From Squalus acanthias (Eukaryota), in NCBI GenBank assembly GCA_030390025.1, contig CM059432.1, positions 40,798,001-40,862,000 of the forward strand: 64,000 bases of DNA, read 5' to 3'. Both the position numbers and the translations under genes were made by a program. Positions 1 through 64,000 of this stretch are shown in pieces; position 1 is the stretch's first letter; each line of letters starts with the position of its first letter. Under the pieces are notes generated by a model, which had not been told where the DNA came from, did not search any database, and saw only the letters and a program-made list of their open reading frames with translations.

Positions 1-834
1 TGGTGGATATCCTGGAATAAAGACTAAGAAATGTAAAAATGTAACGAAGTTAAGATTTGAGAATAAGGATCTCTGATAATAGAATTGTAAGATTTCTGCT
101 TTTGGAACTGTTAATGTTGCGATTGAATCTCCAACTGTAATTATATGTCGGTTCTTTAATAAATCTATATATTTTTAGAATTGTCTCACATAATACTTCT
201 GTATCAAACTTGCAAACTCAATCTCTGTACACTCTTTGGTGAGGAGTTGCAGAATTCTGAGGGAGTTTTCCAGACCCTCATAATATCCGGAACGTTACAG
301 TCTAGCTAAACTTATTAAAAGTGCTATCTGGAGGACAGTAACATCTTCAGGTTGTTCCTTTCCTTTAGGGAGAGATAGTCTGGACCTTTAGACCCAATTA
401 AGCGTCTTTAGGATTCAGCTACCTCAAACTTTAGTTGAAAGTGAACGTCTGGGGAATACGCCTGATCCGGGGTAGCCCTAACGGGGCTAGGACTAGTAAT
501 TATCCCTTCAAGGCAGGATTTCTTTACACCTTATCCTCTTTTTTCCTCCTTACTTCTATCTCACCCTACACGCTCTGCATGCCAAACTGCACTACTTTCA
601 CCAGCCACTCATTTCCAGTTACTCTCCTTTCATTCTAAAGGCTACCCCTTATATCTCTCTTTCATTTCAGGTGCTGCAACAAGCGTAGGGCCCTTATTTA
701 AATATTTTAATCAGCGATTAACATACATCCGGTGAGCGTCCTGGATACGTACGGGGCAGCCTGATCCAATATGGTGGGCAGCGCACTTCTGACACGTGAT
801 GAGTGAGTGCACCCCACCTGCAAATTGTGCTGTA

Positions 835-1060
835 GCACTGGAGTGTAGCCGATGTAACACCTTTGTTCAGGAAGGGAGAATGATAACCTGGGTAACTGTA
901 GACCAGTTAGTCTAATATCAGTTGTGGGAAAACAGAATCGATAATTCAAGACTAAATTAATAAGCATTTAGAGATGCATGTGGTAATCAAGGACAGCCAG
1001 CAACAGAGTGACAGAGCTTTTGAACAAGTATGAGCTGATCAAAGAGAGCCAGCATGGAGA
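835..1060 (+). mobile_element. Decayed CR1 LINE ORF2 fragment
   Basis: Reads as W-x-V-A-D-V-T-P-L-F-R-K-G...RPVSLISVVGK with indels, matching the intact CR1 segment near 15060-15160. Confidence 0.7.
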
Positions 1061-1214
1061 AGAAGTCGTGAGAAAAGGTAAGCTTCCCTTAATCTAAATT
1101 TTTAAAAATATAAATGAGTGAACATATTTATAACATGTCAAAGATCTTATGTGTATAGTTTGCACTTCCTGTAAGTGTCTCATTTTCTTCCTGTCACAGG
1201 AAATAACTCAGCAG

Positions 1215-1440
1215 GCTCCCATCATAGCTCAGTTAGTAATTGCACTGCCATGTGGGAGATTAAGCAACACAGACCAGGAAAATCCCAATTTTGATCCATG
1301 ATCCCTGTTGAATTTACCGATCTTAACCAGTGGGCACTGCAGTTGCCGTCAGTGACCTTGAGCTAAGGAGGGGTACAAATGAGTGGACTAAGCAGCCATT
1401 TTTCTCTCTTGAATGCTATCCGGTGATTCCTGATTAATTG
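1215..1440 (+). mobile_element. Old tRNA-derived SINE (family unnamed)
   Basis: A-box-like TAGCTCAGTTAG followed by a decayed B-box-like segment; similar-looking pieces near 16820-16930, 17215-17290 and 51240-51460. Confidence 0.4.
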
Positions 1441-1914
1441 GGGAGGTGAAATTTCTCCAATTAATAATTTTATGGAAAAAGGGAAACTCCATTTTGTACT
1501 CAAACTAACATTGTTAATTAATAACAGGAGAAATTTTGCCCCTAGGCTTGTCTGTGAATATGTTGAATAGCCTGCTGATAACTCACTGTCATGGCTTACA
1601 AATCAAGAGTGGCCATTCACGGGGCCTGTGAGACTATACTGTGACATGAGTCAGACTTTCAGGAGCGGATAGAAGAAAACTGAAAGGGAAGGAGGAATCT
1701 AATTCCAGTAAAAAGTCTCCTTAGTCCATGCACGTTCCCCAGTCAAGAGAGCAGGAAGGCAGCCCTTGGCTTTTTCAATACCGCTCTTGAACTGTCACTG
1801 AAAGGTATATGAATGCCAGCTCAGGACGACTTGCCCTCTGTTTTTTTTCCACTCCATGCTTGATAGCTCCTTCTGAGGTCACAAATGCAATCAGGAACAC
1901 ACCCATTTTGGGAA

Positions 1915-2190
1915 TCACAATTGGTGACCACATATTCTATTGCTTCTTCCACCTTCCATCCTATCACAGACCTACCCTTTTGTTCTTTCCTCCCCTGCCC
2001 TCCTTTCCCTGCCTCTGTACTTTCTTAAAACCTGTTACATCTCTAACTTTTTCCAGTTCTGATGGAAGGTCATCGACCTGAAGCGCTAACTCTGTTTCTC
2101 TCTCCACAGATGCTGCCTCACCTGCTGAGTATTTCCAGCATTTTCTGTTTTTATGTCAGATTTCCAGCATCCACAGTATTTTGCTTTTGT
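1915..2190 (+). mobile_element. Penelope-like terminal repeat remnant with degenerate hammerhead ribozyme core
   Basis: CTGATGG-A-AGGTC-ATC-GACCT-GAAGC at 2059-2084, then CACAGATGCTGCCTCACCTGCTGAGTATTTCCAGCATTTTCTG; related copies near 10915-10990, 57549-57800 and 62763-62836. Confidence 0.55.
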
Positions 2191-2245
2191 CCTATTGCTT
2201 CTTGTTATATTTAGATTGACATTACTAAATAAACTATAATAAACT

Positions 2246-2469
2246 GTTTTACATCTTGACCTAACATTCATTAGTCAAGGAGACAGGATGTCTTTTTACT
2301 ATTTATTAAAACACTGTAATAGGACATTATATTAAGAACTGTAACAGACAGCCAAACTTCTCTCCATGAGGTAGGGGATCCAACTTGCCTGAACTTGCCC
2401 CTCAGGCTCCAGCCCCTCCCTCTCTGTATGGCCGGGGGACTGGGTCAAAAGCAATCTCAAAACACAACA
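2246..2469 (-). repeat. 3' LTR of Gypsy element
   Basis: Direct repeat of 6664-6887; begins TGTTGTG on the minus strand; AATAAA on minus strand at 2302-2307. Confidence 0.97.
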
Positions 2470-2481
2470 CTCCTTTCCCCC
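2470..2481 (-). promoter_or_regulatory. Polypurine tract
   Basis: GGGGGAAAGGAG on the minus strand immediately before the 3' LTR. Confidence 0.9.
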
Positions 2482-2493
2482 AGATAAAACCCC

Positions 2494-5400
2494 TTAGTCC
2501 TCCAGACGTCTGGGACGGAATTTAACTCGACTTGAGCGCCGCGGGACAGGCATATTCGGGGTGTCACTGTTAGCCTCAGGAAAACCTTCCTCCGTGGTTG
2601 ATGACTCTATGACACCCTCTGTGGACGTGGCTTCCGTCGTTGTTGCAGGAAGCAGGCCGTCACTGCTTGGCAGAGGTGGCGGAGACAATGGTCTAGCCTT
2701 TGATGTCTCAGTTACTCTCGCTGGAGTACGACCCCGTAGCTGGTCTACGTGGCGTCTGTGTAGCTGGCCATCAGGTGTACGGACGCTGTACGACAGGGGA
2801 CCCGTGGCCTGCTCCACCACGGCAGGCATCCATTTGTCTCCTCCTGTATAGCAACGGGCAAACACAGTCTCTGACGGCTCGAACTGCCTGGCGGTGCCCT
2901 GGTGCTTCTTAGCCAGCACCTCTTGTTTTGTGTGCATCTCGTCCTTGTAGTCCGGGTGTAGCCGGTCCAGTGCAGTCGCCAGCCGGCGACCCATCAGCAT
3001 CTCAGCAGGACTCTTCCCCGTTGCTGAGTTTGGTGTGGTATGCTGTGATAACAGGAACCTGGCCAATCTGGTTTGCCAGTCCCCCACCGATATCCTCACC
3101 AGTGCCTCTTTTGTGGTTTGCACCATCCTCTCTGCCTGCCCATTAGAGGAGGGGTGATAGGGCGCTGTGGTCACGTGGCGGATCCCGTTTCTGCTTGCAA
3201 AAGCCTTGAACTCCGCTGACGTGAAGGCTGCTCCATTGTCTGAAACCAGCATGTCGGGGACCCCATGTGTGGCAAACAGCAAACGCAACGTGTTGATCAC
3301 TGCCCTGGATGTCATGGAGTTCATAATAGCCACCTCCAGCCATTTCGAATGCGAATCAACCACTATTAAAAAGACCTTCCCCTGAAAAGGCCCTGCAAAG
3401 TCAACGTGGAGTCTTGACCATTTACGAGTGGTCCACTCCCAGGGGTGAAGGGGAGCCTTGGGTGGGCTATGGCTGGTCAGCTGACATGTCTCACAGCTCT
3501 TTACCACCTCCTCCACGTCTTGGTCCAACCCCGGCCACCAGACGTAGCTTCTCGCCAACGCCTTCATGTGCACAATCCCAGGGTGTGAGTCATGCAGCAT
3601 TTTCAGCACCTCCTCTCTTGCGGCGGCAGGAACCACCACACGGCTTCCCCAGAGCACACAGTTCCTGTGTGCAGACATTTCATGGCGCCTCTGAACGAAG
3701 GGCTTGAAACGCTCCTCCTGGACCTCGGAGGGCCAGCCGTGCAGCAGCCAGCGTAGCACCCGTGATAAGACTGGATTCTTCTGTGTGAGGCTGCCAATCC
3801 GCTGGGCATGGAGTGGGGCCTCCGGGACCTGCTCCAGTAGCAGCACCTCCAGGGGTGGTGGCGTCTCAGCCATCGGCCGGTTCAAGGGCAAGCGACTCAG
3901 AGCATCAGCATTAGCCAGCATCTTCCCAGGCCTGTAGCAAAGTTCATAACTGTAGGCCCCCAACATCAGACTCCACCGAAGCATACGCGGTGATATGATT
4001 AGGGGCATGGGCTTGGAGTGATGCAGGAGCCCCAAGAGTGGCTTGTGGTCCGTGTAGATGACGAACTGTCTCCCTAACAGGTACTGGCTGAACTTCTTTA
4101 CCCCAAATATGATGGCTAAAGCCTCCTTGTCAATCTGGGCGTAGTTACGTTCTGTTGTTGAGAGTGTTCTTGAGGCAAAACTGATAGGCGCCTCCCGGCC
4201 ATCTGGCTCTATGTGATCCAATAGAGCTCCCAGCCCGTATGGTGAGGCATCACACACCAACACCAATGGTTTGTTTTCATCATAGTGTGCCAGAACCTTA
4301 TCTGCTTGTAGCAGTTCCTTTGCCTGTCTGTAGGCTGTTTCATGATCTGAGGTCCAGTTCCACACTGTTGCTTGGTCTAACAGCCTGTGCAGTGGCTCTA
4401 AGATTGTGGCTTTGCCCTTGAGAAAACAACTGTAGAAGTTTAACAGTCCGAGGAATGCCTGCAGTTCGGTCTTGTTCTTGGGGTTGGGAGCGCTCCTGAT
4501 AGCCTCCACCTTCTCCGTAGTCGGATGCACACCGTCTTTGTCCACTCGGAATCCCAAGAACTCCACCCCATTGGCAGCGAACACACATTTCTCCTTCTGA
4601 AGGCGTAGTCCTACCTCAGCCAGCCGGCGTAGTACTTCCTGCAGCCGCTCATCATGGGCTTCCTGTGTCTTGCCTGTAATTAGTATGTCATCCAGGTAAG
4701 GCTGAACTCCCGGAACACCAGCCAACAGGGTGTCCATGAACCTCTGAAAGATTGCCACAGCCGTCGACACCCCAAACTGCAGCCTTGCGGCTCGGAAAAG
4801 TCCTCTGTGGGTGTTGATTGTCAATAGCTCGGCTGACTTTTCATCCAGGACCAGTTGCTGGTATGCTTGCTTGAGATCCAGCTTGGTGAACAGGGTGCCT
4901 CCAGCCAGTGTTGAAAACAGCTCTGTAACTGTTGGTAAGGGATACACATCTGGTAGCACAGCAGTATTAACCGTACATCTGTAATCTCCACAGATTCGCA
5001 GGCCCCCATCCTTCTTTGCAATGGGCACGATAGGGGTGGCCCAACGGGAGTTCTTCACTGGTATAAGAACCCCTTGGTTCACCAGCTTATCCAGGGTCTC
5101 ATCCACCTTCTTGCGCAACGCAAAAGGAACTGGTCGCGCCTTGAAGAACTTAGGCGCTACCCCTGGGTCCACTTCGATTGAGACTGGCGGTCCCCGACAG
5201 GCCCCGAGCTCACCAAAAACCTCTTCATAGTTCTCCAACATAGGCATTATGGGCTGTCGCTGTACCGTGTGTACTCCTGTCACTCCAATACCAAGGGGCT
5301 CAAACCAATCTCTGCCCAGCAGGCTTGTGCCCTGCCCCACCACCACATAAAGCGGAAGTGTGTCCTTGACTGTCCGATACTTAACTTTCACATGAATCAT

Positions 5401-6483
5401 ACCCAGCACTTGGAGTTGGGCTTGGGACCACTGCCGTAGCACGCCACTGACCTGAGCCATCACCGGGGGTTCACTTGGCCACAGCCTATTGTAAGTCTCT
5501 TCACTTATCAACGAACACGCTGAGCCTGAATCCACCTCCATGCCGAGTAGTGCCCCATTCACGATCACATTTGCTGTGTATCCCCACCGTCTGTGGTGTC
5601 GCTGCTCAGCTTCCGTGGTATACACTGTATACTCATCGTTGTCCTCCCGTGTCAGGGTGTGTGTCTGCGATGCTTGTGTTGGCTCTGCTGCAGCAGCCTG
5701 AGCTTTCTTCATGCAGACACGAGCTATGTGTCCTCTTTTCTTACAGAAATGACATACCGCTGACACAAATTTGCATGTAATGGCACCATGGAGAGCCCCA
5801 CAGCGGAAACATTTTCTTCCTGTCTGTTTAGTTGCCTCCCTGTCACTCGCAGCATCAGCTGCGTGTGTGGTCTTGTGCACACCCTCGGCGGCCCGAGATG
5901 GCGCTGCTTCTATACGTAGCATACCTGTGTTCATCGACGCAGCCTCTGCTGCTAAAGCCTTCTCCTCGGCCAGTCGGAACGTCAGGGCCTTGTCCGCTAA
6001 CAGCTGTTTCTGCAATGCCGAGTCCAGCACTCCACACACAATCCGATCACGGAGCATATTGTCTAAATGGTCACCAAAATTACAATGTACCGAGCGTTTC
6101 CTCAACTCAGCAATGTACCTTGAAATAGATTGTCCAGGCTGTTGTTTACAATTGTGAAAATGGAAACGCTGCACAATTTCTGAGGGTTTTGGGTTGAAAT
6201 GTTGCTGCAGTATTTCTATCAAATCTGAGGGTTTTGGGTTGAAATGTTGCTGCAGTATTTCTATCAAGTCCTTATAATCCACCTCACTAGGTTTACGAGG
6301 AACCACCAATGAACGCAGGACAGAGTAAGTAGCCGCTCCGCATACACTGAGCAACACTGAGCGCTTCTTCTCTTCTTTGTCAATATCATTGGCCTCCAAG
6401 AAACACCCCAGTCTTTCTGCGTATTCCTCCCATGAACTGTCCTCATCCCCAGAGAACTCTTCAATACGTCCCAAGGCCGTCAT
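2494..6483 (-). CDS. Gag-Pol polyprotein (Gag, zinc knuckles, aspartic protease, RT, RNase H, integrase)
   Basis: Open frame from first ATG (6483, MTALGRIEEF). Motifs: CFRCGALHGAITC and CHFCKKRGHIARVC, VDSGS, YLDD, CDASPYG...NYAQIDKEALA, HDSHPG...CETC, VDFAGP...SDNG...GQAER. Confidence 0.96.
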   Translation of the reverse strand: MTALGRIEEFSGDEDSSWEEYAERLGCFLEANDIDKEEKKRSVLLSVCGAATYSVLRSLVVPRKPSEVDYKDLIEILQQHFNPKPSDLIEILQQHFNPKPSEIVQRFHFHNCKQQPGQSISRYIAELRKRSVHCNFGDHLDNMLRDRIVCGVLDSALQKQLLADKALTFRLAEEKALAAEAASMNTGMLRIEAAPSRAAEGVHKTTHAADAASDREATKQTGRKCFRCGALHGAITCKFVSAVCHFCKKRGHIARVCMKKAQAAAAEPTQASQTHTLTREDNDEYTVYTTEAEQRHHRRWGYTANVIVNGALLGMEVDSGSACSLISEETYNRLWPSEPPVMAQVSGVLRQWSQAQLQVLGMIHVKVKYRTVKDTLPLYVVVGQGTSLLGRDWFEPLGIGVTGVHTVQRQPIMPMLENYEEVFGELGACRGPPVSIEVDPGVAPKFFKARPVPFALRKKVDETLDKLVNQGVLIPVKNSRWATPIVPIAKKDGGLRICGDYRCTVNTAVLPDVYPLPTVTELFSTLAGGTLFTKLDLKQAYQQLVLDEKSAELLTINTHRGLFRAARLQFGVSTAVAIFQRFMDTLLAGVPGVQPYLDDILITGKTQEAHDERLQEVLRRLAEVGLRLQKEKCVFAANGVEFLGFRVDKDGVHPTTEKVEAIRSAPNPKNKTELQAFLGLLNFYSCFLKGKATILEPLHRLLDQATVWNWTSDHETAYRQAKELLQADKVLAHYDENKPLVLVCDASPYGLGALLDHIEPDGREAPISFASRTLSTTERNYAQIDKEALAIIFGVKKFSQYLLGRQFVIYTDHKPLLGLLHHSKPMPLIISPRMLRWSLMLGAYSYELCYRPGKMLANADALSRLPLNRPMAETPPPLEVLLLEQVPEAPLHAQRIGSLTQKNPVLSRVLRWLLHGWPSEVQEERFKPFVQRRHEMSAHRNCVLWGSRVVVPAAAREEVLKMLHDSHPGIVHMKALARSYVWWPGLDQDVEEVVKSCETCQLTSHSPPKAPLHPWEWTTRKWSRLHVDFAGPFQGKVFLIVVDSHSKWLEVAIMNSMTSRAVINTLRLLFATHGVPDMLVSDNGAAFTSAEFKAFASRNGIRHVTTAPYHPSSNGQAERMVQTTKEALVRISVGDWQTRLARFLLSQHTTPNSATGKSPAEMLMGRRLATALDRLHPDYKDEMHTKQEVLAKKHQGTARQFEPSETVFARCYTGGDKWMPAVVEQATGPLSYSVRTPDGQLHRRHVDQLRGRTPARVTETSKARPLSPPPLPSSDGLLPATTTEATSTEGVIESSTTEEGFPEANSDTPNMPVPRRSSRVKFRPRRLED
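6179..6268 (-). repeat. 45-nt in-frame tandem duplication in gag
   Basis: DLIEILQQHFNPKPS occurs twice; units 6179-6223 and 6224-6268 differ at one base. Confidence 0.95.
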
Positions 6484-6652
6484 CGTGTTAATGTGCGCTG
6501 TCCCTTTAAGATCCACGTGGTCAGAGTTACAATAACTAAACTCACGTTAGTTGCCTGGATGTTATTAGCTGGGTGGCCCGCTCGTCGCAATATCCAATAT
6601 CAGATTCGTAGGTTCGCGTCTATCTCCGTCCTTCTAGAGAGTCCGACAACCG

Positions 6653-6663
6653 CCTCGTCGCCA
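6653..6663 (-). promoter_or_regulatory. Primer binding site, tRNA-Ser(GCT)-like
   Basis: TGGCGACGAGG directly abuts the 5' LTR; complementary to the ...CCTCGTCG-CCA end of tRNA-Ser(GCT) as I recall it. Confidence 0.8.
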
Positions 6664-6887
6664 GTTTTACATCTTGACCTAACATTCATTAGTCAAGGAG
6701 ACAGGATGTCTTTTTACTATTTATTAAAACACTGTAATAGGACATTACATTAAGAACTGTAACAGACAGCCAAACTTCTCTCCATGAGGTAGGGGATCCA
6801 ACTTGCCTGAACTTGCCCCTCAGGCTCCAGCCCCTCCCTCTCTGTATGGCCGGGGGACTGGGTCAAAAGCAATCTCAAAACACAACA
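6664..6887 (-). repeat. 5' LTR of Gypsy element
   Basis: Identical to 2246-2469 except C6748 versus T2330. Confidence 0.97.
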
Positions 6888-7716
6888 AACTGGAAGCTCT
6901 CATTACACACTGTGGCTTGGTGTAGAAGTGCTACTTTAGAAGCAATAGAATAACAAGGAAAGGAGTTCTAGTGTGAACAAGTTCTGTCTCGTTGGTAGTC
7001 AGATAATTCATATTCACAGCATAAGGGTGGATAGACAGGTTCTGTGGAATCCTGTTTAAAGTGGGACAGCAGATTAGCCCTGACTCACACAGTTTGGTTT
7101 CAGCAAGTTGGTTATGATTGCTGACTGAGTCTCACATCACTGTGACATATTTTCAAATGGAGACTGCGCGTTATGACTGAGAATAAACCTTGCTGCTGTT
7201 CCATAGATTTGTAACAACTACAGAAAGATGCTCCCTTATGTTGCCCATTTGTCACGCTCCTGTTCAGGGAGAGTGATCTCTATGCATCATTCTGCTGCTT
7301 TTAATTTTATAGTTGGGAGCTGAAGGAACTGCGCTCCATTGTGAAATGCAGTGACTCAGCTGATTCATCATTGGAAATGCGATGGGCCACTCCTTGACTC
7401 CTTGTGTTTACTTCAATGAAACTGCCTTCCTTAATCTGACAGCACATTTATTTTTGTGGGTCTACGACGCTGTCGGCTCCCCTAGTATGAGGGGATTTAT
7501 ATAATGGAATGCAGCTGAATGAGGGAGACCCCCATTACTCCTGTTGTTTGTGCTCCGAGTAGGCAAAAGCAATTTCAATGTTCAGCCTCTTTGGTTCACT
7601 GGGGGTTAAAGAAATGCACCTGAATGAGGATGCAAATGAATAAGCCCTGTAGGCAGATCCAGTTTGAATATAGCATGACTGTTTTTCTTTCTGATTTAGC
7701 AGGCTTACATATATTG

Positions 7717-8889
7717 ATGAGGTGAGGTGAGGTGAGAGTGACTGCCCTTGACATCAAGGCAGCATTTGACCGAGTGTGGCATCAAGGAGCCCCAGTAAAA
7801 CTGAAGTCAATGGGAATCAGGGGGAAAACTCTCCACTGGCTGGAGTCATACCTAGCACAAAGGAAGATGGTTGTGGTGGTTGGAGGTCAATCATCACAGC
7901 CCCAGGACATCGCTGCAGGAGTTCCTCAGGGCAGTGTCCTAGGCCCAACCATCTTCAGCTGCTTCATCAATGACCTACCCTCCATCATAAGGTCAGAAGT
8001 GGGGATGTTCGCTGATGACTGCACAGTGTTCAGTGCCATTCGCAACTCCTCAGATAATGAAGCAGTCCATGCCCGCATGCAGCAAGACCTGGATGACATT
8101 CAGGCTTGGGCTGATAAGTGGCAGGTACATTCGCGCCACAGAAGTACCAGGCAATCACTATCTCCAACAAGAAAGCATCTAACCACCGCCCCGTGACATT
8201 CAACGGCATTACCATCGCCAAATCCCCCACCATCAACATCCTAGGGGTCACCATTGACCAGAAACTTAACTGGACCAGCCACATAAATAATGTGGCAAGA
8301 AGAACAAGTCAGAGGCTGGGTATTCTGCAGCAAGTGTCTCACCACCATCTACAAGGCACAAGTCAGGAGTGTGATGGAATACTCTCCACTTGCCTGGATG
8401 AGTGCAGCTCCAACAACACTCAAGAAGCTCAACACCATCTAGGACAAAGCAGCCCGCTTGATTGGCACCCCATCCACCACCTTAAACATTCACTCCCTCC
8501 ACCACCGGCATACTATGACTGCAGTGTGTACCATCTACAAGATGCACTGCAGCAACTCGCCAAGGCTTCTTCGGCAGCACCTCCCAAACCCGCAACCTCT
8601 ACCACCTAGAAGGACAAGGGCAGCAGGCGCATGGAAACACCACCACCTCCAAGTTCCCCTCCAAGTCACACACCATCCTGACTTGGAAGTATATCGCTGT
8701 TCCTTCATCGTCGCTGGGTCAAAATCCTGGAACTCCCTCCCTAACAGCACTGTGGGAGTACCATCACCACACGGACTGCAGTGGTTCAAGAAGGCGGCTC
8801 ACCACCACCTTCTCAAGGACAATTAGGGATGGGCAATAAATGCTGGCCTTGCCAGCGATGCCCACATCCCATGAATGAATAAAAAAAAA
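7717..8889 (+). mobile_element. 5'-truncated LINE, family B (CR1/L2-group RT)
   Basis: ALDIKAAFDRVWH, GVPQGSVLGP, FADD; tail GGGATGGGCAATAAATGCTGGCCTTGCCAGCGATGCCCACATCCCATGAATGAAT plus A-run; frameshifts. Confidence 0.92.
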
Positions 8890-8984
8890 TTGCAACCTAT
8901 ATTATATAAAGAAGATCTATCAGTCACACAATTCCATTATATTGTGGAAAGCACATTTTATTTCTTATAATTAAAAGTGGCACC

Positions 8985-9877
8985 CCAGTGTTACTAGTGG
9001 GGTGCCATAAGGATCAGTGCTTGGGCCTCAGCTATTTACAATCTATATTAATGACTTAGATGAAGGGACCAAGTGTAATGTAGCCAAGTTTGCTGACGAT
9101 ACAAAGCTAGGTAGGAACGTAAGCTGTGAGGAGGACACAAGAATCTGCAAAGGGATATAGACAGGCTAAGTGAGTGGGCAAGAAGGTGGCAGATAGAAAT
9201 AATGTGGGAAAATGTGAGGTTATTCACTTTGGTAGCAAGAATAGAAAAACAGAATATTTTTTAAATGGTGAGAAACTATTAAATGTTGGTGTTCAGAGAG
9301 ATTTGGTTGGCCTTGTACACGAAACACGGAAAGTTAACATGCAGGTACAGCAAGCAATTAGGAAGGCAAATAGTATGTTGGCCTTTATTGCAAGGGGGCT
9401 GGAGTACAAGAGTAAGAAAGTCTTGCTGCAATTGTATAGGGCTTTGGTGAGACCACACCTGGAGTACTGTGTATGGTTTTGATCTCCATACCTAAGGAAG
9501 GATATACTTGCCTTAGAGTATGTGCAACAAAGGTTCACTAGATTGATTCCTGGGATGAGAGTGTTGTCCTATGAGGAGAGATTGAGTAGAATCGGCCTAT
9601 ACTCTCTGGAATTTAGAAGAATAAGATGTGATCTCATTGGAATGTATAAGAGTCTGAGACTGCTTGACAGGATAGATGCTGAGAGGTTGTTTCCCCTGGC
9701 TGGAGAGTCTAGAACTGGGGGCATAGTCTCAGGATAAGGGGTTGGCCATTTAGGACTGAAATGAGGAAAAATTTCTTCACTCAGAAGGTTGTGAATCTTT
9801 GGAATTTTCTACCCCAGAGGGCTGTGGGTGCTCATTCATTGAGTATATTCAAGGCTGAGATCGATAGATTTTTGGGC
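8985..9877 (+). mobile_element. CR1 LINE 3' fragment (HER1-like)
   Basis: KFADDTKLG, KCEVIHFG, LVRPHLEYCV, MRKNFFTQKVVNLWN with stops and frameshifts. Confidence 0.9.
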
Positions 9878-10572
9878 TCCTTGTTGCTACACTCAGTGGA
9901 ATGCTGCCTTGATGTCAAGGGCAATTACTCTCACCTCACCTCTCGAATTCAGCTCTATTGTCCATGTTTGGACTAAGGCTGTAATGAGGTCTAGAGCCAA
10001 GTGGTCCTGGCAGAACTCAAACTGAACATCGGTGAGCAGGTTATTGGTGTGTAAGTGCCGCTTGATAGCATTGTTGACAACACCTTCCATCACTTTGCTG
10101 ATGATTGAGAATAGACTGATGGGATGGTAATTGGCCGCATTGGATTTGTCCTGCTTTTTGTGGACAGGACATACCTGGGCAATTTCCCACATTGTCAGGT
10201 AGATGCCAGTGTTGTAGCTGTACTGAAATAGCTTGGCTAGAGGTGTGGCTAATTCTGGAGCACAAGTCTTCAGCATGACAGCCGGGATGTTGTCGGGGCC
10301 CACAGCCTTTGCTGTATCCAGTGCACCCAGCCGTTTCTTGATATCACATGGAGTGAATCAAATTGGCTGAAGACTGGCTTCTGTGATGATGGGGACCTCA
10401 GGAAGAGGCCGAGATGGATCATCCACTTGGCACTTCTGGCTGAAGATGGTTGTGAACACTTCAGCCTTGTCTTTTGCACTCATGTGCTGGGCTCCACCAT
10501 CATTGAGGATGGGAATATTCATGGAGCCTCCTCCTCCTGTTAGTTGTTTAATTGCCCACCACCTATTCACGA
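9878..10572 (-). mobile_element. LINE family B internal fragment
   Basis: GPDNIPAVMLKTCAPELA...NYHPISLFSIISKVME...ALDIKAAF on the minus strand. Confidence 0.88.
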
Positions 10573-11119
10573 CTGTCTTCATAACTCTAACTCCTCATTC
10601 TTATTCACATTCTAGTGAATCTATGTTACACTTTTCCATTTGCTTTTGTATCCTTCTATAAATCTGTGGTTTAAATTTAGCCCATTTTGTCACCTATTCC
10701 TCGGGTGTGCCTGTCACTGTCCTGGCTATTCACACGTTCATTGTTTTACTAATTTGTTTAATTTCTTTAATGCTTCTTCCTGTTGCTTGATTGTGATGAT
10801 CTTTTACATAATTTAACAATTATTCCACCAATACTTCTTTTCTGTGGTTGTTTTCTCCTTCCCCTTATCCCTTTACCTGATTCTATTAACATGCCTTTTC
10901 TGCTTTCATTTTTCGGAAATGCTGACTTGTCTGTTATTTCCACAGATGCTGACTGACCTGCTGTGAGTTTCCAGACCGTGCTTTTTTACTCAATTACTCT
11001 AGATACCAAGGCTTCTGTTTCCCTTTTATATAGCCTATCTATTGTGCTGCCACTTTAATGACCTGTGCATCTGCTTCTCCACTCCATTTAAAATGTTACC
11101 ATTTAAGCTCAGTGCCTGG

Positions 11120-11405
11120 AGAAGATCGAGGAAGGAGAGTTACTCGAACTACATCTCCAAAGTGATGAAGCAGGTTCACTCCGACACTGGCATCTCCTTT
11201 ACAGGCCATGAGCATCATGAACTCCTCTATGAATTATATTTTCGAGTGTATCGGGATGAATCTTCCTGTCTGGCCCATTACAAGTGCTCAACCATCATCT
11301 CCAGGGAGATCCAGACTGCCATCCAACTGCTGCTGCCCGGGGAGTTGGCCAAGCGTGCCATGTCAGAGGGGACAAAGGCATGACCAAGTACAGCTCCAAG
11401 TATAA
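11120..11405 (+). pseudogene. H2B: Histone H2B pseudogene fragment
   Basis: [26 protein letters not shown] / AMSIMNS / [31 protein letters not shown] / TKYSSK across frames; no N-terminal tail, several frameshifts. Confidence 0.93.
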
Positions 11406-11667
11406 ATCCACGATGTACTAGAAAAAACACACCGTGTAGTGCAATTGCTCAGTGAGCCTTTGGGGGAGTTAGTTTCTCCTCTTTACCATGAAGCTGCTCT
11501 TTCCAAAGCACATTTTTGTTTTCTTAATTTTTCACCCTGTATTTTCCCTATTTCACACAGTGAAACATGCTTATTACACACACATGTACACTTGCATACT
11601 GTTCACATAATTACACAATGCTGTCTGCTAAATTGCGTAGAACTTGTGCACAAACAAATCAGGTACT

Positions 11668-13052
11668 GTCACCACCCTTTCAAATCTGCCCTCATCACCT
11701 CTCTCCTCAAAAAACCCACCCTTGACCCCTCTATCCTTGCAAACTACCGCCCCATCTCCAACCTCCCTTTCATCTCCAAAGTCCTTTAACGTGCCGTTGC
11801 CTCCCAAATCCGTGCTCAATTTTCCCGGGACTCCATGTTTGAATCCCACCAATCAGATTTCCACCCCTGCCACAGTACTGAAACGGCCCTCATCAAAGTC
11901 ACAAATGATATGCTATATGACTGTAACTGTGGTAAACTATCCCTTCTCGTCCTTCTCAATCTGTCTGCAGCCTTTGACACGGTTGACCACACCATCCTCC
12001 TCCAGCGCCTCTCTGTCATTGAGCTGGGTGGGACTGCCCTCACCTGGTGCCATTCTTATCTATCCAGTCATAGCCAGAGAATCACCTGCAATAGCTTCTT
12101 GTCCCACTCCTGCATCGTTACCTCTGGAGTCTCCCAAGGAGGTATCCTTGACCCTCTCCAATTTCTCATCTACATGCTGCCCCTTGGCAACATGATCTGG
12201 TTCCAAATGCTGGCTGACGACCCAGCTTTACCTCACCCCCACCTCTCTCAACTCCTCCACTGTCTCTAATTTGTCACACTGCTTGTCCGACTTCTGGTAC
12301 TGGATGTACAGAAATTTCCTCCAACTAAATATTGGGAAGACTGAAGACATTGTTTTCGATCCCCACCGCAAACTCCATTCCCGAGCCAAGCTGAGCTTCC
12401 AACCACATATCTGCTCCATCACCAAGACTGCCTACTTCCACTTCCGTAACATTGCCTGACTCCGCCCCTGCCTCAGCTCATCTGCTACTGAAACCCTCAT
12501 CCATGCCTTTGTTAGCTCTAGACTTCACTATTCCAATGCTCTCCTGGCCAGCCTCCATAAACTTGAGCTCATCCAAAACTTTGCTGCCTGTAGCCTAACT
12601 CGCACCAACACCCCTGTGCTCACTGACCTAGATTAGCTCCCAGTCTGGCAACATCTCAATTTTAAAAATCTCATCCTAGTTTTCAAATCCATCCACGGTC
12701 CCGTCCCCTCCCTATCTCTGTAACCTCCTCCAGCCCCACAACCCTCCAAGATCTCTGCACTCCTCCAATTCTGGCCTCTTGCACATCCCCGGTTTTAATT
12801 GCTCCACCATTGGTGGCCGTGCCTTCAGCTGCCTAGGCCCTTGCTCTGGAAGTACTTCCCTAAAGCTCTCCACCTCTCTACACCTTTAAGATGCTCATTA
12901 AATCCTACCTCTTTGACCAAGCTTTTGGTCATCTGTCCGAATACCTCCTTATGTGGCTCGGTGTCAAATTTTGTTTGTTAAGGCTCCTGTGAAGCGCCTT
13001 GGGACGTTTTACTATATTAAAGGTGCTATATAAATTCATGTTGTTGTTATTG
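11668..13052 (+). mobile_element. L2 LINE, 5'-truncated and decayed
   Basis: LKKPTLDPSILANYRPISNLPFISKVL, HSTETALIKVTND, LSAAFDTVDH; tail AAGCGCCTTGGGACGTTTTAC...GCTATATAAAT plus (GTT)n. Confidence 0.92.
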
Positions 13053-14059
13053 TAAATGAGAAAATACCCACTTGGTAGGCACTTCCAAGTATAGGCATCA
13101 GCTTTTGATTTTTTGCACCAATTAACACTTGCACACAGGAAGTGGGCAATTAGTGGGCAAAATAACATTGATTTTTAACATACTATAGAAATGGTAGTGC
13201 AGGCCTGAAAGAGTTAAAAGATATTTATCTAACAGCTCTGTTTTTCTTTAATGTTACCTTCCACCATGTGTGGCCTCAGGGTACTTGGGAACACAGTTGG
13301 ACCTGTTTTTGAGGTGGGACGCTGTGTTCTCTTGGAATTTTCCCATTTTCAGGAGAACCAGCATCAATCAACGTTTGAAGTTTTCTTGAGGAAAGTGCAA
13401 CTGCATTAAATGTACAGAATTGTGTGCTTTTAAGGCTACACCTAATGCCTGTATGCAGTCACATTTTCAATTTGTATGCGGTTGCATTCCATTCCACAAG
13501 TGTAGAAAACCTTGCTTATCAACATTCACATACACCAGTTTGGCCGTGTAATGGAAAAGTAAAGGAGATCGTTATTTTGAGATAAACACATTCAAGCTGT
13601 CTTTGAATGCAGTCCAACATCACAAATCCAAAAGCAAGTGTTTCAAACAGACCAGTAATCCAATGTTCCCATGTCCATCAACATTATGGTCCTTTTTACT
13701 TGCATATATATATATATACATACTGTATATAAATAATATATATGTATAGTATTACAGTACTGTGCACATATTTACATTCTACAATTAATCTGGTACTGTA
13801 TATAAACAACAAAGACATTTTTTGTATTCTTGTAGTATACATATATTTTTGATTATTCTTCCAAACAAATCAGGAATCCACATGGTGTTTGGTCTCAACC
13901 AGTTAAAATTCAAGGCATTGGACTCGGTTCTGAAATTATTGCATCGAGATAGTACAATAAGTAGAGATGAAAAGAAAAACCACGAATTTGAAATACTAAT
14001 CAGGACTGAGATCAAATAGATTTTTGTTCGATAAGAGTATTAAAGGATAAAAATGGAGT

Positions 14060-16514
14060 AACAAATTAGTAACAATACTGTGGAGGAGGAATTCCTGGAG
14101 TGTATACGGGATGGTTTCCTGGACCAATATGTCGAGGAACCAACTAGAGATCAGGCCATCTTAGACTGGGTATTATGTAATGAGAAAGGATTAATTAGCA
14201 ATCTTGTTGTGCGAGGCGCCCCTTGGGTCGGAGCGATCATAATATGATAGAATTCTTCATTAAGATGGAGAGTGAAGTAGTTGACTCAGAGACTAGGGTC
14301 CTGAATTTAAATAAAGGAAACTACGATGGTATGAGGCGCGAGTTGGGTAGGATTGATTGGGGAATGTCACTCAAAGGGTTGACGGTGGATAGGCAATGGC
14401 AAACATTCAAAGATTGCATGAATGAACTATAGAATTTGTTCATCCCAGTTTGGCATAAAAATAAAACAAAAAAGGTGACTCAACCGTGGCTAACAAGGGA
14501 AATTAGGGATAGCATAAGATCCAAGGAGAGGACATATAAATTGACAAGAAAAAGCAGAAAACCTGAGGATTGGGAGCAGAATAGGATTCAGCAAAGAAGG
14601 ACAAAGGGATTAATTAAGAGGGGGAAAATAGAGTATGAGAGCAAGCTTTCAGGGAACATAAAAACTGACTGTAAAAGCTTTTATAGATATGTGAAGAGAA
14701 AAAGATTGGTGAAGTCAGGCGTAGGTCCCTTGCAGTCAGAATCAGGGGAATTTATAATGGGGAACAAAGAAATGGCAGACCAATTAAATACATACTTTGG
14801 TTCTGTCTTCACAAAGGAGGACACAAATAACCTCCCAGAGATGTCGGGGAACATAGGGTCTAATGAGAGGGAGGAACTGAAAGAAATCAGTATTTGTAGG
14901 GAAATAGTGTCAGGGAAATTGACGGGATTGAAGGCCGATAAATCCCCAGGGCCTGATAATCTACATCCTAGGGTACTTAAGGAAGTGGCCCGAGAAATAG
15001 TAGATGCATTGCTGGTCATCTTCCAAAATTCGATCGACTCTGGAACAGTACCCATGGATTGGAGGGTAGCTAATGTTACCCCACTATTCAAAAAAGGTGG
15101 CAGAGAGAAAACGGGGAATTATAGACCGGTAAGCCTGACATCGGTAGTGGGGAAAATGCTCGAGTCCATTATAAAAGATGTAATAGCAGAGCACTTGGAA
15201 AACAATGACAGGATCGGACAAAGTCAACATGGATTTACAAAAGGTAAATCGTACTTGACTAATCTACTGGAATTTTTTGAGGATGTAACTGGTAAAATAG
15301 ATAAGGGAGAACCAGTGGATGTGGTGTATTTGGACTTTCAGAAGGTTTTCGATAAGGTCCCGCATAAGAGATTAGCGTGTAAAATTAAAGCACATGGGAT
15401 TGGGGGCAAGGTATTGACTTGGATAGAGAACTGGTTGGCAGACAGAAAGCAAAGAGTCTTTTTCCGAGTGGCAGGCAGTGACTAGTGGGGTACCGCAGGG
15501 ATCAGTCCTAGGACCCCAGCTATTCACAATATATATTAATGATCTAGACGAGGGAATTGGATGTAATATCTCCAAGTTTGCAGATGACACAAAGCTGGGT
15601 GGGAGTGTATGCCATGAGGAGGATGCCGAGAAACTCCAGTATGATTTGGACAGGTTGGGTGATTGGGCAGAAGCATGGCAGATGCAATATAATGTGGATA
15701 AATGCGAGGTTATCCACTTTGGTGTCAAAAACAGGAAGGCAGATTATTATCTGAATGGCAATAGATTGGGAGAAGGGGAAGTGCAACGAGACCTGGGTGT
15801 CTTGTGCACCAGTCGCTGAAGGTAAGCATGCAGGCGCAGCAGGCGGTTAAGAAGGCAAATGGTATGTTGGCCTTCGTAGCGAAAGGATTCAAGTACAGGA
15901 GCAAGGATGTCTTGCTGCAGTTGTACAGGGCCTTGGTGAGACCACACCTTGAGTATTGTGTGCAGTTTTGGTCACCTTATCTGAGGAAGGATGTTCTTGC
16001 CATGGAGGGAGTGCAGCGAAGATTCACCAGGCTGATACCTGGGATGGCAGGAATGACGTATGAGGAGAGATTGGGTCGATTGGGCTTATACTCGCTGGAG
16101 TTTAGAAGAATGAGAGGGGATCTCATTGAAACTTATAAAATTCTAACAGGACTAGACAGACTAGATGCAGGAAGGATGTTCCCGATGGCCGGGGAGTCCA
16201 GAACCAGGGGTCACAGTCTAAGGATAAGGGGTAAGCCATTTAGGACTGAGATGAGGAGGAATTTCTTCATCCAGAGAGTGGTGAACCTGTGGAATTCTCT
16301 ACCACAGAAGGCAGTTGAGGCCAATTCATTAAATATATTCAAGAAGGAGTTAGATATATTTCTTAAAGCTAAAGGGATCAAGGGATATGGAGAGAAGGCA
16401 GGGACAGGGTACTGAATTTGGATGATCAGCCATGATCTCATTGAATGGCGGAGCAGGCTCGAGGGGCTGAATGGCCTACTCCTGCTCCTATCTTCTATGT
16501 TTCTATGTTTCTAT
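14060..16514 (+). mobile_element. CR1 LINE (HER1-like), most of ORF2 plus 3' tail
   Basis: GRSDHNMIEF, KSPGPDNLHPRVLKE, GNYRPVSLTS, YLDFQKVFDKVPH, KFADDTK, MRRNFF; ends in (TTCTATGT)n; few disablements; inserted into an older CR1 tail. Confidence 0.95.
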
Positions 16515-17304
16515 GAGTTGAGGTACAGATCTGCTATGATCTAATTGACTGGTGAAACGGGCTTGAAGGTCTGAATTGCCTACTCCTAATCCTATGTTCC
16601 CAACATTCACACACATGCACTCTTAGTAAAGGTCATTCAGTAGAGATCAGAAGCAGTCCTGGCTGATTGTTCCCTCTCTCGATTAGATAAACAATTGTTG
16701 GGTCAGAGGAAAAAGTAGTGAAATGGGATTAGAGTAGAAACTCTGATGTGGAGCTAGCACTAGGTCAGGAACAATGGGCCACATCACATCCTTCTCTGCT
16801 GATAATTATTTGATTCTAGCCCAGGGGTGCTGTCTTAGCTGAAATGAGCTTATTCACGATAGACCAGTGACGAAATGTGAAAGCTTCTTTTCTATGCGGC
16901 TCAGTATCACAGCATGTGGTAAACTTATCCGCTATGGTGTCAGTGGAAGCTCACACCTTTAAAGGTTGGAAATTTTAGACAATTCTTCTCCATCGAGCAG
17001 AGAAGGTTGAGAGGAGATTTGATAGAGGTGTTCAAACTCCTGAGGGGTCTAGACAGAGTAGATAGAGAGAAATTGTTCCCATTGGCGGAAGGGTCGAGAA
17101 CCAGAGGACACAGATTCAAGTCGTGTGACAAAACCATTAAATTGGCAGCAGACTTTAAAACAAATGCACGTTTTGTCTCCTCCAAAGACCTAGGGGGTAA
17201 CAGCACCACCAGCCAGTGTTACTGGGCCATGCAGACCAAAAGATCTTAGGTTTGATTCTGGTTGGTGCTGAGCTAACTGATCTCAGCTGAATTGATGGGT
17301 AAAT

Positions 17305-18110
17305 AAGAACATAAGAAATAGGAGCAGGAGTAGACCATTTGGCCCTTCGAGCCTGCTCCGCCATTTAATAAGATCATGGCTGATCTTCTACCTCATCTCC
17401 ACTTTCCTGTTACTATTCTTACTACTCTTTTTATAAGCCTCTTCCTTTGATCTAATACTATCTTTAACTTCTCTTGTTAGCCACGGTTGGACCACTTTTC
17501 CTGTGTGGTTTTTGTGCCTTAAAGGATTGCATATTTGTTGTAAATTATGTATTAATTCTTTAAATGCTAGCCATTGCTTGTCTACCATCATACCTTTCAA
17601 TGTAGTTTCCCAATCTACCATAGCCAACTCGCCCCTCATACCTACGTAGTTTGCTTTGTTTAGATTTAAGACTAGTTTCAGATTTAACAAAATCACTTCA
17701 AACTGAATATAAAATTCTATCATATTATGGTCACTCTTCCCTAAGGCCCCTTTACTACAAGGTTATTAATGAACCCTTTCTCATTGCACAATACTAGATC
17801 TAAAATAGCCTGTTCCCTAGTTGGTTCCTCAACATACTGATCTAGAAAACTATCTTGCATACATTCCACATTATTACTGCAAATTTGGTTTGCCCAGTCT
17901 ATATGTAGATTAAAGTCCCCCGTTATTACTGTATTACCCTTGTTACATGCACCTCTAATTTCCTGATTTATACTCTGCCCTACATTACAACTATGGTTTG
18001 GGGGCCTACAAACAACTCCCACCAATGTTTCATGCCCCTTGCTGTTTCTTAGCTCCACCCAAACGGATTCTACTACTTGATTTTCGGAGCTAAGATCCTT
18101 TCTCTCTAAA
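17305..18110 (-). mobile_element. CR1 LINE, internally deleted (3' tail joined to endonuclease region)
   Basis: Reverse tail AGAACATAAGAAATAGGAGCAGGAGTAG; VESVWVEL, GDFNLHIDW, EPTREQAILDLVL. Confidence 0.85.
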
Positions 18111-18681
18111 ATGGTAGCACCATTGCACTGCACGATCCAAGAGTGAGTGGAGTGAAAGGCAAAACTGGAGCACAACACTGTGTACTTCACTCACTGCCAG
18201 TATTTACCATCTGTACCAGAACAATACAAAACAAAAAGACACTCCCTCCAACCTAGACAAAAAGCAAACACAACCTATTCCTTTCAAAGCTGACTTAACT
18301 TACATAGGATCCTTGCTGATTTGCTCTGAAAACTTTCAGTAATATACCTAAACCTGTCGGTTCAAACAAATACTCCAGGCTAAAGTAACCCTATATTTAA
18401 TGTCGATAAGTACTGCTGTTTTAATATTTGATGTAATTAATACAATCTCTCATTACTATAGCCTTCTGGCAATGTAGATCACATTTAGTAGCTGCACAAA
18501 GGCTTTATTAAAATTATTTTTTTGTTAGAACCAGCCAACAAAAGGCACTATCACTATTTCAGTATATGAAGACCTTTTAATGAAGTACAATGGACTGGTT
18601 GCAAATACCTGTACAATGGAGGCAGCATTTTCAGCAGAGGGAAAAATATATATGGTAGTGTTTGTAGGGAGCTGGTTTATT

Positions 18682-19445
18682 GGGCCAGAAATTCGGCTCC
18701 CTGGCTTCCTGCGGGTGCAAGGATCGCATGCGCACCTACCTACCGTGCCTGCCGTTGACCTCTGGGCCCACGGGGACTTCAGCTCCTGGGCCTCCTGCAG
18801 CTGCCGGCGCGCAGTGCTTGTGTATCCCTGGGGCGTAGTTAGTGCGATGCGTCCCCTGGGATTACGTGGGCCATGGAGAGCCAATGGCAGCAGACCATCT
18901 TTCATTCATAGATTTGACAGGAAGACCTGTCAAATCTATGAATACAGATCGGCCCCAAAACATCCCTAAACTACAAATAAATTTTTAAAAAAGCATCACA
19001 TTTTTAAAATAACTATAAATTACATTAATTAACTATTTTAAACAAAAATTAAAATTTTTGAAAAAATTAATTAAATTTTTTAACGGGGCTAAAACTAAAC
19101 TTACCTTTCTTTAAAGTAATTAAAAAAGATAAATCTGTGAATTTTTTTTAAAATTTTAATAAAATCAACACTTACCTTGTTAAAAGAAGGCCTTGCGCAT
19201 CCTTTTTAAAAGTGTATCTTCTCCGTGCTGACCTTCACGGAGGAACCTGTAAAAAAATCCGAAGTGCAAGGCGAACGCGCTGGCCCTCCGGCGTGCGCGT
19301 TCGACCTCTGAACCCCTTTCCTCAGGGGAACGGAAGTGCCGGTTTCCCGCGCATGCGCAGTGCATGCAAGAAACCGGCACTTTCGTTCCGTCCACGGGTG
19401 AGTACACAGTGTGTACTCACCCGACAACAGACGAATTTCTGCCCC
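18682..19445. mobile_element. Non-autonomous TIR element (PIF/Harbinger-like MITE), family M1 copy 1
   Basis: GGGCCAGAAATTCG...CGAATTTCTGCCCC, flanked by ATT/ATT; co-linear copy at 30165-30927. Confidence 0.85.
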
Positions 19446-19549
19446 ATTATGTTTTGAGAAATGTGTTTTTCATGTCAATGGTGCACACTAAGGCAAACTG
19501 TGAGACACAAAAGAGTCCCATGTTGCAGGGGAATGGTATTGTCCTCATT

Positions 19550-20552
19550 TTTTTTTTATTCGTTGCTGGGATGTGGGCGTCGCTGGCAAGGCCAGCATTT
19601 ATTGCCCATCCCTAATTGCCCTTGAGAAGGTGGTGGTGAGCCGCCTTCTTGAACCACTGCAGTCCTTGTGGTGAAGGTACTCCCACAGTGCTGTTAGGGA
19701 GGGGGTTCCAGGATTTTGACCCAGCAACGATGAAGGATCGGCGATATACTTCCAAGTCAGGATGGTGTGTGACTTGGAGGGGAACTTGGAGGTGGTGGTG
19801 TTCCCATACGTCTGCTGCCCTTGTCTTTCTAGGTGGTAGAGGTCGTGATTTTGGGAGGTGCTGCCGAAGAAGCCTTGGTGAGTTGCTGCAGTGCATCTTG
19901 TAGATGGTACACACTGCAGCCACGGTACGCCGGTGGTGGAGGGAGTGAATGTTTAAGGTGGTGGATGGGGTAACAATCAAGCGAGCTGCTTTGTCCTGGA
20001 TGGTGTTGAGCTTCTTGAGTGTTGTTGGAGCTGCACTCATCCAGGCAAGTGGAGAGTATTCCATCACACTCCTGACTTGTGCCTTGTAAATGGTGGAAAG
20101 GCTTTGGGGAGTCAGGAGGTGAGTCACTTGCTGCAGAATACCCAGCCTCTGACCTGCTCATGTTGCCACAGTATTTATGTGGTTGGTCCACTTAAATTTC
20201 TGGTCAATGGTAACCCCCAGAATGTTGATGGTGGGGGATTCGGCGATGGTAATGCCGTTGAACGACAAGGGGCGGTTGTTAAACTCTCGCTTTTTGGAGA
20301 TAGTCATTGTCTGGCCCGTGTGTGGCGCGAATGTTACTTGCCACTTCTCAGCCCAAGCTGAATGTCGTCCAGGTCTTGTTGCATGCGGGAATGGACTGCT
20401 TCATTATCTGAGTGGTTGCGAATTGAACGGAACACTGTGCAATCATCAGCGAACATCCCCACTTCTGACCTTATGATGGAGGGAAGGTCATTGATGAAGC
20501 AGTTGAAGGTGGTTGGGCCTAGGACACTGCCCTGAGGAACTCCTGCAGCGAG
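19550..20552 (-). mobile_element. LINE family B, 5'-truncated
   Basis: Reverse complement of the 7910-8889 region including T-run and tail. Confidence 0.92.
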
Positions 20553-21907
20553 GTTACAAATGCATATTTAATCCCAGCACAAATACTACAACAACTTGCA
20601 TTTATATAGCACCTTTAACATAGTTAAACATCCCAAAGTGCTGCACAGGAGCGTTATCAAACAAAATCTGATCCAGGCAGACTGTTACATTTTTTGGTTT
20701 TACACTAGATGGTGTACTTGGGGTTGGTGCCACTGACCACTCCCATAAGAGGACTTTGCATCCTCAGCAACCCGGAGTGTCCCTTTACTTTCCTAATATC
20801 TAGCTAAATAGTAGAGAGACCCAAAGGTCAAACAGAGAACCCTTTCCAATAAACACTGGCTTCTCACCATGGGAACCCAACAGTCTTTCTCTTCTCTGCT
20901 ACATTTCATCCAGGAGTGTTCGAAGGTTGGTCTCATTGAAATTGTGTGTTCTTCTTTTCTCCCTCCTTACACCAATCACCACAAGGACTGCTGTGGTTCA
21001 AGGAGAAGGATACCTTAGGGCATCAAGGGATGGACAATAAATGTGACCTTCCACATCCAGAGAACAATTAAAAAAAAATGCCCTGTTCTTTGCTCAAGGT
21101 GCCTCTGCCAAGTCCTACACATGAAGACATGTTTTAAAAGTGCCACAAAATTATACATCAGCCATCTAATCCAGATACTTTACAGTCAACTCACTGGGCT
21201 GAATTTTCCGTGGTGGTAGCCGGTGTGATCGGTGGCGGGTCGGGTGGGAAAGTTATTATTTTTGACAGCGGGTCGGGAACCCACCGTCATCTCACTCCCA
21301 CGTGCCTTTCCCCCAGGCGCCTCTGTCATCATGCAGCTGACCCGACCTGCAGTAGCGGGGGACCCAATTGAAATCATTATAAGGTAGTTGACAGGCACTT
21401 AAGAGCCTCTTTCCCCTTACTTTTTAAGTTTCCCTGCATGGCCACGGGATTCATGCAGCTCGGGAACCATGTCTGTCAAACTGAGGCATGAGTTCCGTGG
21501 CCATTGCTTCAGCTGATTACTTGACAGCATGGAAAACAAACCAAAATAAAAACATGTTGATTACATCAACTAATTGATTGATGGAGATTCTGTTCTATTT
21601 GAAAAGCTACTGGTAAATGTTAATTCAGAAATTCCTGAGGGGATGTAAATGCTACCCTGGATGGTGAGGGAAATACATTTTTCACTGGCCATTCTCAGCT
21701 GTTGCCTTCCAACACAACAGTAATTGCAGTGAATTGATCTGCACTATAAAAAATGACATATACCATTTCAATAAATCTTTGTGTTGTTTCTGGTCAGGTT
21801 TTTTCTCACTGTATACTGTGATTGTCCAGTTACACATTAAATCAAGTCATCAACCGTAACAATTTCAATCTCATTATTTATTCCACTGGTTCAATTTGCT
21901 TTCAGTC

Positions 21908-23885
21908 CCATCAACATCCTGGGGGTCACCATTGACCAGAAACTTAACTGGGCCAGCCACATAAATACTGTGGCAACAAGAGCAGGTCAGAGGCTAGGTA
22001 TTCTGCGGCAAGTGTCTCACCTCCTGACTCCCCAAAGCCTTTCCACCATCTACAAGGCACAAGTCAGGAGTGTGATGGAATACTCTCCACTTGCCTGGAT
22101 GAGTGCAGCTCCAACAACACTCAAGAAGCTCAACACCATCCAGGACAAAGCAGCTCGCTTGATTGTTACCCCATCCACCACCTTAAACATTCACTCCCTC
22201 CACCACCGGCGTACCGTGGCTGCACTGTGTATCATCTACAAGATGCACTGCAACAACTCGCCAAGGCTTCTTCGGCAGCACCTCCCAAATCCGCGACCTC
22301 TTCCAACTAGAAGGACAAGGGCAGCAGACGCATGGAAACACCACCACCTCCAAGTTCCCCTCCAAGTCACACATCATCCTGACTTAGAAGTATATCGCCG
22401 ATCCTTCATTGTCGTTGGGTCAAAATCCTGGAACTCCCTCCCTAACAGCATTGTGGGAGTACCTTCACCACGCAAGTACCTTCACCATGCTTCACAACGA
22501 CATGCAAGCCGTGATCCTGACCAAAGGTTCCACCACAGACCCAATTCACATACGGACCGGGGTCAAGCAAGGCTGTGTCATCGCACCAACGCTCTTCTCG
22601 ATCTTCCTTGCTGCAATGCTCCATCTCACCATCAGTAAGCTCCCCGCTGGAGTGGAGCTAATTTACAGAACAAATGGGAAACTGTTCAACCTCCATCGCC
22701 TCCAGTCCAGATCCAAGGTCGTCCCATCCTCTGTCGTCGAATTACAGCATGCAGACGATGCTTGCATCTGCGCACACTCGGAGGTCGAACTCCAAACCAT
22801 TGTCAACACCTTCACCGAAGCGTACGAGAGCATAGGCTTTACACTAAACATTCGTAAGACAAAGGTCCTCTACCAACCTGCCCCCACCACACAGTACTGC
22901 CCCCCAATTATCAAAATCCACGACAAGGCCTTGGACAACGTGGACCATTTTCCATACCTCGGGAACCTACTGTCAACAAGGCAGACGTCGATGATGAGGT
23001 CCAACGCCGCCTTCAGTTTGCCAGTACAGCCTTTGGTCACCTGAGGAAGAGAGTGTTTGAAGACCAGGACCTCAAACCCGGCACCAAGCTCATGGGCTAC
23101 AGAGCAGTAGTGATACCTGCCCTCCTGTATGCCTCAGAGACATGGACCATGTACAGCAGGCACCTCAAAGCACTGGAGAGGTACCACCAACCCTGCCTTC
23201 ACAAGATCCTGCAAATCCATTGGCAGGATAGGCGCACCAATGTCAGTGTTCTCGGTCAGGCCAACATCCCCAGCATCAAAGCTTTGACCACGCTCGATCA
23301 GCTCCGATGGATGGGTCACATCGTCCGCATGCCCGATACGAGACTCCCAAAACAAGCGCTCTACTCGGAGCTCCGACACGGCAAGAGAGCCCCAGGTGGG
23401 CAGAGGAAATGCTTCAAGGACACCCTCAAAGCCTCCTTGAAAAAGTGCAACATCCCCACCGACACCTGGGAATCCCTGGCCCAAGACCGCACAAAGTGAA
23501 GGAGAAGCATCTGGGAAGGCGCCGAACTCCTCGAGTCTCTTCGCCGGGAGCAAGCGGAAGCCAAGCACAAGCAGCGCAAGGAGCGCACGTCAACCCAAGC
23601 ACCCCACCCACCCCTTCAACCACCATCTGCCCCACTTGTGACAGAGACTGTATGTCCCGCATTGGACTCATCAGTCACCTGAGAACTCATTTTTAATGTG
23701 GAAGCAAGTCATCCTTGGTTCCGAGGGCCTGCCTAAGAAGAGAAGAAGAGAGTACCTTCACCACACGGACTGCAGCAGTTCAAGAAGGTGGCTCACCACC
23801 ACCTTCTCAAGGGCAATTAGGGATGGGCAATAAATGCTGGCCTTGCCAGTGACGCCCACATCCCATAAACAAATTTAAAAAAAAT
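21908..23885 (+). mobile_element. LINE family B 3' part, split by RTE insertion
   Basis: Family-B sequence runs 21908-22471 and resumes at 23750 through the tail and A-run. Confidence 0.92.
22488..23749 (+). mobile_element. RTE-clade LINE, 5'-truncated
   Basis: GVKQGCVIAPTLF, LQHADD, FPYLG, LLYASETW, QLRWMGHIVRMPDTRLPKQALYSEL, CPTC...SHLRTH finger, AAG-rich tail, 15-bp TSD GAGTACCTTCACCAC. Confidence 0.93.
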
Positions 23886-24901
23886 ATGGCTGATTTAATT
23901 TTTCAGTCTGAGATTTTAGAGTGAATTTCTGCAGCGGTTCTCTCAATTGTCCATTGTTACCTTCAACGGAAGAGCTGCAGGAATCCCAGAAACACATTGT
24001 AAGCAGCATTTACACTGTTTGCCAGGGATTCCGCAGCTCTTCCGCTGAACTTGCATAAGATTGTAAATCCTTCCTTTTACAATTACATTTAAAATCTGCT
24101 TAATTTTATGTATTACCTATACACACACATCTTTTATTTGTACCAGTTACTGATACAAAAGTCTATAGATTTGTGACTAAAGCGCTGATAACGTCCCAAT
24201 TCATGTACTTTTTAAATTATGTTCTTGATCGTATTTATAGATGGCGTCATATTAATGATAATATTATTTAAATATTTCTTTGTCACTCATATATAACTTT
24301 TATTATATTATTGTACAGTAAAGATTCAACACCCACTATGTTAGATTAAACTTAAATTTTAATATGGCAGTGGTCCCTTTAAGGATCCCAGCTTAAAACA
24401 TGTCATGAATGACGTCACCACACCCGCTTCATCTAATTGGGCCGGGTAACATGCTGGGCGGGCTTAATAGGCCCCATTAAGGTAAGTTCACTTTCTACAT
24501 CGGGATGGAGGCAGCAGCGGGTTCGCAACCCGCCACGGACACCGGCCGCACCGGACTCGCCAAGGTAAGGAAAATTCTGGCCACTGTGTAAAACACTTTC
24601 TTACTTATCTTCTGTCCCACACCCAGCCCACCCCCCACCAGCCTGCTGCTGCAATCTTCTGCCAGCCTTGACTGTTTGAAGGCTGCACTCCTAATTTCCA
24701 GGCCCCTCTAGCCCACTACTCCTGTGCTATATGGGAGTTACGCTGCTTAACCATCTTTAACAAGAAAGAACTTGCACTTATATAGTGTCTTTCATGACCT
24801 TAAGATGTCCCAAAGAATTTCACAGCCAATGAAATACTTTTAAAGCATAGTCACTGTTGTAATGTAGGAAATGCAGCAGCCAAAAGTCCCAGCAATGAAA
24901 T

Positions 24902-26680
24902 GTCATGCTGCTTGTCTGACATCCAGTCCTGGATGAGCAGAAATTTCCTCTAACTAAATATTGGGAAGACCGAAGCCATTGTCTTCGATCCCCACCGCAA
25001 ACTCTGTTCCCTAGCCATCGACTCCATCACTCTCCCTGGTCACTGAGGCTGAACCAGACCATTCGCAACCATGGCGTTCTATTTGACCCTGAGATGAGCT
25101 TCTCACCACATATCCTCTTCATCACCAAGACCACCTACTTCCACCTCCATAACATCGCCCATCTCCCCTCCTGCCTCAGCTCATCTGCTGCTGAAACTTT
25201 CATCAAAGCCTTTGGGGGAAAAATTCAGTTGGTTGCGCCTCCCGTTAGCGCCTTAAGAGGGCGCTAATGGGGCGCAAAGCAACTAGCACCCAGGCGCAGC
25301 GATGTTTGTGCCGCTCGCGAAATTAACTAGACATTTTGTGGCGGCGCTAAACACTACCGCCACGATCTCCAGCGCCGGCAGATCGTGACGTCAGTCGAGT
25401 GCGCAACGCCCCAGTAGTGCCCCGGAGCGGATATTGAGTGGCGCCCCCTGCCTTACCGCCTGCCACTAGCAATGACAGGTTGAGGGGAGCGTTTTGCAGT
25501 CAGGAAGGGACTGGGGGAGCGCTATTTAAAGGCGACCGCTTCCTGCCTTTTTTTGTTGGTGACATTTTTGAACCACGCATTCTGAGAGAGAGAGAGACTT
25601 CTGGAGAGATTCAACGCTGTGTGAAGAAGTTTTGGGTACTGAGCAGCACTTTGCAGGTTAATTTTGATTTGCCCTTCCTTGTATCGATTTAGAAGAGACT
25701 GTGGGGGTTGCACTCTGAGCTCTTTCCCTGGTTCTCTCCATTGTTCTTTCCAGCAGATTTTATGTACAGTTCTCTCCAGGCCGAGATTCAAGGCTGCAAT
25801 GAGCAGGATGTGGATGGAAAGCAAGATCAACCCTCCCCTTTAAGAACTGGCCGGCGCCATTGTGTGTGTGTTCCATTGCTGACTGACATCACATGAGCTT
25901 CGCCAGTGCTCTGAGTTAGCGCCTCGCTCTTCGGCCTTTGCGCCTTAATACAGATGTGTAGCGCCTGATTTAGCGCTCCAATCACCTCCAGGGGCGATAA
26001 AAGTCAAGTTTGCAGTTGGAGGCGATAATTAGCGCCAGGCGCTAATCTTTGTGCCCGGCCAATAATTGCGCCCCAAATGGGGCGATACTGAATTTCTCCC
26101 CCTTTGTTACCTCTAGACTTGACTATTCCAATATTCTCCTGGCCAGCCTCCCGTCTTCCACCCTCCATAAACTTAAACTCGTCCAAAAACTCTGCTGCCC
26201 ATAACCTAACTCGCACCAAGTCCCGTTCACCCATCACCCCTGTGCTCGCCAACCTGCATTGGCTTCCGGTCCGGCAACACCTCGATTTGAAACTTCTCAT
26301 CCTTGTTTTCAAATCCCTCCAAGACCTAGCTCCACCCGATCTCTGTAACCGCCTCCAGCCCTACAACCCTCAGAGATCGCTGCGCTCCTCCAATTCTGGC
26401 CTCTTGCACATCCCCAATTTTAATCGCTCTACTATTGGCGGCCATGCTTTCAGCTGCCTGGACCCTAGGCTCTGGAATTCCCTCCGTAAATTTCTCTGCC
26501 TCTCTCTCCTCCTTTAAGATGCTCCTTAAAACCTACCTCTTTGACAAAGCTTTTTGTCACCTGTCCTAATATCTCCTTATGTGGCTCTGCATCAAATTTT
26601 GTTTGATAAGGCTCCTGTGAAGCACCCTGAGAAGTTTTATGACATTGAAGGCGCTATATAAATGCAAGTTGTTGTTGTTG
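24902..26680 (+). mobile_element. L2 LINE 3' part, split by a MITE
   Basis: WMSRNFL-LNIGKTE..., SPITPVLANLHWLPV, L2 tail with (GTT)n; TGAAAT on both flanks. Confidence 0.88.
25214..26102. mobile_element. Harbinger-like MITE, CpG-rich
   Basis: GGGGGAAAAATTCAG...CTGAATTTCTCCCCC flanked by TTT/TTT; removal restores L2 GCCTTTGTTACCTCTAGA. Confidence 0.87.
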
Positions 26681-26699
26681 AAATAAATGACCAGATATT

Positions 26700-29262
26700 G
26701 GCCGGGAATTTCCTGTGATATATTGGCGATGAACGCCATAACTTAGACCATTGCGTGGCCCGATTTGAAAATGCCACAGCGAGGATATTGGCAAATTAGA
26801 TGCAGCGCAGCCAATGAATATTTCTGATCCAAAGGGATGCAATCCTCATTGTTCAAATGTCAGTATTTCTGGTTGGTATTTTTTAGTTTTAAGTGATACA
26901 ATCATTTACTGTCAAAGTTACGTTTTCTGGCTGTTTGAGAAATTATAATTTCCCAAATTGGAAAATATCCCAACTCTTTACACCTGAATGTATTTAATAC
27001 TTTCACAAAGTTGGATTACACTGATGCTGTTCAAAGTAGAGTTTGAATTACTCCACTCAGTGCAAACTATTTGCATCTGTTAAAAACCTGCACGCAGAAC
27101 AAATTCAGTCAAAGGCAAAAACAATTTTTTTTCAAACAATTTGAAATATATTTAGTTTTTAGTCTGATCTAATTCTTTTAATGTTTTTTTTCTATTTCTT
27201 ACCTAATCTCCTGCTCTCCCTCCCGTACACATGTTCACTGTTATTTCCCCGTTGAAACTGACCGCAACTTCAGGATGTAGCGCATGCGCATCTAAACGTG
27301 GTAATCCTGACGTTGCGGTCAGTCATTCACTGCTCCAACACTGGCTGCACTGTGGCCCCCTCACCCCCCGCCACCCCCATAGCCAGCAATCAGTGTAATC
27401 AGTGAAACTGACGAAAACTTGGGCTTTTCCACGGTAATTTCGCTGTTAAATACACCATTAAATGTTAGGCCTTGTTGGATTAGGTGTAACTTGAGTTTTA
27501 ACAACATATTGACTACTAAACAAATGATATGGCCCTGAAAAACTAATTTTAATTCTGTGAATGTCAAATTTTTCCATTGTGATAAAAATTACAATTTTTA
27601 AGAAACTTTAAAAACAAATTAAATTTTTTTTAAAAGTTTGTTCATGATTATTTCAGTTTCTACCTTATTCCCATGTGAGAGCCTCAATCTTTGTTTGGCT
27701 CTCTGTAACATTTTTAAAAAGTCTGGCTAAAAGCAGGTTCTCATTTCCTGCTTCCCTGTCTGTGAGAATTCTGCAATGTGATTGGCTGCTTACAGTTTGT
27801 TGCCGTCACAGCAGATTGCGTTAGGGATTCCCCACTATACTGCACTGAAATCCCTTACGCGTCGAAAAAGGCAAACTTCTCATCACAGAGATCGCGAGAT
27901 CTCTATGGGCAGCTTTCTTTGGGGCCAGCGGCGAACGCCTTGGCTTCGCTGTTGACCGCAAATTCCGGGCCAATATATTGTAGGAAGTCTTGTTGCTTTA
28001 ATGGACCAGAGGCATCTTTCAAGGACAGAGAGCTCGCTATGTCTGTGCTTGCACAGCCCTGTAGTATAACCATCACTTTTGTGACATGCTAAGGTTATTT
28101 GAGTCAAAATTTGTCTTATTGATGTGTGAGTTAACGCCGCAGAAGTCTGTAGGCAATGAACTGTACTGGAGCTTTCTAAAGCAAAGTATAAATCGACTTT
28201 ATGAAGCAGTTTGTTGATCACAAAGGGTCGACAATTAAACTGAGATGCCATTATCTGATTATCCAAAGATGTGTCAGTATTGCAAGGCTTTATACTTTCT
28301 AACTAATCTTAACTATCTACTTAACATTGCCCAGGCCTAACAAATTAAGATGTTTTGGACACTATAATTTGAACTTCAAATTCTTCACAGCGATCATACC
28401 ATTAACCAAATGAATCCGAACCTGTATTGACATTAAGTAATTTTACTAACTGCTCCTGAATTATCAAGGGATTTCCACATCTGCTGTTAGAAATGAGCTT
28501 TTCATGTAAAGTGATGCAGTAATCAGTAGTTGGTGTTAGGGCAAAACTTATCTGTGTGACATACATCTTTTTTGGATGTATCTTGTTATAATCCTTATTG
28601 AACTCAGTGTTTGAAAGCATACAAATTCCAGGGATTCGACTTTAAAAAATGTGGCACGGTGCACTTTTATTTGTAACGTATGGGAATTGCCTTTAGAATA
28701 AATTAACAAATGCAGAAAACACTGACAATGATTTTTATTTAGTCCTGTCTGCGTTTGGTGTTATGAGATTATGGCCCAGAAATACATGTCAGCTTCATTT
28801 TCTTATATATACACAAAACATATTGTAAACCACACCATTGATTTAAATCTGCTTACAACTGGTGCAATTGATTTGTTTTGACTTTTTTTATTCGTTCATG
28901 GGATGTGGGCGTCGCTGGCAAGGCCAGCATTTATTCCCCATCCCAAATTGCCCATTTGATTCCGCTACAAAGTGACCAGGGGCTCACCAACGTTATTCTT
29001 TAGCGATCAAAGTCACATTCATTCATTCAGCAAATTTACAATCGCCAGTGATTTTAATATGGGCAAAACTATTATAATTAACTATTCACTATTTCAGCAA
29101 GGGGAAATGGAGGAACAATGCAAAAGTCCCAGGAAATTATGTTGTGGCGTATGTAATGGCATAAGTCACATCATCATTTATTGGGGCATTTGCGTCGTAA
29201 AACGGACCCAACAATGTAGATGTGCCATTACAATGGTGCGAGTTTCCAGGAAATTCTGGGCC
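26700..29262. mobile_element. Possible 2.6-kb Harbinger-like element with AT-rich cargo and a nested partial MITE (about 27240-27971)
   Basis: GGCCGGGAATTTCCTG...CAGGAAATTCTGGGCC; flanks ATT/AAT; removal restores SINE AATGACCAGATAATCTG. Confidence 0.5.
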
Positions 29263-29348
29263 AATCTGATTTAGTGATGTTGGTTGAGGAATTAATGTTG
29301 GCCAGAATACCGGGGTAACTCCTCTGTTCTTTGCCAAATAATGCCACT

Positions 29349-30100
29349 ACAACAACAACAATGTGCATTTATATAGCACCTTTAATGTAGTAAAACTTAC
29401 CAAGGTGCTTCACAGGAGCGTTATCAAACAAAATTTGACACCAAGCCACATAAGGAGATATTCACAGAATCACAGAATCCCCACAGTGCAGATAGAGGCC
29501 ATTTCGGCCCATCGAGCCTGCACCGACACATATCCCACCCTATCCCCGTAACCCCACATATTTAATCCCCCTAACACTAAGGGTCAATTTATCATAGCCA
29601 AATCAAAATAACCCGCACATCTTTGGACCCGCACATATTAGGTCAGGTGACCAAAGGTTTGGTCAAAGAGGTAGGTTTATAGGAGCGTCTTAAAGGAGGA
29701 GAGAGAGAGATAGAGAAGCGGAGACGTTTAAGGAGGAAATTCCAGAGTTTAGGGCCCAAGCAGCTGAATGAGGGAGCACAGAGGTCTCGGAGGATTATAG
29801 GACTGGCAATTACAGAGATGGGGAGGGGCGAGGTGATGGAGGGATTTAAAAACAAGGAGGAGAATTTAATAATCAAGGCGTTGCCCGACCGGGAGCCAAT
29901 GTAGGTCAGCGAGCACAGGGATGATGGGTGCGAGTTAGGCTACTGGCAGCAGAGGTTTGAATGAGTTCAAGTTTATGGAGGGTGGAAGATGGGAGGTCAG
30001 CCAGGAGAGCATTGGAATAGTCAAGTCTAGCGGTAACAAAGGCATAGATGAAAGTTTCAGCAGCAGATGAGATGAGGCGGGGCGGAGGCGGGCAATGTTA
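29349..30100 (-). mobile_element. L2 LINE 3' fragment with a nested V-SINE piece (about 29463-29635)
   Basis: (CAA)n, ATTTATATAGCACC, reverse L2 body; insert matches the 34090-34260 SINE segment in reverse. Confidence 0.85.
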
Positions 30101-30164
30101 AGAAGGGACCCTTTAGTGGATCTTTTACCTCCACCCGAGAGGGAAAACGGGGCCATGATTTAAT

Positions 30165-30927
30165 GGACCAGAAATTCAGCTTTCAGGCTTCCTGCGGGTG
30201 CAAGCATCGCGCGCGTACTTGCCTACCGCGCCTGCAGTTGTGCTTTGGGCCCATGAGGACTTCGGGTCCTGGGCCTCCTGCAGCTGCCGGTGTGCAGTGC
30301 TTGCGTATCCCAGGGGCGCAGTTAGTTCGAAGCGTCCCCTGGGATCATGTGGGCCATGGAGAGCCAATCCTAGCAGGGCATTTTCATTCATAGATTTGAC
30401 AGGAAGACCTGTCAAATCTATGAATAGAGATCAGCCCCAAAACCACACTTAAACTTCAAATAAATTAAAAAAAAAAATCACATTTTTAAAATAACTAAGT
30501 TAAATAAATTAACTACTTTAAACAAAAATTTAAATTTTTGAAAAAATTAATTATACTTTTTAATGGTGCTAAAAATAAACTTACCTTTCTTTAATGTATC
30601 TAAAAAAGATAAACCTGTTGAAAAAATGTTTAAATTGTAATTAATTAACCACTTACCTTGTTAAAAACAGGCCTTGCGCCTCCTTTTTAAAAAGCGCAGC
30701 TTCTTCATACTTACCTTCCCGGAGAAACCTGAAAAAAAAACCTAAGTTCGCTGCGTGCGCGCAGCCTCTCCCGCGCACGCGTTCGACTTCTGAACCCCTC
30801 CCTTCAGGGGAACGGAAGTTCCGGTTTCCCGCGCATGCGCAGTGCATGCAGGAAACCGGCACTTCAGGTGGCCTTACGGGTGAGTACACAGCGCGTACTC
30901 ACCCGACAACAGCCGAATTTCTGGGCC
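30165..30927. mobile_element. Harbinger-like MITE, family M1 copy 2
   Basis: GGACCAGAAATTC...GAATTTCTGGGCC flanked by AAT/AAT; co-linear with 18682-19445. Confidence 0.87.
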
Positions 30928-31959
30928 AATGTCTCATCTAAAAGACAACACCACTGACAGTGTAGCACTCCCTCAGTACTGCACTGAAGTGCCAGCCTAG
31001 GTTATGTGGGATCTTAACCCACGACTTATGTATAATAGATATTTAAATGAGCCGACCCTGCAATTTACAGCAGGGTCAACACTGGAGAGGTTTGGTGGGT
31101 GGAAGTCCCACACGGTGCATTTGCTGAATGAATGATGTAATCATTTACAGATTGAATTATTTTTTTCAGGGGTTATGGACCTCTTGATCATCATCCATGC
31201 AGAACATTCCTTCGTGAGCTTCATATTTTTTGATGATTATTGGAATTCAATGATATTATAAAAATTAAGAGTTAACTAATTGTCCATGGGTAATTAAACT
31301 GCAAACAGTAATGGGCCCGGAAAATCTGTTGGGGTCCTGCTGGATTCACCCACTGGGAAACTGCAGGACCCAGTTGAAATGGGTCGCTGCCATTTCCGGG
31401 ATCTTCCGGCTAGCTCTGTAAGGGACGGAACTTCTGCCCATCCCTTACAAGACAAATGATGCCAAGAGGGCAACCCCTACAGCAGAGTCGGAAGTGGGGA
31501 TGCCCTATGTTGGGAGTTTCTGTTTCTCTGGCTCAGTTGGGACTCAGTTTTGGACTGGAAGCCAGTATTCCTAATGAGATGAGGTGTACCAGAATCAGAT
31601 TGGCAATAGTGGGCCCCATTCGAGGGGGATCAAGGCCAGGGAAGTGGCCTAAACCTCCAAAGAAAGGCTGAAATTTTATTTAAAAAAAATTGGTATCAGC
31701 CCCTTTTAAGTGGGGGCCAATGGAAGACTGTATAGAGTTTGGAGCAGGCCTGGACCTTCTCCACCCCACAAAAGGCAGTCAGGCACCATATTTCCCAGCT
31801 GCATGGGGCAGGCAGGTGCGGAGAAGCACCACAGTGACATGTGCTCCCACTGTCCCAATGCATTTTAGGTGCCCTCCAACTGACCATTCAAACTCTGGTG
31901 GGGGTCAGTGCTACAGGGCATCGGCAGGTGCAATGCCAATGTAATTGCTGGGATCACAT

Positions 31960-32310
31960 CCTGTGGATTTTCGGTGACCTTTGCGCCTGCCATTAGTGCC
32001 TCCGGGGGATGCTAATGGGGCGCAAAGGGCTTATCGTCCCGGGGGGGGGGAGCGAAAAAAGCGCCTCCTGAGACATTCGGCGTGGCGTTGCTGAGGTGCT
32101 ACCCGATAATGTTGCTCCCCCGCTCCGTGGAGCGCTGCCGATCGCGCCCCGACATTGCCTCAGTTACCGCCCGAGATTGCGCTCCACTTCCTGTGCGGGG
32201 CGGTTAGCCAAATTTAGCAGCCGGGGCGGTACTTCTATGCCGGGCGCTAAATGTCCGGCCTTAACTCGGTTACCACCCCCAAACAGGGCGTAACCAAATT
32301 TCGCGCCCAA
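31960..32310. mobile_element. Partial CpG-rich MITE related to 25214-26102
   Basis: GCTAATGGGGCGCAAAG shared with about 25263; ends AAATTTCGCGCCC. Confidence 0.55.
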
Positions 32311-33934
32311 GGTCTTTTACCTGGACCTATGCATTGTCCCAGTGATCCTGCATTCAATACATTGCTTGTAGAATATAAGCTGGTTCTTTTTCTACTTTTT
32401 TGGGGCAGGGAAGGGAAATTATATTTTTCTCCTTTTTCTTCTCAGGTCTCCTCATACCATGTTCTGCTGTCAAAAGAGTGAGCAGACAGCTGTTTCTAGG
32501 CATCTGCCAATGCTGCCTTGGAACTGGTGACTAAGCAATGTAAGAGAGCAGCCGAGAATAGCCCTCCATTCGGCTTTGCCTCTTTTTCATGCCCCCCTCC
32601 TGATGAGATTATGAAGTTTCCAGGTATGGAATTGAGCCTGTGCCCTACAACGCTGTAGGCTCCTAGAACAGCAATATTTCTTCTCCAGCTATACATCAAT
32701 ATGCTTTGTGAAGGTTTCAGTGGTAATTTTGCAAGGTGCCGCTCCTGATGTGGAATCTCGCTGGAGGACGCAGAATCAGCCCGATAGTCTTCTAGCCCTA
32801 ACTCAGATCCATGGTCCTATCTAGGAAAGCTCCACGGCAGGAGCCTCACCTCACATAATCTCCTCTCTAACGCCAGCTCGCACCGAGGAGAATGTGAGCG
32901 ACATGTGGAGCACAACATATATCAAAATAGGAATCACAAGCATAGCATTTTAAAGTGTGTTTATGTTCTAGAGTTCTTTTGCTATGTAGTAAAAGGGAAG
33001 AATCAGCGAGAATTCTTGTTCCTGATCACAACCCAGTGACTGCTGTTGGAAAATGGACGTGTGTGGATGTCAGGTGTGGCTGTGATGCTTCCCACAGTAG
33101 AATAGCCTGCCAATACTAAGTGACTTGGTTCAAATTTGAAGAATGGGCATCTGGGTGAGGCCTCAGAGGGTGACGAGCACTCTGGAATCATTCCACAGTA
33201 TGAGTCAGTGCCTTCAGGAGGGAAGAAAATTGTTGGGTGGGGAAATACCTTCCTTAACAATTCTGGTGAGTTTGACTCATCTGCATTAAGTTTTCACTCA
33301 CCAAAAACGTACTTGTCCATTAACTCTTAAATAGAATAAGGTACAGCTCTGAGACAGGGAAGACCTAGGAATAGGCTAGAAAATGTTAAGGCGTAGCAAT
33401 AAAACCGAGAAAAAATAATGAAGGATTAGGAACAAAGGTAAACACACTGAAATTACTTCCATTTACAAAGTAACCTGACCTGTCAGCAACTGGAACTTTT
33501 CAGCACAGATAACTCAGGTGCCTCATACGTAATCTGTGAGGTATGTACAAGTGTTTTGGTGAGACTAATGTAGCTGTGCTATCTCAGCTGGAATCTAACA
33601 AAACGCTAAGGTTTAATTTGAGCCCAGCAGTCCACTGGGATATTGGAAGCAAAATCTGATTTTATATTCAATTCAAAACAGTGCATTGGGAATGGGTGAG
33701 AAGCAAAGCATTGGAGCAGGTGAGGGAAAAGGAATGGTTCTTTCTCGTCATTAATGGCACAAGTACAAAAGATCAGCTGCTGCTCTGTAGTCTCTCATTT
33801 AGTACTATTGCCATTAATTGAATTTAGTTGTATAGAATAACATAGAAATTACAACATTGAAACTGGCTGTTTGGCGCAACCAGTCTGTGTTGGTGTTTAT
33901 CATCCACATCAGAAATTGACCTAATCCCATGTAC

Positions 33935-34353
33935 AACACGGTGGCATAGTGGTTAGCACTGGTGCCTCACAGCGCCAGGGACCCGGGTTCGAATCTGGCC
34001 TCGGGTGACTGTCTGTGTGGAGTTTGCACATTCTCCCCGTGTCTGCGTGGGTTTCCTCCGGGTGCTCCGGTTTCCTCCCACAGTCCAAAAATGTGCGGGT
34101 TAGGTTGATTTGGCTATGATAAATTGACCCTTAGTGTTAGGGGGGGGATTAAATATGTGGGTTACGGGGATAGGATGGGATATGTTAGGGGGAATTAAAT
34201 ACGTGGGGTTACGGGGATAGGGTGGGATATGTGTCGGTGCAGGCTCGATGGGGATTCTGTGTGGGAGGGCAGGGATAGGGTACTGGATTTGGATGATCAG
34301 CCATGATCGTATTGAATGGTGGAGCGGGGCCGAGTGGCCTACTCCTAGTTTCT
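33935..34353 (+). mobile_element. V-SINE (HE1-like), tRNA-derived with CR1 tail
   Basis: A box TGGCATAGTGG, B box GGTTCGAATC, core TGTGGAGTTTGCACATTCTCCCCGTGTCTGCGTGGGTTTCCTCCGGGTGCTCCGG, tail matching 16405-16500, TSD ATGTAC (33929-33934, 34354-34359). Confidence 0.92.
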
Positions 34354-35039
34354 ATGTACCTGCCCAGTTCCCATATCCCTTCACCCCCCTATCTAACCTA
34401 ATCTTAAATTTTGACAATCTGCTTTAATCTCGAACTCTGGTAATGCATTCCACAGTCTCACAACCCTCTGTGTAAAAAAAGTTTCCCCTGCTCTCTGTCC
34501 TAAATCTCTAATTTAGTCTTATATCCACGTCCCCTCACTCCAGATCCCTCAATCACTGGAAACAGTCTGTTTGATTTACTGTATGCTACCCCATCAGCAT
34601 TTTAAACTCCTCCATCCAATCACCCCGTAATCTCATCCGTTCTCATGAAAACAGCTCCAATTTTTCAATTCTTCATTCATATTTCCTCCTGCTTCTCCTT
34701 GTCCCACAAAGGAAAGATTGCCACTTACCTTGGAGGGCCTCTTCGCCCTCTCGACAGCTTCTGACCTCCCTTTATTCAGCAGGAAAGCCGTGGCAACTTC
34801 CTCATTTGAGGTCAGAGTTAAAATCCAACTGATGTAACGGGACACCGACTTGCATAAATTTAGGAGGCTCTCGTCTGCTTCCGGTGAGTACTTCAGCCAC
34901 TTAGTTGCAGTGAGCAACTGTAATGGTGGCCAGTGGGAACAGAGTGTTAGGGCTGAATGCTCCATTTAAATGCCCCCTACCCCGTTCCCACCAGGCAGGA
35001 TAAGGTTAAATCCCTCCCCTCCTCACTGTTTGCCAAACC

Positions 35040-37320
35040 ATCTACTTTTGTGTCAACAGCAAATTTTTAAATTGTGTTCTGTATACCCAAATCCAGAGCA
35101 CTGACTCCTTGGGGTACAATCCTTCTCCAATCCAACCACCCCAATTTACCCTAAATCATTGTTTCCTGTGTATCAACCAACTTACTATCCATGCTGCTAC
35201 ATTTCCTCTTGTACCATATGCCTGAATTTTTTAACAAGCTTCTTGTGAAACATCTTATTGAATGCCTTTCAAAAACCCATAGACACTACATATACTGCAA
35301 TCTCTTTATCTATCTCAAGGCTAAAGGGATCAAGGGATATGGGGAGAAAGCAGGGACAGAGTTCTGAATTTGGATGATCAGCCATGATCGCATTGAATGG
35401 CGGAGCAGGCTAGAGGGGCCGAATGGCCTACTCCTGCTCCTATCTTCTATGTTTCTATCCAATTAGTCACCTTCAAAAAGCTATATTAAATTTATCAAAC
35501 CACAACTTGCCTTTAACAAATCCATGCTGGCTGTCCTTTATTAATTATGCATTTCTAAGTGTTTAGATTGAATTATGGATTCTAAGAGTTCACCCACAAC
35601 TGATGTTAGAGACCTAATTTATCATTCTTTCCCATACCTAGGAATATAGGAACAGGATTAGGCCAGTCTCTCGAGCCTGTTCCATCATTCAATCAGATCA
35701 TGGTTGATCTGTACCTTAACTCCATTTACTCACCTTTGATCCATATCCCTCGATACCTTTACCTAACAAAAATCTATTGATCTCAGTCTTGAAAATTTCA
35801 GTTGAACCAGCATTCATAGACTTTTGGAGGAGAGTTTCATATTTTCACTTCCCTTTGTGAAAAAGTGCTTCTTGATTTCATTCCTAAAAGCTTGAAGTTG
35901 TGCCCCCTTGTTCTGGATTCCCGCACTAGAGGAAATATTTTTGCTGTATGTACCCTATCAAATCCCTTAACTTGATTAGATCAGCCCTCAAGCTTCTAAA
36001 CTCAAGGGAATACAAGCCACGTTTATGCAACCTGTCCTCTTAATTTAACTCTCTAAGCCCCGGTATCATTCTGGTGAATCTGCGTTGCACCCCCTCCAAG
36101 GCCAATATATCCTACCAGAGGCACGGTGCCCAAAACTGAGCGAGTACTCCAGATGGGGTCTGACCAAGGCTCTTTAACTGAAGCAACACTTCCTCCCCTT
36201 TGTATTCTAGCCCCCTAGATATAAAGGCCAACATTCCATTAGCCTTTCTGATTACTTTTGTACCTGTGCACTAGCTTTCAGTGATGTGCATATGGACACC
36301 CAAATCCCTTTGCTCCTCAACAATTCCTTATCTCGCACCATTCAGAAAATATTCCAATTTGTCTTAATTGAATCTAAAGTGGATGACCTCACACTTCACC
36401 AAATTGAACTTCTTGAATAAAGGCGCTATATCGGTTACTTTTCAATCCCATGGCACAATTTGCAAACTTAAAGAGGATTGAAAAATTGTGGCCAGAGCCT
36501 CTGCTCTCTCTTCTCTGATACCTTTCATAAGGATAGGGTGCATGACATCAGGCCAGCGACTCATCTACCTTGAGCTCTGCTATTGTTTTAAGACCTTTTC
36601 TAATTATCTCGAACAATTATTCATATCCTCCTGTAATATACTTGCATTCTCACTTCCATCAATTCCAATGCAATATATTTATTTAATACCACCACCTTAA
36701 AATTCATCTACCAGAATTAGACTCCCGACTTCACCCAGAGGGGTTCTACTCCCCCTTTAACTAATCTTACTTTTTATATGTTTATAAAATCCCATAGTAT
36801 GTTCTTTTATATTATCTATTAATTTTTTTCATATTCCCTCTTAGCCCTTCTAATCTCCTTTTTCACCTTCTACTACACTCTTTATATTCCACATGACTAT
36901 CTTTAATATTGCTCACCCTAATGTTATCATATGCCTTTCAAGTTTCAGTTTAGTTTTAGTCTCTATTTATTCGCAAGACTCTATACTTTGATGCACCCGC
37001 AGTTCATCTTATAGATATATATTTATTTTATGCTGTATGCATCTTGTATTTGAAGGTTTCCCACTGCTAACTTGTTGAACTGTTTGCTAATTTTTCTACC
37101 CAGTTAATTTGGGTCAGATCCCTTCTTATCTTGCTGAACCCTGCATTTTTCCAGCCCTTATCTTCATTGTCCTTCTCTATTCTTACATTGAAACTAACCA
37201 TGTTATAATCACTATTTCCCAATTGTTCTCCTACTTTCACATTAGTTATTTGCCCCATTTCATTTCCCAGAACTAAATCAAGCAATGCTTCTTTCCTTGT
37301 TGGACTACAAACACACTGGG
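35040..37320 (-). mobile_element. Cluster of decayed CR1 fragments (mostly minus strand, mutually nested)
   Basis: Reverse RT and endonuclease motifs (e.g. SPTRKEALLDLVL); CR1 tails at about 35317-35458 (+) and 35638-36410 (-). Confidence 0.75.
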
Positions 37321-38648
37321 GATAATTGTAACCCCCCAAAATGGATGGGTTTGTGCCTGTGAGAAGTTAAAATTTTAAACACGACCCCAACCCGTCCACT
37401 TCTGGTTTTAAAGGAGGCGGGACATGGATGGGTGATCAATCTGCTCTCAGGAGGCTGTTCTGTTGGTAAAAGCTTTTAAGAAGGCTGCTTGCTTCCATTT
37501 TTTTTTTTTAAAAACAGGCTTTTATTTTCAACCCACTTCGGCCTGGTTTCTCAGGCCTCAGGAAAATCAGTAGGTGAAAGGAGGCATGAAGGGCCGGATC
37601 CATAAGGTAAGTGTATTTACAGCACTGCTTGTAGGCCGGGAGGAGCAGAAGTGTTTCCCCCCCCCACCCCGGCCTAACAAGCTTACCTGCTTCTAGCTCC
37701 ATGATCACTCTCCCCGATCTTTCCCTTGCGATATCCCCCGCAATTCCATGCTCTCACCCCCACCCTCCCAGTGATCTCTCTCCTCCTGACCATGATCTCT
37801 ACCCCACCCCCGCCACCCCCCCGCCCCCGCCCGCAATCTCTCCCTACCTGCTTTCTGCTTCTCCATTGTGGCCTTGTGCCGCTGGCCTTCCTACTCTAAA
37901 GGCAGTCAGCTTGTCAATCAGGCTGGCTGTCAGGCAGGAAACCTACAGAATAAATTTATAGGAACAGGAGTAGGCCATTCAGTCCCTCGAACCTGTTCTG
38001 CCATTCAATTAGATTGTGGCTGATCAATCCATTTACCTACCTTTGATCCATGTCCCTTGATACTCTACCTGATAAAAATGTCAGTCTCAGTCTTGAACAT
38101 TTAAATTGGCCCAGCATCCACAGTGTTTAGTTAATATTTGCAGGACGTCCGGGAAACCTGTATTTCCGGGTTTCCTGTCAGAATCCTCTCCCCACCCCCG
38201 CTCAAACCCCACCTCCCTGTAAATATCAGGGCCATTGTTTTAGGAAGCAGTCCTGGATGTATGCTAAAAGTGTTCCCACTGTGACCACATGCATTGCCTT
38301 TATTCTAATCTATCTTGGGATAGTTAAAATCACCCAATATTATTGCCATGTTGTTCTTGTACATCTCTCAAACTATCTGCAGATCACCACCTACATCTCA
38401 TCTTCACTATTTAGTAGTCTGTAATGCACACCGAGATTTGTATCTTTTCCTCTTTCTGTCTCTTAACACTATCATTGGTGAAAGGAGAATCCAAAATAAC
38501 TTTTAAAAGGGATAAATATTTTAAGGAGGAAAATTTAGAAAGAATATCGGGATAGGGCAGGAGAATGGGACTAAGTGGATAGCTCTTTCAGAGGCCTGGC
38601 ACAAGCACGATGGGCTGAATGGTCTCCTTCTGTGTTGTATGATTCTAT

Positions 38649-39450
38649 GAGGGTGATTTTCTCAATGGGGAGCTTTTGGAGGCGGGACTTCCACTTGTCA
38701 GGTTTCAGTCCCGCCTCCATCAACTTCTGACCAACCCACGCTATTTTCCCTTAATTGACCTTGTTAAGCCCGCCCAGCGGGCTTAGCGGGCCAATTAAGG
38801 GAAAGCTGGTTGCAGAAAAATTGACAGATGAATTGTCATCGTTTGACAGCTCTGTGAAGCTGTCAAACACTGACATTCTCTGTAGTTTGATGAGGTCTTG
38901 AATTCAAGACCTCATCAAACTTCTTTCTTTTACAGAAATTAGATGGTTGTTGCATTGGAGAATGCAACGGCCATCTGTCATCTGCAACGCGGAGGTCCGA
39001 GAGTCTCCACATACACACCGACTGAAGCCTGCAGGAAGAAACAAAGGTAAGTACACTTTTACTAACACTTTGCACTTACCTCAGATACTCACCTCTCCAC
39101 TCTTGCATCCATCACTTACCTTCACAGCGCACTTTTGCACTCCCCCCCGACCCCCCACTCGCCTCGCTGACCTGGCGGGTTTCGGAGCCTTCGGGAAGCC
39201 CGCACTTGAGGGCAAAAAGGGGATAATCCTATTTTCTGCCTGTTAACTAACTGTTAACAGGCAGTTAATAGGCTTTAATCCCTTCCCGCCTCCAAGGAGA
39301 CAGGACCCAGCGCAGGATGGCTACCTGCCTCCTGGGAAGATGGCATGCAGGCGGGTTGGGGCCGGGTTGGGCACCCGCCCCCAAATTCTGCCATTTTCCC
39401 GGCAGGCCCACCTCCAAACCTGCCTCCCCAGGGCTGGCAAAATCACCCCC
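38649..39450. mobile_element. Harbinger-like MITE
   Basis: GAGGGTGATTTT...AAAATCACCCCC flanked by TAT/TAT. Confidence 0.8.
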
Positions 39451-39789
39451 TATAAGTCACTGAAACCGACCGTATGATGAAGCTAAATTAATATACATAG
39501 TTGGAGGTAATGACTGACGTTAATTCAGCTTCTTACATTGTCAGTAACTTCTCCAAGGCGGTTCCATGATGTTATTAACACAATATAAATGAAAGCAGTA
39601 AAAATAGAAACAAAATAGAAATAATTTAGTTTTTTTTGGGCAGTCAAACTCCCTCTAATCTCACCCACACTACATGAAATGAGGCAATATGATCACATCC
39701 CCATGATCTGACACTAGTCCAGTAACCTCATATCAAATTCAATTTGACTTCTAAACCTATACTGGTTAATAATAGACCAGGAATCGCTG

Positions 39790-40586
39790 AAAATATACTT
39801 ACAGTATTTTATTTAACATTGAATTTAATATACAAATGTACTGACAAATATATAATTGTATGCATATACAGTATTTCTTTAAAAAAAATCATTCCTTTGA
39901 CATTTCATGGATTCAAACATTAGGATAGCAGTTGCACATATTCTAACTCACAGAATTATCCTCAAGTATTGCACTCCTTGAGCTAACTCTTGTCGCATAA
40001 AAAGATTTTTTCTACATTTTAGTGCTCACAGACGTTAATCTCTAACATTTTATATCAAAGTTATCTGCTACAATCAAACTGGCAATATTTGACTTACAAT
40101 ATCTTAATAGAAATGTTATTTTTAACAGTAAAAAAGCTTAGAAATCTACAATCTAAACATGCATACATAGTTTGAGTCATTAATCAGATTAATCAGTTGG
40201 ACTAATTAGGTTTTAACACTTTCCATCTTATATCTTTAGCCTTTCTGTCATTGTTTAACTGTACTGACACTAATGTTCAGATTTGAGAGTAAATAGGAAT
40301 AATATTCCAGCCAGATAAGTGAGAACATTGGCATATAAAATCTTGGCAAATATAAAAGGCACACTGGAACTTTTTTAGTCAGTACTTGATATTGATTATT
40401 TTAGGAGGCACACAGTTTGAATAGAGCTGACTTTATGTTTGTAAACAATTTATACGTATAAAATCTTTCATATTTTTGTGTTTTTTATTTCATGCAACAG
40501 ATGCATTTGTGATACTTAGGAAAGAAAGTGATAGTCTTTAGACTAAATCTTTTAAATGTTAAATAGCAGAATAAATAAACTTACAA
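39790..40586 (-). other. ESRP1: Probable ESRP1 terminal 3' UTR exon
   Basis: Acceptor cluster CCTTTTCTCCAG/TAG/TTTTCTACAG (exon starts 40599, 40596 or 40586), AT-rich non-repetitive body, AATAAA at 39808-39813 preceded by TGTA motifs. Inferred, no transcript data. Confidence 0.6.
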
Positions 40587-40609
40587 CTGTAGAAAACTAC
40601 TGGAGAAAA

Positions 40610-41390
40610 GGTAGGCATGGAATAGTGCTGCATCACAGCAACAATTGGCAGATATGAGCCCTGTACAAGTCTTGCTTTATAGTAATGAAAAAGCAGTGTT
40701 ATATAGGTCATCCATTACAATAATGATATTCAGGGAAGCATCTGGTACATTTATTATTGGAGTCAAAGAGCCTTGTGCAGGTGATTTTAATAGATGAGCC
40801 CTTTTAAAATGTGTTACAGTAATGAGTGATGTGGAAGAGCCCTTTACAGGTGTGATATAGCAATAAGTGGCATAGAAGAGGCTTCTACAGAAGTTTTAAA
40901 GCATTTATTAGCATAGAGGTGCTCTGTACATGTTTATTACAGTAATGTTTGGCATAGATGAGTGCTCTTCAGATGTGCTACTGTAATGAGTAACATGGAA
41001 GAGCCCTATAAAGGTATTTTATAGCAATCACTGGCATGGAAATTCCCTGTACAAGTGTGTTACACTAAATAAACAGCTCTGTACTAGCAAGTTACAGTAA
41101 TGATTGGCATTATCCCTGTACAGGTGTGTAAAATAATGATTGGCGTGAAGGAGACCTGTAAAAATGTGCTACAATAATGAGTGACATGAAAAAAGCCCTG
41201 TACAGGAGTGTTACATAAATGATTGCCACGGAAGAGGCCTGTACTGATGTATTACAGTAATGAGTGGCATGGATGAGCCCAATACAAGTTCTGCATGATA
41301 GTAATGATTGGCATAGATCAATGTTATATACGTCATCTCTTACAATAATGGTCAATATGGAAGACCCTGTACATAGGTGTTACGACAGTA
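40610..41390. repeat. Degenerate 41-bp minisatellite, roughly 18 units
   Basis: Approximate consensus GTGTTACAGTAATGAGTGGCATGGAAGAGCCCTGTACAGGT; unit starts at 40811, 40852, 40893, 40975, 41016, 41057. Confidence 0.85.
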
Positions 41391-41659
41391 TCCAAGTTCT
41401 AATGTTCATATAAAAGCCTGAACATTACAGATTGTGCTAATTAAACAAAATTGCTATTTGGTGATAATGTATACATTCTTTCAATGTTCAGCTTCACTTA
41501 ACCTCTAAGATCTAATGAAAATTGTATCATTCTCACTTTGTTAGTAGAATAGTTTATCTTAAGAAAATTCTTCATTCTGAATTTTTTGTTTTGGATGTTA
41601 CTATTTTTGCATCAATATGCTTTTTACCTATGTTTCCATTCTGAGTAGCACATCATATT

Positions 41660-41818
41660 TTACAACAAGTAAAGATCCACATAGCGACTGCCAATGTGGT
41701 GGTGGTTCTTCTCTACCACAGCTTGCTTGGCAGCATCCAATGATGGGAATATCACAAAAGCGTCGCTGCTGGACTGTCCGTATAAGTTGGACATGATCAG
41801 CACAGACTCGGGGGGAAT
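41660..41818 (-). CDS. ESRP1: ESRP1 alternative last coding exon completing a fourth quasi-RRM
   Basis: Acceptor TTTTTTATTTACTGATGCAG, phase 0, IPPESVLIMSNLYGQSSSDAFVIFPSLDAAKQAVVEKNHHHIGSRYVDLYLL*; donor ATAG|GTAAAA 32 nt after the stop (exon ends 41628). Confidence 0.85.
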   Translation of the reverse strand: MPPESVLIMSNLYGQSSSDAFVIFPSLDAAKQAVVEKNHHHIGSRYVDLYLL

Positions 41819-42979
41819 CTGCATCAGTAAATAAAAAACAGCATGGCAATAATAGATAACTGGAGATATATCCCACAGCAACATGCGCCATCCCATAGAT
41901 AAAATCCCAGCACCAGACAGGCTTCTTTCATTCAGCTACTTACACTTTCCCATCACCTTGAGGTTCATTTTGCTACCATATCTTAGTGTTGCTAATTTGG
42001 AACACACCAGTAAACCCTACTCTGTTTCAAAGTGCTGCTGCACCTACATTTCCATATGGATAAGTATCTGTAGGATATACAGAGAATCAACAACAGCTTG
42101 AATTGTGTTCCAGGGGTGGAAGTCCTGGCATAGTCAGAAGTTGTGAAAGAGAGAGACAAGCTCAAACAGTTTCCACAGTCACATCCCTAAGACTGAGCTT
42201 CAGCCTCAAACTTGATGGCAATAATGGAAGCCTCTGTTAATGCTGCTCTATAACATCCACGAAGAGAGCAGCCCAGGATGATTTGCCCTCCCTCCTTGTA
42301 GGGAAGTGTCTAGTATCTTTTGGGGCTCCCTACTGTACCATGGCTGAAATCAGGAATTTTCATTATAGGAAATTGCGCATGGACCTGTGTCCTGTTGATA
42401 TGTGGTGTTGTGATGCAGGCTACCATTCCCCATCTACAATAATATCGCTATTAAATAAGTCAGCCAATTTTTGCAGTAACTGCTACTATGATTGAACTAC
42501 ACCTTTCACATTTAGAACCCCTAAAGGCTGATTAACATGGGAATGTGCAAGAAAAGGCGAGTTAGATTACAAGATCAGACATGAAACAAACACAGGGCTG
42601 CTACAAAAGAACTGGGATTTTTTTTTATTATAAAAGAGTGTCAAGTGATGAAGAAGGGGAAATCACTGAGAAGTAAGCAACTGGCTCTGTTGTGTTGAGT
42701 ATTTCTGTACTATATGTTAGTGTTGTGCAAGTTTTAATCTTATTTTCATCTCAGATAGCTACTTTTTAAATAATGAAGACTTATGCATGTCATGTTGCCG
42801 ATCCGAGAAGTACTGTTATGGAAATGTGCGGAGTGAAGGCAAGGCGTGTCACTTCTCCAGAGAGAGAGAGAGGACAAACTGAAGGTCAAGTCATTGAGCT
42901 GCATGCCGAGCTCCTAGGAGCCGGCAGAGGTCTTGAAGCAGGCCATTTGTCTACCCTTTCAATCCAGGTATGTGCATAG

Positions 42980-43225
42980 AAAGAAAGAACTTCTATTTAT
43001 ATAACCTCGAGACATACCAAATCATTTTATAGCCAATGAAATACTTTTGAAGTGTAGTCACTGTTGTAATGTAAGGGAAACTGGCAGCCAATTTCCGCAC
43101 AGCAAGGTCCCACCATCAGCAATTAGATAATGACTAGGCAATCTGTTTTGATGGCGTTGGTTGAGGAATAAATGGTCAGAACACGGGGACAACTCGCCAG
43201 TTCTTCAAATAGTACCACAGGATAT
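42980..43225 (-). mobile_element. Deu-core SINE 3' half
   Basis: AGCCAATGAAATACTTTTGAAGTGTAGTCACTGTTGTAATGTA...GCAGCCAATTT...GCACAGCAAG...GTTGGTTGAGG. Confidence 0.8.
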
Positions 43226-43784
43226 ATTAGGCTTATTTAAAAAGGAGTCTAACATTTTTTCCCCCACTGTAGCTGTATAATTGCCCACTCCCAATGTATG
43301 CAAGATTATTATGCACTTAAATGCCGTAACCTACAAGGCTATGGACCAAGAGCTGGAAAGTGGGAATTGGGCTGGATAACTCTTTTTCGGCTGGCACAGA
43401 CATGATGGGCCAAATGGCCTCCTTCTGTGGCATAAATTTCTATGATTATTTTGCTGATCGGCTTTCTCTATTGCTTTGCATTTTACCTCAGTACTCAATA
43501 TTAATTTAGGAGCATCTATAAGACATATTAAAAGCAAACACTTTGAAACAGATACTTAGGCACAAGGCGCAGCAACTTATGTGCATTTGAAAAACCTTAA
43601 ACCCACACAAAATGAAGAAAGCTGAAATCTGATCCACAATGCTTTGCACACATGTACACCATCAGTTTTCCCAACACCACATGATTTGTGAAAGCATCTT
43701 TAATACAGGTCGAGTGACCCAGTTAGGTGGACATAGCACTTCCTTACCTGCCTTCTCTTACAAGAGGTCTATCTCATGAGCCAT

Positions 43785-43874
43785 TTAAATACAGACCCAT
43801 TCTTTGGGATGTGTGAACATTGTCCTGGCCTGGTCATGCGCATGCACAAGTCCTTGGCATTCCTCAGCTGGATA
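43785..43874 (-). CDS. ESRP1: ESRP1 canonical last coding exon (EWVCI tail)
   Basis: Acceptor TTCAACCTTGCATCAG, phase 0, YPAEECQGLVHAHDQARTMFTHPKEWVCI*; donor GCAG|GTAAGG 37 nt after the stop (exon ends 43748). Resembles the mammalian ESRP1 end [24 protein letters not shown] as recalled. Confidence 0.93.
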   Translation of the reverse strand, partial: YPAEECQGLVHAHDQARTMFTHPKEWVCI

Positions 43875-44332
43875 CTGATGCAAGGTTGAACATACATAAA
43901 AATCTATTAAACTCACACCACCATTTCTGTCTCATCAAATAAAAAACACATGCTGCAATAGTTTGCTGCTGAGTCTTATCGGATTCCTTTCAAAAGTTTA
44001 CCTTTAAATTGTACATTAGCTCTCAATTCCCAGACAGTAATTCCTGAGTGGAGGTACATTAGGTGAGATGTCATTCAAAGTGGATGTGGGTATTGTGATT
44101 TGAGTTATATCTGGCTTGACTTCCCAACAATGTTGCCCAACCGCATGTTCTGCTGCTGTCTGGCATCTGTCCAGAAGGCTGACCATGTACAATAGCATAG
44201 TGAGGCCAGTTGCGTTCAAATGATAGCCATATCTTGGGATTTACATCGGTTGTGCATCCCAGTACTTTAGCTTTAAAGATACTAAACTACCCCGGAACAG
44301 TATTTTGTGGGACATTACTTACTGTGAAACAT

Positions 44333-45092
44333 GGGGGAATTTTAACATGGAGGAGCGGGTGGGAGGGGTTAAATGAGCAAAGAAATGGAAGCGTGTCGGG
44401 AAGTTAGCTCCAACCAGCTGACTTCTGGCTTTTACTCAGGCGGGACAAGGGGCAGCCAACCCGGTCCCAGGAGGCGAGTTGCTTTTTTAAATATGTTAAT
44501 GAGGGTGGAAGCCTCGGATTTAAACTAACTGTGGCCAGCCGGGTTTCCTAACCTGGCAGCTGCAGCGAGGTGAAGACAGCCTCAGGGAGCACTCCTTTGT
44601 GGGCCAGGAGGGATTCCTTCCAGCCCCCCAGGCTCCCCCACCATCAGACGCCCCCCCCGGGATCAAGGATCGGACCCCCAGTGGTCAGGAATCAGACACC
44701 CACCCCAGACCCCGGGGATCGGACCCCCAGTGGTCAGGAATCAGACACCCACCCCAGACCCCGGGGATCGGACCCCCAGTGGTCAGGAATCAGACCCCCA
44801 CCCCAGACCCCGGGGATCGGACCCCCAGTGGTCAGGAATCAGACACCCACCCCAGACCCCGGGGATCGGACTTACCTGGTCCTGCGGCCTCTTCCCCAAC
44901 GTTCCCCGCTCAACTGGAAGCCAAGTCGTCAATCAGACTGACTTCTGGGCGAGGAATCTGTCAGTGATGAAAGACGCGCGCTGTGGAGTTAAATCTCCAC
45001 AGCACGCGGGGAAACCCAGATTTCCAGGTTTCCCACGCGCTACTGGGCCCTGCGCCCCGCGCATCAAAGTGTTAAAATCCCCCCCTCCCCCC
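44333..45092. mobile_element. Harbinger-like MITE containing a tandem repeat
   Basis: GGGGGAATTTTAAC...GTTAAAATCCCCC, CAT on both flanks (right end blurred by C-run). Confidence 0.7.
44667..44871. repeat. 49-bp tandem repeat, 4.2 copies
   Basis: GGATCGGACCCCCAGTGGTCAGGAATCAGACACCCACCCCAGACCCCGG at 44667, 44716, 44765, 44814; one substitution in unit 3. Confidence 0.95.
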
Positions 45093-45149
45093 CATAATTT
45101 CAAGATATGAAAATCACTCTCCAAAAAACTGCATGTTTCTTAATTAGAT

Positions 45150-45455
45150 TTTTTTTTTAATTAATTCTCGGGATGTGGGCACTGTGGCAAGGCCAGCATT
45201 TCTTGCCTATCCCTAATCGCCAAGAGAAGGTGGTGGTGGGCCTTCTTCTTGAATTGCTGGTAGCAGTTTGATACAACTGTGTGGCTTGCTAGGCCACTTC
45301 AGAGGGCAGTTAAGAATCAATCATGTTGGTGTGGGATTGGAGTCCCATATAGGGCAGACTGCGCAAGAAAGGCAGGTTTCCTTCCCTAAAGGATATTAGT
45401 GAACCAGTTAAGTTTTTACGACAATCCAGTAGCTTTATGGTCATATTTACTGATA
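45150..45455 (-). mobile_element. SINE 3' part with LINE-B tail
   Basis: Reverse match to 59550-59790. Confidence 0.75.
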
Positions 45456-46283
45456 CAGCCCCCACAATTTGCTATACACGGTGTACTCCTGCTCCTCCAG
45501 GCTCCACAGTCAAGTATTTTGTACAAAACTTAGCTTTTTGGCAGAGGCTTCCAGCGGTCCCTTTAAGGATCGCTGGTTAGGCCATACATAGACCTGGTTA
45601 ACCTGAACGCAGCCAGCCCAGTGTTGGCAGCATTCAGGGCAGCCCAATTTTGGGAAGGAGTCATATAACAGGCCTCAGGCCTCCTATTTGCACATGCAAA
45701 ATTTCTAACGGCTGTTTCAGGCATGTACACTGGACACCACCTAGAAATTTGTGTGTGCTGTAGGCTCTGAGTTTGGTTTAATAATATGGAGAGGGTGGAG
45801 AAGACAGTGGGTAATGGACAGCACAGTGGTGGAGGCTGTTTGTGAAAACAGCAGCTCCTTCCCCTGTGGGCCAGCAGCGACCGCAATGAAATTGCTAGCT
45901 ACAGCAATCGGAGGTGGAGTAGCGTAATTCACGCTGCTCAGATAAGAATTGACCATCTGCAACCAAAGATCCCGTCCCGACTATAAGAATGCTGTAGCTG
46001 TGCTGGGATTCGACCAAAAAGAACAGGCCGCAAAAGTCATGAATAAATTACATCTGTCTGGCTGTATGGAGAAAATCTGACTTTTAAAAACCTGAGCAGC
46101 AGAGTGTCTATATTTGAATAAACTGTGAATAACAAATTCATTTGTAATAAAAGTCACTGTTTTAGAAAAGTGCGCACTCTCTACCATAAGAAGTATATTC
46201 CAGTTATTGATAACCATATAAATCACTGGTAAATCAGGAAGCACAGATTATAAGGTTGGTAGTAGAATTCCACAGGAAGGGCC

Positions 46284-46299
46284 TGTTGCCATGGCAACA
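46284..46299. promoter_or_regulatory. Perfect palindromic RFX X-box
   Basis: TGTTGCCATGGCAACA, next to CAGGAAG ETS-like cores, in non-repetitive intron sequence. Confidence 0.55.
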
Positions 46300-46448
46300 A
46301 GCTGTCTTAGCTATGCCTCATCTGTCAAAAAGGTCACCAGTCGCCACTAAGAAAAACTGCAGTTCAATGGAAATATCATATCTGATTAACTGGCACTGAA
46401 CTTATATTGATTCTGAAAATTGATGGAGGAAAAAAAATGGAAAATAAT

Positions 46449-47277
46449 GGGCCAGAATTTGCGGTGGGTATGACAGCATATTCTCAGAGTATGCCGTCAT
46501 ACCACCTTTGAAATGGACCGCAAGTTTGGGATTTCCGCATGCGCTGGCGTATGCGCTAAATCCCGAACTTGCGATGTCAAGTTACGACTTGACAGATCAT
46601 CCACTCCGCCTTGGAAATCTCAATTGCTGGTGCAGAGTTGGGCTAATTGCCCATCAACTGCCCAGCAATTACGAAAATTTTACAGCTGATGCAAACAGGC
46701 ATATACGGTCAAATATTTCCGCTTCTTGTTAATACTGTCCAATATTTCCGCTTCTTGTTAATACTGTCCAATATTTCTGCTTCTTTAGAGTATTTTATAT
46801 GAAATTTTACAGAGCTTGAATGATTTATCAGAACTCTAATTCCTAAATTAGATTTAAAAATTAATTCCCAAATCATTTTTTTTTTTTTTTTTTAGGTGGG
46901 TCTGAGTGAGAGAGAGAGCGGGTCATTTTGGAACTATTTATTCTCCTGGTCCTTATAATTATTCTGAAAATACATCCAATTGCAGATAATTCTGTAAAAA
47001 TATAACGTTGGATGAAATGCAATATAAAGAACGTTACCAGTATTGGAGGTACATACTTTCCCTTCGGTGTACTGATTGGAGCACCAGGCCCACGTGATCC
47101 CAGGTACGCTTCCGCACACGCTGCGCCCCTGGGATCCATGGACCGTTACGCTGCCCTCGAGTACACAGCGTCAGAGAGCAAGTTCACGAAGGAGGGTCCC
47201 CATCAGGTAAGTTCGTATTCTATTCGGATGTTGGCGGCGTACTCCATAGGTACGCTGCCGACCGCAAAATCTGCCCA
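46449..47277. mobile_element. Harbinger-like MITE
   Basis: GGGCCAGAATTTGCGG...CCGCAAAATCTGCCCA flanked by AAT/AAT; internal 29-bp tandem repeat at 46712-46784. Confidence 0.8.
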
Positions 47278-50200
47278 AATGCATCTACGGCAGTACACAT
47301 TTTTAAAGAGCGAGCGACCATACATAGAGCTATCCATATTGGGGAAATGTTCTAAAATGATCAAATAGGTTACATTTTTCAAACCAAAATGAATAAGTCT
47401 CCTTATTATGAGAAATTATCACCATCAAAATAACATCTGAATTGCACAGGTTGGTTGCATCCAGCTTAAAGGAGGGATACTGCATGTGGAGAGCCAAAAG
47501 TTATCAACTTTTTATTTAAAAAACACTAAGGACTTGTCAGTTCTCCTTTTGATTTTTTCTCCCCTTACCCTTCCTCTTCTGAAGGTGGTGATGTTTACAT
47601 AGGTAAAGTTCAACAGGTGCTGGCCACCTTTGGGCCAACTTTGCCCAATTAGCCAGAATGCATACATGAGTGTAGACAGCAAGTCTGTTTGACTGTAGGG
47701 GCTATCAGAGCCGAATATGATCCTGTCCTTGCCAGACAGCCACACATGCTAAAATCCAACAGTAGTCACTGAATAGCAGGCAGTAACTTGAAACCCTGGC
47801 AAGGTTTCCCTTCTAGCCCAAGGACACTTAGGACTTTTACTTTACATTCAGATTAACAGAAGGTGATAGGTGAGCTTTAAAAAATGTCTTCGAAAGTTTG
47901 ATGGAATTTTATTTAGCTCATACAAGGTGCACTAGCAGGATTGTAGCACTGGAATTAAAGCATTCCTTCATCCACCAATTCAATTTCTGGTGTTCCAGAC
48001 GAACAACCACAAAAGTAGTCATCAGTTAAATTTTGGAAAAGGCACATTTATGGCTAATCACAAGGCAGCTATTTGTTCAATGACATGGCAGAGTGCTCTG
48101 AAAAACAATGGCACTCTGGAAAAAAAACAAGGTACTTGGGAAAAAATAAGTAAAGGCAGGGCGCTGTGCCCTGATATAATCAATTAGCGAGAACATGGAC
48201 ATATGACCTAGAACAACCACTGAGCTGCCTAAGACCAAACTGATTGACCTGTGTGAATGACAAATTTGCACAAGGTGACAAAGAGTGAAAGATAACCAAT
48301 ATTCCATCTTCTCCATGCCACAAATGTTGCCTGAACTGTGCCCTTAACAAATAAAGGTGGGTTTTCTGGGGTCAGTAATCAGCTGGCTGTGCACTTCATT
48401 GCAAGTTTACAATTAGCTTCCAGCACTTGGCACCATCTGGCACATGCACAGTTGAGAAAGATTAAAGTTTATAGTGATGACAACGGAGAATTAGTAACTA
48501 TGCGTAAACTGAAAACACTGCCACATTAGTTTTTCAGCCTTCATTAATCATTTTTAAAGCCATGCTTGCCGATACACACTTTATACTATGGAATATGCCA
48601 GATGTGCAGTTTGATTTCACTCGAGTCAGCTGCTAATTTCTAGTTTTGTATTTTTTTAATTGTATTTGTAATATCCAACTTTTCTTAATCCCCTCCCCGC
48701 ATTCAGGTTCTCTCCTTCCCATGGGCTTCTTTAGCTGGTATGGGAGATCAAAAAGTCAGAGACTCCCTCGCAACTGACAGTACCAAAGCCAGTCAACAAT
48801 CAGCTGTCAGAGGTATGTTTGCTGCAGTGTGGAACAGTTAATGCTTATCCTGGATAGGAAATGTGCCTCTTGCAATAGGCATCCTGCTTTGGGTCCTCGG
48901 TGAGACCAAGACTTCACAAACCATGTGAAAAGACGGGGTCGGTGGGAGTTTTGGTCTAGGTAGTTTGATCAAATCCTCCCCCTTCTTTTACTGGGATTCC
49001 AGGAATGAATAAATGAGAGAGATTTTGTCATGAATAACTTTTACAAAATAAATGTACAGCTGTATTTTTCCATATAAATACTTATGGCAATTGTAGGGTT
49101 TAGTTCTGAGTGTTCCATTGACTAACAATCATGGCTATAGGAAGCCAGCATTCGAACTGTTCTACTACTGGACTATTCAAGTTCGGAGAACTCACTCTAC
49201 GAGGCTCTCACTACTCCATAATTGTGTGCATGATCATGCACATGACTGTTCTGTAGGGATGAACATTACAGAGTGTAAATAATATTGTGGGCAATACTAA
49301 TACTGAGATACACTGAAAACAGTGAGCGCTAATGAGATCAAGGCGATCTAGCTTTGAAGAATTACTGAGCCCGTCAGTGTGAGGGAGCTGGACTCACACA
49401 CATACCGTTGAAACTACATGATCACTCAAACACTAGATTAATGACTACTTGGCCTATTTTGGAAACACTGGGTATTAGACCTTGCTGCCTGCCAAAATAA
49501 GTCAGGAGCTCCACCCAAGCTATTTTTTTAGACTCTGCAGTCAGACCTGGATTTGCATATTTAAGTTTGCTCCCAATGATATTTGAATGTTGCTATAATA
49601 ATGTATTGGCAGTCAGGGGCAGTGCAGACATCAGGTTCAGCAGCTAATTATGAATGCTTGTCAGTGGTATTTTTTTTTTTAAAGACCTAAATCTTGTTCC
49701 TGCTTGCAGTGAATTGACACCACTGCACTTCTGCACTAGTAGGCATAACACTCAAACTTTTTCTAGAGGAAGTGGATTTATTCTTTATATAATATACTGG
49801 CAAGCAGGCAGGGCCTGTGAAAAAGGCAGGTTTGAGCTAGACTTAACGCCCTGTGGTACGAGCGCTGGAAAACTGAAACTGGATGATGCTTACTTTTGCC
49901 CTGTCCTTAATTTGCCTCAACTGCCCTCAGCAGGTGCACATCATAAAATAGCTAACTTGAAGGAGGCTAGTGTGGCTATCCAAATATGAGGTAGTACGCA
50001 ATCTACAGTCAAAAATTTATCACCCTCTTGGATCATTTCTGCTGCAGTGGGTTTCCGGCCCGAATAGGATAAATTCAGTGATTCTGTGCTCCCAGTGGGA
50101 AGCAGTGCTTGAAGGCAACACTGATCAGAGTAAGGGCGACAACAGTGTAGCGCTGAACCTCCAACCCTTGCTTCCTTTGAATGAGTCTCCATGCTGGGAG

Positions 50201-51486
50201 CAAGGGATCAGTGAATTTACCCACTAGTTCCCATTGTAATTATTACTAGCTGGCTATCGACACAATGAGAGCATGCCTAAGAAGGGCCCGCCCACCCTGC
50301 CCCAACAGGAATCACTATCTTCATTTTTTTCCTCATCAGACGGAAAGTTACCAATCTTGGCTAGGCCATTGAGTGCAACACAGGTGACCATCAGATCATC
50401 TAGTAACCAAACACAGAGCAACATTGACCAGATAAGCACAGGCAGGACAGTCCATTCCAGATGGTACAACCAAGAAGGAAATAAATCAAAAGAAATTACA
50501 ATTTAATAAACACACACAATATGACAAATTAATTTAGCTTATTTTTTTTTCCAGCTGCCAAATAAATCATGTTTGGCAGTTTATGCATCCACTTGTTTTA
50601 TCTGCACACTAGCGCTTTTGTACAAGATTAACACAGCAGCATAGCAACACATTATATGTCACGGACACTGCTCCCAATCCATACAAGCAATGCTTTGTAA
50701 AGAGAACTCCCTCTAGAACATCACTCAAATCAGTGTAATGCCTTGAAAATCACAGAGCAGTGGCATCGCCAACCTCACAGGTCTAAACGTGTTGCAATGC
50801 ACACATTTTCCAAAGACCCTGAAATAGACCTCAGAGCCACTGGTACAAAGAGAAGTAAACAAAACGTCAGAAGTACGCAGACTCACTGAGAAGTTTGTTG
50901 CTACACCATTGTATAACAATATTGGTTAACAGGCTTTCAACATTATAGCTTAAGGCAGTGGCATAAAATGAAATCATCAAAAATTACAAATAATTTTACA
51001 TTCTACTGTGAACCTGTCCAATGAAGTAGCAATATGGTTGACACTGCTCTGCTCTCTCCTCTTATAAGGAGCATGGTATACTTTTATCCCCCCAGGTATG
51101 TAATGGGGTGGTATCATTGAGGTATTCCAAGATACTTTATCCTGTTTAAAAATGGAGGTGGGTGCGATGACACAATCAGCAACACAAACAGAGTGAGTGT
51201 ATGCATTGAGTGGGGTGGCATTGCATAATACATACAAGGAAGGATCTAGGTTCAATCACTAGTTTGTACTAGGTTAGCTGATTTGTATAGTGTAGTAGGG
51301 GTATGATAATTGGTCTCAAAAGTGTCCAAACCAGGGAACAATCAGCAGGTGTTCCTGCTCCCAGTACTTTCCAGCGACGCTAGCTGGAAGTTTGTGTGTT
51401 TGAATGATAGACTTGGTTCTGATAACATCAGCTGCCAAATAGTCAGGCAACACTCACTGATTCAATGCGCACACTGATCCACATCC

Positions 51487-52140
51487 TGGGATGTGGACAT
51501 CACTGCAAGGCCAGCATTTATTGCCTATCCATAATTGCCCTTGAGAAGGCAGTGGTGAGCCACCTTCTTGAACCACTGCAGTCCCTGTGGTGAAGGAACT
51601 CCCATAATGTTGTTAGGGAGAGAGTTCCAGGATTTTGACCCAGCGACAATGAAGGAATGGCGATATATTTCCAAGTCAGGATGGTGGGTGACTTGGAGGG
51701 GAACTTGGAGGTGATGGTGTTCCCATGCACCTGCTGCCCTTGTCCTTCTAGGTGGTAGAGGTCGCGGGTTTGGGAGGTGCTGTCGAAGAAGACTTGGTGA
51801 GTTGCTGCAGTGCATCTTGTAGATGGTACACACTGCAGCCACGGTGCACCAGTGGTGGAAGGAGTGAATGTTTAAGGTGGTGGATGGGGTGCCAATCAAG
51901 CGGGCTGCTTTGTCCTGGATGGTGTCAAGCTTCTCGAGTGTTGTTGGAGCCAGGCAAGTGGAGATTATTCCATCACACTCCTGACTTGTGCCTTGTAGAT
52001 GGTGGAAAGGCTTTGGGGAGTCAGGAGGTGAGACACTCACTGCAGAGTACCCAGCCTCTGACCTGCTCTTGTAGCCACAGTATTTATGTGGCTGGCCCAG
52101 TTAAATTTCTGGTCAATGGTTACCCCCAGGATGTTGATGA
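51487..52140 (-). mobile_element. LINE family B 3' fragment
   Basis: Reverse complement of family-B 3' region and tail. Confidence 0.9.
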
Positions 52141-52565
52141 GTACCAGAAGGACTCGCCTCTGTGGAACCATTCAAAGCATGAGTTAGTGCCTTCAACAGT
52201 GGAGAAGATCACAGGGGCCAATAGAAAATATTAGCAGCACAACATTTGGGTCAACATCTCCTGAAAGTAAAGTAACCTAAAAACTCTCCATTGAGGTGAT
52301 GGCATCCTGTAAATACTTCACCAGTTAGAATTTAGTGAAGTTGGTTCTAGTTACACTTAAGATCCATCTTCATAGAGCAAAGCAGTAACCCGTACCACCC
52401 CATACACCAGTTTCCACTGTGCACCCACAATAATTAATAGTCTTGTGGCCATTTCATATAAATTGAGTGGCAAGGAGCGAGTGTAGGTAATTACTACCTG
52501 CACTCATTTCCCATTGTTAGTTTAGGAGCAGTGTTAGGGAAAATTCAATGGAACCTGAAGATTTA

Positions 52566-53503
<938 letters not shown>

Positions 53504-54002
53504 TTAAACTTTAAAAAAAAACATTGGCTGAAGTAATGCCTGCTGTAAATCTTCAGTTGGGCAGTGCTCCAGTAGTGTTTCTCTGTAAATGAAATGATAC
53601 TACTTATGATGGCAAATATTAATTTTGCTACCATATATTGCTGTAAACAGGCTAAAAGGGATGGTATTACAACAGCTATTGTTGAGTGAATTTCACCCAT
53701 ACTAATGTAACATATACCACAGGTCATTAAGGATTTATGTGAATATATGAGCATTGTGGCAGGTAATCTCTGGCTGTATGTCCAGATACCATATTTATGG
53801 TTTCTTGTTCTGTTCCACTTCAAATGCATATTGTATTATGAAAAATGTTTTAAAAATAAAATGAATAGCATTCACAAAATGGGCTAAATCACAGTGTATG
53901 GAAATCAGTCCCATTCAATCACCGATCTGCATTCAGGCTATAAGTTTTTTGACTAATTTGAGCAGTTCACAAAGGAGGAAACACATTCTTACTGTAGCCT
54001 GT

Positions 54003-56590
54003 CATAGAAGAATGGTTACAGCACAAAAGGAGGCCATTCAGCCCATCGAGCCCATGCCGGCTCTCTGTAAGAGCACTTCAGCTAGTACCGCTCACCTGCC
54101 CTTTCCCCACAGCCCTGCAAATTTTCAGGTACTTCTCCAATTCCCTTTTGAAAGCCACGATTGAATCTGCCTCCACTACCCTTTCAGGCAGTGCATTCCA
54201 GATCCTAACCACTCGCTGCGTAAAAAAGTTTTTCCTCATGTCGCCTTTGGTTCTTTTGCCAATCACCTTAAATCTGTGTCCTCTGGTTCTCGACCCTTCC
54301 ACCAATGGGAGCAGTTTCTCTCTATCTACTCTGTTTAGAGCCCTCATGATTTTGAGCACATAAAATCTCCTCTCAACCTTCTCTGCTCGAAGGAGAACAA
54401 CCCCAGCTTCTCTAGTTTATCCACGTAATTGAAGTCCCCCATCCCTGGAACCATTCCCGTAAACCTTTTTTGAACCCTCTCTAAGGCCTTCATATCCTTC
54501 CTAGACTGCGGTGTCCAGAATTGGACACAATACTCCAGTTGAGGCTGAACCAGTGTTTTATGAAGGTTCATCATAACTTTCTCTATGCCTCTATTTATGA
54601 AGCCCAGGATTCTGTATGCTTTTTTAACCGCTTTCTTTACCTGCCTTGCCACTTTTAATGATTTGTGCACATATACCCTCAGGTCACTCTGTTCATGCAC
54701 CCCCTTTAGAATTGTACCCTTTAGTTTATATTGCCTCTCCTCGTTCTTCCTACTAAAATGTATCACTTGGCACTTTTCTGCATTAAATTGCACCTGCCAT
54801 GCGTCCACCCATTTCACCAGCCTATATATGTCTTCTTGAAGTCTATCACTATCCTCCTCACTGTTCACTATACTTCCAAGTTTTGTGTCATCTGCAGATT
54901 TTGAAATTGTGCTTTGTACACCCATATCCAAGTCAAGAAAAGCAGTGGTCCTAGTACTGACCCCTGGGGAACACCACTGTATACCTTCCTCCAGTCCAAA
55001 AAACAACCGTTCATCACTACTCTCGGTTTCCTGTCACAGCCAATTTCGTATCCATGCTGCCACTGTCCCTTTTATTCCATGGGCTTCAACTTTGCTGGCA
55101 AGCCTATTATGTGGCACTTTATCAAACGCCTTTTGGAAGTCCATGTACACCACATCAACCGCATTACCCTCATCAACCCTCTCTGTTACCTCATCAAAAA
55201 ACTCAATCAAATTAGTTAAACACCATTTGCCTTTAACAAATCCGTGTTGGCTTTCCTTAATTAATTCACACTTGTCCAAGTGACAGTTAATTTTGTCCCG
55301 GATTTCTAAAAGCTTCCCCACTACCGAGGTTAAACTGGTAGTTGCTGGGTTTATCCTTGCACCCTTTTTTGAACAAGGGTGTAACATTTGCAATTCTCCC
55401 ATCGTCTGGCACCACTCCTGTATCTAAGGAGGATTGGAATATTATGGCCAGTACATCTGCAATTTCCACCGTAACTTTCCTCAGCATCCTAGGATGCTTC
55501 CTATCCAGTCCTGGTGACTTATTTGCTTTAAGTACAGCCAGCCTTTCTAGTACCTCCTCTATCAATTTTTATCCCATCCAGTATCTCCACTACCTCTGCT
55601 TTCACTATGACTTTGGCAGCATCTTCTTCCTTGGTGAAGATAGATGCAAAGTTCTCATTTAGTACCTCAGCTAAGCCCTCTGCCTCCATGTGTAGGTCTC
55701 CTTTTTGGTCCCTAATCGGCCCCACCCCTTCTCTGACTACCCGTTTGCTATTTATATGCCTATAGAAAACTTTTGCATTCCCTTTTATGTTAGCTGCCAA
55801 TCTATTTTCATACTCTCTCTTTGCCCCTTATTTTCTTTTTCACTTCCCCTCTGAACTTTCTATAGTCAGCCTGATTCCCACTTGTATTCTCAACCTGACA
55901 TCTGTCATACGCGCTCTTTTTCTGCTTCATCTTACTCTCTATCTCTTTCGTCATCCAGGGAGCTCTGACTTTGGTTGCCCTACCTTTTCCCCTCGTGGGA
56001 ATGTGCCTCGACTGTACCTGAACCATCTCCTCTTTAAAGGCAGCCCATTGTTCAATTACAGTTTTGCCTGCCAGTCTTTGATTCCAATTTACCCGGGCCA
56101 GATCCATTCTCAACCCACTGAAATTGACCACCTTCCAATTAAGTATTTTTACTGTAGATTGCTCCCTGTCCTTCTCCATAGCTAATTTAAACCTTATGAT
56201 ACTATACCCTAAATGTTCCCCTACTGACACTTGCTCCACTTGACCCACCTCATTCCCCAGAACCAGATCCAGCAATGCCTCCTTCCTCATTGGGCCGGAA
56301 ACATACTGATCAAGAAAGTTCTCCTGAACACACTAAAGAAATTCTTTCCCCTCTCTGCCCTTTACACTATTACTATCCCAGTCTATGTTAGGAATAGTTG
56401 AAGTCCCCCATTATCACTACTCTATAGTTCTTGCACCTCTCTGTAATTTCCCTGCAAATTTGCAAAGTTTGGAAAGTTTCTTAATTATAACAGGCACCAA
56501 ACTAGTGGGAAATCCTTCCCACTAGTTGGCGGCCTAAAGAATACACCTAGTAGTGTAATGGCACCTCTATTATTTCTTAACTCTAACAGC
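54003..56590 (-). mobile_element. CR1 LINE, most of ORF2 plus 3' tail, decayed
   Basis: EALLDLVLGNE, KSPGLD, YMDFQKAFDKVPH, SADDTKLG, LEYCVQFW, MRKNFFTQRVVRIWN across frames. Confidence 0.93.
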
Positions 56591-57316
56591 ATAGCTGATT
56601 TTTGGTGACCAGTTTTATGTTGGCAAGTTTCAGAATGCATTTTCTGGAATACCTGGCATATGCAGGAATACAGAAAACTTAACAGTGAACACCTGCCTCA
56701 AACAAAATCTGACATAGTTTATCAACTAGTTTCCAAGATTTGTCGACACAGTGAAAATCCAATGAACTAGTCATTAAAATATTAACACTATTCAACAGTT
56801 CTCTTTCTCTCTCCATTGTTCCTCCTCCTCTCCTCAAGGCTGACTCTTAATACAATATAGTTCCACAAGTTCTGGCAACCCTCCAATACCCCACCCAATT
56901 GGTCATTCATCATGAGTAAGCCAAGATAGTGAGTGTCAACAGGCCACGCAACTGTGGAGACATCACAATCAAGTCCAATCCTGTCCAGCAGGGACCCCTA
57001 GAGTGTGATCCTTGCACACAGGCCAACTGTGATGCCATATCACATCATCAGCTGAGATCAGCTAACTCAACCCACACCGAGGATTGAACACGAGACATTC
57101 CTGCAAACCAACAATATTTCTTCAGCACAATTTATATCAATAGCTTTATTGTGTTGCTTAAGCAATATTTGAATTACTTTGCTTGGATCTAATTATGATG
57201 GAGATTGTGGGTGTTCCTGCAAATTGGTTCTTCGCAGAAGCAATTAAATTTATCCTTGCATAACTGGCTGAGAGTTCCACAGTCTGACTTAAATTGCTTT
57301 TCAGGAAGCTACTAAC

Positions 57317-57467
57317 CTGATAGCCCTGGAAGAAATTAAGGATTTCCTTGACTCCTGTGTTGTAAGCTAGTCCTTGCATCCTGACGATGGTGCCAGGCTG
57401 GGTTGGGATAGTGGCAGCGGCAGCAGGTGTTGGGAAATAGCCTATGCTGGTCGGGGACCCAGGGGGA
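57317..57467 (-). CDS. ESRP1: ESRP1 internal coding exon (151 nt)
   Basis: Acceptor TCTTTATTTCTAG, phase 2 in, [50 protein letters not shown], donor CAG|GTTAGT, phase 0 out. [19 protein letters not shown] favours ESRP1 over ESRP2. Confidence 0.95.
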
Positions 57468-57548
57468 CTAGAAATAAAGAGACAAGTAAAGATAAAACTA
57501 GGCGATGTCTCCAAAGCCTCACGAGAGTATCTGAAGCACACATTTGGT

Positions 57549-57800
57549 ATAAAAATAGAAAATGTTGGAATTGCAAATCAGGCAGATCAACATCTCAAAG
57601 ATGGATTAACATTTCAGATGTAATGCTGCATCAGAACTGATATGCAATAAGTTTATTTTTCCAGGTTTACCTCTGTTATTAATGTCAGTTCTAATGAATG
57701 ATTACATCTAAAATGCTAAGCTTTCTTTCCCTTTCAGACTGACTGACTGACCTGCTGTGCGTTTCCAGCATTTTCTATTTTTATTTCAAGTTCACAGCAT
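57549..57800. repeat. Decayed inverted pair of Penelope-like terminal repeats
   Basis: ATAAAAATAGAAAATGTTGGAA...CATCAGAACTGA versus TCAGTTCTAATG...TTCCAGCATTTTCTATTTTTAT. Confidence 0.6.
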
Positions 57801-59314
57801 TCATGGTTTTCTTTTTACTGCACAATGTTGGTGGATGATCCATTTTATAAATCAGAGTGCTTCCTGCTCAGTCAGGGAAAGATAACTGTATGCGTGACGA
57901 TAGCAACATAAAAAGGTAAAAAGTGCAGCGAACTCACCCCACACATCCAGCAATCCTGCCAATAAACTCTAACTATTTATCTAGAGAGGCATAGCTTTTT
58001 GAAGAATTAATAGTTTAAACATTTTGAAACTTATAAATATTTAACCTGTTCAATATTGATTCCCTCAAGTATGTTTCTAATGTTTAATAACTTAAAATTA
58101 GTAGGATTACAACCCATCTGATTTTCAACTGAACAGTTTGGAAAGTTTTTTAAAATTATAACAGGCACCAAAAGTTCAGTTTTTAAACACCCAACTTGTT
58201 TTAACCATGATGTCTGTGGTTCACGGCACCATATTAGAATCTAGGAGATAGGCTCCTTCTGCTATCCTACGGTGCTGCAGCCGGTGATTGGCTTTCATAG
58301 ATTTGAAATCTGAGAGCATAGTTGCACTTTACATCATCCTTGGCAACCTCCTTTTGTGCCAGTGAAAGAGAGGCTGCACTTAAGGATCCTGTCAAATGCT
58401 GAATTTGCAAAAGGTGGAAACCCTAAACACACTAGTTGAATGTACTTATCTCTACATCACTGTAGTTTGTTGTGTACCCCAGAAAACCGCCCGACTACGG
58501 TCTGATACAATGGGAAAGGGAGGGTTCTCAAGAATACATCATGTAAACAGAGGTAGCAATCTACGATTAATGCTGTAGAGCGACAAGAGAAAGTCAAGCT
58601 ACCTTGGGTGTGGTTTCACCACTACAGTGCCAGATTTAGGTATGCAAGTTGGTAAGCGAGTACATGCAAGACTATTCTTTTCCCTGATTACTGTTAATAA
58701 TCTATAGATTGTCTCAACTAAGTGTGAACAGAGTTTGAACTATAATGTATTAGAATTCATTCAAGGCAAGATATCACCGTGGCAATGCGAAAACACTACA
58801 ATTTAAGAAACAGTTTACAGGGTTTCACTACAACGAACAGAGTTTTCTCATGGGTGAACACTGTTCATTTGTCCATAGTAAGATAATGTATACAGCAAAG
58901 CTAATTATAGAAGTCTGTGTTATTACAAAGTTATCATTCTAGAAAAATATTTCCCATGCTCTTATAGCCAATAATGGAGTTTGGGTCTCAATAAGAGGAG
59001 GCCCTGATACTTTGCAGTTCCTCACAAGTTAGTAGTAAGGAGGTTTAATCATAATATTAATGGAAGGAATCAACTTATTCCTTAGTCAACTTTTATCATG
59101 TTGAAGACCTTGACAGTGAGTGATGGCTCAATCCAGTCTTCACCTGATGTCCACATACAGACACTTCCAGCAGGAAGTGATCATGAGCGAAACCTTATTG
59201 ATTTTCTCCTCCCTATTTTGGTTTAAATTTTCAAAAGAATTATACATTCTCTTGAGTAATATTTTAGTTTCAAAATACACCCATTGGCTGAACCAGAAAA
59301 TGCTGGAAAGAGAC

Positions 59315-60088
59315 AGTAAATTATGTTAAACCTTTATAAAACACTGGTTAGGTCTCAGTTGGAGTACTGTGTTCAATTTTGGGAACCACACTTTAGAAAG
59401 GATGTCAGGTCAGGTACGGTAGCATAGCGGTTATGTTACTGGACTAGTAATCCAGAGGCCTGGATTAATGATCTGGAGATGTGAGTTCAAATCCCACCAC
59501 AAGCAGCTGGGGAATTTAAATTCAATTAATTAAAATACATCTGGAATTATCAGTAATGGTAACCATGAAACGTGTCGTAAAAACCCATCTGGTTCACTAA
59601 TGCCCTTCAAGGAAGGAAATCTGCTGTCCTTACCCGGTCTGGCCTATATGTGACTCCAGACCCACAGCACTGTGGTTGACTCTTAACTGCCCTCTGCGGT
59701 TCACCACTACCTTCTCAAGAGCAATTAGGTATGGGCAATAAATGCTGGCCTTGCCAGTGATGCCCACATCCCATGAACAAATATTATAAAAAGGCCTTAG
59801 AGAGGGTGCAGAAGAAAATTATTAGAATGGTACCAAGGATGAGGGACTTCAGTTGTTCTCCTTAGAGCAGAGAACGTGAAGAGGTGTTCAAAATCATGAA
59901 TGCTTTTGATAGCGTAAATAAGGAGAAACTATTTCCCGTGGGTCGGTAACCAGAGGAATAAAATTTGAAGGGAAAATGTACAGGGCTATGGGGAAAGAGC
60001 ATGGGAGTCGACTAATTGGATAGCTCTACCAAAGAGCCGGCACAAGCACAATGGCCTCCTTCTGTGCTGTATCATTCTATGATTCTAA
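59315..60088 (+). mobile_element. CR1 3' fragment split by a SINE
   Basis: LYKTLVRSQLEYCVQFW...KDV then resumes KALERVQ after 59790; tail TTCTATGATTCTA. Confidence 0.8.
59408..59790 (+). mobile_element. tRNA-derived SINE sharing the LINE-B 3' tail
   Basis: A box TAGCATAGCGG, B box GAGTTCAAATCC, core GTAAAAACCCATCTGGTTCACTAATG...GACTCTTAACTGCCCTCTG, family-B tail. Confidence 0.88.
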
Positions 60089-60251
60089 GTCAGTCAGCCT
60101 CAGTAAAGAGAAAAGGTAAGTTGACATTTTAGACAGATCTGATTGTACGGATTGATTTCTAGCATTTGCAATGTTTTTTTTCTTTTTCTATTTATGTCCA
60201 CTGGCTCAGGAGCACCAAGACTATTTGTTCAGTACTCTCCTAAAACACACA

Positions 60252-60550
60252 GTGGTCAATTTTAACTCCCTCTATCCAGTGGGAACCGGGCAGTAGTGCC
60301 CCGAAAGCCACAGGGATACATTTGCCGCTACGTTCCTAATTTGTTCCCACGTTGTCATCGGAGCCCGATGTGCATATTTAAAGAGGACTCCGCTGGCTTG
60401 GGGTGGGTGTCCTTGCCGACTGCAATTTAAAATTGCAGTTGGTCAAATCGGGCCTGGAAAAGATATTCTAAGTGCCCTGCTTTGCTTTAACTGTAATCCC
60501 CCGCCCCCCACGCCTGGTTTCTGTCAGGCAGGGGAGTTAAAATTGAGACT
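60252..60550. mobile_element. Small MITE remnant
   Basis: TCAATTTTAACTCCC...GGGAGTTAAAATTGA inverted termini; central palindrome ACTGCAATTTAAAATTGCAGT. Confidence 0.6.
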
Positions 60551-61921
60551 TGGGTGTCTGAATGGGAAGGAATTAATTTAATTCAATTCAATTTAATTCC
60601 CCAACACTAACATCTGGTGAAGCACATTGCTCTGTTTACAGGGCTGGATATCCCACAGTAAATTTAACTACAAGACCAGTCTGCACATGGTCTTTGTAGT
60701 GATTTTCGATGTCAAAAAAAGAATAAATCATTTGGACTTGTCGTACTAGGCATTTTGCCATACTTGTAACTTTTTATTTTTGTACGACATTCATTATTTT
60801 CTCTTCTTACCCTGTGTTGATCGCCCTCCACCACACATTATTTCCAGGGGGTTGAACAGGTGATCTGTTCCCATACTGGCCCAGTTCAATTACTGGCCTC
60901 TCAGAGGTACAGTCCTGGAATGCCTCCACAGGGAAGCATCTGGCTTCTATTGGATGCCTCCCAACACCAACACAATTGAGGTCACTTTGTGGGAAAACAC
61001 AGGCACAGACCTGTATCATGTCAATCCATGTAAGGTATACGGAAGCTCCACACACTACATCATCTACTATCAAGCTCGCTTTATTTAAATCAATAGGCCC
61101 CTGTACAAACACAATTTTCTGAGGGAAGCTGTTTGTTGCCAGAGTTTAGGGGTTAAGGAGTATCGGTCACTGCTCAGTAAGATCTGACTTTGTAGGCATA
61201 AAGCAAGCAGTAGTTCACAAATGCTTGACGGGTCAAAAAATTCTTGACATTACGATAAAGTTAACATGGTTGGTTTATTGGCTGCAGTTTAGTCATTAAC
61301 TTGCTCTTTTTTATAAATATTTTTATTTTTATTGCTTTTCCATGCTCATGAATTTTAAGATCGCAACTTAAGATAGCGGTGGCCATTAATTGGTTTGGCC
61401 AGAGGCTGATTTAATCAGTCTGAAATAATTAACCAGTTGCTTTCTTCATTGGTATCACTGCATGGTGTGCTAATTTAATAGGTGTGTCACAGTAAATTAC
61501 TTGTATAATATAGTGAGTCTTTGGCTTAGTGGTAGCATTCCCACCTCTGAATCAGAAGGTGCAGGCAGGATTTGAACCTTACTTCAGTAAGTCCCAGCGA
61601 GTGGAGACTGGGGCTCCGCCTCTTAACTGTGGGTTGACATGCAGCGGGATACTCAAGTCCAGTGAGTGTGGATACCTCCCCTCATTATATGGGTTTCGGG
61701 AGCCCATAAAACCTTCCTGCCTTATAGGACTTACCACCTTATCAGCTAGTATAAAAAGATGGTTACTACCATGGAAGGAGTGTTCACGTCACGACCTGCC
61801 AGAATATTATTCAGTCTGTGAATCCTGCCACTACTTTGCACTATTCTCCAAAAAAAAGTGTGAAGATACAAAAACAATTTATATTATAAATCTGCACCAA
61901 AACAATTGATTATATATAGTC

Positions 61922-62265
61922 CTAGGGGCTGTGTTGTAGTGACCTTTCACCTCTGGGATGAGGTTTCAAATCCATTCCAGACTTATTAGAATGACAAAGT
62001 CCTCTATCTACTGGTCGAAATGGACCTACATAAAATGAGTGTGGGTAGTCTCAGTCCAGTTCGCAGTGGGCATAGGTCTGCAGCACCAAGCTTCCTAATT
62101 TGACATTAATTGACACTCTCACTTCAAGAGACCACAAGATGGCTGAAGTGGAAAAATGCCACACTGGTGCAATACAGAGTACTTTGCTGAGGTTGGGGCT
62201 GAGGCACAATGTTAACACAGAGAAGAACAAGCTTTATTGTGCATCCAACCATGGCCTATCTGACC
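61922..62265 (+). mobile_element. LF-SINE-like element
   Basis: CCTTTCACCTCT...TTCAAATCCA...AAATGAGT...GGTAGTCTCAGTCCAGTTCGCAGTGG...AATTTGACATTAATTGACAC...GGCTGAGGCACA follow the order I recall for LF-SINE. Confidence 0.6.
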
Positions 62266-62269
62266 CAAC

Positions 62270-62655
62270 AATAATAACAACAACTTGTATTTATATAGCG
62301 CCTTTAACGTAGTAAAACGTCCCAAGGTGCTGCACAGGGGTATTTTAAGACAACAAATTTGACACCGATCCGCATAAGGATAAATTAGGGCTGGTGACCA
62401 AAGCTTGGTCAAAGAGGTAGGTTTTAAGGGGCGTCTTAAAGGAGGAAAGAGAGGTAGAGAGGTTTAGGGAGGGAATTCCAGAGCTTAGGGCCTAGGCAAC
62501 AGAAGGCACGACCACCAAAGGTTGAGCGATTATAATCAGGGATGCTCAAGAGGGCAGAATTAGAGGAGCGCAGATATCTCGGGGGGGTTGTGGGGCTGAA
62601 GGAGATTACAGAGATAGAAAGGGGCGAGGCCATGGAGGGATTTGAAAACAATACT
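62270..62655 (-). mobile_element. L2 LINE 3' fragment
   Basis: (CAA)n, ATTTATATAGCGCC, reverse of LRSSNS...GGRAFCCLGPKLWNSLP. Confidence 0.88.
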
Positions 62656-64000
62656 TGATGTTGAGACCAGGATTCGAAATGGAAAGTGTTCCATTCAACA
62701 GCACCAGAATTTCTCATCTTCATAACAAAAAACTTCACAAAAAAACCCTCAAAGTTTGTACAATAGCAAAATACTGCGGATGCTGGAAATTCAAAATAAC
62801 AACAGAAAACGCTGGAAAAACTCAGCAGGCCAGGCAGTGTTTTTACAGTATTAAACATATTGTAATAGAGAGCTGAAAGAATCTAAATAATTTCTTGTTG
62901 ATAAACATTTGTAAATAACATTTATTCAGCTTATTCAACATAATCAAAACTTGCAATCAAAGTTTTTTTAAAAACATAGAATTTTGTGCTCATCACGCTG
63001 TGGGACGCAAATACTGGGGAATGGAACATTTCTAATTTATTGCACCCAGCATCAACATCAAGTATCCTCAGATTAGGCATAATATGGGTTGGATCCAGAG
63101 CCACTGCATTTCTACATCAGTAACAAAGCACTGTAATTCAAACCTCAGGATTATGATGAAGCAGGAGTTCTCACTATAGGTTGTTTCCTTCAGTAATGTT
63201 ACCCAATATACAAAAGAAAAAGCACCACCGACTGCACCACTCTGAATTTATCCATTTCTTACATTCAACCATAATAAGCAAGATGGCCAAATTATTTTCT
63301 TATAGGCCCAAACCAAATAGACTGAGACTGTCTAATTATTTAACGTAAACTGCTGCAGCCATGGGCACAGGAGTTTACATTGCATTAGTCTGGATTAGAT
63401 TCAAACCCAGGTGCTTGAGGCAGAAGTGTTGTATTCTAACCTGGTGTCTCCCCGAGACTTTGTGTGACATAAACAATAAGTTATGTCTGGTGTTGTGGTG
63501 GCTTTCCCTCATTGTTCAGAGAGTAACAGCCACGAAAGCCAAAGTCCAGAAACTGGCATATCTCGATACAGTGGTGCAAGGTTTATCGTGGTGTGCTTTG
63601 CAGCCAGCTTACTTAGAATTTACAGCACAGAAACAGGCCATTTGGCCCAACTGGTCTGTGCCGGTATTTATGCTCCACACGAGCCTCCTCCCACCCTACT
63701 TCATCCAACCCCATCTGCATATCCTTCAAAGCACTGTAATTCAAACCTCAAGATCATGATGAAGCAGGAGTTCTCACTATAGCTGCAAGCAGTTGCATGC
63801 TACAGTAATGAGGGAGTCTGACACATGATTTTAAAATATATACAGATTCTGTCAGAAAAAGTAGAGGAAACTTTTAAAGGGAAGTGGATAAATATTTGAA
63901 AAATAAAATAAAAAGGAAAAGGAAATGGGGGAATGGCAGGGGAGTGGGACTAAGGAATTGCTCTTTCAGATAGGCAGTACAAGTGTGATGGGCTGAATAG

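Follow-up and report, generated by a model that had tools for sequence, protein, structure and literature searches.

ESRP1 and ESRP2 are master regulators of epithelial splicing, and both have been studied in development, clefting and cancer. They are treated as proteins with three RRMs, also where human, mouse and zebrafish are compared, at least in the available text of the papers concerned (PMC5478600; PMC11344038). For mouse Esrp1, the available part of Yang and Carstens 2017 (PMC5478600) gives an exon 14 of 151 nt, an exon 15 that is a cassette bringing in a stop codon, and a terminal exon 16; either of exons 14 and 15 may be left out in mammals, the exon 14-16 region is placed downstream of all RRMs, and the length of exon 15 is given as 72 nt, which is less than 24 codons plus a stop. 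Going by that text, mammalian Esrp1 resembles ESRP1 of the shark Squalus acanthias, which likewise has a 151-nt exon, a stop-bearing cassette and a terminal exon. We consider it quite probable that in these last exons of shark ESRP1 the cassette lies inside a fourth RRM (RRM4), and that skipping it completes an ancestral fourth quasi-RRM (qRRM), an explanation directly supported in its exon anatomy, the splice between cassette and terminal exon, the RRM identity of the orthologous peptides and the phylogenetic distribution.

The last three exons of Squalus acanthias ESRP1

The minus strand of the window (the whole 64,000-nt stretch of DNA analysed) carries the 3' end of S. acanthias ESRP1, namely its last three exons, whose closest annotated match is ESRP1 of Heptranchias perlo. 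In a tblastn search of the window with the query protein P0002, residues 606-708 fell on these exons and no match was found for residues below 606, the exons for the N-terminal exonuclease-like domain and RRM1-3 lying outside the window. The penultimate coding exon (57467-57317, minus strand like all features below; 151 nt) is preceded by AG, is read in frame from 57466 and ends in phase 0 before a GTTAGT donor; it shares 49 of 50 residues with H. perlo, and its last 25 codons correspond to beta1-alpha1 of the fourth RRM. It is followed by an intron of 13.4 kb (43875-57316) containing LINE-type reverse-transcriptase fragments and a CT/GA simple repeat of about 0.8 kb; a repeat is found at 52732-52845. 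The stop-bearing cassette exon (43748-43874, 127 nt), which has CAG before it and a GTAAGG donor after it, translates as YPAEECQGLVHAHDQARTMFTHPKEWVCI. Its reading frame comprises 29 codons (43874-43788, YPAEEC...PKEWVCI), 28 of them coding for the same residue as in the H. perlo short isoform, and a TAA at 43787-43785, after which 37 nt are untranslated.

A second intron (41819-43747, 1929 nt, GT..AG), removed in mRNA contigs, separates the cassette from the terminal exon, whose coding part (41660-41818) is preceded by CAG and consists of 52 codons (IPPESV...GSRYVDLYLL) and a TAA at 41662-41660. This frame agrees with H. perlo isoform X3 at 49 of 52 residues and corresponds to beta2-beta3-alpha2-beta4 of the fourth RRM; it is translated only upon skipping of the cassette and is otherwise 3' UTR. 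It is not a chance reading frame, since annotated ESRP1 isoforms from other elasmobranchs have C-termini 77-94% identical to it (7 of 12 candidates, E<=0.001). The 3' UTR (41300-41659) follows the coding part without a break as far as 41300, contigs extend another 1.4-1.6 kb beyond that point, and a candidate poly(A) signal, AATAAA, lies at 39813-39808. The peptides, phases, acceptors and stops that a first-pass annotation of this DNA had assigned to the three exons could all be read directly on the minus strand.

Splicing of the cassette exon

Contigs from four runs belonging to three studies were compared with the window over 41300-52700, a range outside which exon 57467-57317 lies. The RNA nature of the runs is presumed, each of the 23 candidate runs being typed as presumed RNA or unknown; because depth in the intron bins 42062-42823 was 0 in runs X5 and X7 against 33-109 on the exons, the contigs behave as RNA. 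In mRNA-like contigs of all four runs, 43748 is spliced to 41818. These contigs measure 4.1-4.3 kb, of which about 2.06 kb lie upstream of the cassette, and runs X1, X2 and X5 each yielded one unbroken cassette-included mRNA in which both exons were matched with 0 mismatches, as were the pieces covering 41300-41818. As the contigs join 43748 to 41818, exon 43874-43748 is an internal cassette and the exon beginning at 41818 is the single terminal exon. The same contigs show no break between 41818 and at least 41300 and leave the GT at 41627 unused, so that the terminal exon continues as 3' UTR past 41628. The first-pass annotation had instead proposed two alternative C-terminal exons, one of them ending at 41628 with a donor of its own, and both points have to be given up in favour of a cassette and one terminal exon.

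An arrangement of two mutually exclusive terminal exons with their own 3' ends, in which splicing is coupled to polyadenylation, would agree with the acceptor and stop present in each exon and with the PKEWVCI-type protein being the standard product in mammals. It is, however, contradicted by the splice between 43748 and 41818 in the contigs of every run; the minus strand has no AATAAA from 43748 to 42629, and in mouse, according to the available text, exon 15 is a stop-bearing cassette that is followed by exon 16 (PMC5478600). We therefore regard this arrangement as very improbable. Even less credible is a product in which an in-frame GT inside the cassette (TGG/GTCTGT, after ...PKEW) would be spliced to IPPESV, resulting in an RRM4 with a 26-residue insert. 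One deposited model, chiPu_0004135, does have that join, but it is an ab initio 'hypothetical protein' and the only such case among seven returned proteins; moreover, the contigs use the donor at 43748, and the insert would fall inside the fold.

With an internal cassette and a single terminal exon, the choice at this locus would operate as follows. Exon 57467-57317 ends with strand 1 and helix 1 of RRM4, and the intron after it, which splits this domain, contains the cassette. Inclusion of the cassette would add 29 residues ending in PKEWVCI and then a stop, giving a protein with three RRMs and half of a fourth, like the standard mammalian protein, and would leave the terminal exon as 3' UTR. 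By the established rule, an mRNA escapes NMD when its stop codon is followed by the last exon junction within about 50-55 nt; since the TAA of the cassette sits 37 nt before the junction at 43748, the cassette-included mRNA should escape. Skipping of the cassette would join ...FFQGYQ to IPPESV...DLYLL (41818-41663) and complete the fourth RRM.

Among the S. acanthias contigs of the four runs, over 41300-52700, the skipped junction was not seen and only the cassette-included form was present, and the skipped form may thus be rare or absent in the sampled runs, bearing in mind that contigs lose minor variants. The break at 41822 in a contig of run X7 is consistent with spliced RNA branching from unspliced RNA and not with a skip, and no loose contig end at 41818 or 43874 occurs among the matches listed. 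Contig pieces overrun 43874 by 5 nt (to 43879); these nucleotides, ATCAG, are also the last 5 nt of exon 57467-57317, which is compatible with a join between 57317 and 43874 without being proof of it. We infer that the skipped form is made by S. acanthias.

Fold, distribution and conservation of the fourth RRM

The joined peptide, taken from near-identical shark orthologues, is by its sequence and predicted structure an RRM of the quasi-RRM type found in hnRNP F/H, RBM12 and ESRP, located at the extreme C-terminus. The Pfam profile RRM_1 (PF00076; 70 positions, gathering cut-off 20.7 bits) matched the joined C-terminal 78 aa of the great white shark Carcharodon carcharias over positions 2-68 with 30.9 bits, and the 52 aa of the window alone over positions 26-68 with 19.5 bits, just below the whole-domain cut-off. 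In H. perlo, the long isoform has four RRM_1 stretches (74.9 bits) and the short isoform three (48.3 bits), and the best stretch of isoform X3 is residues 638-705. AlphaFold2 modelled the 80-aa C-terminus of Hemiscyllium from a 14-row alignment with a pLDDT of 90.8 and a pTM of 0.80, and the predicted elements (E5-10 H18-24 E35-39 E45-52 H55-65 E76-79) follow the order beta-alpha-beta-beta-alpha-beta. A PDB sequence search with RRM4 returned 25 sequences at E<=0.01, among them qRRM1 and qRRM2 of hnRNP H (E 1.5e-16), RBM12 (7.5e-13) and ESRP1 qRRM1-3; the best Foldseek matches of the model were RBM12 (TM 0.84-0.88, rmsd 1.3 A), hnRNP H, Glorund and ESRP1 qRRM2, and nearly all of the top 20 were qRRM proteins. 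Profile and model of the orthologous peptides thus bear out the earlier suggestion that an RRM is completed by the second exon. The tail of the short isoform, folded alone as 60 aa, gave no confident structure (pLDDT 51, pTM 0.23), and the idea that the PKEWVCI tail completes the RRM fold in another way is unsupported, an isolated 60-aa peptide being a weak test.

Four-RRM ESRP1 proteins are present in RefSeq/UniProt for sharks, rays, chimaera, gar, sturgeon, lungfish and lamprey. ESRP2 with a C-terminal RRM4 occurs in teleosts, sturgeon and caecilians, and a C-terminal RRM4 is also found in hagfish, in 13 invertebrates that were examined and in ESRP-like proteins from outside the animals. The ranks of the 150 representatives reflect the summed scores of several RRMs, and only 17 of them, in which blastp showed an ESRP-like N-terminus, were kept. 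Of 77 cluster members examined, 42 have the RRM4 tail at their end, 21 end in PKEWVC[IL] and 14 otherwise. A Cricetulus "ESRP2" with 91% coverage turned out to be an ESRP1-like fragment with unrelated sequence after GYQ and was dropped. For skate, seven proteins predicted from Logan contigs 2.2-2.7 kb long, which share a 90% cluster with Leucoraja proteins, carry the RRM4 tail and hence represent the skipped form. The amniote ESRP1 proteins returned have the first half of RRM4 only and correspond to the cassette-included form. Since the four-RRM form is spread over fishes, ESRP2, invertebrates and non-animal proteins, the fourth RRM looks ancestral to the ESRP/fusilli family and, as far as these proteins indicate, is what ESRP/fusilli-like proteins outside amniotes usually have; the stop-bearing cassette is common to jawed-vertebrate ESRP1 and ESRP2.

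We found no paper describing a fourth RRM of ESRP in a search that left supplements and subscription journals outside; literature matches to 'four RRM' concern hnRNP L, PTB-type proteins and PABP. The four-RRM isoform is real, conserved, ordinary in kind and under-described, and it is present in public annotation already. That similar isoforms might sit in fish annotations had been foreseen by the first-pass annotation, and such entries indeed exist; its description of the fourth RRM as hidden is unsupported, given the annotation of the isoform in many species and the usual presence of the domain in ESRP/fusilli-like proteins outside amniotes. It had also called the mammalian half-RRM the relic of a lost exon. 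A relic fits the distribution, but what decayed was probably the reading frame of the terminal exon, not an exon that was lost.

The 52 codons of the terminal exon are conserved at 47-50 of 52 residues among five sharks, and at 39 in chimaera, 33 in gar and 30 in lungfish. The conservation of this part of RRM4 (RRM4b) is similar to that of the N-terminal domain and lower than that of RRM1-3 (0.58-0.75 vs 0.90-0.93, shark versus chimaera, gar and lungfish). Compared with the contig of a related organism, the 156 coding nt contain one synonymous third-position change and the 360 UTR nt contain 18 changes and 4 indels; this contrast (Fisher p=0.019; 0.29 when 10 indel-adjacent clustered changes are dropped) weakly suggests constraint on the frame at the DNA level. 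It is conceivable that the IPPESV...DLYLL frame is here only 3' UTR, an untranslated relic whose conservation reflects UTR or splicing elements, the RefSeq long isoforms of sharks being driven by homology. The cassette-included mRNA as the sole form in all four runs and the loss of significance in the DNA comparison would agree with this, and pike ESRP1, whose RRM4 half is clearly decayed, and lamprey illustrate that the exon can decay yet stay annotated as coding. We nevertheless think it unlikely that the frame is untranslated: it is intact in every chondrichthyan long isoform examined (sharks, skates, electric ray and chimaera; 67-96% identity), the sole change relative to the related contig is synonymous, skate transcript contigs encode the skipped form, and the peptide is confidently modelled as an RRM.

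The data point to an ancestral four-RRM state of ESRP and give meaning to a conserved C-terminal splicing event of unexplained purpose: because the cassette sits inside RRM4, inclusion or skipping decides in many fishes whether this domain exists. They also account for the half-RRM look of the mammalian ESRP1 C-terminus and call for caution, as fish models may express a domain missing from the mammalian protein, although no new kind of mechanism is involved. More tentatively, and with slightly more doubt than confidence on our part, the cassette might be an on/off switch of RRM4 throughout jawed vertebrates, with the four-RRM splicing regulators of fishes having RNA targets other than those of the three-RRM form known from mammals, and amniote ESRP1 locked in the off state by decay of the terminal-exon frame. 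Such a switch would include ESRP2 of model teleosts, and in amniote ESRP1 the invariant half-RRM with its PKEWVCI tail would have gained a function of its own.

Comparison with other ESRP and quasi-RRM proteins

The frame read when exon 15 is skipped in mammals appears to stop after a few codons (isoforms ending in GYQCLKDVW), in contrast to the shark frame of 52 codons, which completes the RRM; we take the CLKDVW frame to lie in exon 16. ESRP1 long isoforms with the same exon join and a C-terminal RRM exist in H. perlo (X3), C. carcharias (X1), Callorhinchus milii (X1/X2), Lepisosteus (W5MVA5) and Protopterus annectens (X1/X2); for these fish isoforms, which are automated models, no published description was found. 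ESRP2 of teleosts, sturgeon and caecilians and the invertebrate ESRP/fusilli-like proteins have an exonuclease-like N-terminus, three RRMs, a Pro-rich linker and a C-terminal fourth RRM, and ESRP2 of pike and caecilian also has an alternative PKEW[VL]CL ending. The last strand of RRM4 is diverged in teleost ESRP2, and a short form in Mytilus stops before RRM4, without a cassette inside it. The loop motifs are MRGLPF/Y and NRYIELF in the fourth RRM of invertebrates but QGLA and SRYVDLY in that of vertebrate ESRP1.

The qRRMs of hnRNP F/H, GRSF1, Glorund and RBM12 are the best matches to shark RRM4 in both sequence and structure, and share with it the motifs GL-[PA]-[YF], an ILNFF-type helix 1, G-[DE]-A-[FL]-V and IG-x-RY-[IV]-[ED]-L. 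In 2010, Dominguez and colleagues reportedly defined the G-tract binding loop motifs of such domains as R-G-L-P-[WFY], followed by R-Y-[IV]-E. Shark RRM4 (MQGLAY and SRYVDLY) retains the aromatic residue and RY, with Arg and Pro substituted. As QGLA in vertebrate ESRP1 RRM4 replaces the RGLP that is found in ESRP RRM1-3 and in invertebrate RRM4, its RNA binding may be altered; shark RRM4 would presumably bind RNA. Shark RRM4 differs from the qRRMs of these proteins in being located within an ESRP protein and in having other residues in place of the first-loop Arg and Pro.

Splicing at the 3' end of ESRP1

Three exons on the minus strand make up the part of ESRP1 considered here. The first, of 151 nt (57467-57317), is preceded by AG, is read from 57466 and has a phase-0 end followed by GTTAGT. 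The second (43874-43748), hereafter the cassette, follows CAG, encodes YPAEECQGLVHAHDQARTMFTHPKEWVCI and has its TAA at 43787-43785, with 37 nt between this stop and a GTAAGG donor. The third opens after CAG with a frame that starts at 41818, encodes IPPESVLIMSNLYGQSSSDAFVIFPSLDAAKQAVVEKNHHHIGSRYVDLYLL and closes with a TAA at 41662-41660. Their peptides, phases and stops, proposed in the first-pass annotation from the sequence alone, are correct on a minus-strand reading, and the exon observation is genuine and far from chance. When isoform X1 of great white shark (Carcharodon) ESRP1 (P0002) was compared with the window by tblastn, residues 606-708 alone could be placed; the remaining gene thus lies beyond position 64000.

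The cassette and the 41818 exon had been taken for two alternative terminal exons, the latter with a donor GT at 41627. Both views are contradicted by sequencing data. Among 23 sequencing runs found with matching sequence, none of them recorded as RNA, contigs of four (X1, X2, X5 and X7, the last from a related organism; three studies) were compared with the span 41300-52700. In all four runs a contig joins 43748 to 41818 on the minus strand, skipping 1929 nt with GT..AG ends. The joining contigs of X1, X2 and X5 (4126, 4343 and 4347 nt) carry about 2.06 kb of upstream sequence and show no mismatch to 43748-43879 and 41300-41818. Depth in the intron bins 42062-42823 is 0 in X5 and X7, versus 33-109 on the exons, so that these two behave as mRNA. 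The exon ending in PKEWVCI is therefore an internal cassette and the 41818 exon the single terminal exon, whose GT at 41627 is unused because the contigs run unbroken to 41300.

At the other end of the cassette, contig pieces overrun 43874 by 5 nt that are identical to the final 5 nt of the exon ending at 57317, which fits a 57317-43874 join, short of proof. The cassette-skipped join was absent from all contigs of the four runs over 41300-52700. A contig break of X7 at 41822 coincides with 4 nt in which the ends of intron and cassette agree, a pattern that points to spliced and unspliced RNA diverging there and not to a skip. Transcript evidence for the skipped form comes from a skate: in the Leucoraja cluster, seven proteins called from Logan contigs of 2.2-2.7 kb, which are too short to be genomic, carry the tail of a fourth RRM (RRM4). 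With the cassette included, translation would stop 37 nt short of the last junction. The product would have three RRMs, a half RRM that as such cannot fold, and the conserved tail PKEWVCI, and its mRNA is expected to be stable under the 50-55-nt rule. Skipping would complete RRM4. The proposed toggle between three and four RRMs is broadly right; the skipped join was unseen in the contigs matching the window.

The surroundings are rich in repeats. Downstream of ESRP1, an uninterrupted frame of 1350 codons at 2494-6546 (minus) has by eye the gag-pol look of a Ty3/gypsy-type LTR retrotransposon, with zinc knuckles and YLDD-type reverse-transcriptase and integrase-like motifs. LINE-type reverse-transcriptase frames (FxDD, 150-350 codons) occur in the intron of ESRP1 as well as beyond its 3' end (54078-56332, minus; 14433-16415 and 7726-8609, plus; 19612-23499), and a CT/GA-rich simple repeat of about 0.8 kb at 52517-53311 leaves several frames open (SLSLSL or RERERE). 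A 191-codon frame at 51525-52100 (minus) has copies at 19612-20157 and 21841-22638. Over the intronic segments 42824-43585, 45110-45490 and 51206-52348, contigs of each of the four runs have a depth of 10^4-10^5 and numerous odd joints; these segments are highly repeated, transcribed elements.

Fold and conservation of the fourth RRM

RRM4 is split between exon 57467-57317, which holds its first half, and the terminal-exon frame, which holds the second (RRM4b). On their own, the 52 residues encoded in the window match positions 26-68 of the 70 in Pfam RRM_1 with 19.5 bits (cut-off 20.7). The joined peptide was tested on stored orthologues in place of the window's own spliced peptide. The C-terminal 78 residues of Carcharodon isoform X1 score 30.9 bits over positions 2-68, the top RRM stretch of the entire protein, and in the closest relative, Heptranchias perlo, the long isoform (P0299) has four RRM_1 stretches (74.9 bits) and the short one (P0308) three (48.3 bits). 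AlphaFold2 models RRM4 from a 14-row alignment with a pLDDT of 90.8, a pTM of 0.80 and beta-alpha-beta-beta-alpha-beta order, while the short-isoform tail, folded by the same procedure with 10 rows, reaches a pLDDT of 51 and a pTM of 0.23. The Pfam score and the model bear out the suggestion that the second exon supplies the rest of an RRM fold. Foldseek neighbours of the model are RBM12 (TM 0.84-0.88, rmsd 1.3 A, 42% identity), hnRNP H, Glorund qRRM2 and RNA-bound ESRP1 qRRM2; by sequence, 25 PDB sequences match at E<=0.01, including hnRNP H qRRM1,2 (1.5e-16), RBM12 (7.5e-13), GRSF1, Glorund and the qRRMs of ESRP1 itself. RRM4 of vertebrate ESRP1 reads QGLA where RRM1-3 and invertebrate RRM4 read RGLP, which may alter the putative RNA binding of the domain.

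Relative to the Heptranchias sequence, 47-50 of the 52 residues of the RRM4b exon are identical in four other sharks, 35-42 in a skate and an electric ray, 39 in chimaera, 33 in gar and 30 in lungfish. For the last three, RRM4b is conserved about as well as the N-terminal domain (0.60-0.81) and below RRM1-3 (0.90-0.93). The first half is identical at 23-25 of 25 residues from shark to lungfish and nearly unchanged in mammals. At the DNA level, the X7 contig differs from the window by one synonymous change (GTA to GTC) in 156 coding nt and by 18 changes and 4 indels in the next 360 nt (Fisher, p = 0.019); since p rises to 0.29 without the 10 indel-adjacent changes, this lends weak support to constraint on the RRM4b frame.

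Distribution of RRM4 and of the cassette

A search with the 52-residue exon returned seven of 12 candidates at E<=0.001, all elasmobranch ESRP1 with 77-94% identity. The RRM4 region of P0002 found 42 of 53 candidates, and 12 of these span 99-100% of the domain: sharks, rays, a skate, a transcript-derived protein, gar W5MVA5, lungfish isoform X2, a degenerate lamprey form and the merged model P0006. P0208, with an apparent coverage of 91%, was rejected as read-through junk. The other 29 match in the first half only, ending in PKEWVCI or a short read-through; they include mammals, coelacanth, caecilian ESRP1 and newts, and also short or partial forms of cartilaginous fishes (chimaera isoform X3, a sawfish protein, a partial catshark model). 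Of 77 proteins belonging to ten 90% clusters, 42 have the RRM4 tail, 21 PKEWVC[IL] and 14 something else. Both endings are annotated in Heptranchias, Heterodontus, Carcharodon, Mustelus, Hemiscyllium, Chiloscyllium, Stegostoma, Leucoraja, Callorhinchus, gar, lungfish, caecilian ESRP2 and pike ESRP2. The fourth RRM is hence not hidden, as had been thought, being already in the automated annotation of many species.

Pike ESRP1 (P0097/P0159, versus P0160/P0161 for ESRP2) has kept both endings, but each half of its RRM4 is decayed, the first reading KDLLNTIQGYQ and the second being shortened; ESRP2 of pike retains a fuller RRM4. In the lamprey cluster (P0334-P0347), the RRM4 tail is degenerate (His-rich, DVDLYLM) in 12 of the 14 members inspected, and PKEWVCI is found in none; jawed vertebrates may thus have been the first to acquire the cassette.

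Of 8000 proteins scored with a profile built from 14 RRM4 sequences, 1821 were matches. All 28 of those chosen by name and coverage for inspection have a C-terminal RRM4-type domain; among them are ESRP2 proteins from sturgeon, from eight teleosts and from a caecilian, one hagfish protein, and proteins of horseshoe crab, scorpion, tick, Daphnia, centipede, priapulid, brachiopod, mollusc and nematode. Deposited models P0006, P0270, P0263 and P0283 read through or are mis-joined exactly at GYQ / FQGF, which suggests that RRM4 is divided by an intron at the corresponding site in bichir as well as in a centipede and an octopod.

An exhaustive representative search recovered an ESRP-like N-terminus in 17 of the 150 top proteins. 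These include pike ESRP1 with its decayed RRM4 and two forms from Mytilus, one of 723 aa that contains RRM4 and one of 628 aa that lacks it. In those from Chromosphaera, Chlorokybus, Cyanophora and Galdieria there are four RRMs, of which the last is C-terminal. Judged from sequence, the ESRP architecture seems far older than animals. P0020, P0024, P0025 and P0045 (streptophyte alga, glaucophyte, ichthyosporean, red alga) show the ESRP layout, their N-terminal domain, beside four RRMs, weakly resembling the ESRP exonuclease-like domain.

Comparison with mammalian Esrp1

In the parts of the publications available, ESRP1 is described with three RRMs (Yang and Carstens 2017, PMC5478600), and a 2024 comparison of human, mouse and zebrafish lists RRM1-3 alone (PMC11344038). 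Searches of open-access main articles yielded no paper that reports a fourth RRM for ESRP or fusilli, and the position of the cassette inside an ancestral fourth RRM of the family seems unpublished. In kind, this is an ordinary RRM with an ordinary stop-bearing cassette, already present in automated annotation.

Newt ESRP1 isoforms end in GYQVLPDH and several mammalian isoforms in GYQCLKDVW or GYQCLRD (P0204, P0207, P0201, P0214, P0216, P0195). These short endings may be stumps of the RRM4b frame (VLPESV... in lungfish), and we infer that mammalian CLKDVW lies at the start of exon 16 and is the decayed counterpart of IPPESV/VLPESV. The idea that the mammalian half-RRM is a relic is broadly right.

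According to the available part of PMC5478600, mammalian exons 14 and 15 are cassettes, stated as 151 and 72 nt long, the latter length being too small for 24 codons and a stop; with both included the stop lies in exon 15, and with both skipped termination occurs in exon 16. As far as that account of exons 14-16 goes, the shark arrangement is the same, except that its terminal exon has kept a frame for the second RRM half.
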